Source: Escherichia coli (GTDB lineage Bacteria; Pseudomonadota; Gammaproteobacteria; Enterobacterales; Enterobacteriaceae). From it: a stretch of DNA of 64,000 nt. Positions 1 to 64,000 of the stretch are shown one piece after another. The stretch's first letter is position 1. Each line of letters starts with the position of its first letter. The notes beneath the pieces were generated by a model. The model saw nothing but the letters and a program-made list of their open reading frames with translations, did not search any database and was not told where the DNA came from. The stretch lies in assembly GCF_046105845.1 (NCBI RefSeq), contig NZ_CP151004.1; one strand, written 5' to 3'. Both the position numbers and the translations under genes were made by a program.

Positions 1-690
1 TAGCGCATCAACTGATCGAGCGGTTTGAATTTCTCCATCAGCATGTAGCGAATATTCGGACGGTCAAAACTGCTGATTTGAATCAGCGGATCGTTCAGCC
101 CCAGCAGGCGCACGATATCCTGCCGCGTGGTGTCGTCGGCTGTGGCGGTCAGCGCCATAAACGGCAGCGTCGGGAACCGCTGGCGCAACTGACCGAGCGC
201 GGCATATTCCGGGCGGAAATCGTGGCCCCATTGGGAGATACAGTGCGCTTCATCAACGGCTAATAACACCGGATTCCAGTGCGCCAGATGCTCAAGAAAG
301 TTATCCAGCATCAGGCGTTCCGGGGCGATATAAAGCAGACGAATTTGCCCGGTGCGGCAGCCTGTCATCACTTCAAGTTGCTGTTCGCGGGTTTGCGTCG
401 AGTTAAGGCACGCCGCCGCCACGCCGTTGGCTTGCAGTTGATCCACCTGATCTTTCATCAACGAAATCAGCGGTGAAACAACCACGGTAAGGCCGTTTAG
501 CAATAAGGCAGGAATTTGATAGCAAAGGGATTTTCCGCCACCGGTGGGCATGACGACCAGGCAATCGCGACCGGAAAGCACAGTGTCGATAATTTCTTCC
601 TGGCCGGGGCGAAACTGTTGGTAGCCAAAGGTTTCTTGTAAAACCTGTTTAGCTCCGGACTCCAGATTCAACACTTCCGCCTGCGCCACA
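1..690 (-). CDS. recQ: ATP-dependent DNA helicase RecQ, N-terminal ~230 codons only; the 3' part of the gene lies beyond the window start
   Basis: My own minus-strand translation from 690 downward reads (GTG)[53 protein letters not shown]..., which matches RecQ including the Walker A motif. It is not in the ORF track because it runs off the window edge. GTG start at 688-690. Confidence 0.85.
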
Positions 691-813
691 TTCACCCCGA
701 TTGCCTGAAATAAAAACAGGCGCTATTTTCAGCGCCTGCGCGAGAAACTGCAATGCTTTTAGTCTCTGAGAGGGTAATCCTGGATGCTGGATTCCAGATT
801 TGACAACCATTCA

Positions 814-1683
814 TCAAAACAGGTCGTTTAGCATAACTCCCACACCAACGCGGGTCTGGTTGAAGTTATAGTCGATGAGCGATTCGCCGTAACCACTGTA
901 AACCTGAGTATAAAGGCGCACATGTTTGGTGATCGGGTAACTTAAGCCTAACTCCGCACCACCGTAACCGGTGTTCCAGTTGTACTGCCCTTTCGCGCTC
1001 AGTACCGCATCACTGAGGTGATAGCCGATTTTAAGCTGGTAATAGCCCATATATTTGGTGATGTCCGGGTTATCGTCCGTATTCCCCACCACATACCACG
1101 GCTTCACCTCTACCAGCCAGTTACCGTTTTCTGCCATCAGGCGGGTATAAAGGCGGTTCCAGCTGCGGGAAGTCGGGTCTGAACGCCCGTTTGAGTCGTG
1201 GTTATAACCCATCTCCACATCGCGCAGCGTCCAACCTGCAAAACGGTAATCGGTGGCAAAACCGAGGAACAATTGCGGTTCGTAGTTGGTTTCACGAAAC
1301 GGTGAAGACTCTTCGCTATTGGACAGTTGCCACCAGGATTTTTGCGTATAAGACGCACCCAATACCGAGTTCGGGCCTAAAATCCCACGCCACAGCGGAA
1401 ATGCCAGGCTCAACTGAAACTTTACTTCATCCTTACGCGCATTTTCCGCCCAGTCGTAACTGGCAATCGCTTCTTTGTTCAGATCGCTGGTTTGGGTGTA
1501 GATGAGGTAGTTGGTGTCATAAGGATAGAGCGTGAACGGATTGTCATGCTCCTGCAGCATATTGGCGATAATACTGCCACGCACCGCAGGCGCGTCATGC
1601 ACCTCTTTCACCGTTGCCTCTTGTGCATATACTGCCATAGGCAACATAAACACCGGCAACAACCAGCCCTGCAGAGTCCGCAT
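814..1683 (-). CDS. pldA: Outer-membrane phospholipase A
   Basis: 289-aa ORF whose sequence (MRTLQGWLLPVFMLPMAVYAQEATVKEVHDAP...) matches E. coli PldA in length and content; signal peptide present. Confidence 0.95.
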   Translation of the reverse strand: MRTLQGWLLPVFMLPMAVYAQEATVKEVHDAPAVRGSIIANMLQEHDNPFTLYPYDTNYLIYTQTSDLNKEAIASYDWAENARKDEVKFQLSLAFPLWRGILGPNSVLGASYTQKSWWQLSNSEESSPFRETNYEPQLFLGFATDYRFAGWTLRDVEMGYNHDSNGRSDPTSRSWNRLYTRLMAENGNWLVEVKPWYVVGNTDDNPDITKYMGYYQLKIGYHLSDAVLSAKGQYNWNTGYGGAELGLSYPITKHVRLYTQVYSGYGESLIDYNFNQTRVGVGVMLNDLF

Positions 1684-1847
1684 CGGTCGTGTTCTCCGTA
1701 ACGAATTATTGATAAGGTGAATATTTTTCTGCGGGCTATTTTACATACTTAACTCCATAGCCGTTAGTTATCCCTTCCTAAAGTAGAAACCAACAACAAA
1801 GAAGCATAAAATCAACATTTCATTAACTAATGAAGTGTAAGGATGAT

Positions 1848-2315
1848 ATGTCTGCCGTACTGACCGCTGAACAAGCCCTGAAATTAGTGGGTGAGATGTT
1901 TGTTTATCACATGCCATTTAACCGCGCATTGGGGATGGAACTGGAGCGTTACGAAAAAGAGTTCGCACAGCTGGCCTTTAAAAATCAGCCAATGATGGTG
2001 GGTAACTGGGCGCAAAGCATTTTGCACGGCGGAGTCATTGCGTCGGCGCTGGATGTCGCCGCCGGTCTGGTGTGCGTGGGAAGTACCTTAACCCGCCACG
2101 AAACCATCAGTGAAGATGAACTACGCCAGCGGCTATCGCGGATGGGGACCATTGATCTTCGCGTTGATTATCTGCGCCCAGGCAGGGGCGAGCGTTTTAC
2201 TGCTACCAGTAGTCTGTTGCGGGCAGGCAATAAAGTCGCCGTCGCCCGCGTTGAATTACACAATGAAGAACAGCTTTATATTGCCAGCGCTACAGCCACC
2301 TATATGGTAGGTTGA
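1848..2315 (+). CDS. yigI: PaaI/hotdog-fold acyl-CoA thioesterase family protein
   Basis: ORF 1830..2315; I chose the internal ATG at 1848 ([12 protein letters not shown]..., 155 aa) to match the YigI length. Syntenic between pldA and rarD. Confidence 0.8.
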
Positions 2316-2366
2316 TAACGTAAAAGCAGGTAAACTGCTGTTACCAATTAAAAATGAGTATTCCCG

Positions 2367-3257
2367 ATGGATGCAAAACAAACGCGGCAGGGCGTATTAC
2401 TCGCTCTTGCCGCTTATTTTATTTGGGGTATTGCGCCAGCGTACTTCAAGCTGATTTACTACGTGCCCGCCGATGAGATCCTGACGCATCGCGTGATCTG
2501 GTCGTTTTTCTTTATGGTGGTGCTGATGAGCATTTGCCGCCAGTGGTCCTATTTAAAAACGCTGATTCAGACGCCACAGAAAATTTTTATGCTGGCAGTC
2601 TCTGCCGTGCTGATTGGTGGCAACTGGCTACTGTTTATCTGGGCGGTGAACAATCACCATATGCTGGAAGCGAGCCTTGGTTACTTTATTAACCCGCTGG
2701 TGAACATTGTGCTGGGGATGATTTTCCTCGGCGAGCGATTCCGCCGGATGCAATGGCTGGCGGTGATTCTGGCAATATGTGGCGTGTTGGTTCAGTTGTG
2801 GACTTTTGGTTCACTGCCGATTATCGCGCTGGGGCTGGCGTTTAGTTTTGCCTTCTACGGCCTGGTACGCAAGAAGATTGCTGTTGAAGCGCAAACCGGC
2901 ATGTTAATCGAAACTATGTGGTTGCTGCCCGTGGCGGCGATTTACCTGTTTGCTATTGCCGACAGCTCAACCAGCCATATGGGGCAAAACCCGATGTCAC
3001 TGAATTTACTGCTGATCGCCGCCGGGATTGTCACTACCGTACCGCTGTTGTGTTTTACTGCGGCTGCGACACGCCTGCGTCTCTCAACGTTAGGCTTTTT
3101 TCAGTACATTGGCCCGACGCTGATGTTCCTGCTGGCTGTGACGTTTTATGGTGAAAAACCGGGTGCCGATAAGATGGTGACCTTCGCCTTTATTTGGGTG
3201 GCGCTGGCAATTTTTGTGATGGATGCGATTTATACGCAGCGTAGAACGTCCAAATAA
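2367..3257 (+). CDS. rarD: EamA/DMT-family inner-membrane transporter RarD
   Basis: 296-aa ORF, highly hydrophobic with multiple predicted TM segments; matches RarD length and synteny. Confidence 0.9.
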   Translation: MDAKQTRQGVLLALAAYFIWGIAPAYFKLIYYVPADEILTHRVIWSFFFMVVLMSICRQWSYLKTLIQTPQKIFMLAVSAVLIGGNWLLFIWAVNNHHMLEASLGYFINPLVNIVLGMIFLGERFRRMQWLAVILAICGVLVQLWTFGSLPIIALGLAFSFAFYGLVRKKIAVEAQTGMLIETMWLLPVAAIYLFAIADSSTSHMGQNPMSLNLLLIAAGIVTTVPLLCFTAAATRLRLSTLGFFQYIGPTLMFLLAVTFYGEKPGADKMVTFAFIWVALAIFVMDAIYTQRRTSK

Positions 3258-3291
3258 AAAATAAATATATTCTGAAAAAATATGCCGACTC

Positions 3292-3693
3292 TTGCATGAG
3301 AGTGGGCATATTGCCATGCTGACAGGAGACTCACATAAGAAAGGCAGAATTTCCAGACGTCGTTGTATATTTTCATTTGCTTTAATAAATTTCATTTTTG
3401 CCTTTCTTATTATCTTTTTTAACGATGGGGACGCAGGTTTTCTTGTTATTGTCTCTACCAACGCACTCCATTATCTCGTCATCAACATAAATTGCCAACG
3501 ACTCCGTGATAGTGGTTTCATATATATAAAAACTTATGTTTTTGGTACATTAGCAGTATATATCATCTCTATCATCACAATGATAGCCGAACATTTTGAT
3601 TGTTCAGGCAATGGTTCGATGATTTTTTTGATTTGTTATTTTTCCACTTTCAGTATGCTAATGCTTGCACCTACTGATTCATCAAAACAATAG
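3292..3693 (+). CDS. yigG: Small inner-membrane protein YigG; true start may be the internal Met at 3316
   Basis: 133-aa ORF, AT-rich with hydrophobic segments, lying between rarD and yigF as in E. coli. Confidence 0.6.
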
Positions 3694-3706
3694 TTATGGA
3701 GTATTT

Positions 3707-4087
3707 ATGAGTAAGGAATATATGAACGATGGTTCATTAAGTGAAAAATGGAAATACCGATTTAATTTTTATGATCAACATGGCTTTCCTGGATTCTGGG
3801 GGGCAACACCAGAATATAAAGCAGCATTTAAAACATTAAAAGTAAGACAACGATTAACTATTCAAATGAATTTCATTGCTTTCTTCTGTTCCTGGATCTA
3901 TTTATTTGTTCTGGGATTATGGAAAAAAGCAATTATAGTTCTATTACTTGGCATTCTATCTCTATTTGTTGGTGCACTAATTGGCGTTAACATTCTGGGA
4001 ATTGCCGTAGCAGCCTATGTTGCTGTTAACACGAACAAATGGTTTTATGAGAAAGAGGTAAAAGGGTTAAATACCTGGAGCCTTTGA
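3707..4087 (+). CDS. yigF: Small inner-membrane protein YigF (DUF2628-like)
   Basis: ORF 3665..4087; internal ATG at 3707 (MSKEYMNDGSLSEKWKYRF..., 126 aa) is preceded by a GGAG Shine-Dalgarno at 3698-3701. Two hydrophobic helices. Confidence 0.65.
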   Translation: MSKEYMNDGSLSEKWKYRFNFYDQHGFPGFWGATPEYKAAFKTLKVRQRLTIQMNFIAFFCSWIYLFVLGLWKKAIIVLLLGILSLFVGALIGVNILGIAVAAYVAVNTNKWFYEKEVKGLNTWSL

Positions 4088-4093
4088 ATAACA

Positions 4094-4129
4094 GGTGGCT
4101 TAGCCAGGCTAAGCCACCGCCTTCTTTTT
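4094..4129. terminator. Bidirectional rho-independent terminator between the convergent yigF and corA genes
   Basis: Inverted repeat GGTGGCTTAGCC / GGCTAAGCCACC followed by CTTCTTTTT. Confidence 0.55.
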
Positions 4130-5078
4130 ACAGCCAGTTCTTGCGCTTAAAGTACAGATACGGTGCCAGGCCCGCGAGGATCATAAAGATAATCGCGCCA
4201 GGGTAGCCGAAACTCCACTTCAGTTCCGGCATAAACTCAAAGTTCATCCCGTAGCTGGAAGCAACCAGCGTTGGCGGCAGGAACACGACGGATACCACCG
4301 AGAAGATTTTGATGATGCGGTTCTGCTCGATGTTGATAAAGCCCATCGCCGCCTGCATCAGGAAGTTCACCTTCTGGAACAGAGATTCGTTATGCGGCAG
4401 CAGGGATTCGATATCTCGCAGGATTTCACGCGCCTGCTCCAGCTGCCCGCCCGGTAAACGCGCCTTACGCACCAGGAAGTTGAGCGCACGCTGGGTATCC
4501 ATCAGACACAGGCGAACTTTCCAGCCGATATCTTCCAGTTCCGCCAGCGTGGAGAGCGCCTCGTCGTACTCATCGCCCTGATGCCCTTCCATAATTACCC
4601 GGCTCAACTGCTCCAGGTCGCTGTAGATATTTTCAATTTCATCTGCCAACTGTTCGATTTTGGTTTCGAACAGATCCAGCAGCAGCTCGTAGGCGTTACC
4701 GTCCACCATTGACTGGCTACGGGCACGCATACGATACAGACGGAATGCAGGCAGTTCACGCTCACGCAGAGTAAACAGACGACCATCACGGATGGTAAAT
4801 GCCACAGTGGAGTTACCGGCGTGATCTTCCGCATCTTCAAAGAAGAAGAAGGAGTGAATATGCAGGCCGTCATCGTCTTCAAAGAAACGTGCCGATGCTT
4901 CGATGTCTTCCAGTTCCGGGCGGGTTGCCAGGCTCTGACCAAGTTCAGATTGTACGCGCAGTCGCTCGTCGTCGTCCGGTTCGACAAGATCAATCCATAC
5001 TGCATTTACAAGGGGTTGTGACTCTTCGACTTCCAGCCGGGTCAGTCGGTTATTTTCCAGTTGAAATGCGCTCAGCAT
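4128..5078 (-). CDS. corA: Magnesium/cobalt transport protein CorA
   Basis: ORF 4128..5093; internal ATG at 5076-5078 gives the 316-aa protein [16 protein letters not shown]..., with the GMNF motif and two C-terminal TM helices. Confidence 0.95.
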
Positions 5079-5447
5079 GACCGGGACTCCCAATGCTTAA
5101 AATATCGGACAGTTCGGTGGGCACACAGAAACAAATTGGGTTTCAGACCATTAAACAGCCTGACTCAGCGCGACGGGAAAAATTGAGGTCGCTGACAACC
5201 GCTAAGGCTATCAGCAAAAAGGGATAGCCTTAGGAGTTGATCCTGGATGACAGGATAGTGAGCCAGTATCTACTGGGTGTGTCCAAGGCGAATGTCCTCT
5301 TAGAGTGATCGTGCGCGCATGTTACGCCAGCAAAATTTTGCCGTCAACACGCAACAGAACACCACAGAACAATAGTTGAACTTCGCGCTTTTTGGTACTC
5401 GTCAAGGTCGCTAACAGGATAAAAAAATCCCACATCCAGGACCTATA

Positions 5448-6212
5448 ATGGCGCATCGGCTACTCATTGGTAAAGGAATGATCACCTTGAATCTCAAACG
5501 GATTTTTCTCACCCTCACCTTACTTCCCTTATTTGCTGTTGCCGCTGATGATTGCGCACTCTCAGATCCGGCGCTGACCGTACAGGCGTATACCGTTAAT
5601 CCTCAAACAGAGCGGGTGAAAATGTACTGGCAAAAAGCCAATGGCGAAGCGTGGGGAACGTTACATGCTCTGCTGGCGGATATTAATAGTCAGGGTCAGG
5701 TGCAGATGGCAATGAACGGCGGCATCTATGATGAAAGCTATGCGCCGCTCGGTTTGTACATCGAAAACGGTCAGCAGAAGGTGGCGTTAAATCTCGCTTC
5801 AGGTGAAGGGAATTTCTTTATTCGTCCTGGCGGCGTGTTTTATGTCGCGGGAGATAAAGTCGGCATCGTTCGTCTGGATGCCTTTAAAACCAGTAAAGAG
5901 ATTCAGTTTGCGGTGCAGTCAGGGCCAATGTTATTAGAAAACGGCGTAATTAATCCGCGTATTCATCCCAACGTCGCCTCACGTAAAATTCGTAACGGTG
6001 TTGGGATTAATAAACAAGGGAACGCCGTGTTTTTGTTGAGCCAGCAGGCGACAAATTTTTATGATTTTGCCTGTTATGCCAAAGCGAAACTGAACGTTGA
6101 GCAGTTGCTTTATCTTGATGGCACAATTTCACATATTTATATGAAAGGCGGGGCAATCCCGTGGCAACGCTATCCTTTTGTCACCATGATTTCCGTCGAG
6201 CGGAAAGGTTAA
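5448..6212 (+). CDS. yigE: DUF2233 (phosphodiester-glycosidase-like) protein with an N-terminal signal peptide
   Basis: 254-aa ORF matching YigE in length; hydrophobic N-terminus LKRIFLTLTLLPLFAVAADD; syntenic next to corA. Confidence 0.8.
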   Translation: MAHRLLIGKGMITLNLKRIFLTLTLLPLFAVAADDCALSDPALTVQAYTVNPQTERVKMYWQKANGEAWGTLHALLADINSQGQVQMAMNGGIYDESYAPLGLYIENGQQKVALNLASGEGNFFIRPGGVFYVAGDKVGIVRLDAFKTSKEIQFAVQSGPMLLENGVINPRIHPNVASRKIRNGVGINKQGNAVFLLSQQATNFYDFACYAKAKLNVEQLLYLDGTISHIYMKGGAIPWQRYPFVTMISVERKG

Positions 6213-6294
6213 GCATTATACACTCGAGGAGGCCAGACAAACTGGGACTGGCTACACAGCTGGAAAATCATCAGATAAATGAAGGGAAACAAAA

Positions 6295-7197
6295 ATGAAA
6301 AAAACGCTCGCAACGTTATTTTTATTAACGTGTCTGGGATCATCATCCGCCTATGCGGATAACGCTTTGATTTTACAAACTGATTTTAGCCTGAAAGATG
6401 GTGCCGTCTCGGCGATGAAAGGGGTCGCATTCGGCGTTGACCATAATCTTAAAATCTTTGATTTAACACACGAAATTCCACCGTATAACATCTGGGAAGG
6501 CGCTTATCGCCTGTATCAGACTGCCAGTTACTGGCCGCAAGGTTCGGTGTTTGTTAGCGTGGTCGATCCGGGCGTAGGCACTGACCGTAAATCGGTAGTG
6601 CTGAAAACCAAAAACGGTCAGTACTTCGTTTCACCAGATAACGGTACGCTCACTTTGGTGGCACAAACTCTGGGTATTGATAGCGTCCGGGAAATCGACG
6701 AAAAAGCTAACCGCCTGAAAGGTTCTGAAAAGTCATATACCTTCCACGGTCGTGACGTGTATGCCTACACCGGTGCGCGTCTGGCTTCCGGGGCGATTAC
6801 GTTCGAACAGGTGGGGCCAGAGCTTCCTGCAAAAGTTGTCGAACTTTCTTATCAGAAAGCAAAAGCAACAAAAGGTGAAGTGAAGGGCAATATCCCGATT
6901 CTCGATATTCAGTACGGCAACGTCTGGAGCAATATCAGCGACGAGTTGCTGAATCAGGCAGGAATCAAACTCAACGACACGTTGTGTGTGACCATTTCCG
7001 AAGGTTCCCAGCAAAAATACGCAGGGAAAATGCCGTATGTCGCAAGTTTCGGCGATGTGCCGGAAGGCCAGCCGATGGTGTATCTGAACAGCTTATTGAA
7101 TGTTTCCGTGGCGCTGAATATGGATAATTTCGCGCAGAAACATCAGGTTGCATCTGGTGCTGACTGGAATATTGATGTGAAGAAGTGCGCTAAGTAA
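6295..7197 (+). CDS. DUF62 / S-adenosyl-L-methionine hydroxide adenosyltransferase-family protein with a predicted Sec signal peptide
   Basis: 300-aa ORF. N-terminus MKKTLATLFLLTCLGSSSAYA is a typical signal peptide. Mature region carries what I recall as the DUF62 hallmarks: ILQTDFSLKDGAVSAMKGV, VVDPGVGTDRK, SPDNGTL and TFHGRDVYAYTG. Preceded by a purine-rich RBS. Confidence 0.8.
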   Translation: MKKTLATLFLLTCLGSSSAYADNALILQTDFSLKDGAVSAMKGVAFGVDHNLKIFDLTHEIPPYNIWEGAYRLYQTASYWPQGSVFVSVVDPGVGTDRKSVVLKTKNGQYFVSPDNGTLTLVAQTLGIDSVREIDEKANRLKGSEKSYTFHGRDVYAYTGARLASGAITFEQVGPELPAKVVELSYQKAKATKGEVKGNIPILDIQYGNVWSNISDELLNQAGIKLNDTLCVTISEGSQQKYAGKMPYVASFGDVPEGQPMVYLNSLLNVSVALNMDNFAQKHQVASGADWNIDVKKCAK

Positions 7198-7205
7198 GGG
7201 GCTGA

Positions 7206-7236
7206 TGCGGAATGCGGTGTGGCGCACCGCATTCCG
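7206..7236. terminator. Perfect 13-bp-stem hairpin between the convergent DUF62 gene and uvrD; probable bidirectional terminator
   Basis: GCGGAATGCGGTG - TGGCG - CACCGCATTCCGC read directly from the sequence. No strong T-run follows. Confidence 0.4.
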
Positions 7237-7241
7237 CAACG

Positions 7242-9404
7242 TCACACCGTCTCCAACCGGGCGTAAGCCGCCACCAGCCATTTAATACCCTGGCCCTGGA
7301 ACGCCACCTGCAAACGGCTATGCTCACCGCTGCCTTCCATATTGACGATGGTGCCTTCACCAAACTTAGCGTGGCGTACGCGCTGGCCGAGCTTGTAGCT
7401 GCTGTCGTTCTCGACCATCGGCGTACCCATCCGTTGATGGCTGACCGGGCGGCTTACCGTGGCGCGCAGGCGCACCTCTTCCACACACTCTTCCGGCAGC
7501 TCGCCGATAAAGCGCGACGGGCGATGGTAAACCTCTTTGCCATACAAACGGCGAGTTTCCGCGTAGGTCAGCGTCAGTTTCTGCATCGCGCGGGTTACGC
7601 CAACGTAGGCCAGACGGCGTTCTTCTTCCAGACGTCCGCCTTCATCCAGCGACATCTGGCTTGGGAACATGCCTTCTTCCATACCAACGATAAACACCTG
7701 CGGGAACTCCAGCCCTTTCGCCGAGTGTAGCGTCATCAACTGCACCGCATCCTGCCAGGTATCCGCCTGCCCCTCGCCCGCTTCCAGTGCCGCATGGGAG
7801 AGGAACGCCTGCAGCGGCATTAAATCTTCGTCTTCTTCGTTGTAGCTGAACTGGCGCGTCGCCGTCACCAGTTCCTCTAAGTTTTCGATACGCGTCTGTC
7901 CTTTTTCGCCCTTCTCCTGCTCGTACATGGTGCGCAGGCCGGAGTCTTTAATGACCCGGTCAGTCTGTACATGCAGCGGCATATCGGCAGTTTCCTGCGC
8001 TAAGGCGTCGATCAGTTCCATAAACCGTTGCAAGGCACTGGCAGCACGTCCGGCGAGGGCTTTTTCCTGCAACAGTTCACGACATGCCTGCCAGAGTGTT
8101 AACTGACGATCGCGCGATGTCTGACGTACCACGTCCAGCGTCCGGTCACCAATACCCCGCGTTGGCGTATTCACCACGCGCTCAAAGGCCGCGTCGTCGT
8201 TGCGGTTGGCAATCAGGCGCAGATATGAGAGCGCGTCTTTGATTTCCTGACGTTCGAAGAAGCGCATCCCGCCGTAAATACGGTACGGCATACTCGCCTG
8301 CAACAGTGCTTCTTCCAGCACGCGCGACTGGGCGTTGCTGCGGTAGAGAATGGCGCACTCGGCGAGCGCCCCGCCGTTGTCCTGCCAGGTCTTGATACGG
8401 TTAACCACAAAACGCGCTTCGTCGAGTTCGTTAAAAGCGCAATAGAGGGAAATCGGCTCACCGTCCGCGCCATCGGTCCACAGTTTTTTACCCAGACGCC
8501 CGTTGTTGTTTTCAATCAGGGCGTTAGCGGCGCTCAGAATATTGCTGGTAGAGCGGTAGTTTTGCTCCAGACGAATAGTTTCGGCACCGGGGAAATCATT
8601 AAGGAAACGCTGAATATTCTCCACCTGCGCCCCGCGCCAGCCGTAGATTGACTGGTCGTCATCGCCAACGATCATCACTTTGCCGGTGTCGCCCGCCAGC
8701 AGGCGGATCCACGCGTACTGAATGTTGTTGGTATCCTGGAATTCGTCCACCAGGATGTTAGTAAAACGTTCGCGGTAGTGTTGCAGGATATGCGGCTTGT
8801 TAAGCCACAACTCGTGAGCACGTAGCAGCAGCTCGGCGAAGTCCACCAGGCCCGCGCGGTCACACGCTTCCTGATACGCCTGATACACCTTCTGCCAGGT
8901 CTGCTCCACCGGATTACCGTAGCTTTGAATATGATGTGGACGCAGGCCTTCATCTTTCTGGCTGTTGATGTACCACATTGCCTGGCGCGGCGGCCACTGC
9001 TTCTCGTCGAGGTTCATCGCCTTGATTAGGCGTTTGAGCAGGCGTAGCTGGTCCTCGCTGTCGAGGATCTGAAAATCCTGCGGCAGATTGGCGTCCATAT
9101 GGTGCGCACGCAGCAGACGGTGCGCCAGCCCGTGGAAGGTGCCGACCCACATGCCGCCCTGGCTGGTGCCCATCAGCTGCCCGATACGATGACGCATCTC
9201 CGCCGCCGCTTTGTTGGTAAACGTTACCGCCATAATCGAGTATGGCGAGCAGTTTTCCACGCTCATCAGCCAGGCGATACGATGCACCAATACGCGCGTC
9301 TTACCACTGCCCGCGCCCGCCAGCACCAGAAGGTTGCTGCGTGGCGCGGCCACCGCTTCGCGCTGTTTGTCATTAAGGCTGTCGAGCAGGTAAGAAACGT
9401 CCAT
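7242..9404 (-). CDS. uvrD: DNA helicase II (UvrD)
   Basis: ORF 7242..9590; internal ATG at 9402-9404 yields the 720-aa protein [38 protein letters not shown]... with Walker A. Confidence 0.95.
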   Translation of the reverse strand: MDVSYLLDSLNDKQREAVAAPRSNLLVLAGAGSGKTRVLVHRIAWLMSVENCSPYSIMAVTFTNKAAAEMRHRIGQLMGTSQGGMWVGTFHGLAHRLLRAHHMDANLPQDFQILDSEDQLRLLKRLIKAMNLDEKQWPPRQAMWYINSQKDEGLRPHHIQSYGNPVEQTWQKVYQAYQEACDRAGLVDFAELLLRAHELWLNKPHILQHYRERFTNILVDEFQDTNNIQYAWIRLLAGDTGKVMIVGDDDQSIYGWRGAQVENIQRFLNDFPGAETIRLEQNYRSTSNILSAANALIENNNGRLGKKLWTDGADGEPISLYCAFNELDEARFVVNRIKTWQDNGGALAECAILYRSNAQSRVLEEALLQASMPYRIYGGMRFFERQEIKDALSYLRLIANRNDDAAFERVVNTPTRGIGDRTLDVVRQTSRDRQLTLWQACRELLQEKALAGRAASALQRFMELIDALAQETADMPLHVQTDRVIKDSGLRTMYEQEKGEKGQTRIENLEELVTATRQFSYNEEDEDLMPLQAFLSHAALEAGEGQADTWQDAVQLMTLHSAKGLEFPQVFIVGMEEGMFPSQMSLDEGGRLEEERRLAYVGVTRAMQKLTLTYAETRRLYGKEVYHRPSRFIGELPEECVEEVRLRATVSRPVSHQRMGTPMVENDSSYKLGQRVRHAKFGEGTIVNMEGSGEHSRLQVAFQGQGIKWLVAAYARLETV

Positions 9405-9452
9405 TGGCACCGCCGCGTAAAAATAGGTTGGGCGGAGAAGCGCAACGCCCTC

Positions 9453-9468
9453 CGCCAAAAAGCTGGGT
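9453..9468 (-). promoter_or_regulatory. LexA (SOS) box in the uvrD promoter
   Basis: Minus-strand sequence ATCTGTATATATACCCAGCT fits the CTGT-N8-ACAG consensus and sits about 50 bp upstream of the uvrD start. Confidence 0.75.
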
Positions 9469-9487
9469 ATATATACAGATTTGCTGA

Positions 9488-10204
9488 TTATATCAGCGAG
9501 GTCAGAGATGCCAACCGGGAAATTTCCAGATGCGGGAGTAAACGGCTGTCCCAGGTTTGCATCAGATCGCCATTTTCCGGTCTGATCCAACAGGCCTGCA
9601 TTCCGCTGCGAATTGCCCCACCCACGTCAGTGGTGAGATCATCCCCGACATGTAAGATCTCGCCGATCGGCACGTTGAGTTTTTCCGCCGCCAGGAAGTA
9701 CATATCGCTGAACGGTTTTGAGCGCCCGTGCGGGCCAGCACGCAGCACAAACTCAAAATAATCCCCCAAACCAAACAGTTCCGGCTGGGCGTTACCGTTG
9801 GTGATCGCCACCAGCGGCCATTTCTTCGCCAGCTGTTTTAAGGTGTCGTGGGTTTGCTGCGGGACATCGATTCGGCTGCGCCATTTGGCAAAGTTGATCA
9901 TTGCTGCGTGTGCGCCTGCACTGGCTTCTTCGGCACTCAGCCCGGCGTCGAGCATGGCTTGTTCAATCGAACGAAAACGCCAGCGCGTCACGTCGTGATA
10001 AATCTCGGGTTCCGCTTCCCGTACCGCCTGGCGCAGGCGTTGCAGATCTTCATTCTGGAAGCTGCGCAGCGCCGGATGATAATTTTGCACAAAGGTAAGC
10101 GCCTCTCGCTCGGTGCGCAAAATCACCGGACGGTTATCGTAAAGGGTATCATCCAGGTCAAAGGTGAGCGCCGAGATGCGCCTCAAAGGCCGGTAAAAAC
10201 GCAT
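9488..10204 (-). CDS. yigB: HAD-family phosphatase YigB (5-amino-6-(5-phospho-D-ribitylamino)uracil phosphatase)
   Basis: 238-aa ORF with the HAD motif FDLDDTLYD near the N-terminus; last gene of the dapF-yigA-xerC-yigB cluster. Confidence 0.9.
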
Positions 10205-11100
10205 TATTTCCCCCGTTTGGCGCGTGGATGCGCCGCATCGTACACCGAGGCAAGGTGTTGAAAATCAAGATGAGTATAGATTTGCGTGGTGGAGAGGTTG
10301 GCATGACCCAGCAGCTCCTGCACACCACGAAGTTCGCCGCTCGACTCCAGCATATGCGTAGCGAACGAGTGACGTAATTTATGCGGGTGAACGTGATTAT
10401 TCAGCCCTTGTTTGATGCCCCATTCGGCAAAGCGTTTCTGCACATTACGCGCGGAGATACGCTTGCCCAGTTTCGACAGAAAAAGCGCGTCGTCTTCGCT
10501 ACCAAACAGGTCGCGCAAATCAAGCCAGTGCTCAATCCACGCCACAGCGTTGCGACCAATCGGCAGGCGGCGCTCTTTGCTGCCTTTTCCCATCACCCAC
10601 ACTTCACCAGACTCCAGGTCGAGGTGTTTGATATCGAGCCCCACCAGTTCGGAAAGACGCAGACCCGCGCCGTACATCACTTCCAGCATTGCCCGATCGC
10701 GCACGGCGAGGGGATCGTTGATATCAATATCCAGCAGCCGATTCATATCATCGACGTCGATGTTTTTCGGCAGATGACGCGGCGCTTTCGGTGCCGAAAC
10801 ACCTTTCGCCGGGTTGGCTTTGAGTTCGTTCTGGCTGACCAGCCAGTCAAAAAAGCTACGTAGCGCAGAAAGCCGTAACGCCAGACTTGCAGCTCCCAGC
10901 CCTTTACGGCGACTGCGTACAGCGAAATTGCGCACCATCGTCACATCACATTGCTGCCAGCTTTGCAGGCCGTTTTCACTGGCAAAATTGATGATCGCCT
11001 CAAGCTGACGCTGATAGTTAAGCAGGGTTATCGGGCTAAGCTGACGCTCCACGCTCAGATAACGTAGGTAGCGTTCTACATCGGTGTGTAAATCGGTCAT
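10204..11100 (-). CDS. xerC: Tyrosine site-specific recombinase XerC (chromosome dimer resolution)
   Basis: 298-aa [36 protein letters not shown]... with C-terminal [12 protein letters not shown]...Y catalytic residues; chromosomal synteny. Confidence 0.95.
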
Positions 11101-11804
11101 ACGCGTTCAATCCAACGCTCCAGAAGCTCCGGCAACATCAGCGCAATTTCATGAAGTAACTGCGTTCCCTGCCCTTGTTGATAGTGACTGGCATCGCGAC
11201 TAGTAAACAGCACAACACCCAAATCAGCATCGCTTCCCAGCATCGACATCGCCACCGATCCCACCGCTTTCGCTTCCGGTAGCACCACCAGAAGCTCCGG
11301 TCCGTTAAGCGGCCCCAGATAGTGCTGTTCCTGCCCCAGACGCTGAATACGCAGCGGTTCGAAAGACTGACGGCTTAATGCCAGATAAGTGTGGTTCGAC
11401 GGCGCACCTAAGCGCCAGCGATCCGGAAACAGGCGCAGACTCGCACCTGCCAGCCCTAAATCACGCGCCCAGCGATGGAAACGCATCAGCATATCGTCGA
11501 GACTACTGGCGGCGGTGAGACTGCGCTGCAGGTAGAGTAGACGATAAAACAGGCCTTCGTTGGCGATTGCCTGTTCCATCAACAGCGCCATGTTCTCTTC
11601 CAGAACATGAATATGATTACGTGCGCGGGCCATGTGCCACTCGACCAACGAAACGGTGCCGCGTACCGGATGCGGCACACGTATCGCTTCTACTGCGCGC
11701 GCATTGCGGATAAAAAACTCAGGATTTTTAATCAGATAATCGACAACCGCCCGGTCATCAAGCTCCGTGAGTGTTTCCTGCAGTTCTTCCCCTGGTTGCT
11801 TCAT
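11097..11804 (-). CDS. yigA: DUF484-family protein YigA
   Basis: 235-aa ORF overlapping dapF and xerC by 4 nt at each end, indicating translational coupling. Confidence 0.85.
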
Positions 11805-12625
11805 AGATGAATAAATCCGTCGTAGACATGTACCGCCGGGCCAGTCATATATAACGGGTGACCCGGACCTTTCCAGGCGATATCAAGACGACCGCCAGGG
11901 AGTTCCACGCGTACTTCTTCGGCCAGCAAACCTTGCTGAATCCCTACCGCCACCGCCGCACACGCGCCGCTGCCGCAGGCCTGGGTTTCTCCTGCCCCAC
12001 GCTCATAAACGCGTAAACGAATATGCTCGCGCTTAACCACTTGCATAAAACCGATATTGGCGCGCTCCGGAAAACGCTCGTGGCTTTCCAGAACAGGACC
12101 AAGCGTTTCTACCGCCGCGGTATCGACATCATCGACCTGAATCACGCAATGCGGATTTCCCATCGACACCACGCCGCATAAGATTGTCTGCTCGGCGGCG
12201 CGCATAATATAGGTCTTTTCCGCTTTGTTAGCGCGAAACGGCACGGCGGAAGGTTCGAAGTTGGGCTCGCCCATGTTTACGCGAACCAGATCATCATCGG
12301 TGACGGTCAGAACCATCCGCCCGTTGGCGGTGCTGACGCGGATATCGCGCTTATTGGTCAGCCCTTTCAGGCGCACAAAACGGGCAAAGCAGCGTGCGCC
12401 GTTGCCGCACTGCGCCACTTCACTGCCATCAGCATTGAAAATGCGATAGTGAAAATCCAGTTCAGGATCATACGGTGGCTCAACCACCAGCAGTTGGTCA
12501 AACCCTACCCCCAGGTGCCGATCCGCCAGGCGACGAATCAGCTCCGGTGAAAAAAAGACATTCTGCGTTACCGCGTCGACGACCATAAAATCGTTGCCAA
12601 GGCCATGCATTTTCGAGAACTGCAT
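11801..12625 (-). CDS. dapF: Diaminopimelate epimerase
   Basis: ORF 11801..12628; second Met gives the 274-aa protein [18 protein letters not shown]... with both catalytic Cys motifs (GNGARC, GSGACA). Confidence 0.95.
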
Positions 12626-12661
12626 CATTTACTCCAATCACGCGGGTACAGAAACTGACTT

Positions 12662-12865
12662 TTAGTAATTCACCTGGGATGGACCATCGCCAGTGGCGCG
12701 GTCGTTTTTATCCGGCACTGTGGATTGCGTTTGCGTCTCTACCGATTTGGTCGGCGGCGGTGCGTTTTTATCTGCAGGCGGGAAATAGAGCGGACCTTTC
12801 AGACCGCAGCCCGTCAGGCTGAAGAGAGTAAGTAATACAGTGAGTGCCTTAAACACGTTTTTCAT
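12662..12865 (-). CDS. lptM: Small lipoprotein YifL (LptM)
   Basis: 67-aa ORF MKNVFKALTVLLTLFSLTGCG... with a lipobox (LTGC). Confidence 0.8.
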   Translation of the reverse strand: MKNVFKALTVLLTLFSLTGCGLKGPLYFPPADKNAPPPTKSVETQTQSTVPDKNDRATGDGPSQVNY

Positions 12866-13334
12866 TATGGATTGCCTGTAAAGTTCATCGCTTTCTGCTT
12901 TCTATCATCGCAGGAGAAGGCGTAAAAGCAAGCGTTTAGCGACTCTTTATGAAGTCTGAAAAATGAGGAAATACTGCGAGTATAACGCTTACACGTGGCG
13001 ATTTATGTTTTGCTGGTAGTTTCGTGATCGTCACCTCGCGCCAGGATGGCTTTATGCACTATCGCAATGTGATTTCTTTGTTGGCTTGTTCGTTGTTTTT
13101 ATCGTCGGCATGGGGATGTCGGCTTGATGAGCCTGAACATAATATTTACCAGAAACAGGGAAAAGGCGTGGTGTATTTGCACCCTTATGAAAAGACCAAT
13201 CTTTCGCTATATAGAGACATTATTATTCCGTTGACAGATGAATCATGCCGGAACGCAGCCGCAGAGGTGCAAACTTTGAAGCCCTGACCCCATGCCGCTA
13301 TACTGCCGCCATCACTTAAAAACAGGATACAACA

Positions 13335-13655
13335 ATGAACGACAGTGAATTTCATCGCCTGGCTGATCAACTCTGGCTGACCATTGAAGAGCGTCTGGAC
13401 GACTGGGATGGCGATAGCGATATCGACTGCGAAATCAACGGCGGTGTACTGACCATTACCTTTGAGAACGGTAGCAAAATCATTATCAACCGTCAGGAAC
13501 CGCTGCACCAGGTGTGGCTGGCAACCAAACAGGGCGGCTACCATTTTGATATGAAAGGCGATGAGTGGATTTGCGATCGTAGCGGCGAAACCTTCTGGGA
13601 TTTGCTGGAACAGGCGGCAACGCAGCAAGCGGGTGAAACAGTCAGTTTCCGCTAA
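13335..13655 (+). CDS. cyaY: Frataxin homolog CyaY (iron-sulfur cluster assembly)
   Basis: 106-aa [66 protein letters not shown]... Confidence 0.9.
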
Positions 13656-13694
13656 TATTACATGCCGGATAAGCTTCGCTTTCCGGCACGCTCA

Positions 13695-16241
13695 TCACGA
13701 AAAATACTGCTGTAATAGCGGCGTATCGTGATCCTGATTGGCAGGCGGCATGTTGCCAATCGATTTGGTGCGGAACGGAATCACCTGTTCACGACCATCA
13801 ACCTTCACAATCTGATAGAACTGCGGCAGGTTGAAGTTGATGAAGCTTGAGCCGTAGGTAAAACGGTCGTGCGATGACGAGTAGAAGCGACTGACGTCAC
13901 GCACCAGCTCCTCTTTGCTGCCTTCGCAGTGGTGATACACCTCAACCCGGTTGCTTTCGTCGAGAATGTAGATATTAAAGCCATTCTCGTCTTGCGTTTC
14001 TTCGAAGAAGAACTGGATGATCCCTTCGCTGGCAAAGCCGTCCACCACCGCCGGTAATTTGACGTGATTGGTTTCAACCTGCACTGACAGGCCGTGCAGT
14101 TTGTTATGCGAAATAGCGCCATAAAACTCGATGGCATTTTCTAGTTTCTGTACCGATACATTCAGGCGCTCGAAGAATAAGCCCCAGGTTTGACCAGAAA
14201 CGCGCAGCGCCTTGAAGCGCCCGGTTTCATGGCGGGTGCTGGAAAGACGCAGTTCAATGCACTCAGAAACCAGTTGCTGCACGCGAGTACGGATTAATCC
14301 GCGCAGATGCTGGCTGTAGCAGAAGACTTCCACGCTATCTGGCGGTGCGGCGTCCTGATGCATTTTACCGAGAATGGTTTTCAGGGCTTCGATCATCGAC
14401 TGCTCGCCGTTGAAGTGCAACGTACGCACTTCGTTCCACGAGTTGCGGTACAGCAGGTCCACGCTACCTACCAGGCAATTTTGATTCTCGCCAAAGCTGA
14501 AGACGTCCAGCTTACGGAAATCAAAATGCACCACCTGATTGCGGAACGCAGCTGTCGGGTCATATTCCAGGTTAACGATAATCGCCAGATGGCGAATTTC
14601 ACACGGGCTGTAGAGCGCTTTTGGCGTCGGTGCAGGCAGGCGCAGCGGGAAATGGTGTGACACATCGGCGACCATCTCCTGCAACTTAGGCAAATCGACA
14701 ATGCCGTTGCCTTTAATATACAAGCGGGTACGCGAGGTCAGCAGGCCGTTAAACCATGCCCACGCCACCAGTTTATTCAGGTAACGGTTATATTCCAGCG
14801 GCTGATGGCTGATGATCGACTCAATATTTGGCGCGCGGTTATACAGATACCAACCTGAACGGTTAGCCCGGCCCGGCGGCACATAAATAAAGGTCAGATT
14901 CGGTTCCGAGAGATCGGGTGAAATCTGCGGGTTTACCAGCGTCACTTTACCCGGCAATGCTTCAAACGCGGCATACAGCTTACGCGTCAGCACGCCGATA
15001 TCCTGCGGACTGGCGGAGACGCTAAGGTTATTGCGGCGCGCAAAGCGAATCAGATTACGGTAGCTCTGCATCATCGCGTCGAGCAACTCGTTGTGCGCCT
15101 CACGTACCTGATCAATCTTCCAGTTAGCGCGGTTATCGAGCATTGCCAGACGAGCATCGTCCCATTCCCACTCTTTCACTAACTGGGTTAGCACTTCACG
15201 ACGCCAGCCTACGCAGGCGCGTTCACGGCTGAGTTTTTCGCACACTTTTAAATAGAAGCAGCGGCGTACTAAATCCAGACGGGTGAAATCTTCAATCGCC
15301 GTCAGGTATTCAGTAACACGCTCCAGCATCATGCAGTAAGGATCGAGGCCAAACGACACAATCTCGCCGTCGTGCAAACGCTGTTTGATATCTTTCGCCA
15401 GCAGACGTGGGTTCGGGTATTCCCAGGAATAGGCTTCCAGCAGCAGTGTTTTCAGCACCGCTTTGTATGGGGAATCGATACTCTTGTAGAGCTGCCAAAG
15501 GCTGGCACCAAAGTACTCTTCAGCAGAAAGCGAGCTTAAGCCACCGAGATCCAGCCATTCATTTGGCGTCAGCACGCCCTGCGCGTAAAGCGTCATCACA
15601 TAGTCGTCGTAATGCTCTTCTTCGTCGCACGGCACCATATTCCACAGAATACGCTTACCAGCGAGACGCACGGCGGTACGGTAAAATTCGTCAAGCAGCA
15701 GTATATGCTGGGTGGAGCCACAATCTTCGCCCCCCAGGCTGCCGCTTTCATTATGACGGAAGCGGTTTTCATCAATCAGGAAGAAGCTAACTTCCACGCC
15801 CAGCGAGGCGGCCCAGCTTTCCAGCAGGCTGCATTTACGTTGTAGTAACTGGCGCTCTTCGCTATCAAGCCAGGATTGATGACAGACCCAGATATCCAGG
15901 TCAGAGGAACAACTTTGCCCTACGGACGAGGTGCTGCCCATGGTGTATACACCAGTAATTGGAAGCTCACCTTTCGGCGGATCCTGTACTGACATTCCAC
16001 GATACAGTTCAAGCTCGTTCAGGTAGTGGCGTTGAGTTTCATCAGGCGTGTAAAGGCAAATGCCTTTGGGAACGTTACCATCAAGGTAACCCGGCATTAG
16101 CGGATGGTGATAGTGCAACAATGTCGGCAGTAGACTGTAGACCTGTTGGAATGCAGGCCCCATAGCAGCAAGCGCGCGATCCACACGCAATTGATTTATG
16201 GCATCCAGTCTCTGTTTCAGAGTCTCAATATAGAGGTACAA
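13695..16241 (-). CDS. cyaA: Class I adenylate cyclase
   Basis: 848-aa ORF; the first codon on the minus strand is TTG (complement of 16239-16241), consistent with the known non-ATG start of cyaA. Confidence 0.95.
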
Positions 16242-16627
16242 GACGTATCGCCTGATTTGCTACCCGTCATGACTGTGATTCCGCCAACATCAACGGTAAC
16301 ACGCGGCATTCGGGATATTTCGTATGTCAAAGGTAACCGTTACCACTTTTCGCGCCTGGTTTTTTTAGTTTCACGACGAAAAAATGGTCTAAAACGTGAT
16401 CAATTTAACACCTTGCTGATTGACCGTAAAGAAAGATGCGCTACATACAAGTGTAGCACCGTTTATTCTCTGTAAATTCCTTATTACGACGGCGTGAAAC
16501 GCCTGTCAGGATCCACTGCCAGACCTCATTTTACGGTTTGCGCAGGCGTCTACGTTTCACCACAACACTGACATCGCTCTGGCAAGGATGTTAGGATGGA
16601 CCACGGATGATAATGACGGTAACAAGC

Positions 16628-17569
16628 ATGTTAGACAATGTTTTAAGAATTGCCACACGCCAAAGCCCACTTGCACTCTGGCAGGCACACTATGTCAAAG
16701 ACAAGTTGATGGCGAGCCATCCGGGCCTGGTCATTGAACTGGTACCGATGGTGACGCGCGGCGATGTGATTCTTGATACGCCGCTGGCGAAAGTAGGCGG
16801 AAAAGGCTTATTTGTAAAAGAGCTGGAAGTCGCGCTCCTCGAAAATCGCGCCGATATCGCCGTACATTCAATGAAAGATGTGCCGGTTGAATTCCCGCAA
16901 GGTCTGGGGCTGGTCACTATTTGCGAGCGTGAAGATCCTCGCGATGCCTTTGTGTCCAATAACTATGACAGTCTGGATGCGTTACCGGCAGGCAGTATCG
17001 TCGGGACGTCCAGTTTACGTCGCCAGTGCCAACTGGCTGAACGCCGCCCGGATCTGATTATCCGCTCCCTGCGCGGCAACGTCGGCACTCGCCTGAGCAA
17101 ACTGGATAACGGCGAATACGATGCCATCATTCTTGCCGTAGCCGGACTAAAACGTTTAGGTCTGGAGTCACGCATTCGCGCCGCGTTGCCACCCGAGATT
17201 TCTCTTCCGGCGGTAGGACAAGGTGCGGTGGGCATTGAATGCCGCCTTGATGATACACGCACTCGCGAGCTGCTTGCCGCGCTGAATCACCACGAAACTG
17301 CACTGCGCGTTACCGCAGAACGCGCCATGAATACCCGTCTCGAAGGCGGATGTCAGGTGCCAATTGGTAGCTACGCCGAGCTTATTGATGGCGAAATCTG
17401 GCTGCGTGCGCTGGTCGGCGCGCCGGACGGTTCGCAGATTATTCGCGGTGAACGCCGCGGTGCGCCGCAAGATGCCGAACAAATGGGGATTTCGCTGGCA
17501 GAAGAGCTACTGAATAACGGCGCGCGCGAGATCCTTGCTGAAGTCTATAACGGAGACGCCCCGGCATGA
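16628..17569 (+). CDS. hemC: Porphobilinogen deaminase (hydroxymethylbilane synthase)
   Basis: ORF 16607..17569; ATG at 16628 gives the 313-aa protein [20 protein letters not shown]... Confidence 0.95.
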
Positions 17570-18306
17570 GTATCCTGGTCACCCGCCCGTCTCCCGCTGG
17601 AGAAGAGTTAGTGAGCCGTCTGCGCACACTGGGGCAGGTGGCCTGGCATTTTCCGCTGATTGAGTTTTCTCCGGGTCGACAATTACCGCAACTTGCTGAT
17701 CAACTGGCAGCGCTGGGGGAGAGGGATCTGTTGTTTGCCCTCTCGCAACACGCGGTTGCTTTTGCCCAATCACAGCTGCATCAGCAAGATCGTAAATGGC
17801 CCCGACTACCTGATTATTTCGCCATTGGACGCACCACCGCACTGGCGCTACATACCGTAAGCGGACAGAAGATTCTCTACCCACAGGATCGGGAAATCAG
17901 CGAAGTCTTGCTACAATTACCTGAATTACAAAATATTGCGGGCAAACGTGCGCTGATATTACGTGGCAATGGCGGTCGTGAGCTAATTGGGGATACCCTG
18001 ACGGCGCGCGGTGCTGAGGTCACTTTTTGTGAATGTTATCAACGATGCGCAATCCATTACGATGGTGCAGAAGAAGCGATGCGCTGGCAATCCCGCGAGG
18101 TGACGACGGTCGTTGTTACCAGCGGTGAAATGTTGCAGCAACTCTGGTCGCTGATCCCACAATGGTATCGTGAGCACTGGTTACTACGCTGTCGACTATT
18201 GGTCGTCAGTGAGCGTTTGGCGAAACTCGCCCGGGAACTGGGCTGGCAAGACATTAAGGTCGCCGATAACGCTGACAACGATGCGCTTTTACGGGCATTA
18301 CAATAA
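17566..18306 (+). CDS. hemD: Uroporphyrinogen-III synthase
   Basis: 246-aa ORF overlapping the hemC stop by 4 nt (ATGA). Confidence 0.9.
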
Positions 18307-18327
18307 CTCTCATAACAGGAAGCCATA

Positions 18328-19527
18328 ATGACGGAACAAGAAAAAACCTCCGCCGTGGTTGAAGAGACCAGGGAGGCCGTGGACACCACGTCACAACCTG
18401 TCGCAACAGAAAAAAAGAGTAAGAACAATACCGCATTGATTCTCAGCGCGGTGGCTATCGCTATTGCTCTGGCGGCGGGCGTCGGTTTGTATGGCTGGGG
18501 TAAACAACAGGCCGTCAATCAGACCGCCACCAGCGATGCCCTGGCTAACCAACTTACGGCACTGCAAAAAGCCCAGGAGAGCCAAAAAGCCGAGCTGGAA
18601 GGCATTATCAAGCAACAAGCTGTACAGCTTGAGCAGGCGAATCGTCAGCAAGAAACGCTGGCAAAACAGCTGGATGAAGTCCAACAAAAGGTCGCGACTA
18701 TTTCCGGCAGCGATGCTAAAACCTGGCTGCTGGCTCAGGCTGATTTCCTGGTGAAACTCGCCGGACGGAAGCTGTGGAGCGATCAGGACGTCACGACCGC
18801 TGCAGCGTTGCTGAAAAGTGCAGACGCCAGCCTGGCGGATATGAATGACCCGAGTCTGATTACCGTTCGTCGGGCAATTACCGATGATATCGCCAGCCTT
18901 TCTGCGGTATCGCAGGTGGATTATGACGGCATCATCCTTAAGCTTAATCAGCTTTCAAATCAGGTAGATAACCTGCGTCTGGCTGATAATGACAGCGATG
19001 GTTCGCCGATGGATTCCGACGGTGAAGAGCTTTCCAGTTCCATCAGCGAATGGCGTATCAATCTGCAAAAAAGCTGGCAGAACTTTATGGACAACTTCAT
19101 TACGATTCGCCGTCGTGATGACACCGCCGTACCACTGTTAGCGCCGAATCAGGATATCTATCTGCGCGAAAATATTCGCTCCCGCCTGCTGGTCGCGGCA
19201 CAAGCCGTACCGCGTCATCAGGAAGAGACTTATCGCCAGGCGCTGGAGAATGTCTCCACTTGGGTACGTGCTTACTACGATACTGATGATGCCACCACCA
19301 AAGCGTTCCTCGACGAGGTGGACCAGTTAAGCCAGCAAAATATCTCGATGGATCTCCCGGAAACCCTGCAAAGCCAGGCGATGCTGGAAAAACTGATGCA
19401 GACTCGCGTGCGTAACCTGCTGGCACAACCGGCAGCGGGGACAACGGAAGCTAAACCTGCACCTGCACCTGCACCTGCACCTGCACCGCAAGCTGATACT
19501 CCGGCAGCCGCGCCGCAAGGAGAATAA
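18328..19527 (+). CDS. hemX: HemX (inner-membrane protein; uroporphyrinogen-III methyltransferase-like annotation)
   Basis: 399-aa ORF with a single N-terminal TM segment, coiled-coil region and a Pro-Ala-rich C-terminus. Confidence 0.9.
19456..19485 (+). repeat. Perfect tandem hexanucleotide repeat (CCTGCA)x5 inside hemX, encoding (Pro-Ala)5
   Basis: Read directly: aaa CCTGCA CCTGCA CCTGCA CCTGCA CCTGCA ccg caa. Confidence 0.9.
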
Positions 19528-19529
19528 CC

Positions 19530-20726
19530 ATGCTAAAAGTGTTATTGCTCTTTGTGTTGCTGATTGCGGGGATAGTGGTTGGCCCGATGATTGCCGGACA
19601 CCAGGGTTACGTGCTGATCCAGACCGACAACTACAATATTGAAACCAGCGTCACTGGCCTGGCGATTATTTTGATTCTGGCAATGGTAGTGCTGTTTGCC
19701 ATTGAGTGGCTACTGCGGCGGATCTTCCGCACAGGCGCACACACCCGTGGGTGGTTTGTCGGACGTAAGCGTCGCCGTGCGCGTAAGCAGACCGAACAGG
19801 CGCTGCTGAAACTAGCGGAAGGCGATTATCAGCAAGTTGAAAAGCTGATGGCGAAAAATGCCGATCACGCGGAACAACCGGTGGTGAACTATTTGCTGGC
19901 TGCCGAAGCCGCGCAACAACGTGGTGATGAAGCACGCGCCAACCAACATCTGGAACGCGCAGCGGAGCTGGCCGGCAATGACACCATTCCGGTAGAAATC
20001 ACCCGTGTACGTCTGCAACTGGCCCGTAATGAAAACCATGCTGCACGCCACGGCGTGGATAAGCTGCTGGAAGTTACGCCACGCCATCCAGAAGTATTAC
20101 GTCTGGCGGAACAGGCGTATATCCGCACAGGTGCATGGAGTTCGCTGCTGGATATCATCCCATCAATGGCGAAAGCCCATGTTGGTGATGAAGAACATCG
20201 TGCAATGCTGGAACAACAGGCATGGATTGGCCTGATGGATCAGGCGCGTGCCGATAACGGTAGCGAAGGTTTGCGTAACTGGTGGAAAAACCAAAGCCGG
20301 AAAACGCGTCATCAGGTGGCGTTGCAGGTGGCAATGGCGGAACATCTTATTGAATGTGACGATCATGATACTGCCCAGCAAATTATCATCGACGGCCTGA
20401 AACGCCAGTATGACGATCGCCTACTGCTGCCGATCCCGCGTCTGAAAACCAATAACCCGGAACAGCTGGAAAAAGTGCTGCGCCAACAGATCAAAAACGT
20501 GGGCGATCGCCCGCTGTTGTGGAGCACACTGGGTCAGTCGCTGATGAAGCACGGAGAATGGCAGGAAGCATCGCTCGCCTTCCGCGCAGCGCTGAAACAA
20601 CGTCCGGACGCCTACGATTACGCATGGCTTGCCGACGCGCTGGACAGACTGCACAAACCAGAAGAAGCTGCAGCGATGCGCCGCGACGGTTTGATGTTAA
20701 CGTTGCAGAACAACCCGCCACAGTAG
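19530..20726 (+). CDS. hemY: HemY (TPR-containing inner-membrane protein)
   Basis: 398-aa ORF starting 3 nt after the hemX stop; N-terminal TM helices. Confidence 0.9.
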   Translation: MLKVLLLFVLLIAGIVVGPMIAGHQGYVLIQTDNYNIETSVTGLAIILILAMVVLFAIEWLLRRIFRTGAHTRGWFVGRKRRRARKQTEQALLKLAEGDYQQVEKLMAKNADHAEQPVVNYLLAAEAAQQRGDEARANQHLERAAELAGNDTIPVEITRVRLQLARNENHAARHGVDKLLEVTPRHPEVLRLAEQAYIRTGAWSSLLDIIPSMAKAHVGDEEHRAMLEQQAWIGLMDQARADNGSEGLRNWWKNQSRKTRHQVALQVAMAEHLIECDDHDTAQQIIIDGLKRQYDDRLLLPIPRLKTNNPEQLEKVLRQQIKNVGDRPLLWSTLGQSLMKHGEWQEASLAFRAALKQRPDAYDYAWLADALDRLHKPEEAAAMRRDGLMLTLQNNPPQ

Positions 20727-20773
20727 TTCTTTCTCACCCGGAGGCAAGCACCTCCGGGACCTTTCTGATACAT

Positions 20774-20980
20774 AAAAAAACGCCTGCTCTTATTACGGAG
20801 CAGGCGTTAAAACAGGTCTGTATGACAACAAGTGGGTGCTTCACTCAACGTTGTGTCCATGGTGTCTGATGAGGCATAAGCGACATCTGTCAGTGGACGA
20901 TAAGCACCGTAAACGGCTCTGCGTCATTCCGGAGTTTATGAGGCACTAAGGCGAACATAAGAGATGGAATGAGCATCTAC
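20774..20980 (-). ncRNA. glmZ: Small regulatory RNA GlmZ (SraJ/RyiA)
   Basis: Minus-strand sequence GTAGATGCTCATTCCATCTCTTATGTTCGCC...CCTGCTCCGTAATAAGAGCAGGCGTTTTTTT ends in a canonical intrinsic terminator. glmZ is known to lie in the hemY-aslA intergenic region, antisense to both. Confidence 0.8.
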
Positions 20981-21404
20981 TCGTTTATTATGCCACAGAG
21001 AACCGGGAAATAACATCCCTTAACACTTGTTATGAGATAATTCTGTAATCCTCTTTGCTTCCTGAGTAATAACTTCCTGAGTGAATATTTCTCCTGCGCA
21101 CGATTCTACACATATATATAATGAATAATAAAAGTCATTCAATTAATAACATATATATTAATTGCCGTTAAAACTAAAAACAGCATCAATAATCAACGCG
21201 ATATAACATCACCGCCTTACATATCACCTGCGCCAGAGGTAGGATTGAAAACGCTCTCCTGATTTTCCAATTCATTTTCTGGATAAATAAATAATTTATT
21301 TTTATCACTATTATTTATGCAATCATCCTGTCAGGGAGAGGGATCTCAATTATCAATGCTTAATTACGTCAACATTTTGACGACATGAAACCGGAGCATT
21401 TTGC

Positions 21405-23060
21405 ATGGAATTTTCGTTTTCACCCAAACTTCTTGTTGTGGCTGTCGCCGCCGCTCTTCCACTCATGGCCAACGCAGCAGATACCCCGTCAACCGCCACC
21501 GCACGCAAAGGCTTTGCCGGATACGATCACCCAAACCAGTATCTGGTTAAACCGGCGACCACTATTGCCGACAACATGATGCCGGTGATGCAGCATCCTG
21601 CACAAGACAAAGAAACCCAGCAGAAGCTGGCAGAACTTGAGAAAAAAACCGGTAAGAAACCGAACGTGGTTGTTTTCTTGCTGGATGATGTGGGCTGGAT
21701 GGATGTTGGCTTTAACGGCGGCGGCGTGGCGGTGGGTAACCCTACACCAGATATCGACGCCGTTGCCAGCCAGGGGCTGATTTTAACTTCGGCGTATTCT
21801 CAACCGAGTTCTTCCCCAACCCGCGCCACGATTCTTACCGGGCAATACTCCATCCACCACGGCATTCTGATGCCGCCAATGTACGGGCAACCGGGCGGTC
21901 TGCAAGGGTTAACCACTCTGCCGCAGTTGCTGCACGATCAGGGCTACGTCACTCAGGCCATCGGGAAATGGCATATGGGGGAAAACAAAGAGTCGCAGCC
22001 GCAGAACGTTGGCTTTGATGATTTCCGCGGTTTTAACTCGGTATCCGATATGTATACCGAATGGCGTGATGTTCACGTCAACCCGGAAGTCGCCCTGAGC
22101 CCGGATCGTTCTGAATACATCCAAAAACTGCCGTTCAGCAAAGATGACGTTCATGCCGTGCGCGGCGGTGAACAGGAAGCCATTGCCGACATTACGCCGA
22201 AATATATGGAAGACCTGGATCAACGCTGGATGGAATATGGCGTTAAGTTCCTCGACAAGATGGCGAAGAGCGATAAGCCTTTCTTCCTCTACTACGGCAC
22301 TCGCGGCTGTCACTTCGATAACTACCCAAATGCGAAATATGCGGGTAGCTCTCCGGCGCGCACCTCTTACGGCGACTGCATGGTGGAGATGAACGATATC
22401 TTCGCCAATCTGTATAAAGCACTGGAGAAAAACGGTCAGCTTGATAACACGCTGATTGTGTTCACCTCTGATAACGGTCCGGAAGCCGAAGTTCCGCCGC
22501 ACGGTCGCACACCGTTCCGCGGTGCGAAAGGTTCTACATGGGAAGGCGGCGTTCGTGTGCCAACCTTCGTTTACTGGAAAGGCATGATCCAACCGCGTAA
22601 ATCTGACGGTATTGTCGATCTGGCGGATCTCTTCCCAACCGCGCTGGATCTGGCGGGGCATCCTGGAGCGAAAGTGGCGAATTTAGTGCCGAAAACCACC
22701 TTTATCGATGGTGTGGACCAGACATCCTTCTTCCTGGGAACAAATGGTCAGTCTAACCGTAAGGCCGAGCACTACTTCCTCAACGGCAAACTTTCTGCTG
22801 TGCGTATGGATGAGTTCAAGTATCACGTCCTGATCCAGCAACCGTACGCGTATACCCAGAGCGGGTATCAGGGTGGATTCACCGGTACAGTAATGCAAAC
22901 GGCGGGATCGTCGGTGTTTAACCTGTACACCGATCCGCAGGAAAGCGACTCCATCGGCGTGCGCCATATCCCAATGGGTGTACCGCTACAGACCGAAATG
23001 CATGCGTATATGGAGATCCTGAAAAAATATCCACCACGCGCGCAGATTAAATCTGATTAA
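21405..23060 (+). CDS. aslA: Arylsulfatase-family (putative sulfatase) periplasmic protein
   Basis: 551-aa ORF with signal peptide [24 protein letters not shown] and sulfatase-type motifs (LLDDVGWMD; [11 protein letters not shown] as the C/S-x-P-x-R FGly site with Ser). Confidence 0.9.
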
Positions 23061-23095
23061 GCCGGCGCTATCGCTACATCGGGCCACACTGACCT

Positions 23096-23125
23096 TGCCG
23101 GATGCGGCGTGAACGCCTTATCCGG
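23096..23125. repeat. REP (repetitive extragenic palindromic) element
   Basis: GCCGGATGCGGCGTGAACGCCTTATCCGGC matches the classic E. coli REP consensus; lies between the convergent aslA and aslB. Confidence 0.6.
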
Positions 23126-23136
23126 CAATCAACCGC

Positions 23137-23162
23137 AGGCGGCCACAAAATGGCCGCTTTTT
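23137..23162 (+). terminator. Intrinsic terminator downstream of aslA
   Basis: GGCGGCCA-CAAAA-TGGCCGC hairpin followed by TTTTTT. Confidence 0.55.
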
Positions 23163-24397
23163 TACTTATTCACCACCATCAAATGCGCCTGCATAATGTC
23201 GCTGGCCGGACGACCGTGCGCCAGCAAATCAGCCATTGCTTTAAGATATGGCGGTAGATGGCGGAAATAACGCTGATACCCGGCACACAAATAATTCAGC
23301 CCAGGTTTGCCGCTGGCATCGAGCATAAAGCGGTGTTTCGGACAGCCTCCCCAGCACGCTTTTAACACGTTGCAACTGCGACACTGCGCCGGTAACTGCT
23401 TAAATTTATCTTCACCAAACACCTGCTGTTGCGGGGAGTCTACCATTTCTGCAATTGTCTGCTGAAGCATATTCCCCAGTCGATATTGCGGATAAACATA
23501 GTGATCGCAGGCGTAAACGTCGCCGTTGTGTTCAACAATCACCGAGCGCCCACAGGTTGGCTGATGATGGCAAACCGCTCCTGGCGCACCGACAAAATTG
23601 GCAAACGCCCATTCGATATTCATCACGAAAATCTTGCCGACGTCGCGTTTGATCCAGTGGTCGAATATCGCCACCAAAAATTCACCGAACTCCTCGGGGT
23701 GTACCGACCATTCCGTCAGTTTGCCCTGAATATCGCCGGGAGCATGTAGCTTAAGTCCAGCATGAACAGCCGTTTCATCAGCCAGGCGTTCGACCACAGG
23801 AATAAACTGGATAAACTCAACGCCTGCATCACACAGAAAATCATAGATTTGCAAAGGTTGTAACGCACAGGTGCGATTAACGCAGACCAGCACGTTATAG
23901 TCGACATGATGTTTTTGCAGGAGCATCAGGGCACGCATCACCAGCTTATGCGTTGGTCTGCCGCCTTTGGTCACGCGATATTGATTGTGGATCTCAGCCG
24001 GACCATCCAGCGATAACCCAACAAGAAAATGATTTTCTGCCAGAAATGCACACCATTCGTCATCAAGCAGCACGCCATTAGTCTGGAAGCTGTTACTTAT
24101 CTTCCTGCCAGCACCATATTTCGCCTGTAGCGCCACGGCACGGCGGTAAAAATCCAGCCCGAGTAACGTTGGTTCGCCACCCTGCCAGGTAAAAGCCACT
24201 TCGTTTTGGGTTTCGCTGGCAGCGATATAGTGACGGACATACGCTTCCAGCGTGTCATCGTCCATATGCGTGACTGGCTTTTCGCTGTAAAGGGATTGTT
24301 TTTCGAGATAAAAACAGTAGTCACAGTTCAGATTACAATCGGAACCGCTCGGTTTCGCCATCACATGAAAAGCACGCGTTGGAACCTGTTGCAGCAT
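23162..24397 (-). CDS. aslB: Anaerobic sulfatase-maturating enzyme homolog (radical SAM)
   Basis: ORF 23162..24427; ATG at 24395-24397 gives the 411-aa protein MLQQVPTRAFHVMAKPSGSDCNLNCDYCFY... with the CxxxCxxC radical-SAM motif. Confidence 0.9.
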   Translation of the reverse strand: MLQQVPTRAFHVMAKPSGSDCNLNCDYCFYLEKQSLYSEKPVTHMDDDTLEAYVRHYIAASETQNEVAFTWQGGEPTLLGLDFYRRAVALQAKYGAGRKISNSFQTNGVLLDDEWCAFLAENHFLVGLSLDGPAEIHNQYRVTKGGRPTHKLVMRALMLLQKHHVDYNVLVCVNRTCALQPLQIYDFLCDAGVEFIQFIPVVERLADETAVHAGLKLHAPGDIQGKLTEWSVHPEEFGEFLVAIFDHWIKRDVGKIFVMNIEWAFANFVGAPGAVCHHQPTCGRSVIVEHNGDVYACDHYVYPQYRLGNMLQQTIAEMVDSPQQQVFGEDKFKQLPAQCRSCNVLKACWGGCPKHRFMLDASGKPGLNYLCAGYQRYFRHLPPYLKAMADLLAHGRPASDIMQAHLMVVNK

Positions 24398-24510
24398 GGT
24401 CGCTCCTTGCCTGAAGTCATCCTTCAATAAGTTAAGGGCGAAATCATACCGTGGCGCAATGAGTTATTACGGGCGTTTATTGCGAAGGGAAGTGACGAAA
24501 TGCACAGAAA

Positions 24511-24540
24511 ACAAAAAACCCCGCCGAAGCGGGGTTCAAA
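24511..24540 (-). terminator. Intrinsic terminator of the argX-hisR-leuT-proM tRNA operon
   Basis: Minus-strand hairpin CCCCGCTTCGGCGGGG followed by TTTTTTGTTTT, immediately 3' of proM. Confidence 0.65.
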
Positions 24541-24542
24541 AT

Positions 24543-24619
24543 TGGTCGGCGAGAGAGGATTCGAACCTCCGACCCACTGGTCCCAAACCAGTTGCGCTAC
24601 CAAGCTGCGCTACTCGCCG
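24543..24619 (-). tRNA. proM: tRNA-Pro
   Basis: Reverse complement reads CGGCGAGTAGCGCAGCTTGGTAGCGCAACTGGTTTGGGACCAGTGGGTCGGAGGTTCGAATCCTCTCTCGCCGACCA (77 nt, anticodon UGG, encoded CCA). Confidence 0.95.
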
Positions 24620-24661
24620 AAATACTGCTTTTTGAATTTTTAGTTCAATTCTTTAAAGTCG

Positions 24662-24748
24662 TGGTGCGAGGGGGGGGACTTGAACCCCCACGTCCGTAAG
24701 GACACTAACACCTGAAGCTAGCGCGTCTACCAATTCCGCCACCTTCGC
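24662..24748 (-). tRNA. leuT: tRNA-Leu
   Basis: Reverse complement reads GCGAAGGTGGCGGAATTGGTAGACGCGCTAGCTTCAGGTGTTAGTGTCCTTACGGACGTGGGGGTTCAAGTCCCCCCCCTCGCACCA (87 nt, anticodon CAG, long variable arm). Confidence 0.95.
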
Positions 24749-24768
24749 ATTGTCACAACTTCTAATAA

Positions 24769-24845
24769 TGGGGTGGCTAATGGGATTCGAACCCACGACA
24801 ACTGGAATCACAATCCAGGGCTCTACCAACTGAGCTATAGCCACC
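24769..24845 (-). tRNA. hisR: tRNA-His
   Basis: Reverse complement reads GGTGGCTATAGCTCAGTTGGTAGAGCCCTGGATTGTGATTCCAGTTGTCGTGGGTTCGAATCCCATTAGCCACCCCA (anticodon GUG, extra 5' G). Confidence 0.95.
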
Positions 24846-24902
24846 ACTACAAATCTTGTTACGCGGTATTACTACCACCGCAGCTCAAGCGCCGGGACTA
24901 AA

Positions 24903-24979
<77 letters not shown>

Positions 24980-25081
24980 TTAGCGCCGTTGCGGGGGTGG
25001 ATAATACGGACTTCCCACCCCTCTGTCTAGTCCCTTTTTAAATAAATTGCGCGTTTGGTTACGGTTTGTGCGTTTTGCTGC

Positions 25082-26467
25082 TTATTCCTCCAGTTTATGC
25101 GCTTTACCGTGGCGATTAAGCCCAAAAACTTTATAAATCGCCGTCACCGCCAGCATAAAGATGATGCCGACAAACAGCGACATACGCGTATCTTCATTAA
25201 AGTACATGCCGATCAAAACGCAAATCAGGAATGCCATTGTTACGTAGTTGGCCCACGGGAACAGGATTGAGCGGAACGGATGGCTGGCAATCGCCGCTTT
25301 ATGCGCACGACGAAAACGCAGCTGGCTTATCAATATCACAAACCATGGCACCATCCCCGGAAGCACGCTGGCACTGTAGACGTAGACAAACACACGCTGC
25401 GGATTGGGAATGACGTAGTTCAGGCATGAGCCAATTAACAGGATAGCAATAGATACTGCCACACCCGCAACCGGTACGCCGTGACGGGAAACTTTCGCCA
25501 TCGCCGCCGGTAACTGACGGTTTTTCGCCAGTGCGTAGAGCATACGTCCGCAACTGTACATGCCGCTGTTACAGCCAGAGAGCGCAGCCGTCAGCACCAC
25601 AAAGTTGATTATGCCCGCCGCTGCGGTAATGCCGATTTTGGCGAAAGTCAGTACGAACGGGCTACCGTTGCTGCCTATTTCATTCCACGGGAAGATAGTA
25701 ACGATAACGAAAATCGCGCCTACGTAGAAAATCAGGATCCTCCACAGCACTTTGCCTACTGCACTGCGCAGCGTCACCTGCGGATTCTTCGCTTCACCGG
25801 CCGTAATGCCAATCAGCTCCACGCCCTGGTAGGACGCCACCACAATACACAGAGCGGTCAGGAACCCTTTCCAGCCACCCGCAAAGAAACCGCCATGCTC
25901 TGTGAGATTGCTAAAACCAATCGACTGCCCGCCATTGCCAAAGCCAAAGAAAATCACGCCCAGGCCAATGACAATCATCACGATAATCGTGGTGACTTTG
26001 ATCATCGCGAACCAGAACTCGATTTCGCCGTACAACCTCACCGCAGCCAGATTCGCCAACGCCACCAGCGCCACCGCGATCAATGCGGGTATCCACTGCG
26101 CCATCTCCGGGAACCAGAACTGGACATAAACGCCAATGGCGGTGATTTCTGAGATCCCCACCGCCATCCACATAAACCAGTAAGACCAGGCGGTGAGATA
26201 GCCAAAAAACGGGCTCATATAACGATGCGCATAAACGGCGAACGAACCGGTAACCGGTTCGAGGAACAACATTTCGCCCATTGAACGCATGATGAAAAAG
26301 ACGAACAGCCCGGCGATGATATAGGCCAACAATACGGATGGCCCGGCCCATTTCAGGGTACTGGCGGCCCCCATAAACAGGCCGACGCCAATGGTGCCCC
26401 CCAGGGCGATGAGTTCGATATGTCGAGCTTCCAGCCCACGCTGTAGCTCTGGTTTGTTATCTGCCAT
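25082..26467 (-). CDS. yifK: APC-family amino-acid permease YifK
   Basis: 461-aa ORF, 12-TM amino-acid permease pattern; syntenic between wecG and the tRNA operon. Confidence 0.9.
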
Positions 26468-26602
26468 AAATCCTCGTGTTGTGTTTGCATGCTTTCCGGT
26501 GTTACCGGTTATCGTTATGGGTACATCGAGTGTTGCGAATGTTTTCGTAATTCAGGAGAAATGGCAAATAAAGCATTAAAAATTTGAATGCTTTGTGTAA
26601 TA

Positions 26603-26643
26603 AAAAAGCAGGAAGGCGACGAAGTGACCACTTCGTCGCTTTA
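26603..26643 (-). terminator. Putative terminator at the end of the wec operon (downstream of wecG)
   Basis: Inverted repeat GCGACGAAGTG / CACTTCGTCGC with a T-run on the minus strand a few bases downstream. Confidence 0.4.
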
Positions 26644-26657
26644 CAGAGAGAGGAAAA

Positions 26658-27398
26658 TCAGAGGTTGCCGGTGTAATGCCAGCGTAAATAACGCAGCAAA
26701 CGAAGCTGACGCTTAATGCGGCTCGGCTGCGAAAGCAGGCGGTAGAGCCACTCCAGCCCCAGCGTTTGCCAGATTTTCGGTGCACGTTTTACGTGACCGG
26801 TGAAAACATCATAAGTCCCGCCAACGCCCATATACAGCGCATCTGGATGCACCAGACGGCAGTCGCGCATGAAGATCTCCTGCTTTGGCGATCCCATCGC
26901 AACGGTGACGATTTGCGCTCCGCTGGCATGAATGCGTTCAAACAGCATCTGACGCTGCTCGGGTTTAAAATAACCATCCTGACTGCCAACGATATTCACA
27001 TTCCACTGGTTGCGTAGTTTAGCTTCAGTTTGCGCCAGCACTTCAGGTTTACCGCCCACAAGAAATACCGGTGTCCCTTCTTTGCCTGCGCGCGCCATCA
27101 GCTCTTCCCAGAGATCGGCCCCTGCAACGCGGGAAACCTGCGCCTGCGGGTACTTTTTACGTACTGAACGTACAACGCTGATGCCATCCGCATATTTAAA
27201 TTCGGCAGCGTTAATTAACTCCCGGACCTCGGCGTTATCTTCAATGGTCAGCATTTTTTCGGCATTAATGGCAACCAGCGTTCCCTGCTTAAGCTGCCCG
27301 TCAGCGAACAGATAATCGAGGGCGTGCTGCATATCACGCCAACCAATCAACTGTAAGCCACGCAGCGTATAGGTCGGTGCCGTGGTGTTGTTATTCAT
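26658..27398 (-). CDS. wecG: UDP-N-acetyl-D-mannosaminuronic acid transferase (ECA synthesis)
   Basis: 246-aa ORF; last gene of the wec cluster. Confidence 0.9.
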
Positions 27399-27400
27399 TG

Positions 27401-28753
27401 TTATCCTTCAACCTGCGTCCGGAGCGATGATTTTGTTCGTTTATGAATGAGTCCGGCGCTTTCAAAAAGCCAGTACAACAGTTTTGCGATCATCAGACAT
27501 GCGCCGAAGACCACGATAAAAAAGACTACGCGTGAGACAAACGAATCCAGCCCTTCACGCGCCAGCACGATCATATTGAAGATCGCCCCAAAGCAGAAAC
27601 TATGCAATATCGCAGCCTTATAGCGATTAGTCTCGCGGTTGCCCAGCTCATACAGCCAGTCGAACCATTTGATGATCAGGCCAACCACAATCGCCCCGAG
27701 CGGGATGAACAACGCGCCGCCCATCACCACCAGTGAGCCTATAAGCGTAGGCGAGATCGCCAGCCCGGAGTGGTTATTCAGCACTTCCCAGGTAAAGTAG
27801 TTGGCGGAGTTCAGTACCATACTCGGGCGACCCGGCCACAGCCAGGAAGGGATAAAGACATAGAAATCGCGGACAATGGGAGCCAGACCCTGGAAGTCGA
27901 TGTTGTCGTAGTTCTGCAACAGCAATGCCAGATTCTCCCACGGCGAAAAGGTATCGCGGGTGAGATAGAGAAACGTATAGAACGCTTCATCGCCGCTCAC
28001 ATTCATTCCATAACGTTTTAGCGCCAGCCAGAACATGCCCACAATCCCCAGCACGCCCGCCGCCGCCAGCATCCACAACGAAATCCAGCCGCGAATAATG
28101 CCAATAAACAGGAAGATAGCGAATGCGATGATGATATTGGCGCGAGTGCCGCCGACAATCATATAAGTCAGCAAGCCAAAGGCGACCGTGCTGACGAGGA
28201 AAAACAGCCACGCTTTGCTGTCCTGGCGCAGAAAGTAGACCACCAGCATCGCCGGGATGAAAAAGTAAAAGAAGCGTTTTAACGCCACGCCGGAGACTTC
28301 ACTGGAGAAGATCTGACTGTAGGAGTTAAGCCGGAACAGCAAAAAGCCGTTGTGCATGAAGAAGATGCCGACGCTTACCAGCGCGATGCCCATCAGGATC
28401 ACCCACGTAAGATTGGTCTCCACGCGGTTCATGGTAAACAGCGGACGGCGCGGTACATCAGCAACGCGTTTGCGTAGGCGGGTTTTGTAGGTGACATAGT
28501 AAACCGCGTAGAAACAGCCCGCAGAAAGCAACGCCTGCAACAAGATTTCTGGCGGCGCGACACCAACATCAAAGCGAAATACCAGCACGCTGGTCAGCGG
28601 GAAGCCGAAGAAAAAGGTGAGCAAAAACAGCAATGAAAAGAAGACATTGAAGTTAAAACGCACACGGCGAAACTCAAACCAGGTCAGCGTGGCAATAAAC
28701 AGCGTGCAGAGCAGCCAGACAACAAACAGGCCACTGAATTGCAGCAGACTCAT
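27401..28753 (-). CDS. wzyE: ECA polymerase
   Basis: 450-aa polytopic membrane protein; overlaps wecF by 4 nt. Confidence 0.9.
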
Positions 28754-29829
28754 GCAACCTCCCCGGCGGCAATAGCCAACGCCCGCTGCCAGCCTTGCAG
28801 ATAGTTCGGGCTAAAGAAGGCAATGGTGTTTTTATCCACCGACGCCAACTGGCGCTGCGCTTCACGCACAATATCCTCGTTGAGATCGTCGGTAGTAAAC
28901 AGCACCGGTAAATGCTGTTCCGTCATATCCTGCCAGAACGGATTTTCCCGGTTAAGCACACAAGGAATGCCCGCCTGAATCAGTAAGCACAGCGTACCAA
29001 TGCCCTGCTGGCGGGCAAAAATAAAGTAACCAAGATCGCACTGACGAAGTAACGTCAGATAGGCGTCAAATTCCAGTTTTTCGCTCAAAACTTGCAGATT
29101 TTCTTCGCTGAATAACTCCAGCCCCGCCTGACGAACGTCCTCGATGTACGCTTCGTTATTAGGCGGATATCCCATCGGCACCACCACTTTTACCGTATCG
29201 CCAAATTGCTGATGAACGGCGCGCAAGGCAGCAATATGCTCATTGCTGCGGTCGCCGGAGTTCCCCACCAGAATGGTCATTTTCCCTTCACGTTGCCGAT
29301 CGTTCGCCATCGTATTGAGAGAAGGATCCATCCGCGTCGGGAAGTACAGCAGTTCGCCCCGCACCTTTGGGTGCGTTTTGGCAAAAAAGCTCAAATCACC
29401 GCGGGTGGCAAATACACAGCCGACTCGCTTTTGCGCCAGGCGACGTAGTGGGTAAAAAAGCTTATATCTCAAGCCACTGGAAAGCTCGTACAGGTCTGCC
29501 CCCCAGATATGCCAGTAAAACTGGCTGGGCTTAATGCCACCACTCAGCAGAGCCAGCCACAGTGTGGGATTGAACTGACCGTGGAAGAAAAAACGCTGCT
29601 GACGGTTAGCTTTTGCTTTCGCGATGACCGCTTCCGCCAGCGATTTTTTCCCAGGGAAAAATTGCACAGAAAGCGTCGGACAGCTATCACTTAAGCCGTC
29701 GTCCTTGCCAACAACCATAAACTCGCGCGCGTGCTCGCTCGTCGCGGCCAGCGCGTCATTGAAAAACCGCAAAACGGTTCGGTTATGGTGAGGGATATCC
29801 GATCCCAGTACGTGAATCAGTACAGTCAT
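28750..29829 (-). CDS. wecF: TDP-N-acetylfucosamine:lipid II N-acetylfucosaminyltransferase
   Basis: 359-aa ORF; overlaps wzxE by 4 nt. Confidence 0.9.
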
Positions 29830-31076
29830 GCCCGCCTACGCCAGAGTAAAAACACGCCACAACAAAGAGAAAAATAGACGATATAGGTTGCCATATAGGC
29901 CTGCGCCGCGCCCAGTGCACCATGCGCAGGGATTAGCCAGTGGGCAAATACCATCAATAAAGTGAACTGGCTGACTTCCGCCAGAATATAAAACCGCAGT
30001 GACGCTTTGGCGATCACCAGATAACCAAAGACATAAGCGCCCACTTTTAACACATCACCCACTAACTGCCAGGCAAAGAGATCGCGCATAGCGGTAAATT
30101 TATTCGACAACAGCAGCCAGATAGCAAAATCACGCAGCAACCAGACGGTAAAACTCGCCGCCGCCACTGCCGGTAAGACGAATTTCAGCGATTTAACCAC
30201 TTCCCGGGTGATATCGCGCTTTTCCGTTAGCCGCGACAACGTGGGCAGCAAATATACGCTGAACGATGCCGTAATAAATTGCAGGTAGGCATCGGAAATA
30301 CTGCTCACCCCTTGCCAGATCCCCACCTCATCCCAGCTATACTGCGCCGCCAGCAGTTTACGCATCATGATGTAAGCAACAGGCAAGGTCACCGACGTAA
30401 TCAACGCCATGAGCGTAAATTTGCTCAACTGCCCTGCCAGACCGTTATCCCAGCTGGGTTTCAGATAGCTTAACGGGATGACACCACGTTTGATCAACAT
30501 GATGGCGGCAGGAATTACCACCAGCGCGGGAATCAGCGCCAGACCCAGCAACGCCCCTTTATAACCGCCCAAACGGTAACTGACGTAGTACGCGAGAACG
30601 CCAATCAGGCTGCCAACAATCAGAGATAACGCATTACCTGCGGCATCGCGAAAGCCTTTCATCAACGCCAGTAACAGGTTGCCCCAGGCGATCCCCATTT
30701 GCACCAACGCCACTAAACGTACCAGTCCCTGATAGTCGGTATTACCAAACAATCCCTGGCTGATTGGCGCTGCTGCCAGCACAAAAACCAGCGCCATCAG
30801 CGTAGAGAAGCCAAGTACCATCGCTGATGAAGTGCCGACCACGCGGCGCAGCTGCTGCGGATTATCATGGTACTGAGCAACGTATTTGGTTACGCCATTA
30901 AAGATGCCCGCCCCGGCAAGCACGCCGAGCACGGTAATCAACTGGCGGAAATTTGCCGCCAGCCCAAGCCCCGCCGGACCAAATGACACCGCCAGCAACT
31001 TACCGACCAGTAACCCGGCACCAATCTTGACCAGTGTACTGGCCGCCGTCCACAAGGACGCTTTTGCCAACGACAT
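29826..31076 (-). CDS. wzxE: ECA lipid III flippase
   Basis: 416-aa polytopic membrane protein. Confidence 0.9.
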
Positions 31077-31077
31077 A

Positions 31078-32208
31078 TCAGGAGAAGTAGTTCAACAAAG
31101 TCGCAATTACCGTACGCTGATTGACGGGCGACAGGTTGTAGAACAGCGGCAGGCGCAGCAGGCGCTCGCTCTCTTTGGTGGTGTAGCGATCTTCACCGTG
31201 GAACTCACCAAAGCGTTCCCCCGCAGGGCAACCGTGCAGCGGAATGTAATGGAACACCGCCATGATTTCCGCTTCTTTCAGAAAGTTAATCAACGCGCTC
31301 CGGTCATCAATATCCCGCAGTTTAATGTAGAACATATGCGCGTTCTGCACGCAGCCATCGGGAATCGACGGCAGCTCGATACGCCCGGCTTTCGCCAGAG
31401 GTGCTAACGCATCGTAGTAGTTTTGCCACAGCGCCAGACGTTGCTGATTGATACGATCCGCTGCTTCCAGTTGCGCCCACAGGTACGCAGCTTGCAGATC
31501 GGACATCAAATAGCTGGAGCCAATATCGCGCCAGGTATATTTATCGACCTGACCACGGAAGAACTGGCTGCGGTTTGTGCCTTTTTCACGGATGATCTCG
31601 GCTCGTTCGATCAACGCTTTATCGTTAATCAGCGTCGCGCCGCCTTCACCGCCCGCCGTGTAGTTTTTGGTTTCATGGAAGCTAAAGCAGCCAATATGAC
31701 CAATGGTTCCCAGTGCACGCCCTTTGTAAGTGGACATCACGCCCTGAGCGGCATCTTCTACCACAAACAGATTATGCTTTTTCGCCAACGCCATAATGGT
31801 GTCCATTTCGCAGGCCACGCCCGCGTAATGCACCGGCACGATAACGCGCGTTTTGTCGGTGATCGCCGCTTCAATCAACGTTTCGTCGATGTTCATGGTG
31901 TCCGGGCGAACATCCACAAAGACGATTTTTGCGCCACGCAGCACAAAGGCATTGGCGGTGGAGACAAAGGTGTAGCTCGGCATGATCACTTCATCGCCAG
32001 GCTGGATATCGAGCAGCAGCGCCGCCATCTCCAGCGAAGCGGTGCAGGATGGAGTCAGTAACACTTTGGCGCTGCCAAAACGTTGCTCCAGCCACTGCTG
32101 GCAGCGACGGGTAAAACCGCCATCGCCGCACAGTTTGCCGCTCCCCATTGCCGACTGCATATAGTCGAGTTCGGTTCCCACCACCGGCGGTGCGTTAAAT
32201 GGAATCAT
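31078..32208 (-). CDS. wecE: dTDP-4-amino-4,6-dideoxygalactose transaminase
   Basis: 376-aa ORF of the DegT/DnrJ/EryC1 aminotransferase type. Confidence 0.9.
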   Translation of the reverse strand: MIPFNAPPVVGTELDYMQSAMGSGKLCGDGGFTRRCQQWLEQRFGSAKVLLTPSCTASLEMAALLLDIQPGDEVIMPSYTFVSTANAFVLRGAKIVFVDVRPDTMNIDETLIEAAITDKTRVIVPVHYAGVACEMDTIMALAKKHNLFVVEDAAQGVMSTYKGRALGTIGHIGCFSFHETKNYTAGGEGGATLINDKALIERAEIIREKGTNRSQFFRGQVDKYTWRDIGSSYLMSDLQAAYLWAQLEAADRINQQRLALWQNYYDALAPLAKAGRIELPSIPDGCVQNAHMFYIKLRDIDDRSALINFLKEAEIMAVFHYIPLHGCPAGERFGEFHGEDRYTTKESERLLRLPLFYNLSPVNQRTVIATLLNYFS

Positions 32209-32212
32209 GTGA

Positions 32213-32887
32213 TCACCTGTATAACCAGTACGCGGTGCTTTCTACATTCGCACCACTTTGTATGTATCGTTTAAGCGCGGCGGTGTTGCCCATTTGGGTC
32301 GCCACCCGCAAAGTTGTTTTACCGCGAGCATACGCCCAGTTTAGCGCCGTTTGCATCAGCTCAGCACCTACACCGCGTCCAGCCAGCAGGCCAATTCGCG
32401 CATCTGTCGCATTGAGTTCCCGTAAAGAGACATAGCCGCGAATATCGCCGGACGCCGCACGTAAAATCAGACATTGATGATCAAAGGTGCCGCGCACGGC
32501 ATTTTCAATCCACTGTGCATAAAAGCGACCGCTGGCGTCAGGCGCATACCATGGCGCACGAAAACGGCTTTGCGCAAATGCGGCGCTGGCTAACTGACGT
32601 AATGCGGGAATATCGGTCTCTTGTGCCACTACTGCACCGCTATCACTGACATTGTTCACGGGTAGCGCCAAATCAACTTCACCTTCTACCAGGGAGAATC
32701 CCAGCTGTTGCAGGGCATCCAGTTCACCCGTATTTGATGCCGCAATTTTGGCCTGTACCCGTGACCACGGCGCTAAGGCGTCTGACGTCAGGAGCGGTGC
32801 TTCAGGCGTGATGCGCACGATGGCGCTGTTAACACCAAAGAAGGCGTTTTCCCAGGTTAGTGGCTCAATACTGGCGCGGACGGGCAC
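32213..32887 (-). CDS. wecD: dTDP-fucosamine acetyltransferase (GNAT)
   Basis: 224-aa ORF; overlaps the rffH stop. Confidence 0.85.
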
Positions 32888-33746
32888 GGAGTAACTCCAG
32901 CAGATATTGGCCGTAGCCAGTTTTCGCCAGCGAGCTGGCGGCGCGCTTCACGCCTTCGTCATCAAGCCAGCCGTTACGCCAGGCGATCTCTTCCAGGCAG
33001 GCAATCTTAAAGCCCTGGCGTTTTTCTACCGTCTGTACAAAGGTACTGGCTTCAATCAGGCTGTCGTGAGTACCGGTGTCCAGCCAGGCAAATCCGCGCC
33101 CGAGCAGTTCAACGGTCAGGTTACCCGCCTCGAGGTACATCTGGTTGATGGAGGTGATCTCCAGTTCACCACGCTCCGACGGCTTCACCAGCTTTGCGTA
33201 CTCCACAACTTTACTGTCGTAGAAATAAAGCCCGGTCACCGCCCAGTTTGACTTCGGCTGTTTTGGCTTTTCTTCCAGCGAGATAGCGCGGAAATTGTCG
33301 TCAAACTCCACGACGCCAAAGCGTTCCGGATCCATCACCTGATAGCCAAATACCGTCGCGCCTTGCGTGCGCGCCGCAACATGACGCAACTTCGGACTGA
33401 AGCCCTGTCCGAAGAAGATGTTATCGCCCAGCACCAGACAAGAAGGTTCACCGTTGAGGAAGGTTTCACCGATGATAAAGGCCTGCGCCAGACCGTCCGG
33501 ACTGGGCTGTTCGGCATATTCCAGCTGGATACCGAACTCACTACCATCGCCCAGCAGGCGCTGGAAATAACCTTTATCTTCCGGCGTAGTGATGATGAGA
33601 ATTTCGCGGATACCGGCCAGCATCAGCACCGACAGCGGATAGTAAATCATTGGCTTATCGTAAATCGGCAACAGTTGCTTCGATACGCCGCGCGTAATCG
33701 GATGCAATCGGGTGCCGGAACCGCCCGCCAGGATAATACCTTTCAT
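32865..33746 (-). CDS. rffH: Glucose-1-phosphate thymidylyltransferase 2
   Basis: 293-aa ORF with the N-terminal [18 protein letters not shown] nucleotidyltransferase motif. Confidence 0.9.
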
Positions 33747-33764
33747 GTTTGCCTCCGCTGAAAA

Positions 33765-34832
33765 TTAGCCTTTCAGACCTAAACGCTCGCCCTGATAGCT
33801 GCCGTCCTGCACCTGCTTCCACCAGCTTTCATTAGCCAGATACCACTGCACCGTTTTACGCATTCCACTTTCAAAGGTTTCCTGCGGCAGCCAGCCAAGT
33901 TCATGGGCAATTTTCGAAGCATCAATGGCATAACGCAGATCATGCCCCGGACGGTCAGCGACAAAGGTGATCAGGTCACGATAGTGCGCCACGCCGTGCG
34001 GCTTGTTCGGAGCCAGTTCTTCCAGCAGCTCGCAAATGGTTTCCACAACATCGAGATTCTTACGCTCGTTGTGACCACCAATATTATAGGTTTCACCGAC
34101 TTTCCCGGTGGTCGCTACGCAATACAGCGCACGGGCGTGATCTTCAACATACAGCCAGTCACGGATTTGCTGCCCGTTGCCATATACCGGCAGCGGTTTA
34201 CCCGCCAGCGCGTTGAGGATCATCAGCGGGATCAGTTTTTCCGGAAAGTGGTAAGGGCCGTAGTTATTCGAGCAGTTGGTGATAAGCGTCGGCAGACCAT
34301 AGGTCCGCAGCCAGGCGCGTACCAGATGGTCGCTGCTGGCTTTTGAAGCGGAATAAGGGCTGCTCGGCGCATACGGCGTGGTTTCGGTGAAGAAATCATC
34401 CGTCGAGTGCAGGTCACCATATACTTCGTCGGTGGAAATATGATGAAAACGGAACGCTGATTTTTTATCTTCCGTCAGCGCATTCCAGTAAGTCCGCGCC
34501 GCTTCAAGCAATGTATAAGTCCCGACAATGTTGGTTTCAATAAACGCTGCCGGGCCGTCAATAGAACGGTCAACATGGCTTTCGGCTGCCAGATGCATGA
34601 CACAGTCTGGCTGATGCTCAGTGAATACGCGCGCCAGTTCTGCCCGATCGCAGATATCAACTTTCTCAAAGGCAAAGCGCTCGCTTTGCGCGACCGGTGC
34701 CAGCGACATCAGGTTTCCGGCGTAGGTCAGCTTATCGACCACTACCACCGCATCGCTCGTTTCGTTGATGATATAACGCACCAGCGCCGAGCCAATAAAC
34801 CCGGCACCACCTGTTATCAGAATCTTTCTCAT
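33765..34832 (-). CDS. rffG: dTDP-glucose 4,6-dehydratase 2
   Basis: 355-aa [22 protein letters not shown]... (Rossmann GxxGxxG, SDR family). Confidence 0.9.
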
Positions 34833-36094
34833 CAGCGCCAGACTCCTTTGGCATCGACGACATACTGCTGATGGACGTTGTCGCCATTGATAACTTTGAA
34901 CTGACTATGATCGACCAGCATCACCAGCACATCTGCCGTTGCCAGCGCCTCGTCAAGCTGCGCCAGAGTACAAAGCCCGGTCAGTTTCTTCGGCAACTGG
35001 TGGATGTTAGGCTCAACAACCAGCGTTTCGCCGCTGTGCCACTGGGCGATCAGTTCAGCGATTTCCATCGCCGGGCTTTCGCGCAGGTCATCAATATTCG
35101 GTTTAAACGCCAGACCAAAGCAGGCGATTTTCAGTTCACTGGCACGTTTATCGGTAGCCGCCAGACAATCAGCCACCGCCGCTTTCACCTGATCGATAAC
35201 CCAGAACGGTTTGTGATCGTTCACTTCGCGCGCGGTACGGATAAGCCGCGCCTGCTGCGGGTTCTGTGCCACAATAAACCACGGATCAACAGCGATGCAG
35301 TGACCGCCCACGCCAGGACCAGGCTGAAGAATATTAACGCGAGGGTGACGATTCGCCAGGCGAATCAGTTCCCAGACGTTAATCCCCTGATCGGCACAAA
35401 TCAGCGACAATTCATTAGCAAAAGCGATATTCACATCGCGGAAGCTGTTTTCGGTGAGCTTACACATTTCCGCCGTCCGCGAGTTAGTGACGACACACTC
35501 ACCTTCGAGGAAAATCTTGTACAGTTCGCTGGCGCGGGCCGAACAAACCGGCGTCATACCACCAATCACGCGATCGTTTTTAATCAGCTCGACCATAACC
35601 TGGCCCGGTAACACGCGTTCCGGGCAGTAAGCAATGTTGACGTCCGCCAACTCGCCCACCTGCTGTGGGAAAGTGAGATCTGGACGCATCTCTGCTAACC
35701 ATTCTGCCATCTTCTCGGTTGACCCCACCGGCGAGGTGGATTCAAGGATCACCAGCGCGCCTTTTTTCAGCACTGGCGCAATGGAGCGAGCAGCCGATTC
35801 AACGTAGGTCATATCTGGCTCATGATCGCCTTTAAACGGCGTGGGTACAGCAATCAGCCAGGCATCCGCTTCAACTGGCGTCGTGCTCGCTCGTAAAAAA
35901 CCGCCTTCTACGGCAGTTTTTACTACGCTCGCCAAATCAGGTTCGACGATATGGATTTCGCCACGATTGATGGTATCAACCGCATGTTGGTTGATATCGA
36001 CACCAATCACCTGTTTTTGCCGAGAGGCAAACGCAGCTGCCGTTGGCAGCCCGATATAACCCAGTCCGATAACAGAAATGGTCGCAAAACTCAT
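34832..36094 (-). CDS. wecC: UDP-N-acetyl-D-mannosamine dehydrogenase
   Basis: 420-aa [25 protein letters not shown]... Confidence 0.9.
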
Positions 36095-37221
36095 AGTGAT
36101 ATCCGATTATTTTTTAACGCTTCCAGAATGCGAGAGCATGCCTGACCATCACCATACGGGTTATGGGCGCGGCTCATAGTTTGATATTCGTTTTCGTCTT
36201 TTAAAAGACGCGTCACTTCCTCGACAATTCGCTGCTTATCCGTGCCTACCAGACGCACCGTACCCGCCGTCACCGCTTCCGGACGCTCAGTGGTATCGCG
36301 CATCACCAGCACCGGTTTCCCCAGCGAAGGCGCTTCTTCCTGAATGCCGCCTGAGTCGGTCAAAATCAGCCAGGCGTGGTTCATCAGCCAGACAAACGGT
36401 AAATACTCCTGGGGATCGATCAGAATGACATTTTTCACATGCCCCAGAATGCGATTGACCGGCTCTCTAACGTTCGGGTTGAGATGCACCGGATAGACAA
36501 TCTGGATGTCCTGGTGCGTGGTGGCGATGTCTGCCAGCGCATGGCAGATTTCTTCAAAGCCACGACCGAAGCTTTCACGCCTGTGACCGGTCACCAGAAT
36601 CATCTTTTTATCGGGGTCGATAAACGGGTAATTTGCCGCAAGTTCTGAACGCAGCGTGTCGCTGCTCATCACCTGGTCACGCACCCATAACAGTGCATCA
36701 ATAACTGTATTACCGGTAATGAAGATTCGGCTGTCAGCAACATTTTCACGCAGCAAGTTTTGCCGGGAAGTTTCGGTTGGAGAGAAGTGATACATCGCCA
36801 GATGCCCGGTCAATGTACGGTTAGCCTCTTCCGGCCACGGCGAATAGAGATCGCCCGTGCGCAGACCAGCCTCAACGTGACCAACAGGAATACGCTGATA
36901 AAACGCCGCCAGGCTGGTTGCCAGCGTCGTCGTAGTATCGCCGTGAACCAGCACGACGTCTGGTTTGAACTCGGCAAGAATTGGTTTTAGCCCTTCCAGA
37001 ATCCGACAGGTTATCTCTGTCAGGCCCTGTCCTGGCTGCATTATGTTGAGATCGTAGTCAGGTACAATGGAAAAGAGTTTCAGCACCTGATCGAGCATCT
37101 CCCGATGCTGCGCAGTGACGCAAACTTTAGCCTCAAAAAAAGGATCTTTTGCCAACGCATGCACCAACGGCGCCATCTTGATGGCTTCCGGGCGCGTACC
37201 AAATACAGTCAGTACTTTCAC
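36091..37221 (-). CDS. wecB: UDP-N-acetylglucosamine 2-epimerase
   Basis: ORF 36091..37263; GTG at 37219-37221 gives the 376-aa protein (M)[19 protein letters not shown]... Confidence 0.9.
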
Positions 37222-37276
37222 ATCGATTCTCTTCGAATAAGCGGCGAGCGCCTTTGCGCTCACCGCAGCAGTGTTG

Positions 37277-38326
37277 CTATTTCGAGCAACGGCGGGTTAA
37301 TGCGACACCAGCCCCGATCAGCCCCCCGACAATGCCCCACATAATCATCAGGAAGGCACGACGTGGGCTATCGCGTTTTACCGGTTCTTCCGGCGTACGC
37401 AAATAGCGATAGGTCTGAAAACGCGGATCCAGGGTTGGACCAACATTCAGGGTGTTTAACATGGCCCGATTCTGATCATAGTCGAGATCAAAGGCCGGAC
37501 CGACGGCCTGTAAATTTTCCAGTCGAGCCTGGAGCATTGGACGCCCAAGCAGGAACATTTCTGAATCAGGCAATTCCTCGGCAGGCACATCTGTCGCACT
37601 GCGCGAAATATTATGCTGCTCTGCAATTTTCAGCGCCTGTTCAATACTGTTCATCCGGCGGTCGTAGATGGCTTTCGCCACCTCTTCCTGACGCTTCACC
37701 TGAGCTTTCATCTGGATGGTGCGCGCCGCCCATGCACCTTTCAGCTCATCATTCAGATGGCTGGCTGCACGCTGGCTGGCAAAAGCAACATACTGACGTA
37801 ACAGGTTATTAGCGTCAGGCGCGGTTTCGGCAATCAGCTTCACGCTGTCATTGACCGCGCGGGTAAAGTCTCCGGGGATAAACTGGATGTTATTAATCAT
37901 TTCATCCAGCAACGCCGCATCGGCTTTGCTGTTGCCCACCATCCGCTGCTTGTAATAGTCGGTTTGCAGCCAGAACTCTCTGCGGGTATCCCACGAGGCC
38001 AGTTGCATAACAAACTCTTTATAGGCTTCGTCCATGACCGATGGTTGGTCGGCAGAAGCCATGTTTGAACGGACATCCAGGTTACGCAAAAATTGCTGCT
38101 GTGAGTAATATCCCCCCAGCATATTCACCGTTGGACGATCGGTAATCGCCGTCGAGCTCCACTCCTGACGAGCAAAAAACGTATACGCCAGCGCGATTAA
38201 CGCAAACGCCAGCCCCATGCCAATAATCCATAGCTTCCCAGCCCACAAGGTACGAAACAACCCACGAATATCCAGTTCATTTTCAGCGTCTTCGGCCGGT
38301 TTCCCAGGCATTGGTTGTGTCATCAC
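37277..38326 (-). CDS. wzzE: ECA polysaccharide chain-length modulation protein
   Basis: 349-aa ORF with N- and C-terminal TM segments flanking a periplasmic coiled-coil domain. Confidence 0.9.
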
Positions 38327-38334
38327 ATCCTCAT

Positions 38335-39438
38335 TTATTTGGTTAAATTGGGGCTGCCACCACGATTTCTACGCAGTCTGCGTTTTACGCGCTTAATAAA
38401 GCGAGCAACTTTCCAGGCACGCTTAATGCAATATCCATAGAGGAAGAATGCTAGCAAAAAGAGCACCAGCATGACCCACTCCGGGACAAAATGAGAATAT
38501 TCTGCCAGCACCCCAATGGAGGCGAGCAGAGCTGCGGCAAGGGTAATCAGCACAAACGCCTGGCGGGAAGTAAACCCGGCACGCATGATCAAATGGTGAA
38601 TATGCTGGCGATCAGGAGAGAACGGACTCATGCCTTTACGCAGGCGACGGTACATAATCGCCACCATATCCATTAGCGGAATGGCGATTATCCACAAAGC
38701 GGTAACCGGGCTGATGGGATGGGTTTTGCCCTGGGTCGTTTCGAGCAGGATCCAGATAACGGTAAAACCAATCAGCGTACTGCCCGCATCACCCATAAAG
38801 ACTTTGTAGCGGCGACCCAGGATACCAAGGTTAAGCATGATGTATGGCAGGATGGCGGCGATCATCGCAAAACACCAGATTGCAAGGCTGGTTTGCCCGT
38901 CGAACCACAAAATCATACCGATTGCTGCAAACGAGACGCAGGACAACCCGCCCAGCAAGCCATCAATGCCATCAACCATGTTGAACGCATTAATGGCCGC
39001 CCAGACGGCAAATAGCGTCAGGAAGTAGCCAAACGGTCCGAGCACCATCTCCCAGGAGCCAAAGATATAACCCAGGCTACTGAGATAAAGTTTGCCGAAC
39101 ACCATCATAACAATGCCAACAGCGGCCTGTATGGTGGCACGGATTTTTACGCTGATATCAAAACGGTCATCCAGCGCGCCAATGAAAACAAGCACACCGG
39201 CACAAGCGAGATAGAGAGATGCATGCGGAATATAGTAATCGACAATTCCGAACGTGAAGCAAATCCCTGCGTAAACCGAAATCCCCCCAACGAGAGGTAT
39301 CAATCCCTGGTGACGTTTGCGGAAGTTAGGTTTATCCACTAAACCGACTTTTTTTGCCACCTTACGGGCAAAAAACAGAAACAGTGTCGTGAATAAAAAA
39401 ATACTGATGAGATCAGTACTCACTGTCAGTAAATTCAC
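38335..39438 (-). CDS. wecA: Undecaprenyl-phosphate GlcNAc-1-phosphate transferase
   Basis: 367-aa polytopic membrane protein MNLLTVSTDLISIFLFTTLFLFFARKVAKKVGLVDKPNFRKRH... Confidence 0.9.
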   Translation of the reverse strand: MNLLTVSTDLISIFLFTTLFLFFARKVAKKVGLVDKPNFRKRHQGLIPLVGGISVYAGICFTFGIVDYYIPHASLYLACAGVLVFIGALDDRFDISVKIRATIQAAVGIVMMVFGKLYLSSLGYIFGSWEMVLGPFGYFLTLFAVWAAINAFNMVDGIDGLLGGLSCVSFAAIGMILWFDGQTSLAIWCFAMIAAILPYIMLNLGILGRRYKVFMGDAGSTLIGFTVIWILLETTQGKTHPISPVTALWIIAIPLMDMVAIMYRRLRKGMSPFSPDRQHIHHLIMRAGFTSRQAFVLITLAAALLASIGVLAEYSHFVPEWVMLVLFLLAFFLYGYCIKRAWKVARFIKRVKRRLRRNRGGSPNLTK

Positions 39439-39626
39439 AATGCATGCTCTCAGAGAAAATTATTAGCAGAAGTATAACCACGAAGACCTTTATTCAGAAG
39501 GGAAAGTCCGTTCCGAACCCACCAGTCCTGTGCAAAAATTAACCATTTGATATGCAAATTGCATAACACACCAGCAAAATCCAGGAATTTTCCTAACATT
39601 GCCAGCGCGGCATTAAGATTACAGAT

Positions 39627-39665
39627 ATAAAAGCAAAACGCCACGTAAACACGTGGCGTTTTTGG
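39627..39665 (-). terminator. Intrinsic terminator just downstream of rho
   Basis: Minus strand reads AAAAACGCCACGTG-TTTA-CGTGGCGTTTTGCTTTT about 15 bp after the rho stop. Confidence 0.55.
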
Positions 39666-39677
39666 CATAAGACAAAT

Positions 39678-40937
39678 TTATGAGCGTTTCATCATTTCGA
39701 AGAAATCGTCATTGGTCTTGGTCATTGCCAGTTTATTAATGAGGAATTCCATTGCATCGATTTCGCCCATCGGGTGAATGATTTTGCGCAGGATCCACAT
39801 TTTCTGCAGTTCTTCCTGAGTAGTGAGCAGCTCTTCTTTACGGGTACCGGAACGGTTGTAGTCGATTGCCGGGAAGACGCGTTTTTCAGCGATCTTACGA
39901 GAGAGGTGCAGTTCCATGTTGCCTGTACCTTTAAACTCTTCGTAGATAACTTCGTCCATCTTGGAACCGGTATCGATAAGCGCGGTAGCGATGATGGTCA
40001 GGCTGCCGCCCTCTTCCACGTTACGCGCCGCACCGAAGAAGCGTTTCGGACGATGCAGGGCGTTGGCATCCACACCACCGGTCAGCACTTTACCTGACGC
40101 CGGAACAACGGTGTTGTAAGCGCGCGCCAGACGAGTGATGGAGTCGAGCAGGATGATAACGTCTTTCTTGTGCTCAACCAGGCGTTTCGCCTTCTCGATC
40201 ACCATTTCCGCAACCTGAACGTGGCGAGATGCGGGTTCGTCAAAGGTAGAAGCAACAACTTCACCTTTTACCAGACGCTGCATCTCGGTTACTTCTTCCG
40301 GACGTTCGTCGATCAGCAGAACCATCAGCACACAATCCGGGTGGTTGTAAGCAATGCTCTGAGCAATGTTCTGCAGCAGCATGGTTTTACCGGCTTTCGG
40401 CGGTGCCACAATCAGACCACGCTGACCACGACCGATAGGTGATGCCAGATCCAGTACGCGAGCGGTTAAATCTTCAGTAGAACCGTTACCACGTTCCATA
40501 CGCAGACGAGAGTTTGCGTGCAGCGGGGTTAAGTTCTCAAAGAGGATTTTGTTGCGGGCGTTTTCAGGTTTGTCGAAGTTAACTTCGTTAACTTTCAGCA
40601 GCGCAAAATAGCGTTCACCTTCTTTCGGCGGGCGAATCTTACCAGAGATGGTATCACCAGTGCGGAGGTTGAAACGGCGGATTTGGCTAGGGGAAACGTA
40701 GATGTCATCAGGACCGGCGAGGTAGGAGCTGTCTGCGGAACGGAGGAAACCAAATCCATCCTGCAATATCTCCAGTACACCATCACCAAAGATATCTTCG
40801 CCACTCTTTGCGTGCTGCTTCAGGATGGCAAAAATAATGTCCTGCTTACGCATACGAGCCAGGTTTTCCAGCCCCATATTTTCGCCGAGAGTGATCAGCT
40901 CAGAAACCGGCGTATTCTTTAATTCGGTAAGATTCAT
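39678..40937 (-). CDS. rho: Transcription termination factor Rho
   Basis: ORF 39678..41009; internal ATG 24 codons in gives the 419-aa protein [44 protein letters not shown]... Confidence 0.95.
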
Positions 40938-41021
40938 AGTGGTGTGAGTTCTTAAACTTGGGGTAAATCTCGAACTTAATGTTGTGAATGGTATGGCAGG
41001 ATCATCCATGCCTGTTTACGG

Positions 41022-41123
41022 TCATCGACTCATGTCTTTTCGCTGTCTGGTCACAGGAGAGTACGCAGAACTGAAACGACAAGACGGATTGAGTGACGAG
41101 CCAGAAATCTGTTCACTTCGCAT
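41022..41123 (-). CDS. rhoL: rho operon leader peptide
   Basis: My own minus-strand translation: ATG CGA AGT GAA CAG ... = MRSEQISGSSLNPSCRFSSAYSPVTRQRKDMSR (33 aa), about 85 bp upstream of the rho start. Confidence 0.6.
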   Translation of the reverse strand: MRSEQISGSSLNPSCRFSSAYSPVTRQRKDMSR

Positions 41124-41263
41124 TTAAGATAAAACGGGAAGCGTTGGAAATTACAAGATTCAAACTTAATAAGGTATGTTTAATACGAAGTCAACACTAA
41201 GTTAGCATGACTCACGCCGGGCGTCCAGTTTTTAGCGACGGGGCACCCGAACATGAAATTCCC

Positions 41264-41593
41264 TTACGCCAGGTTAGCGTCGAGGAACTCTTTCAACTGA
41301 CCTTTAGACAGTGCGCCCACTTTGGTTGCCGCCACTTCACCGTTTTTGAACAGCAGCAGAGTCGGGATACCACGGATACCATATTTCGGCGCAGTGCCAG
41401 GGTTTTGATCGATGTTCAGTTTTGCAACGGTCAGTTTGCCCTGATATTCGTCAGCGATTTCATCCAGAATCGGGGCGATCATTTTGCACGGACCGCACCA
41501 CTCTGCCCAGAAATCGACGAGGATCGCCCCGTCCGCTTTGAGTACATCCGTGTCAAAACTGTCGTCAGTCAGGTGAATAATTTTATCGCTCAT
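41264..41593 (-). CDS. trxA: Thioredoxin 1
   Basis: ORF 41264..41698 begins at a TTG; ATG at 41591-41593 gives the 109-aa protein [41 protein letters not shown]... (WCGPC active site). Confidence 0.95.
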
Positions 41594-41723
41594 ATATAAC
41601 TCCACAGGAATAAGCCTGGCGTGTTGGTTTCGTTGTTGGTGTAACATTAACCAACTAAAGGTTGACTTTATTTCACCGGATACGCTTTCGTAAAGCAATA
41701 GTAAGCTGATATTCTACCACACT

Positions 41724-42989
41724 ATGAGCAAAACACATTTAACAGAACAGAAGTTTTCCGACTTCGCCCTGCATCCGAAGGTTGTAGAAGCCCTTGAAAA
41801 AAAAGGGTTTCATAACTGTACGCCCATTCAGGCACTGGCCCTTCCGCTGACGCTGGCGGGTCGTGACGTAGCCGGGCAGGCGCAAACCGGTACCGGGAAA
41901 ACGATGGCGTTTCTTACGTCAACGTTTCATTATCTTCTCTCTCATCCCGCGATTGCCGATCGCAAGGTGAATCAACCGCGTGCCTTAATTATGGCACCGA
42001 CGCGTGAACTTGCCGTGCAGATCCACGCCGACGCAGAGCCACTTGCGCAAGCTACCGGCCTGAAGCTGGGTCTGGCTTACGGTGGTGATGGCTACGACAA
42101 ACAGCTGAAAGTGCTGGAAAGCGGCGTTGACATTCTGATTGGCACCACGGGGCGTTTAATTGACTACGCCAAGCAGAACCACATTAACCTCGGTGCCATT
42201 CAGGTAGTGGTACTGGACGAAGCCGATCGCATGTACGATCTGGGCTTTATTAAAGATATCCGCTGGCTGTTCCGCCGTATGCCGCCTGCAAACCAGCGCC
42301 TCAACATGCTGTTCTCCGCCACGCTTTCGTACCGGGTACGTGAACTGGCGTTCGAGCAGATGAACAATGCCGAATATATTGAAGTGGAACCGGAACAGAA
42401 AACGGGCCACCGTATTAAAGAAGAGCTTTTCTACCCTTCTAACGAAGAAAAAATGCGTTTGCTGCAAACGCTGATCGAAGAAGAGTGGCCAGACAGAGCG
42501 ATTATTTTCGCCAACACCAAACACCGTTGTGAAGAGATCTGGGGCCACCTGGCGGCAGATGGTCATCGTGTCGGTTTGTTGACAGGCGATGTCGCGCAGA
42601 AAAAACGTCTGCGTATTCTTGATGAATTTACCCGTGGGGATCTGGATATTCTGGTTGCCACCGACGTTGCCGCGCGTGGCCTGCATATCCCGGCTGTGAC
42701 GCACGTCTTTAACTACGATTTACCCGATGACTGTGAAGATTACGTTCACCGTATTGGTCGTACAGGTCGCGCAGGCGCAAGTGGTCATTCCATCAGCCTG
42801 GCATGTGAAGAGTATGCATTGAATTTGCCTGCTATTGAGACCTATATTGGTCACTCAATTCCGGTAAGCAAATACAATCCGGACGCATTGATGACCGATC
42901 TGCCAAAACCGCTGCGCCTCACGCGCCCGCGCACAGGCAATGGTCCGCGTCGTACTGGCGCTCCGCGTAATCGTCGTCGTTCAGGTTAA
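41724..42989 (+). CDS. rhlB: ATP-dependent RNA helicase RhlB (DEAD box)
   Basis: 421-aa ORF with Q motif, Walker A (AQTGTGKT), DEAD and SAT motifs. Confidence 0.95.
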
Positions 42990-43124
42990 ATAAAAAATGT
43001 CATACTCAAAATCATTCAAACTGGATCAAGATGGCAAGAGAATGAATCCCGATGCGCTTACTGTCGTAAGTGATTCGGGTGAAGGAATGCAGCCAACGCA
43101 GAGACAGATTGAAGGATGAAGAGT

Positions 43125-44609
43125 ATGGGTTCCACCTCGTCGCTGTATGCAGCCATTGATCTCGGTTCGAATAGTTTTCATATGCTGGTTGTGCGCGAGG
43201 TGGCTGGAAGCATCCAGACGCTGACGCGAATTAAACGCAAAGTGCGTCTGGCTGCTGGCCTGAATAGCGAAAATGCCCTGTCTAATGAAGCAATGGAGCG
43301 CGGTTGGCAATGTCTGCGCCTGTTTGCTGAACGTCTGCAAGATATCCCTCCCCCGCAAATTCGCGTTGTCGCTACGGCGACATTACGACTTGCCGTCAAT
43401 GCGGGTGATTTTATTGCCAAAGCGCAGGAAATCCTCGGTTGTCCGGTACAGGTGATCAGCGGTGAAGAGGAAGCGCGTCTGATTTATCAGGGCGTTGCTC
43501 ACACCACTGGCGGTGCCGATCAGCGCCTGGTGGTGGATATAGGCGGTGCCAGTACTGAACTGGTAACCGGCACGGGTGCACAAACCACCTCGTTGTTCAG
43601 CCTGTCGATGGGCTGCGTCACCTGGCTGGAACGCTATTTTGCCGATCGTAATCTGGGGCAGGAAAATTTTGATGCTGCAGAAAAAGCGGCACGCAAAGTG
43701 TTACGTCCGGTTGCCGATGAATTACGGTATCACGGCTGGAAAGTGTGCGTTGGCGCTTCCGGCACCGTGCAGGCGTTACAGGAAATCATGATGGCACAGG
43801 GGATGGATGAACGCATTACCCTGGAAAAGTTGCAGCAACTGAAACAGCGAGCCATTCATTGCGGTCGGCTGGAGGAACTGGAGATTGACGGGCTGACGCT
43901 GGAACGTGCGTTAGTGTTCCCGAGTGGTCTGGCAATCCTGATAGCCATTTTTACCGAACTGAATATTCAGTGTATGACCCTGGCGGGCGGTGCGCTGCGT
44001 GAAGGCCTGGTCTACGGCATGTTGCATCTGACTGTCGAGCAGGATATTCGCAGCCGTACGCTGCGTAATATTCAGCGCCGCTTTATGATCGATATTGATC
44101 AGGCACAGCGCGTAGCCAAAGTTGCGGGTAACTTCTTCGATCAGGTGGAAAACGAATGGCATCTTGAAGCAATAAGCCGCGATTTGCTCATCAGCGCCTG
44201 CCAGCTTCATGAAATCGGCCTGAGCGTTGACTTCAAACAAGCGCCGCAACACGCTGCTTATCTGGTACGTAATCTGGATCTTCCCGGTTTTACCCCCGCA
44301 CAGAAAAAACTGCTGGCGACGCTACTGCTCAACCAGACGAATCCGGTCGATCTCTCATCGCTGCATCAGCAAAATGCCGTACCGCCGCGCGTCGCAGAAC
44401 AACTCTGCCGCTTACTTCGCCTGGCCATCATTTTTGCCAGCCGTCGCCGTGACGATCTCGTGCCAGAGATGACATTACAGGCTAACCATGAACTGTTGAC
44501 CTTGACGCTTCCGCAAGGTTGGCTAACCCAACATCCGCTCGGTAAAGAGATTATTGCTCAGGAAAGCCAGTGGCAGAGCTATGTCCACTGGCCGCTGGAA
44601 GTGCATTAA
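43125..44609 (+). CDS. gppA: Guanosine-5'-triphosphate,3'-diphosphate pyrophosphatase
   Basis: ORF 43116..44609; ATG at 43125 gives the 494-aa protein [25 protein letters not shown]... (Ppx/GppA fold). Confidence 0.9.
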
Positions 44610-44618
44610 TGAGTAAGT

Positions 44619-44650
44619 GCCGGATGCGATGCTGACGCATCTTTTCCGGC
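44619..44650. repeat. REP-like palindromic element / shared terminator between the convergent gppA and rep
   Basis: GCCGGATGCGATGCTGACGCATCTTTTCCGGC: GCCGGATGCG head as in REP, with imperfect dyad symmetry. Confidence 0.4.
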
Positions 44651-44655
44651 CTTGA

Positions 44656-56510: not shown

Positions 56511-58031
56511 ATGTCACTGTCAATTGTTCATACCCGCGCAGCCCTGGGAGTAAATGCGCCCCCAATCACTGTTGAGGTACATATCAGTAAAGGTCTACCC
56601 GGCTTAACGATGGTGGGCTTACCAGAAACAACGGTAAAAGAAGCTCGCGATCGCGTGCGCAGCGCCATTATCAATAGCGGATATGAATATCCGGCGAAAA
56701 AAATCACCATCAACCTTGCTCCAGCCGATCTGCCAAAAGAAGGGGGACGATATGATTTACCTATCGCCATTGCGTTGCTGGCAGCCTCAGAACAGCTTAC
56801 AGCCAATAAGTTAGATGAATATGAATTAGTCGGAGAACTGGCGCTTACAGGCGCTCTGCGTGGCGTTCCCGGCGCAATCTCCAGTGCAACTGAAGCCATT
56901 AAGTCGGGCAGAAAAATTATCGTCGCGAAAGATAACGAGGATGAAGTGGGGCTAATTAACGGTGAAGGATGCCTGATAGCCGATCATCTGCAGGCTGTCT
57001 GTGCGTTTCTGGAGGGTAAGCACGCTCTCGAACGCCCGAAACCAACTGATGCAGTATCCCGGGCGCTACAACATGATCTCAGTGATGTTGTCGGTCAGGA
57101 GCAAGGAAAGCGAGGGCTGGAAATTACCGCCGCTGGCGGGCACAACCTTTTACTGATTGGGCCGCCGGGAACAGGTAAAACAATGCTCGCCAGCCGTATT
57201 AATGGCCTGTTGCCAGATTTAAGCAATGAAGAGGCACTGGAGAGCGCTGCGATATTAAGTCTGGTAAATGCTGAATCAGTACAAAAACAATGGCGGCAGC
57301 GCCCGTTCCGCTCACCTCATCACAGTGCGTCGTTAACTGCGATGGTGGGCGGTGGTGCAATTCCAGGGCCAGGTGAAATTTCGCTGGCGCATAACGGCGT
57401 GCTTTTTCTTGATGAGTTACCTGAATTTGAACGGCGTACACTGGATGCCTTGCGAGAGCCGATTGAATCCGGGCAGATCCATCTTTCACGCACACGAGCA
57501 AAAATAACCTATCCAGCCCGTTTCCAGCTTGTCGCGGCGATGAATCCCAGCCCTACCGGACATTATCAGGGAAACCATAACCGCTGCACACCAGAACAGA
57601 CATTACGTTATCTCAACCGGCTCTCGGGGCCCTTTCTCGACCGCTTCGATCTCTCACTGGAGATCCCATTACCGCCCCCCGGCATTTTGAGTAAAACGGT
57701 AGTGCCGGGAGAAAACAGCACCACCGTTAAACAACGTGTAATGGCCGCCAGAGAGCGCCAATTTAAGCGGCAGAATAAACTGAATGCCTGGCTGGATAAT
57801 CCGGAAATACGCCAATTCTGCAAACTTGAGAGCGAAGATGCGATGTGGTTGGAAGGAACACTGATCCATCTGGGGTTATCGATTCGTGCCTGGCAGCGGT
57901 TACTGAAAGTTGCACGAACCATTGCTGATATTGATCAGTCCGACATTATCACACGTCAGCATTTGCAGGAGGCAGTTAGCTATCGTGCCATTGACCGTTT
58001 GCTCATCCATCTGCAAAAACTACTGACATAA
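56511..58031 (+). CDS. comM: Mg-chelatase-like AAA+ ATPase ComM/YifB
   Basis: ORF 56481..58031; ATG at 56511 preceded by AGGAGG gives the 506-aa protein MSLSIVHTRAALGVNAPPITVEV... with Walker A (GPPGTGKT). Confidence 0.9.
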   Translation: MSLSIVHTRAALGVNAPPITVEVHISKGLPGLTMVGLPETTVKEARDRVRSAIINSGYEYPAKKITINLAPADLPKEGGRYDLPIAIALLAASEQLTANKLDEYELVGELALTGALRGVPGAISSATEAIKSGRKIIVAKDNEDEVGLINGEGCLIADHLQAVCAFLEGKHALERPKPTDAVSRALQHDLSDVVGQEQGKRGLEITAAGGHNLLLIGPPGTGKTMLASRINGLLPDLSNEEALESAAILSLVNAESVQKQWRQRPFRSPHHSASLTAMVGGGAIPGPGEISLAHNGVLFLDELPEFERRTLDALREPIESGQIHLSRTRAKITYPARFQLVAAMNPSPTGHYQGNHNRCTPEQTLRYLNRLSGPFLDRFDLSLEIPLPPPGILSKTVVPGENSTTVKQRVMAARERQFKRQNKLNAWLDNPEIRQFCKLESEDAMWLEGTLIHLGLSIRAWQRLLKVARTIADIDQSDIITRQHLQEAVSYRAIDRLLIHLQKLLT

Positions 58032-58056
58032 AAAAAAGGGCATTTCGCCCTTTTTA
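58030..58056. terminator. Bidirectional terminator between the convergent comM and yifE
   Basis: AAAAAAAAGGGC-ATTTC-GCCCTTTTTATT: hairpin flanked by an A-run and a T-run. Confidence 0.55.
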
Positions 58057-58395
58057 TTAATCGTCAGAATCGGTGTAGTCTTCAGCACCTTCAACCTGCG
58101 GTTTACCGCCGGAAAGGGTGTGAAAACGTTTTGGACGCTTGATACGCGTCATATACTTGGACCACACGCGTTCTGCTTCTGTCACTGGCTCACGTTCGCC
58201 ACGGCATACTGCTACGAAGAGTTTCTCTTCCTCGGTAACCGGCTCGCGTTTGCCAAGATCCAACTCATTGAAGGCATAACCATGACGCTCAAGCAGTTGT
58301 GCCTCTTTGATGGTGAAGTCACCATGACGAGAGAATCCACGTGGATAATGTTTATTGTCGAAATATCGATTAGTCGTCGTAAAGCTTTCCGCCAT
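58057..58395 (-). CDS. maoP: Macrodomain Ori organisation protein MaoP (YifE)
   Basis: 112-aa [45 protein letters not shown]... Confidence 0.9.
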
Positions 58396-58513
58396 CCTGC
58401 ACGCTCCTAATTCTTTGACCGAGCTAGTTATGGCGCGGAGTATTAGTTACGCTTGACAGAGTGTAAAACAAAACATTTAAATCATAACGACAAATAATTT
58501 TGCGGAGAGCACT

Positions 58514-59353
58514 GTGGATACGGAATTGTTAAAAACTTTCCTGGAAGTTAGCCGAACGCGTCACTTTGGTCGAGCGGCTGAATCGCTCTATCTGACCCAA
58601 TCAGCCGTGAGCTTTCGAATCAGACAACTGGAAAATCAACTGGGTGTGAATCTTTTCACCCGCCACAGAAACAATATCCGTTTAACCGCTGCCGGTGAAA
58701 AACTACTGCCTTATGCAGAAACGCTCATGAGCACCTGGCAGGCCGCCCGTAAGGAGGTGGCGCATACCTCACGACATAACGAGTTTTCTATCGGTGCCAG
58801 CGCCTCATTGTGGGAATGTATGCTTAATCAGTGGCTGGGACGTTTGTATAAAAATCAGGATGCCCATACAGGCTTACAGTTCGAAGCGCGAATTGCCCAA
58901 CGGCAGTCTCTGGTAAAACAGCTGCATGAACGCCAGCTTGATCTTCTTATTACTACTGAAGCGCCCAAAATGGACGAATTTAGCAGTCAGTTGCTCGGGT
59001 ATTTCACTTTAGCGCTTTATACCAGTGCCCCTTCCAAACTAAAGGGAGATCTTAACTATCTGCGACTGGAATGGGGGCCAGATTTTCAACAGCATGAGGC
59101 AGGTTTGATCGGTGCTGACGAAGTTCCCATTCTGACAACCAGTTCTGCTGAACTGGCACAGCAACAGATTGCGACGCTTAATGGTTGCACCTGGCTACCC
59201 GTCAGTTGGGCGCGTAAAAAGGGCGGCCTGCATACCGTTGTCGATAGTACAACACTTTCACGGCCGCTTTATGCCATATGGCTGCAAAATAGCGATAAAA
59301 ATGCGTTGATTCGCGATCTATTGAAAATTAACGTGCTGGATGAAGTGTATTAA
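58514..59353 (+). CDS. hdfR: LysR-family regulator HdfR
   Basis: 279-aa ORF starting at GTG 58514: (M)[43 protein letters not shown]... Confidence 0.9.
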
Positions 59354-59401
59354 TCTGAATGGCTGGCAAGGATGCCGGTAGAAGGATTTACTTCGGAGAG
59401 G

Positions 59402-59430
59402 TTATTTCAGATAAAAAAAATCCTTAGCTT
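59402..59430 (-). terminator. rrn operon terminator downstream of trpT (also serves the convergent hdfR)
   Basis: Hairpin TCCTTAGC-TTTC-GCTAAGGA flanked by A8 on the plus strand, i.e. U8 on the minus strand. Confidence 0.6.
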
Positions 59431-59437
59431 TCGCTAA

Positions 59438-59513
59438 GGATGATTTCTGGCAGGGGCGGAGAGACTCGAACTCCCAACACCCGGTTTTGGAGACCGGTGC
59501 TCTACCAATTGAA
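59438..59513 (-). tRNA. trpT: tRNA-Trp
   Basis: Reverse complement reads AGGGGCGTAGTTCAATTGGTAGAGCACCGGTCTCCAAAACCGGGTGTTGGGAGTTCGAGTCTCTCCGCCCCTGCCA (anticodon CCA). Confidence 0.95.
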
Positions 59514-59531
59514 CTACGCCCCTAATTAGGG

Positions 59532-59608
59532 TGGCGGAACGGACGGGACTCGAACCCGCGACCCCCTGCGTGACAGGCAGGTATTCTAACCGACTGAACT
59601 ACCGCTCC
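59532..59608 (-). tRNA. aspT: tRNA-Asp
   Basis: Reverse complement reads GGAGCGGTAGTTCAGTCGGTTAGAATACCTGCCTGTCACGCAGGGGGTCGCGGGTTCGAGTCCCGTCCGTTCCGCCA (anticodon GUC). Confidence 0.95.
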
Positions 59609-59660
59609 ACCGAATTCTTTTACAACCACCGGTTTTATGACCGGCTTACTGCTTAATTTG

Positions 59661-59780
59661 ATGCCTGGCAGTTCCCTACTCTCGCATGGGGAGACCCCAC
59701 ACTACCATCGGCGCTACGGCGTTTCACTTCTGAGTTCGGCATGGGGTCAGGTGGGACCACCGCGCTACGGCCGCCAGGCA
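59661..59780 (-). rRNA. rrfC: 5S ribosomal RNA
   Basis: 120 nt; reverse complement begins TGCCTGGCGGCCGTAGCGCGGTGGTCCCACCTGACCCCATGCCGAACTCAG and ends ...AGGGAACTGCCAGGCAT. Confidence 0.95.
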
Positions 59781-59871
59781 AATTCTGTTTATCAGACCGC
59801 TTCTGCGTTCTGATTTAATCTGTATCAGGCTGAAAATCTTCTCTCATCCGCCAAAACATCTTCGGCGTTGT

Positions 59872-62776
<2,905 letters not shown>

Positions 62777-62969
62777 TCACAACCCGAAGATGTTTCTTTC
62801 GACTCATCATCGTGTTGCGAAAATTTGAGAGACTCACGAACAACTTTCGTTGTTCAGTGTTTCAATTTTCAGCTTGATCCAGATTTTTAAAGAGCAAATA
62901 TCTCAAACATCACCCGAAGATGAGTTTTGAGATATTAAGGCAGGTGACTTTCACTCACAAACCAGCAAG

Positions 62970-63045
62970 TGGCGTCCCCTAGGGGATTCGAACCCCTGTT
63001 ACCGCCGTGAAAGGGCGGTGTCCTGGGCCTCTAGACGAAGGGGAC
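62970..63045 (-). tRNA. gltU: tRNA-Glu (16S-23S spacer tRNA)
   Basis: Reverse complement reads GTCCCCTTCGTCTAGAGGCCCAGGACACCGCCCTTTCACGGCGGTAACAGGGGTTCGAATCCCCTAGGGGACGCCA (anticodon UUC). Confidence 0.95.
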
Positions 63046-63130
63046 GTATCAGTCTGCTTCGCAAGACGCCTTGCTTTTCACTTTCTATCAGACAATCTGT
63101 GTGAGCACTGCAAAGTACGCTTCTTTAAGG

Positions 63131-64000
<870 letters not shown>

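Follow-up and report, generated by a model that had tools for sequence, protein, structure and literature searches.

Regions silenced by H-NS and StpA, among them the bgl operon and the 'HNS'-flagged type-A spacers of genomic SELEX (PMC3946193), combine an AT-rich patch with a gene that is expressed at a low level. Type-A spacers, as described by Shimada et al. (2014), carry back-to-back promoters. In Yersinia and Salmonella the activating regions of the small RNA genes glmY and glmZ are of another kind, comprising a σ54 promoter, three GlrR sites and two IHF sites (PMC3045617). The spacer between glmZ and aslA of Escherichia coli has been met in both lines of work. It binds RpoD holoenzyme in genomic SELEX (aslA<>glmZ, 85.83 min; Shimada et al. 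2014, Table 1, PMC3946193), it is marked 'HNS' in the same table, meaning that it contains one of 987 H-NS SELEX sites, and it was studied from the side of glmZ by 5' deletions and point mutations (Göpel et al. 2011, PMC3045617). Binding of H-NS to this spacer and repression of aslA by H-NS and StpA are already known from genome-wide tables, never having been discussed gene by gene.

Here we analyse this spacer within a 64-kb stretch of E. coli DNA, referred to as the window. We consider it probable that the interval at 21060-21404 serves aslA as its regulatory region and leader, kept under H-NS/StpA silencing and lying beside a glmZ promoter that works independently, and that it is neither a control region of glmZ nor a repeat element. 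Two details are new: a well-supported candidate promoter of aslA (21216-21245) followed by a putative leader of about 150 nt, and the observation that what has been conserved with aslA from genus to genus is AT-richness and not sequence.

The AT-rich spacer upstream of aslA

The genes of the locus are listed in Table 1; aslA is followed by aslB on the minus strand and then by a tRNA cluster. The spacer between glmZ and aslA, 20981-21404, is 424 bp long, of which positions 80 to 424 make up the interval studied. The spacer of K-12 MG1655 (3,986,008-3,986,431) is of equal length and about 95% identical to that of the window, with no indels. In several sequenced strains the locus is 100% identical, and the spacer is found in 5,422 of 5,426 complete genomes. 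A search for Rfam families yielded none in the interval, the sole match at the locus being GlmZ.

Table 1. Coordinates of genes, promoters and other elements at the glmZ-aslA locus (window positions)
Feature	Position	Strand	Evidence or remark
hemX	18328-19527	+	gene order at the locus
hemY	19530-20726	+	gene order at the locus
glmZ small RNA gene	20774-20980	-	Rfam RF00083, 218.4 bits, full length; K-12 annotation b4456
glmZ σ70 core promoter, -1 to -40	20981-21020	-	mutagenesis in PMC3045617; hexamers read from sequence
Tandem duplication of a 15-bp unit (CTTCCTGAGTAATAA / CTTCCTGAGTGAATA)	21058-21087		repeat search; TRF score 53
AT-rich, TpA-rich DNA 5' of the candidate aslA promoter	21060-21215	+	30% GC; composition, published H-NS genomic-SELEX flag
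Conserved block AAAAACAGCATCAATAATCAAC	21176-21197	+	pi 0.13 in Escherichia; recognisable in Pseudocitrobacter
Candidate aslA σ70-type core promoter	21216-21245	+	-35 CTTACA 21216-21221, 18-bp spacer, -10 TAGGAT 21240-21245
Putative aslA 5' leader, about 153 nt, 33% GC	21252-21404	+	follows from the candidate promoter
5' arm (CGCTCTCCTGAT) of interrupted inverted repeat	21252-21263	+	RNAalifold; pairs with 21330-21342
TGGATAAATA, 8 of 10 positions as in the H-NS high-affinity motif TCGATAAATT	21280-21289	+	motif search
3' arm (GTCAGGGAGAGGG) of interrupted inverted repeat	21330-21342	+	RNAalifold; pairs with 21252-21263
Most conserved block of the putative leader (TCAGGGAGAGGGATCTCAATTATCAATGCTTAATTACGTC)	21331-21370	+	pi 0.03-0.06 vs 0.36 at neutral sites
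Small palindrome/hairpin CGTCAA-catt-TTGACG	21367-21382	+	directly 5' of the Shine-Dalgarno sequence; weak evidence
aslA Shine-Dalgarno GGAG	21393-21396	+	invariant in all genera compared
aslA, 551-aa arylsulfatase	21405-23060	+	ORF list; RefSeq annotation; NCBIfam arylsulfatase match

An earlier, sequence-only reading had singled out the DNA before aslA as extremely AT-rich, and a sliding-window analysis confirms it. The GC content of the interval is 33.0% compared to 52.4% for the window (67% vs 48% AT), a value as low as this is seen in only 0.7% of the 345-bp windows within the 64 kb, and the lowest GC of any 100 bp in the window, 21%, is found inside the interval, at 21107. Nearby intergenic regions are of ordinary composition (hemY-glmZ 53%, aslA-aslB 62%, upstream of aslB 48% GC). 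TpA steps account for 9.9% of the spacer as against 4.2% of the window, placing it among the top 0.2% of windows. Both AT runs quoted in that reading were located, at 21120-21164 and 21285-21319, and the aslA start codon does follow the interval, at 21405, behind its Shine-Dalgarno sequence. By composition, the part of the interval upstream of position 21216 is predicted to be the likeliest binding tract for H-NS and StpA.

Two further descriptions given by the sequence-only reading, that the region is laden with repeats and that it is curved, did not hold up. The longest exact direct repeat in the interval is 10 nt, a length that 13% of dinucleotide shuffles reach; the longest inverted repeat, 9 nt, is matched by 68% of the shuffles, and five 8-mers are repeated (2.5 ± 2.1 in shuffles). 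The sole true repeat is the 15-bp tandem duplication, which is present as a single copy in E. coli strain LR-60, so its copy number varies, and which lies in sequence that is weakly constrained in the genus (pi 0.25-0.38). With no excess of repeats and no Rfam family match beyond GlmZ, a repeat element of the REP/BIME, MITE or tandem-array type was rejected. Intrinsic curvature is an often-cited but not obligatory trait of H-NS-silenced promoter regions. We predicted it with the Bolshoy-Trifonov wedge model, using wedge parameters that are reportedly those of Bolshoy et al. 1991 and taking the end-to-end ratio as the measure; this is a model, distinct from a gel measurement, and in control sequences it returned a ratio of 0.35 for phased A6 tracts and of 0.995 for A6 tracts placed every 15 bp. 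The ratio of the spacer is 0.967 and that of its shuffles 0.84 ± 0.11, so in this model the spacer is the straighter; the sub-window with the strongest bend reaches just the 11th-19th percentile of the 64-kb window, and no 10-11 bp periodicity of AA/TT was found in the spacer. Given that the density of TpA steps is very high and that curvature is not predicted, the spacer would better be called 'AT-rich and flexible' than 'curved'.

Is this composition a property of the aslA gene, of glmZ, or of neither? A scan for AslA, one genome per species, gave aslA loci in Escherichia (5 species or lineages), Pseudocitrobacter, Kluyvera, Superficieibacter and a gut enterobacterium, all of which have glmZ 300-500 bp upstream of aslA, and in Salmonella enterica subsp. 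arizonae and a Citrobacter, where a maeB-like malic enzyme gene, not glmZ, takes that place. In every locus the 345 bp before aslA have a GC content of 27-36%, and aslA itself of 50-54%. The spacer cannot be aligned between genera except for the glmZ -10 hexamer and the aslA Shine-Dalgarno sequence and ATG, yet it is AT-rich in all of them, which indicates that base composition and not sequence has been kept. Since AT-richness is also present where glmZ is not the neighbour, it is aslA, and not glmZ, that the composition accompanies.

AT-richness might nonetheless be devoid of function, the product of mutational drift or the scar of horizontal acquisition of an aslAB module beside the tRNA cluster. 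In Escherichia, positions 21081-21120 evolve no more slowly than neutral sites (pi 0.40-0.54). Göpel et al. (PMC3045617) noted that the DNA upstream of glmZ differs between genera, and some strains tolerate indels or an IS1 insertion, the latter in strain FLI21 (NZ_CP139808.1), in which window positions ~21124-21272 are missing. Yet six genera, with aslA in two chromosomal settings, have kept AT-richness despite turnover of the sequence, next to intergenic regions of 48-62% GC and a gene whose own GC is ordinary. Overall diversity of the interval in Escherichia is lower than at neutral sites (pi 0.199 vs 0.358 at four-fold degenerate sites of aslA), and removal of H-NS and StpA changes aslA expression (PMC12460168). 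We regard an origin without function as very unlikely.

Independence of the glmZ promoter

That the interval abuts the glmZ promoter, as the sequence-only reading had it, is borne out by the position and minus-strand orientation of glmZ. The -10 hexamer, CATAAT, is the complement of 20987-20992 and is conserved across genera, and a -35-like ATGTTA hexamer can be read from the complementary strand at about 21011-21016. The further suggestion, that the two divergent genes share overlapping control elements, finds no support, given that the glmZ promoter lies outside the interval and that GlrR and σ54 sites are absent from it. In its strongest form this idea would make the interval regulatory DNA of glmZ, an active GlrR/IHF/σ54 enhancer or the remnant of one, as in Yersinia and Salmonella. 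The interval does extend from -80 to -424 of glmZ, and in other Enterobacteriaceae GlrR and IHF sites occupy the equivalent position (PMC3045617). In E. coli, however, 5' deletions have shown that DNA upstream of -40 (window positions above 21020) is dispensable, so that -40 to +1 suffices; GlrR gave no mobility shift with a glmZ fragment spanning -424 to +32, and glmZ is driven by one constitutive σ70 promoter, its expression being unaffected by ΔglrR or ΔrpoN (PMC3045617). The motifs are likewise missing: 20981-21404 contains no GlrR site (TGTC-N10-GACA, allowing up to 1 mismatch), and a search of the spacer for a σ54 -24/-12 element returned none that is credible, only matches with 2-3 mismatches that do not have the GG. 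In addition, AT-richness accompanies aslA even where glmZ is absent. An enhancer of glmZ, already refuted for the conditions tested, is therefore an extremely improbable account of the interval.

A candidate promoter and leader of aslA

To locate the aslA promoter, each aslA upstream region in a set of 18 enterobacterial sequences was scanned for σ70-like hexamer pairs. The pattern yTTACA-N18-TAnnAT occurs once in every glmZ-linked lineage (16 sequences, always with a spacing of 18), as CTTACA-N18-TAGGAT in Escherichia and Pseudocitrobacter and as TTTACA-N18-TA(A/C/G)(G/A/T)AT in Kluyvera and Superficieibacter. At the equivalent place Salmonella has TTTACA-N16-TATAGT and Citrobacter TTTACA-N15-TAGTAT. 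The distance from the candidate -10 to the ATG is 100-166 nt in all genera, the glmZ-linked lineages covering 100-159 nt, and no other promoter-like element is common to all the enterobacterial aslA upstream regions scanned. Among composition-matched 440-nt sequences, about 1.2% (0.012) would contain the strict pattern by chance. Within Escherichia pi is 0.000 for both hexamers, 0.283 for the 18 bp that separate them and 0.029 at 21241-21260; nor do CTTACA and TAGGAT vary among divergent E. coli strains. Invariant hexamers around a diverging spacer are the footprint expected of a core promoter, which makes this element a well-supported candidate for that of aslA, with transcription predicted to start at 21251-21253 (K-12 about 3,986,160, minus strand). 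The match to consensus is weak, 8 of 12 positions of TTGACA/TATAAT, including A2 and T6 of the -10, with a spacing of 18 bp at the upper end of the usual 16-18 bp, which would fit a low basal expression of aslA and perhaps a need for an activator. In this regard, the conserved block AAAAACAGCATCAATAATCAAC, located 19-40 bp upstream of the candidate -35, could possibly be an UP element or an activator site.

The promoters predicted for this spacer from genomic SELEX probably do not function as such. The aslA promoter proposed by Shimada et al., TTAACA-18-TGTAAT (21020-21049), has a -10 without its final T in E. albertii and in strain E69 and is absent outside Escherichia. On the minus strand, the -10 of TTGAGA-16-GATGAT (21349-21322) is not conserved in other Escherichia.

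If the conserved promoter-like element at 21216-21245 is the aslA promoter, the last 150 nt or so of the interval would be a transcribed leader, leaving about 155 bp of upstream DNA. The view of the sequence-only reading, in which all of the roughly 340 bp are upstream DNA, would then stand for those 155 bp and is doubtful for the remainder. Parts of the putative leader hardly vary within Escherichia. Could it limit aslA expression after initiation, acting in cis as a switch, a thermosensor or a Rho-dependent attenuator? Its most conserved block is more than neutrally constrained (Table 1), an interrupted inverted repeat and a hairpin just before the Shine-Dalgarno sequence can be drawn, the latter with one compensatory change, and the first 78 nt have a C:G ratio of 15:5. 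However, both arms of the inverted repeat are nearly invariant and show no covariation (7 Escherichia sequences), and because of this the helix is uninformative on structure. The hairpin reads GTCATCA-ttt-TGATGAC in K-12 and is kept in a shifted register in the window; a compensatory pair occurs in E. albertii and a mismatch in strain 272. The leader does not fold more stably than its shuffles (z = -0.88), 3 of 37 pairs show compensatory changes, and the covariation term of RNAalifold, computed on closely related sequences, is just -0.55 kcal/mol. No Rfam family matches the leader, whose sequence is not conserved between genera. Sequestration of the Shine-Dalgarno sequence by an upstream anti-SD seemed recurrent across genera but proved to be no better than in shuffled leaders (13 species). 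A regulatory RNA in the leader appears quite unlikely.

Short reading frames in the region were also discarded. Two minus-strand ORFs of 40 aa (21020-21142 and 21186-21308) are interrupted by stops or frameshifts in other Escherichia, a plus-strand ATG at 21317 is followed by TAA in K-12, and an ORF of 10 codons (21356-21388) is conserved as nucleotides, not as protein, its stop being lost in strain E69.

H-NS, StpA and the expression of aslA

Expression of aslA was taken from RNA-seq of MG1655 (Suppl. Table 1, Nature 2025, PMC12460168). In the wild type aslA counts are low (78-127). They are 116-181 in Δhns (log2FC +0.71, 1.6-fold, adjusted P 4.6e-4) and 62-82 in ΔstpA (log2FC -0.26, not significant), and rise to 561-659 in Δhns ΔstpA (log2FC +2.78, about 7-fold, adjusted P 6e-144). 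Thirty minutes of netropsin give 538-642 (log2FC +2.68, about 7-fold, adjusted P 1.4e-128). The low wild-type counts support an AT-rich control region of a poorly expressed gene, and silencing of the H-NS type fits both the SELEX flag (PMC3946193) and the derepression seen in Δhns ΔstpA and with netropsin. The sequence-only reading, which had seen in the interval H-NS-type silenced promoter DNA before a cryptic sulfatase gene, is supported in its main point.

Several observations sit less easily with silencing of the spacer by H-NS and StpA. Loss of hns alone has a small effect, and the published table flags aslA neither for horizontal transfer nor for an H-NS hairpin domain (PMC12460168). The candidate promoter is weak and differs from the one predicted by Shimada et al. 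Curvature is not predicted, and the sole match in the spacer to the H-NS nucleation motif, TGGATAAATA, agrees with TCGATAAATT at 8 of 10 positions, a level of agreement found 61 times in the window and 56 ± 8 times in shuffles. Given that TCGATAAATT-like matches occur at shuffle frequency, TGGATAAATA is weak evidence, and the nucleation motif was set aside as a candidate determinant.

A question arises, is the derepression of aslA direct? Loss of H-NS and StpA might induce an activator, for example through the GadE/RcsB cascade or RpoE-dependent factors, and this activator would in turn raise aslA. The neighbour aslB is a case in point, as it rises 12.9-fold in hns mutants by way of GadE and RcsB, both of them bound at its promoter (PMC2984483), and since its derepression is indirect, such a route is possible for aslA too. 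aslA is reported to be indirectly RpoE-dependent and inducible by LL-37 in E. coli K1 (PMC9147696), it is unflagged for a hairpin domain, and a weak promoter with an 18-bp spacer is what would be expected where transcription depends on an activator. Against this, H-NS selected the spacer itself in vitro (PMC3946193), netropsin, a compound that drives H-NS and StpA off AT-rich DNA, mimics the double mutant within 30 minutes, and the composition and TpA richness of the spacer agree with the preference of H-NS. Moreover, a requirement for an activator and direct silencing can coexist. On balance, an exclusively indirect route seems unlikely to us, if less so than the other alternatives considered here.

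Direct silencing by H-NS and StpA is our preferred reading, and the locus may be pictured as follows. The left 155 bp or so (21060-21215) is AT-rich and TpA-rich DNA, predicted to be essentially straight, and would lie 5' of a weak σ70-type promoter, CTTACA-N18-TAGGAT, from which transcription would begin near 21252, and the right 150 nt or so would form an AT-rich leader up to the GGAG and ATG of aslA. H-NS, with StpA as a backup, would bind the AT-rich patch and keep aslA transcription low; once both proteins are removed, or displaced by netropsin, aslA mRNA rises about 7-fold. On the left, at a distance of 40-80 bp, the divergent glmZ promoter acts independently and constitutively. Taken together, the weak but conserved promoter, whose 18-bp spacer is fixed, and the near-invariant leader blocks of Escherichia (the stem 21252-21263 / 21330-21342, the block 21331-21370 and the hairpin before the Shine-Dalgarno sequence) may even amount to a dedicated aslA switch, an idea that we hold to be rather improbable. 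If true, an activator or an RNA-level signal (host sulfated glycans, acid or envelope stress, for example) would counter H-NS/StpA silencing and so switch on a sulfatase that has been linked to the invasiveness of E. coli K1.

The significance of these findings beyond annotation is small. The locus does offer a clean example of base composition that is kept upstream of one gene across genera and chromosomal contexts. In addition, aslA is counted as virulence-associated in meningitis-causing E. coli K1, and a known promoter would help studies of its induction.

How does the locus compare with the systems described before? With the activating regions of glmY and glmZ in Yersinia and Salmonella it shares the position relative to glmZ and the AT-rich DNA 5' of a small RNA gene, whereas E. 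coli glmZ has one constitutive σ70 promoter, no binding of GlrR and no GlrR or σ54 motifs. Like a type-A spacer in the sense of Shimada et al. (2014), the 424 bp between glmZ and aslA serve two divergent transcription units and bind RpoD holoenzyme in vitro. The glmZ promoter and the candidate aslA promoter are, however, about 230 bp apart and do not overlap, and the promoters predicted by Shimada et al., TTAACA-18-TGTAAT for aslA and TTGAGA-17-GATGAT for glmZ, are unsupported by conservation and by mutagenesis, respectively. Regions silenced by H-NS and StpA differ from that of aslA in that its AT-rich patch is just about 0.4 kb long and its gene body is of normal GC, it carries no flag for horizontal transfer or a hairpin domain, and its DNA is not predicted to be intrinsically curved. 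It is nevertheless to these regions that the aslA spacer is similar in an AT-rich patch before a gene of low expression, in selection by H-NS in vitro, in an IS1 insertion found in one natural strain, and in a derepression that is strongest when both proteins are missing or netropsin is present.

Conservation and strain variation around glmZ and aslA

Beside aslA, a block of 40 nt in the inferred leader (21331-21370; TCAGGGAGAGGGATCTCAATTATCAATGCTTAATTACGTC) is nearly invariant among Escherichia species, with mean pairwise differences (pi) of 0.03-0.06 within the genus versus 0.36 at neutral sites, here the four-fold degenerate sites of aslA. Good conservation in Escherichia is likewise seen at 21011-21040 (pi 0.07-0.10), corresponding to -31 to -60 of glmZ, although plasmid-based deletion analysis showed that the glmZ promoter needs nothing upstream of -40 for its activity (PMC3045617).

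The glmZ-aslA spacer (20981-21404) falls into two haplogroups among E. coli genomes. The first, which has ABU 83972 and ST131-like strains among its members, comprises 891 genomes of at least 99% identity to the window, and the second, to which K-12 belongs, comprises 3,470 genomes of 90-95% identity, the differences being concentrated at 21091-21135 and 21207-21228. For E. coli core DNA, a divergence of ~5%, as found between the spacer haplogroups, is high. Strains also vary in the copy number of a 15-bp tandem duplication (21058-21087), of which E. coli LR-60 (locus L080) carries one copy, and in strain BE2-5 (locus L081) the 7-bp TCAATTA is duplicated near 21346-21352, inside the conserved leader block.

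Curved and AT-rich DNA elsewhere in the window

Across the 64 kb, intrinsic curvature is predicted to be strongest at ~39450-39700, in the rho-wecA intergenic region (end-to-end ratio 0.57-0.72, lower being more bent), which is likewise AT-rich (38% GC), and a second spot of strong predicted curvature lies near 16350-16370. Among long blocks of the window, the one at 3078-4197, spanning yigG and yigF, which lie between corA and rarD, is the most AT-rich (30% GC). The bulk of it is found in one piece in no more than about half of E. coli genomes, so the segment appears to be variable, possibly acquired. A further AT-rich island at 55978-56592 has 36% GC and falls to 22% in its lowest 100 bp, at 56229; judged by its position, it may be the yifB-ilvL spacer, which H-NS genomic SELEX by Shimada et al. 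also marked as an H-NS site (PMC3946193).

H-NS and the asl pair

In an hns mutant, aslB is derepressed 12.9-fold via RcsB/GadE, both of which bind the aslB promoter, and aslB has a minor role in glutamate-dependent acid resistance (PMC2984483). Therefore both members of the asl pair, aslA and aslB, respond to loss of H-NS, and they do so from separate promoters.

Insertions on either side of glmZ

The distance from the end of hemY to the glmZ 3' end is 47 bp in the window, ~310 bp in E. whittamii and ~640 bp in Escherichia sp. E1V33, extra DNA being inserted between the two genes in the latter two. Within the glmZ-aslA spacer, one complete genome, E. coli FLI21 (NZ_CP139808.1), carries an IS1 element in place of ~150 bp of spacer, and the lost DNA includes the inferred aslA promoter. 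Cryptic operons, bgl for example, are classically activated when an IS element inserts into their AT-rich, silenced promoter region.

Positions of aslB and of the insertions (L numbers denote loci from other genomes compared with the window)
Feature	Position	Strand	Genome or window equivalent
aslB	23162-24397	minus	
Enlarged hemY-glmZ gap	L003 and L005		Escherichia sp. E1V33, E. whittamii
IS1 insertion, FLI21	L083 2560-3648		window ~21124-21272

Follow-up and report, generated by a model that had tools for sequence, protein, structure and literature searches.

A canonical enterobacterial common antigen operon on an Escherichia coli chromosome and a conserved hairpin in its wzzE-wecB spacer

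Twelve neighboring genes in a 64,000-nt stretch of an Escherichia coli chromosome (contig NZ_CP151004.1; this whole stretch is referred to as the window) had been described in a first-pass annotation, made from the sequence alone, as a complete cluster for enterobacterial common antigen (ECA) with tight translational coupling. This raises the question whether the locus is the familiar operon in intact form, a decaying or altered version of it, or another polysaccharide cluster misread as ECA, and how far the spacing of its genes speaks for coupling. In ECA synthesis, WecA transfers GlcNAc-1-P onto undecaprenyl phosphate to give Lipid I; WecB and WecC provide UDP-ManNAcA, whose sugar is attached by WecG to give Lipid II; and dTDP-Fuc4NAc, made by RffH, RffG, WecE and WecD, is attached by WecF to give Lipid III. 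WzxE flips this trisaccharide-lipid across the inner membrane, WzyE polymerizes ECA and WzzE sets its chain length.

Identity and completeness of the wec cluster

We are highly confident that the segment 26658-39438 on the minus strand is an intact, canonical ECA operon of the E. coli chromosome, in the order wecA-wzzE-wecB-wecC-rffG-rffH-wecD-wecE-wzxE-wecF-wzyE-wecG. The list of open reading frames, the RefSeq and K-12 annotations and a gene-by-gene comparison agree with the earlier description that all 12 genes are present, once each and co-oriented; its outer coordinates were exact, and the strand, which it had left unstated, is minus. As reference, we used the wec (rfe-rff) operon of K-12 MG1655 (b3784-b3794 plus b4481, NC_000913.3 3967916-3980696). 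Gene for gene, the cluster in the window is this already known one: the 12 genes, their order, orientation, lengths, start and stop codons, all 11 junction distances, the 12,781-nt span and the flanking genes are the same, and the products are 98-100% identical, with 0-7 amino acid differences per protein (Table 1).

Table 1 Features of the wec region in the window, with family models and predicted products.
Feature	Position	Strand	Size, start	Protein compared with K-12	NCBIfam model, bits (cut-off)	Predicted product or remark
rho intrinsic terminator	39635-39662					Hairpin with U-tract
rho-wecA intergenic region	39439..39677	-	239 nt			rho intrinsic terminator, then wecA promoter/leader region
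wecA (rfe)	38335..39438	-	367 aa, GTG	100% identity	TIGR02380 ECA_wecA, 575.5 (326)	UDP-GlcNAc:undecaprenyl-phosphate GlcNAc-1-P transferase, makes Lipid I
wzzE	37277..38323	-	348 aa	100% identity	NF008645, 693.7 (332)	ECA chain-length co-polymerase
wzzE-wecB hairpin	37241..37266	-	11 bp			GCGGTGAGCGC-AAAG-GCGCTCGCCGC; inside 55-nt spacer 37222-37276
wecB	36091..37221	-	376 aa, GTG	K189T, A348T	TIGR00236, 620.6 (210)	UDP-GlcNAc 2-epimerase
wecC	34832..36094	-	420 aa	Q149L	NF008286, 857.8 (459)	UDP-ManNAc dehydrogenase, makes UDP-ManNAcA
rffG	33765..34832	-	355 aa	3 differences	NF007582, 829.9 (698)	dTDP-glucose 4,6-dehydratase
rffH	32865..33746	-	293 aa	2 differences	TIGR01207, 532.1 (360.65)	Glucose-1-phosphate thymidylyltransferase
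wecD (rffC)	32213..32887	-	224 aa, GTG	5 differences	NF008212, 357.9 (219)	dTDP-fucosamine acetyltransferase
wecE (rffA)	31078..32208	-	376 aa	1 difference	TIGR02379, 736.8 (434.85)	dTDP-4-keto-6-deoxyglucose transaminase
wzxE	29826..31076	-	416 aa	E173K	NF011679, 808.4 (325)	Lipid III flippase
wecF (rffT)	28750..29829	-	359 aa	7 differences	NF002752, 856.6 (754)	TDP-Fuc4NAc:Lipid II Fuc4NAc transferase
wzyE	27401..28753	-	450 aa	P375T	NF002820, 868.5 (510)	ECA polymerase
wecG (rffM)	26658..27398	-	246 aa	2 differences	NF002980, 443.6 (323)	UDP-ManNAcA:Lipid I transferase
Terminator-like hairpin	26616-26639 (feature 26599..26639)	-	10 bp			18 nt past wecG stop
tRNA-Arg(ccg), His, Leu(cag), Pro(tgg)	24543-24979

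All 12 products score above the cut-offs of curated NCBIfam models for the specific ECA function, over their full length and with E-values of 1e-107 to 1e-262. No indel separates the 12,781 nt from K-12 and the number of internal stops is zero. From window position 43354 down to about 24900 (more than 18 kb), ungapped base-by-base identity to K-12 stays at 95.6-99.8% per 500-nt bin, and this unbroken register rules out an insertion, deletion or cargo in or beside the cluster. With just 91 nt of non-coding sequence, the span has no room for another gene. Neither a frameshift nor a premature stop, IS element or extra open reading frame under selection was found in 26658-39438; an extra or missing glycosyltransferase did not emerge on closer comparison either, with WecA, WecG and WecF present in one copy each. 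The earlier statements that the cluster is undisrupted and free of cargo, and that it is canonical rather than a novel polysaccharide locus, are thus borne out by lengths, reading register, gene order, span, family membership and flanks. The word "complete", however, applies to the operon and not to the whole pathway, since further genes required for ECA synthesis lie elsewhere, e.g. those for WecH (O-acetylation) and ElyC (regulation) (PMC7439462; PMC12212991).

An O-antigen or capsule cluster of the Wzx/Wzy-dependent type would share the generic Wzx/Wzy/Wzz architecture, and rffG and rffH are paralogous to rfbB and rfbA, with RefSeq labeling rffH as 'RfbA'. Against such a misreading, the ECA-specific equivalog models for WzxE, WzyE, WzzE, WecF, WecG and WecD all exceeded their cut-offs, whereas scores for the O-antigen models, WzzB and FepE, stayed below theirs. 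The locus lies between rho and thrP and not at the galF-gnd O-antigen site, it is invariant across E. coli, unlike O-antigen loci, and its leader lacks an ops/JUMPStart core. We therefore regard this identity as refuted by the equivalogs, position and invariance, and its residual probability as negligible. An RfaH/ops-dependent operon of the O-antigen or capsule type was rejected as well: the ops core (GGCGGTAG) has no match on the coding strand of the leader (39439-39677), and its sole match inside the cluster lies within wecG on the opposite strand.

The flanks are canonical, as in K-12 and E. coli MEI003, with rho upstream and thrP (yifK) and the argX-hisR-leuT-proM tRNA genes downstream. 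The rho-wecA region, in which a terminator scan called the intrinsic terminator of rho, is as long as in K-12, from which it differs by 5 substitutions (98% identical); in K-12 it carries four transcription start sites and binding sites of PdeL and NsrR (PMC8669472; PMC12212991). The wec genes are transcribed from this promoter region, presumably as a single transcript. At the other end, the hairpin behind wecG (fold of -17 kcal/mol, z = -2.73) is followed by a U6 run that starts 8 nt past the stem, and it was not called by the consensus terminator scan because of this displaced U-run; it would presumably serve as the operon terminator.

Divergence from K-12 and other E. coli genomes

The window differs from K-12 MG1655 by about 1.7% of the nucleotides in the cluster, nearly all of them synonymous (about 190, against 26 non-synonymous ones), amounting to 25 amino acid substitutions in total. 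With pS at 0.063, pN at 0.0028 and a pN/pS of 0.044, purifying selection on the cluster is, by these ratios, strong; synonymous divergence is highest in rffH (pS 0.134). At least 80% of the region is held by 5,424 of 5,426 complete E. coli genomes. The best match among them is E. coli MEI003 (NZ_CP071263.1; 98.9% identity), which covers the region fully in one colinear piece, has an identical rho-wecA promoter region and is annotated in RefSeq with these 12 genes, identically ordered and likewise flanked by rho and thrP. Divergence from this genome is mosaic (pS of 0.004 in wecE, 0.072 in wecC and 0.086 in rffH), a pattern that indicates recombination history rather than functional change.

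Decay of the ECA cluster occurs in some host-restricted lineages. A decaying or altered cluster, with a pseudogene, a truncation or a swapped or extra glycosyltransferase, would make no or modified ECA. Two observations could be read in this way. None of the 5,426 complete genomes exceeds 98.9-99.0% identity to this DNA, even per gene, so that its lineage is an uncommon one; and several substitutions occur in neither K-12 nor MEI003, namely WecC Q149L, RffG A114T/R310H, RffH Q186L, WecD P35S, WzxE E173K and WecF A52T/E231D. However, the absence of indels and stops, the K-12 lengths, the low pN/pS and the full-length family scores, which greatly exceed the cut-offs, all speak against decay, and each variant protein recurs unchanged in publicly available assemblies of other E. 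coli or Shigella. For all ten wec proteins whose exact sequence was looked up, public collections have an entry under the name of an E. coli or Shigella ECA enzyme; the exact WecF protein appears in 191 blocks of the public collection and the exact wecB sequence is already public. The two proteins not among the ten, WecA and WzzE, are identical to K-12. The differences form the clustered mosaic typical of core-genome recombination, and a decayed cluster is refuted at the sequence level, leaving it highly improbable. The wec part of the window contains no island, cargo or variant glycosyltransferase and, as core-genome housekeeping for envelope biogenesis, may be set aside as a clean negative.

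Junctions between the genes

Junction distances were computed from the K-12/RefSeq starts and are, in order from wecA to wecG, +11, +55, -4, -1, +18, -23, +4, +1, -4, -4 and +2 nt; eight of the 11 thus fall between -23 and +4 nt, the remaining three being +11, +18 and +55. The earlier picture of overlaps of 1-4 nt or gaps below 20 nt applies to 9 of the 11 junctions and fails at wzzE-wecB (a 55-nt gap) and rffH-wecD (a 23-nt overlap). That picture may have arisen from longer, GTG-started open reading frames in the list (wecB with 390 aa, wzzE with 349 aa), with which the wzzE-wecB gap looks like 13 nt. The annotated wecB start is the GTG at 37221, conserved across the 75 species recovered by a search with the exact 20-nt block that includes it.

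In Escherichia albertii, Citrobacter sedlakii and C. portucalensis, the cluster has all 12 genes in unchanged order, and its wzzE-wecB spacer is again 55 nt long. Seven junctions (-4, -1, -23, +4, +1, -4, -4) keep exactly these distances in Escherichia and Citrobacter, although the sequences have diverged. In contrast, the rffG-rffH and wzyE-wecG spacers vary in these relatives (rffG-rffH from +6 to +110 nt), WzyE has 448-451 aa and WecD 225 aa.

Do ribosomes that end one wec gene re-initiate on the next? Such re-initiation is suggested by the tight junctions in combination with little or no Shine-Dalgarno (SD) complementarity at wecC, wecE, wzxE and wecF: the duplex energies with the anti-SD are -3.3, -3.8, +0.4 and -3.2 kcal/mol, compared to a background mean of -2.2 kcal/mol. 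Close packing could instead reflect genome economy, each gene having its own ribosome-binding site and no functional coupling. In favor of this, wzzE, rffG, rffH, wecD, wzyE and wecG, six of the 11 downstream genes, have good SD sequences of their own (-5.5 to -11.6 kcal/mol) and could initiate independently, the length of two junctions differs between genera, and no experimental report of translational coupling in the wec operon was found in the literature searched. It accounts poorly, however, for wzxE, which has no SD complementarity and starts 1 nt past the wecE stop, for wecC, wecF and wecE, whose SD is at background level at junctions of -4, -4 and +4 nt, and for the seven-junction geometry kept between the genera. 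We consider pure genome economy unlikely. Nevertheless, "tight translational coupling", deduced from spacing, goes beyond the evidence, and as a blanket statement it is opposed by the variable rffG-rffH junction, by the six genes with good SD sequences of their own and by the 55-nt wzzE-wecB spacer, which holds a stable and conserved hairpin.

The hairpin in the wzzE-wecB spacer

In a 71-nt context, the hairpin in this spacer folds with -29.6 kcal/mol (z = -4.18). Across 70 Enterobacteriaceae sequences, 87% of the cells are paired and 10 of the 11 base pairs show compensatory changes, values that none of 500 shuffles reached; the helix was also predicted independently by RNAalifold. The 20-nt block past the hairpin, including the weak-SD GTG start of wecB, is exact in 75 species representatives, which are those recovered by searching that very 20-mer. 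A scan of 26400-39750 against Rfam 15 at E <= 1 assigned no family to the hairpin or the cluster, its only match being a chance hit to a trypanosomatid snoRNA (23.7 bits compared to a gathering score of 55), and the hairpin was not found in the literature searched.

A function as intrinsic terminator was rejected, as the hairpin has no U-tract (the bases behind it read UUAUUCG in Escherichia and, in most genera, CUAAUCG) and the terminator scan was silent. Certain stem-loops between cistrons, e.g. the REP hairpins in malEFG, cause the parts of one operon mRNA to differ in stability. Like these, the wzzE-wecB hairpin is stable and GC-rich, lies directly past the stop of the upstream cistron in a polycistronic unit and lacks a U-tract. 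It is not a REP sequence, however, and is confined to a single copy at this locus; from genus to genus its sequence changes but the helix is preserved. Tentatively, the spacer might represent an undescribed cis-acting RNA element, its hairpin preserved in about 20 Enterobacteriaceae genera through compensatory changes, that sets the expression ratio of wecA-wzzE to wecB and the genes behind it; we regard this as possible, but doubtful. Such an element could act via differential mRNA stability, processing or regulated initiation. This ratio would be of consequence since WecB, on its own, additionally supplies the NGR glycan that serves phage N4 as receptor. If the hairpin is functional, control of ECA and WecB would include a post-transcriptional step in addition to the only regulators listed to date, PdeL, NsrR and ElyC (PMC12212991).

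The hairpin is not specific to the genome studied here: it is identical in K-12 and occurs throughout the Enterobacteriaceae.

Content, occurrence and divergence of the ECA cluster

Twelve long ORFs on one strand make up the enterobacterial common antigen (ECA) cluster in the ORF list of the window, and its outer coordinates are exactly those of the first-pass annotation, which had noted the co-orientation of the genes but omitted the strand (minus). The RefSeq annotation of K-12 MG1655 and of MEI003 (NZ_CP071263.1), the best match among 5426 complete Escherichia coli genomes, gives the same series, namely wecA, wzzE, wecB, wecC, rffG, rffH (with the PGAP label rfbA), rffC/wecD, rffA/wecE, wzxE, rffT/wecF, wzyE and wecG/rffM. 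All twelve products pass, at full length, the curated NCBIfam cut-offs of specific ECA families. Both annotations place rho-rhoL-trxA-rhlB at one end of the cluster and thrP, four tRNA genes and aslB at the opposite end. Using positions 26000–40000 as a megablast query, the cluster region was matched in 5425 of the 5426 genomes, with a coverage of at least 80% in 5424 and nearly always as one colinear piece; a single genome had no match to any query.

The gene-by-gene alignment to K-12 proposed earlier showed equal lengths, start codons (GTG in wecA, wecB and wecD, ATG in the rest) and stop codons in all twelve genes. Compared with MG1655, none of the genes contains an internal stop, the span of 12,781 nt is identical, and the ungapped base-by-base identity (95.6–99.8% per 500 nt from position 43354 to about 24900) revealed no indel in or around the cluster. 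The reported absence of disruption, insertion and cargo therefore stands. The gene set likewise matches K-12 one for one, with no extra or missing glycosyltransferase. At the protein level, there are no differences in wecA and wzzE, one each in wecC, wecE, wzxE and wzyE, two each in wecB, rffH and wecG, three in rffG, five in wecD and seven in wecF. Altogether, the cluster genes differ from K-12 by some 190 synonymous and 26 non-synonymous changes (pS 0.063, pN 0.0028, ratio 0.044) and are under strong purifying selection. Apart from small corrections, the earlier observation is confirmed, and its interpretation as a canonical cluster is supported.

The best identity to complete E. coli genomes was 98.5–98.9% for all three parts of the window, with perfect synteny and ordinary proteins. 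Neither a non-E. coli origin nor an alteration of the locus accounts for this low best identity (98.9%), since single genes peak at 99.0–99.2%, differences from draft assemblies encoding the same WecF protein fall into blocks, and the exact proteins are public under E. coli names. The public collection lists the exact WecF sequence in 191 blocks, and the other nine proteins differing from K-12 are all public as well, with names of ECA proteins from E. coli or Shigella. Synonymous divergence from MEI003 ranges from 0.004 (wecE) to 0.086 (rffH). The overall pattern is the mosaic that recombination commonly leaves in the core genome of E. coli. The lineage is poorly represented among complete genomes, and its divergence is no evidence of an unusual locus.

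The highest synonymous divergence from K-12 within the cluster was observed for rffH (pS 0.134). This gene had megablast matches in 5308/5426 genomes, compared to 5425 for wecC, and hence about 2% of E. coli genomes seem to hold a much more divergent rffH allele. Such alleles possibly arose via exchange with rfbA/rmlA; gene conversion by rfbA as the cause of the high pS is not established.

A hidden extra gene was considered for the longest non-annotated ORF (246 aa, ATG start), which runs antisense to wecC and has an open frame in K-12 and MEI003 as well. In comparison with K-12, however, all 15 of its nucleotide differences are non-synonymous, whereas only one of them alters WecC, identifying it as a shadow ORF without selection of its own.

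Coordinates of features in the window
Feature	Position	Strand	Remark
GlmZ sRNA	20774-20980	minus	Rfam
Loss of ungapped register with K-12	about 24350-24900		just downstream of thrP
argX-hisR-leuT-proM tRNA cluster	24543-24979	minus	
Hairpin after wecG, with U6 run	26599-26639	minus	10-bp hairpin, z = -2.73, 18 nt past wecG stop
ECA cluster	26658-39438	minus	twelve genes
rffH	32865-33746	minus	
Antisense ORF	34871-35611	plus	antisense to wecC
wzzE-wecB spacer	37222-37276	minus	55 nt
Spacer hairpin	37241-37266	minus	11 bp, GC-rich
trxA 5'UTR thermometer	41564-41663	minus	Rfam
'Rev39 5'UTR' element	55940-56229	minus	Rfam
rRNA operon	59448-64000	minus	Rfam
ops-core 8-mer GGCGGTAG	11944, 12109, 17209, 23250, 26738		none in wec leader

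Gene junctions and possible translational coupling

Measured with the annotated start codons, the distances across the 11 junctions, in the order of the operon, are +11, +55, -4, -1, +18, -23, +4, +1, -4, -4 and +2 nt. The description of the genes as mostly joined by 1–4 nt overlaps or gaps under 20 bp thus holds for nine of the 11 junctions, but not for wzzE-wecB with its 55-nt spacer or for the 23-nt overlap of rffH and wecD. The distances -4, -1, -23, +4, +1, -4 and -4 as well as the 55-nt spacer recur in E. albertii, Citrobacter sedlakii and C. portucalensis, whereas the rffG-rffH and wzyE-wecG junctions vary among these species.

Anti-Shine-Dalgarno duplex energies were strong (-5.5 to -11.6 kcal/mol) for wzzE, rffG, rffH, wecD, wzyE and wecG. 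For wzxE (+0.4), wecF (-3.2), wecC (-3.3) and wecE (-3.8 kcal/mol), the energies were rated at or above background (mean -2.2), and each of these four genes starts at a junction no longer than 4 nt. Spacing and duplex energies together would fit a possible termination-reinitiation coupling at some of the junctions. An experimental report of translational coupling in the wec operon was not found in the literature searched, where the only match to the phrase was an unrelated reporter method.

A conserved hairpin between wzzE and wecB

The only long spacer of the cluster contains a hairpin whose 71-nt context folds with -29.6 kcal/mol (z = -4.18). The U-tract typical of intrinsic terminators is absent, and no Rfam family matches the hairpin or any other part of the cluster, either at the gathering score or with the threshold relaxed to E <= 1. 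An exact search in one genome per species with a 20-mer (the last 13 nt upstream of the wecB GTG plus the first seven coding nucleotides) yielded matches in 75 species from about 20 genera of Enterobacteriaceae. The hairpin is followed by this 20-nt block at the wecB start, which is exact in 75/75 of the species representatives retrieved with that same exact query. In an alignment of 70 distinct Enterobacteriaceae sequences, 87% of the helix cells are paired, and in 10 of the 11 pairs both partners have changed, e.g., G-C in Escherichia and A-U in Enterobacter. These values were reached by none of 500 shuffles and slid controls gave 26–59% pairing, with the caveats that the loci were picked by the exact 20-mer and that relatedness inflates shuffle statistics. 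Independently, RNAalifold predicted seven of the helix pairs, all with compensatory changes. Despite both caveats, pairing is kept while the helix sequence differs between genera. Most likely, the hairpin would act either as an intercistronic element of stability or processing or as a determinant of wecB initiation. The literature searched held no relevant description of a terminator or hairpin at this position. The hairpin sequence is identical in K-12, and the window is not made special by it.

Operon boundaries and surrounding features

The rho-wecA region (239 nt), which opens with the rho terminator hairpin and its U-tract, is identical to MEI003 and has the same length as in K-12, with five substitutions. 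In K-12, four transcription start sites and binding sites of PdeL and NsrR have been described in this region (PMC8669472; PMC12212991). A site for RpoN between rfe and wzzE is listed in a gSELEX study (PMC8743547). Control via RfaH/ops was rejected, because the ops core is absent from the leader. In the window, the 8-mer GGCGGTAG occurs five times against 1.4 expected, a count reached by 1/100 shuffles, and this excess is probably due to chance. Internal sigma-70 promoters were likewise rejected: six consensus-like sites against 10.9 ± 3.5 from shuffles indicate no enrichment inside the cluster.

The terminator scan gave 30 matches (16.9 expected), almost all of them weak 5–6 bp stems in coding sequence, with the rho terminator as the only convincing one. 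The hairpin after wecG, not called by this consensus scan, has a displaced U6 run beginning 8 nt beyond the stem and is at best an atypical, terminator-like element.

Beyond the cluster, the comparison without gaps falls out of register with K-12 in or beside the tRNA cluster, pointing to a small indel relative to K-12. For hisR, the annotated length is 76 nt (MEI003) or 77 nt (K-12). The Rfam matches at gathering score outside the cluster are all expected for this region of E. coli; the rRNA operon among them contains a partial 16S, tRNA-Glu, StyR-44, 23S, 5S, tRNA-Asp and tRNA-Trp.

Follow-up and report, generated by a model that had tools for sequence, protein, structure and literature searches.

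Short open reading frames (ORFs) in long 5′ leaders, of which mgtL (upstream of Salmonella mgtA), tnaC and the topAI uORF toiL, which gate the access of Rho, and the classical attenuation leader peptides trpL, hisL and pheL are well-described cases, have conserved start codons, and several of them contain diagnostic regulatory or stalling codons. rhoL of Escherichia coli is, like them, a short ORF in a long 5′ leader, in this case the leader of the transcription termination gene rho. That leader is also the seat of an autogenous circuit: according to the papers that cite the original studies (Barik 1985; Matsumoto 1986), Rho reduces its own synthesis via transcription termination in its leader. 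In Salmonella, as described in papers citing Silva 2019, the rho 5′ UTR is the pairing target of the small RNA SraL, which counteracts attenuation, and the Salmonella studies regard the region as an untranslated 5′ UTR. EcoCyc lists rhoL among the leader peptides (PMC7815308). Here we report on the rho leader in a 64,000-nt stretch of E. coli DNA (assembly GCF_046105845.1, contig NZ_CP151004.1; hereafter the window), and on the question of what in this leader is conserved: the RNA, the act of translating rhoL, or the RhoL peptide.

Materials and methods

Positions in MG1655 were converted to window positions by equating the rho ATG at MG1655 3966417 with window position 40937, and the conversion was checked against NC_000913.3. 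Spacers between trxA and rho were collected from three sources: a one-genome-per-species scan with a Rho query (loci L003-L082), contigs encoding the exact E. coli TrxA (L083-L092), and a metagenome DNA-pattern scan (L093-L112), whose pattern was a non-Escherichia version of the conserved block that precedes rho. The 36 loci with the invariant core GTCGTTTCAGTTCTG gave 25 distinct spacers, which make up alignment A1. Taxon labels of the metagenomic loci are tentative and come from exact TrxA identity only; on this footing L094 is Cronobacter-like, L098 Atlantibacter-like, L103 Pseudescherichia-like, L112 Enterobacter kobei-like and L109 Cedecea-like.

Results

The locus and its reading frames

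The minus strand of the window carries trxA, a spacer (41263..40938) and rho, with rhlB divergent on the plus strand (Table 1). The region singled out in a preliminary description of the window, 40938..41263, is the entire 326-nt trxA-rho intergenic region, from the end of the trxA stop codon at 41264 to the rho ATG at 40937. Synteny of trxA and rho is common across Gammaproteobacteria. Of 5426 complete E. coli genomes, 5425 have a match to a 601-bp query around rhoL, at 95-100% identity, and trxA, rhoL and rho are annotated beneath the match in every record among the matches listed. Against E. coli genomes with rhoL annotated in the equivalent place the identity of these 601 bp is 99.5-100%, and against MG1655 it is 99.5%.

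The preliminary description had proposed a 33-codon ORF in the rho 5′ leader, and this ORF is indeed present. Its translation in the ORF list (MRSEQ...MSR, with an ATG start) equals the earlier-quoted MRSEQISGSSLNPSCRFSSAYSPVTRQRKDMSR exactly, and rhoL is annotated at the equivalent coordinates of NC_000913.3 (b3782, 3966231..3966332, 84 nt before rho), two further E. coli records being equivalent. The comparison with annotated rhoL gives full agreement. The RefSeq product WP_001295255.1 and the peptide in the window are identical, and E. coli K-12 rhoL (b3782, EG12428) encodes the same peptide in the same place, with 140 nt between it and the trxA stop codon and 84 nt between it and the rho ATG; the sole difference between the MG1655 and window genes is one synonymous AGA/AGG change. 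Against the NCBIfam equivalog NF007433 the RhoL peptide scores 95.2 bits (cut-off 85), with residues 1-33 on profile positions 1-33, and no Pfam family was found for it. The ORF lies between trxA and rho, on the same strand and directly upstream of rho, and was missing from the track of ORFs because it is short (the default threshold of the track is 60 aa). rhoL and the rho leader are an already known, annotated feature of E. coli. Among 5000 dinucleotide-preserving shuffles of the 326-nt spacer, 1878 (38%) also contain a closed ATG ORF of 33 codons or more; by its mere existence, an ORF of this length is not beyond chance.

The mechanical rho ORF of 443 aa (39678..41009) is longer than annotated Rho (419 aa), and the earlier remark that it extends 24 codons too far upstream was correct, the true start being at 40937: solved Rho structures (e.g. 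1pv4_A, 419 aa) begin at ORF residue 25, with MNLTEL. The frame of the extension is broken by 1- or 2-nt indels in L005, L094/96/99, L098/103 and L007/8/112. An N-terminally extended Rho initiated from the ATG at 41009 was rejected, given the structures and annotation that start at 40937 and these frame-breaking indels.

Table 1. Position and basis of the features of the trxA-rho region, in window coordinates
Feature	Position	Strand	Basis or remark
trxA coding sequence	41264..41593	minus	upstream neighbour; RefSeq annotation transferred; translation identical to E. coli TrxA
Hairpin just 3′ of the trxA stop, probably a 3′ stabiliser/terminator stem of trxA mRNA	41211..41257	minus	predicted fold
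Candidate rho promoter: -35 TGGACG (41227..41222), 17-bp spacer, -10 TAACTT (41204..41199)	41199..41227	minus	conservation
rho 5′ leader, autogenous Rho-dependent attenuator region	40938..41192	minus	probable 5′ end
Hairpin HP1 (GCUUCC.CGUUU / AAAUG.CGAAGU[G])	41114..41143	minus	fold and covariation
rhoL ORF, 33 codons + TGA, "rho operon leader peptide"	41022..41123	minus	ORF list, RefSeq, NCBIfam NF007433
C-rich, G-poorer stretch in rhoL, putative rut region	41034..41113	minus	composition scan, invariant columns
Possible long imperfect hairpin, 31 pairs, rhoL codons 8-34	41020..41102	minus	E. coli minimum-free-energy fold
Published RNA 3′ end within rhoL	41032	minus	Term-seq (PMC7815308)
Hairpin HP2 (GGCA-U-GG / AUGAU / CC-UGCC)	40995..41012	minus	predicted fold; holds the ATG at 41009
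In-frame ATG-to-ATG extension of the rho ORF, 24 codons, non-coding	40938..41009	minus	structures, annotation, indels
Hairpin HP3 (GUUC.GAGAUUU / ACCCC / AAGUUU..GAAC)	40948..40975	minus	RNAalifold consensus
rho coding sequence	39678..40937	minus	annotated Rho, 419 aa

Anatomy of the rho leader

An Rfam search of 39000..43000 (E ≤ 1) matched only the TrxA 5′ UTR thermometer and no rho-leader family, and a consensus scan of 40800..41700 for promoters and terminators found nothing. The predicted hairpin behind trxA has a folding energy of -20.3 kcal/mol in E. coli; for Superficieibacter and Salmonella the values are -22 to -24 kcal/mol. Hardly any variation is seen in its 3′ arm, CTGGACGCCCGG, among 25 Enterobacteriaceae sequences, whereas the 5′ arm changes from genus to genus. 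The stem is not followed by a T-run. Term-seq 3′ ends of trxA at MG1655 3966142/3966145 correspond to 41212/41209 of the window (PMC7815308).

The 3′ arm of this hairpin also contains the -35 hexamer of the candidate rho promoter. Both hexamers and an ungapped 17-column spacer are kept in 25 of the 25 aligned leaders, and the -10 hexamer varies at its fourth base only, which is C in Escherichia and G elsewhere (TAAGTT). Judged from this pattern, the start of rho transcription would lie near 41192, and Matsumoto's work of 1986 is said to have described a 255-nt rho leader, which agrees with that position. A rival promoter, TTGACT (41194..41189) and TATTAA (41171..41166) at a distance of 17 bp, is less conserved and is deleted in L006/L107; transcription from it would begin near 41160.

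HP1 is conserved and covaries. In E. coli it has a predicted energy of -10.0 kcal/mol, makes up 87% of the ensemble and has a z of -3.5. Across alignment A1, 86.9% of its cells are paired, vs 29-59% in slid controls, and two-sided changes occupy 17 cells, vs 0-6 in these controls; none of 500 shuffles reaches the observed values, and RNAalifold finds compensatory changes at two of its pairs. The loop varies in length: it is longer by about 45 nt in L007 and L008, and by about 19 nt in L112. The rhoL AUG (41123..41121) is base-paired in the inner stem of HP1 in E. coli, and in K. pneumoniae the AUG is found at the loop-stem junction of the HP1 3′ arm. The best anti-Shine-Dalgarno duplex of rhoL has an energy of +1.2 kcal/mol, vs a median of -4.3 for 45 long ORFs of the window; rho (-1.4 kcal/mol) and rhlB are likewise without a strong Shine-Dalgarno sequence.

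Downstream of HP1 the leader becomes C-rich. Positions 41113..41034, inside rhoL, have 30-32% C, 18-20% G, 11-13 YC dimers per 60 nt and a C/G ratio of 1.5-1.6, and in a second zone, 41003..40904, the ratio is 2.0-2.7. The most conserved block of the leader, GUCGUUUCAGUUCUG, lies within the C-rich zone of rhoL. An H-SELEX Rut peak of about 160 nt has been reported in the rho 5′ UTR (PMC9499579), and the bases responsible for it may be 41034..41113. A long hairpin in the body of rhoL is possible as well: 89.9% of its cells are paired in 22 distinct sequences, vs 28-47% in slid controls, for a structure that was derived from E. coli and has no significant covariation.

Two further hairpins precede the rho start. 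In Enterobacteriaceae the stem of HP2 is nearly invariant and its loop variable; by eye, its inner GG/CC pairs are replaced by CG/CG in Yersinia, Photorhabdus and Acerihabitans. HP3 ends 11 nt before the rho ATG and includes the sole purine-rich stretch (AAGAA) upstream of the rho start, and the changes that RNAalifold finds in it are one-sided only and preserve the pairs; conservation of the HP3 region reaches out to Yersinia and Photorhabdus. HP3 might have a role in rho translation.

Conservation of rhoL across Enterobacteriaceae

The preliminary description named a lack of conservation of the small ORF in other enterobacteria as the refuting observation, and such a lack is largely what is seen: in most genera starts are missing, frames are broken or stops have moved. 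An ATG ORF of 32-33 codons is found in the homologous place in E. coli, E. albertii (L003), L085 and the L093/L101 lineage. The peptide of the last, MRVKLIIPGFSLIPSSRFSSAFFPVTRQRTDTR, is that of public records named "rho operon leader peptide" of Klebsiella pneumoniae and quasipneumoniae, and the protein cluster of E. coli RhoL also includes records from E. fergusonii (32 aa), E. ruysiae and Shigella. The L007/L102/L105 lineage has a 32-codon ATG ORF too, with indels on both sides and only RRFSS in common with RhoL. That an ATG ORF has been kept in all sampled E. coli genomes, in other Escherichia and also in the K. pneumoniae complex, which is distant from them, might be due to selection for translation itself, and this goes against an emphasis on RNA only.

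Where rhoL would start, Salmonella enterica (L084/86/91), Citrobacter (L004, L005, L087), Superficieibacter (L006/L107), L009/L104, L098/L103 and L112 have neither an ATG nor a GTG or TTG, and in some start-less lineages the only in-frame TTG or GTG codons are either far upstream, near or before the likely transcription start, or in the last few codons. In Superficieibacter the rhoL stop is also lost and the frame continues into rho; L008/L109 have a 19-codon open frame without any start codon, and L094/96/99 have a 1-nt deletion and a stop after 18 codons. NCBI has "rho operon leader peptide" records for Salmonella (44 aa) and Citrobacter (39/42 aa). Their start codons are ATC or ATA and belong to the early leader, a good way upstream of the position of the E. 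coli AUG; these records look like homology-propagated calls. The absence of a canonical rhoL start in Salmonella agrees with the view of the region as an untranslated 5′ UTR in the Salmonella studies.

Differences are seen at closer range as well: within Escherichia they include S9L, P23L and, in E. albertii, a stop one codon earlier, and the N-terminal third of RhoL is entirely different between Escherichia and Klebsiella. Outside Enterobacteriaceae, an nhmmer profile of A1 gave a weak full-length match only in Acerihabitans, while Yersinia and Photorhabdus match the profile only in the promoter block and the last ~95 nt, their rhoL part not being alignable.

The substitutions lack the mark of a coding sequence. 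No third-position excess was found in rhoL in the 25 sequences, where variable columns at codon positions 1/2/3 number 15/18/18 and the diversities are 0.178/0.186/0.171; control counts from the same loci are 7/1/30 for the last 34 codons of trxA and 13/5/141 for the first 200 codons of rho. Per-column conservation climbs from near 41100 up to the rho start codon and passes the rhoL stop without a step; within the leader, variability is highest in the first nine codons of rhoL. Taken at the level of these alignments, the sequence of rhoL is conserved as RNA or DNA, not as protein.

Serine accounts for 9 of the 33 codons. We considered a serine-sensing leader, which is unsupported: the same residues occur in the start-less frames of other genera. 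The serine richness of RhoL arises because the RNA is C/U-rich.

Published termination and translation data at the locus

The preliminary description had also named the leader as the site of Rho-dependent autoregulation, and published data that map onto the window bear this out. In Term-seq and DirectRNA-seq with bicyclomycin, a Rho-termination peak at MG1655 3966504 (score 7.8, p = 1.3e-215) corresponds to window position 40850, and within a Rho-termination region a 3′ end at MG1655 3966467 (Rho score 7.07) falls at 40887, 50 nt into rho (PMC7815308). A further 3′ end, at MG1655 3966322, is the one inside rhoL in Table 1 and is present in two growth-condition tabs (PMC7815308 supplement). In RNA polymerase ChIP, too, polymerase is lost within rho in a Rho-dependent manner when compared with the rhoL region (PMC12121999; PMC5499598); in a rho R66S mutant, polymerase occupancy within rho is up 12-fold, and tetracycline causes no significant change in it (PMC12121999). 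A windowed duplex scan of SraL/RyjA against the leader gave a 13-bp match at 41181..41167 (-16.6 kcal/mol) and others down to -20 kcal/mol, and thus nothing beyond shuffled leaders, in which the mean best is -20.6.

For rhoL itself, Ribo-RET places it among the small ORFs for which low Mg2+ raises the signal of initiation 3-fold or more, with no follow-up (PMC11429745). In a rhoL deletion RpoS-dependent expression is transiently reduced (PMC11188689), and a fragment of rhoL in multicopy makes small-RNA termination weaker (PMC9765468); both effects can also reflect the RNA or altered Rho levels, and these published results do not tell effects of the ORF apart from those of the RNA. No data on rhoL start-codon mutants were found in the published literature searched. 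The earlier characterisation of rhoL as a regulatory small ORF is thus upheld only in part: annotation and the Ribo-RET initiation signal favour it, whereas the ORF is not conserved across genera and has no coding signature. These results leave room for a lineage-specific role of rhoL translation.

Discussion

The rho leader of the window is probably best understood as a conserved RNA-level attenuator, in which translation of rhoL is most likely a weak, lineage-specific accessory and the RhoL peptide is not conserved. Following the mechanism in the literature, Rho would load on the C-rich, poorly translated leader RNA and halt transcription at sites that range from the distal leader to within the first ~90 nt of rho, and an excess of Rho would lower its own synthesis, a negative feedback. 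What selection keeps in Enterobacteriaceae is probably RNA sequence and structure: HP1, the invariant GUCGUUUCAGUUCUG block and, ahead of the rho start, HP2 and HP3. Translation of rhoL could at most modulate the access of Rho, via ribosome occupancy over the putative Rho-loading stretch.

This reading has to be weighed against others that give rhoL either more or less of a role. It is unlikely, in our estimation, that rhoL is a real translated regulatory leader ORF whose ribosomes counter attenuation by covering the C-rich region for Rho loading (codons ~4-30). Such an arrangement would tie Rho synthesis to translation capacity or Mg2+ status, and since the act of translation is what would matter, conservation of the peptide would be unexpected. 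Against it, no ATG uORF lies over the region, in any frame, in Salmonella, Citrobacter, Superficieibacter, L009/L104, L094-99 and L098/103, lineages that still keep the leader sequence and, in the case of Salmonella, autoregulation as well. In its favour, the ATG ORF has been kept in 5,425 genomes of E. coli as well as in other Escherichia and in K. pneumoniae, it overlaps the C-rich conserved block, and in the lineages with a longer HP1 (L007, L008, L112) ATG ORFs of 36-48 codons run across the region in another frame. The Ribo-RET initiation signal induced at low Mg2+ (PMC11429745) and the listing by EcoCyc as a leader peptide point the same way. The start, however, has no Shine-Dalgarno sequence and an AUG paired in a -10 kcal/mol hairpin, ORFs of such size are common by chance, and polymerase occupancy within rho does not respond significantly to tetracycline (PMC12121999).

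Several of these points would fit equally a chance ORF in a conserved non-coding leader, not meaningfully translated, with an annotation that is historical and propagated by homology, a reading that we consider possible but doubtful. It would account for an equal or longer ORF in 38% of the shuffles, for substitutions with no coding signature, for the sequestered AUG and missing Shine-Dalgarno sequence, for homologues annotated from ATC or ATA in Salmonella and Citrobacter, and for the lack of a Pfam family. The published Ribo-RET signal at rhoL is harder to reconcile with it, as is the keeping of start and frame throughout Escherichia and in the K. pneumoniae complex, although the retention in Escherichia carries little weight because the RNA-level sequence is so conserved within the genus. 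At the other extreme, RhoL might function as a small protein with, for example, Rho or RNA polymerase as its target. This we hold to be very improbable: it is favoured only by the name in the annotation and by the phenotypes of rhoL deletion and multicopy, for which altered Rho levels, or leader RNA that titrates Rho, provide an explanation, whereas the peptide is not conserved, its start is absent or its frame shifted in most genera, and Escherichia itself shows nonsynonymous changes and shifted stops.

A conserved RNA attenuator could also have acquired an ORF on top of it in some lineages only. We can picture, at low probability, a rhoL whose HP1-locked AUG is opened under certain conditions, e.g. 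at low Mg2+, so that ribosomes shield the loading of Rho. If this were true, Escherichia and the K. pneumoniae complex would have an extra condition-dependent input into Rho levels, rhoL would not be ancestral as a leader peptide but gained or retained only there, and for Salmonella and Citrobacter the ATC/ATA annotations would be artefacts that homology propagation has produced.

That a so-called leader peptide evolves like RNA and not like a coding sequence is of modest comparative value. It has a practical side too: deletions of rhoL remove attenuator RNA besides the peptide, which bears on the design of such deletions and on how their phenotypes are interpreted.

rhoL is unlike the leader ORFs mgtL, tnaC, toiL, trpL, hisL and pheL in that it has no Shine-Dalgarno sequence, an AUG held in a hairpin and no obvious run of regulatory codons, and in that it is not kept between genera. 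It resembles them in being upstream of a Rho-terminated region and in overlapping C-rich RNA that a ribosome could shield. Among the known systems closest to the locus is the autogenous rho attenuation system itself, with which it shares both the gene and the leader, and whose published 3′ ends and bicyclomycin-sensitive termination map here.

Conservation across the trxA-rho spacer and a possible constraint at the start of rho

The beginning of rho itself seems to be constrained beyond its coding role. Third-position diversity in the first 34 codons (40836..40937, minus strand) is 0.114 versus 0.254 in the first 200 codons, i.e., under half, and the published Rho-dependent 3' ends at 40887 and 40850 fall within these 34 codons. 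This low diversity suggests an RNA-level constraint on this segment. The in-frame ATG upstream of rho, contained in the invariant GGCATGGATGA of the hairpin HP2, was rejected as an alternative Rho start because, while it is in the rho frame in E. coli, Salmonella, some Citrobacter, Superficieibacter, K. pneumoniae, and locus L009, the frame is disrupted elsewhere by 1- or 2-nt indels.

Coordinates of features in and around the trxA-rho spacer
Feature	Position	Strand	Remark
trxA-distal hairpin	41211..41257	-	columns 1-12 of the spacer alignment
In-frame ATG-to-rho stretch	40938..41009	-	ATG at 41009
TrxA 5' UTR thermometer (RF02773)	41564..41663	-	Rfam match, immediately 5' of trxA

At the other end of the spacer, the 3' arm of the trxA-distal hairpin, CTGGACGCCCGG, shows almost no variation among 25 Enterobacteriaceae sequences, and the 5' arm and loop differ from genus to genus. 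The candidate rho promoter has its -35 partly or wholly in this 3' arm, so a single sequence may play a double role. The published trxA 3' ends (41212 and 41209) lie immediately 3' of the hairpin stem, within the spacer of the candidate promoter. On the upstream side of trxA, the thermometer match reaches 78.8 bits, above its gathering score of 58, with E = 5.8e-13.

The spacer is longer in Salmonella enterica, 418 nt (L084, L086, and L091) versus 326 nt in E. coli, and the surplus of ~90 nt lies directly after trxA (locus positions ~2831-2920) and contains the inverted repeat CGTCGAATGACA ... TGTCATTCGACG. In the E. coli genome collection, one of the 5429 matching places of the leader region is in a record labelled plasmid, and at least one genome carries two copies.

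Other reading frames and possible SraL pairing

The "rho operon leader peptide" of public records, 44 aa in Salmonella (L084, 3027..3161) and 39/42 aa in Citrobacter (L087, 2961..3080), is probably an annotation artefact of homology transfer: its first codon is ATC or ATA, and its frame has no canonical start before the last few codons. Where the loop of HP1, the hairpin pairing the rhoL AUG, is enlarged by roughly 20-45 nt (L007, L008, and L112, as well as L102, L105, and L109; alignment columns ~119-148), ATG ORFs of 36-48 codons span the conserved block in a different frame and have RLVVSVLR or SVVSVL in common; the E. coli GTG ORF at 41051..41116 is in the counterpart frame.

The small RNA SraL (RyjA; L114, 927..1067, minus strand) shows, through nt 35-47, 13 bp of contiguous complementarity to the conserved leader block AACAUACCUUAUU (41167..41181, minus strand). 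This may be due to chance, because shuffled leaders reach equally good pairing energies. Were AACAUACCUUAUU a real SraL site, transcription would need to start upstream of 41181.
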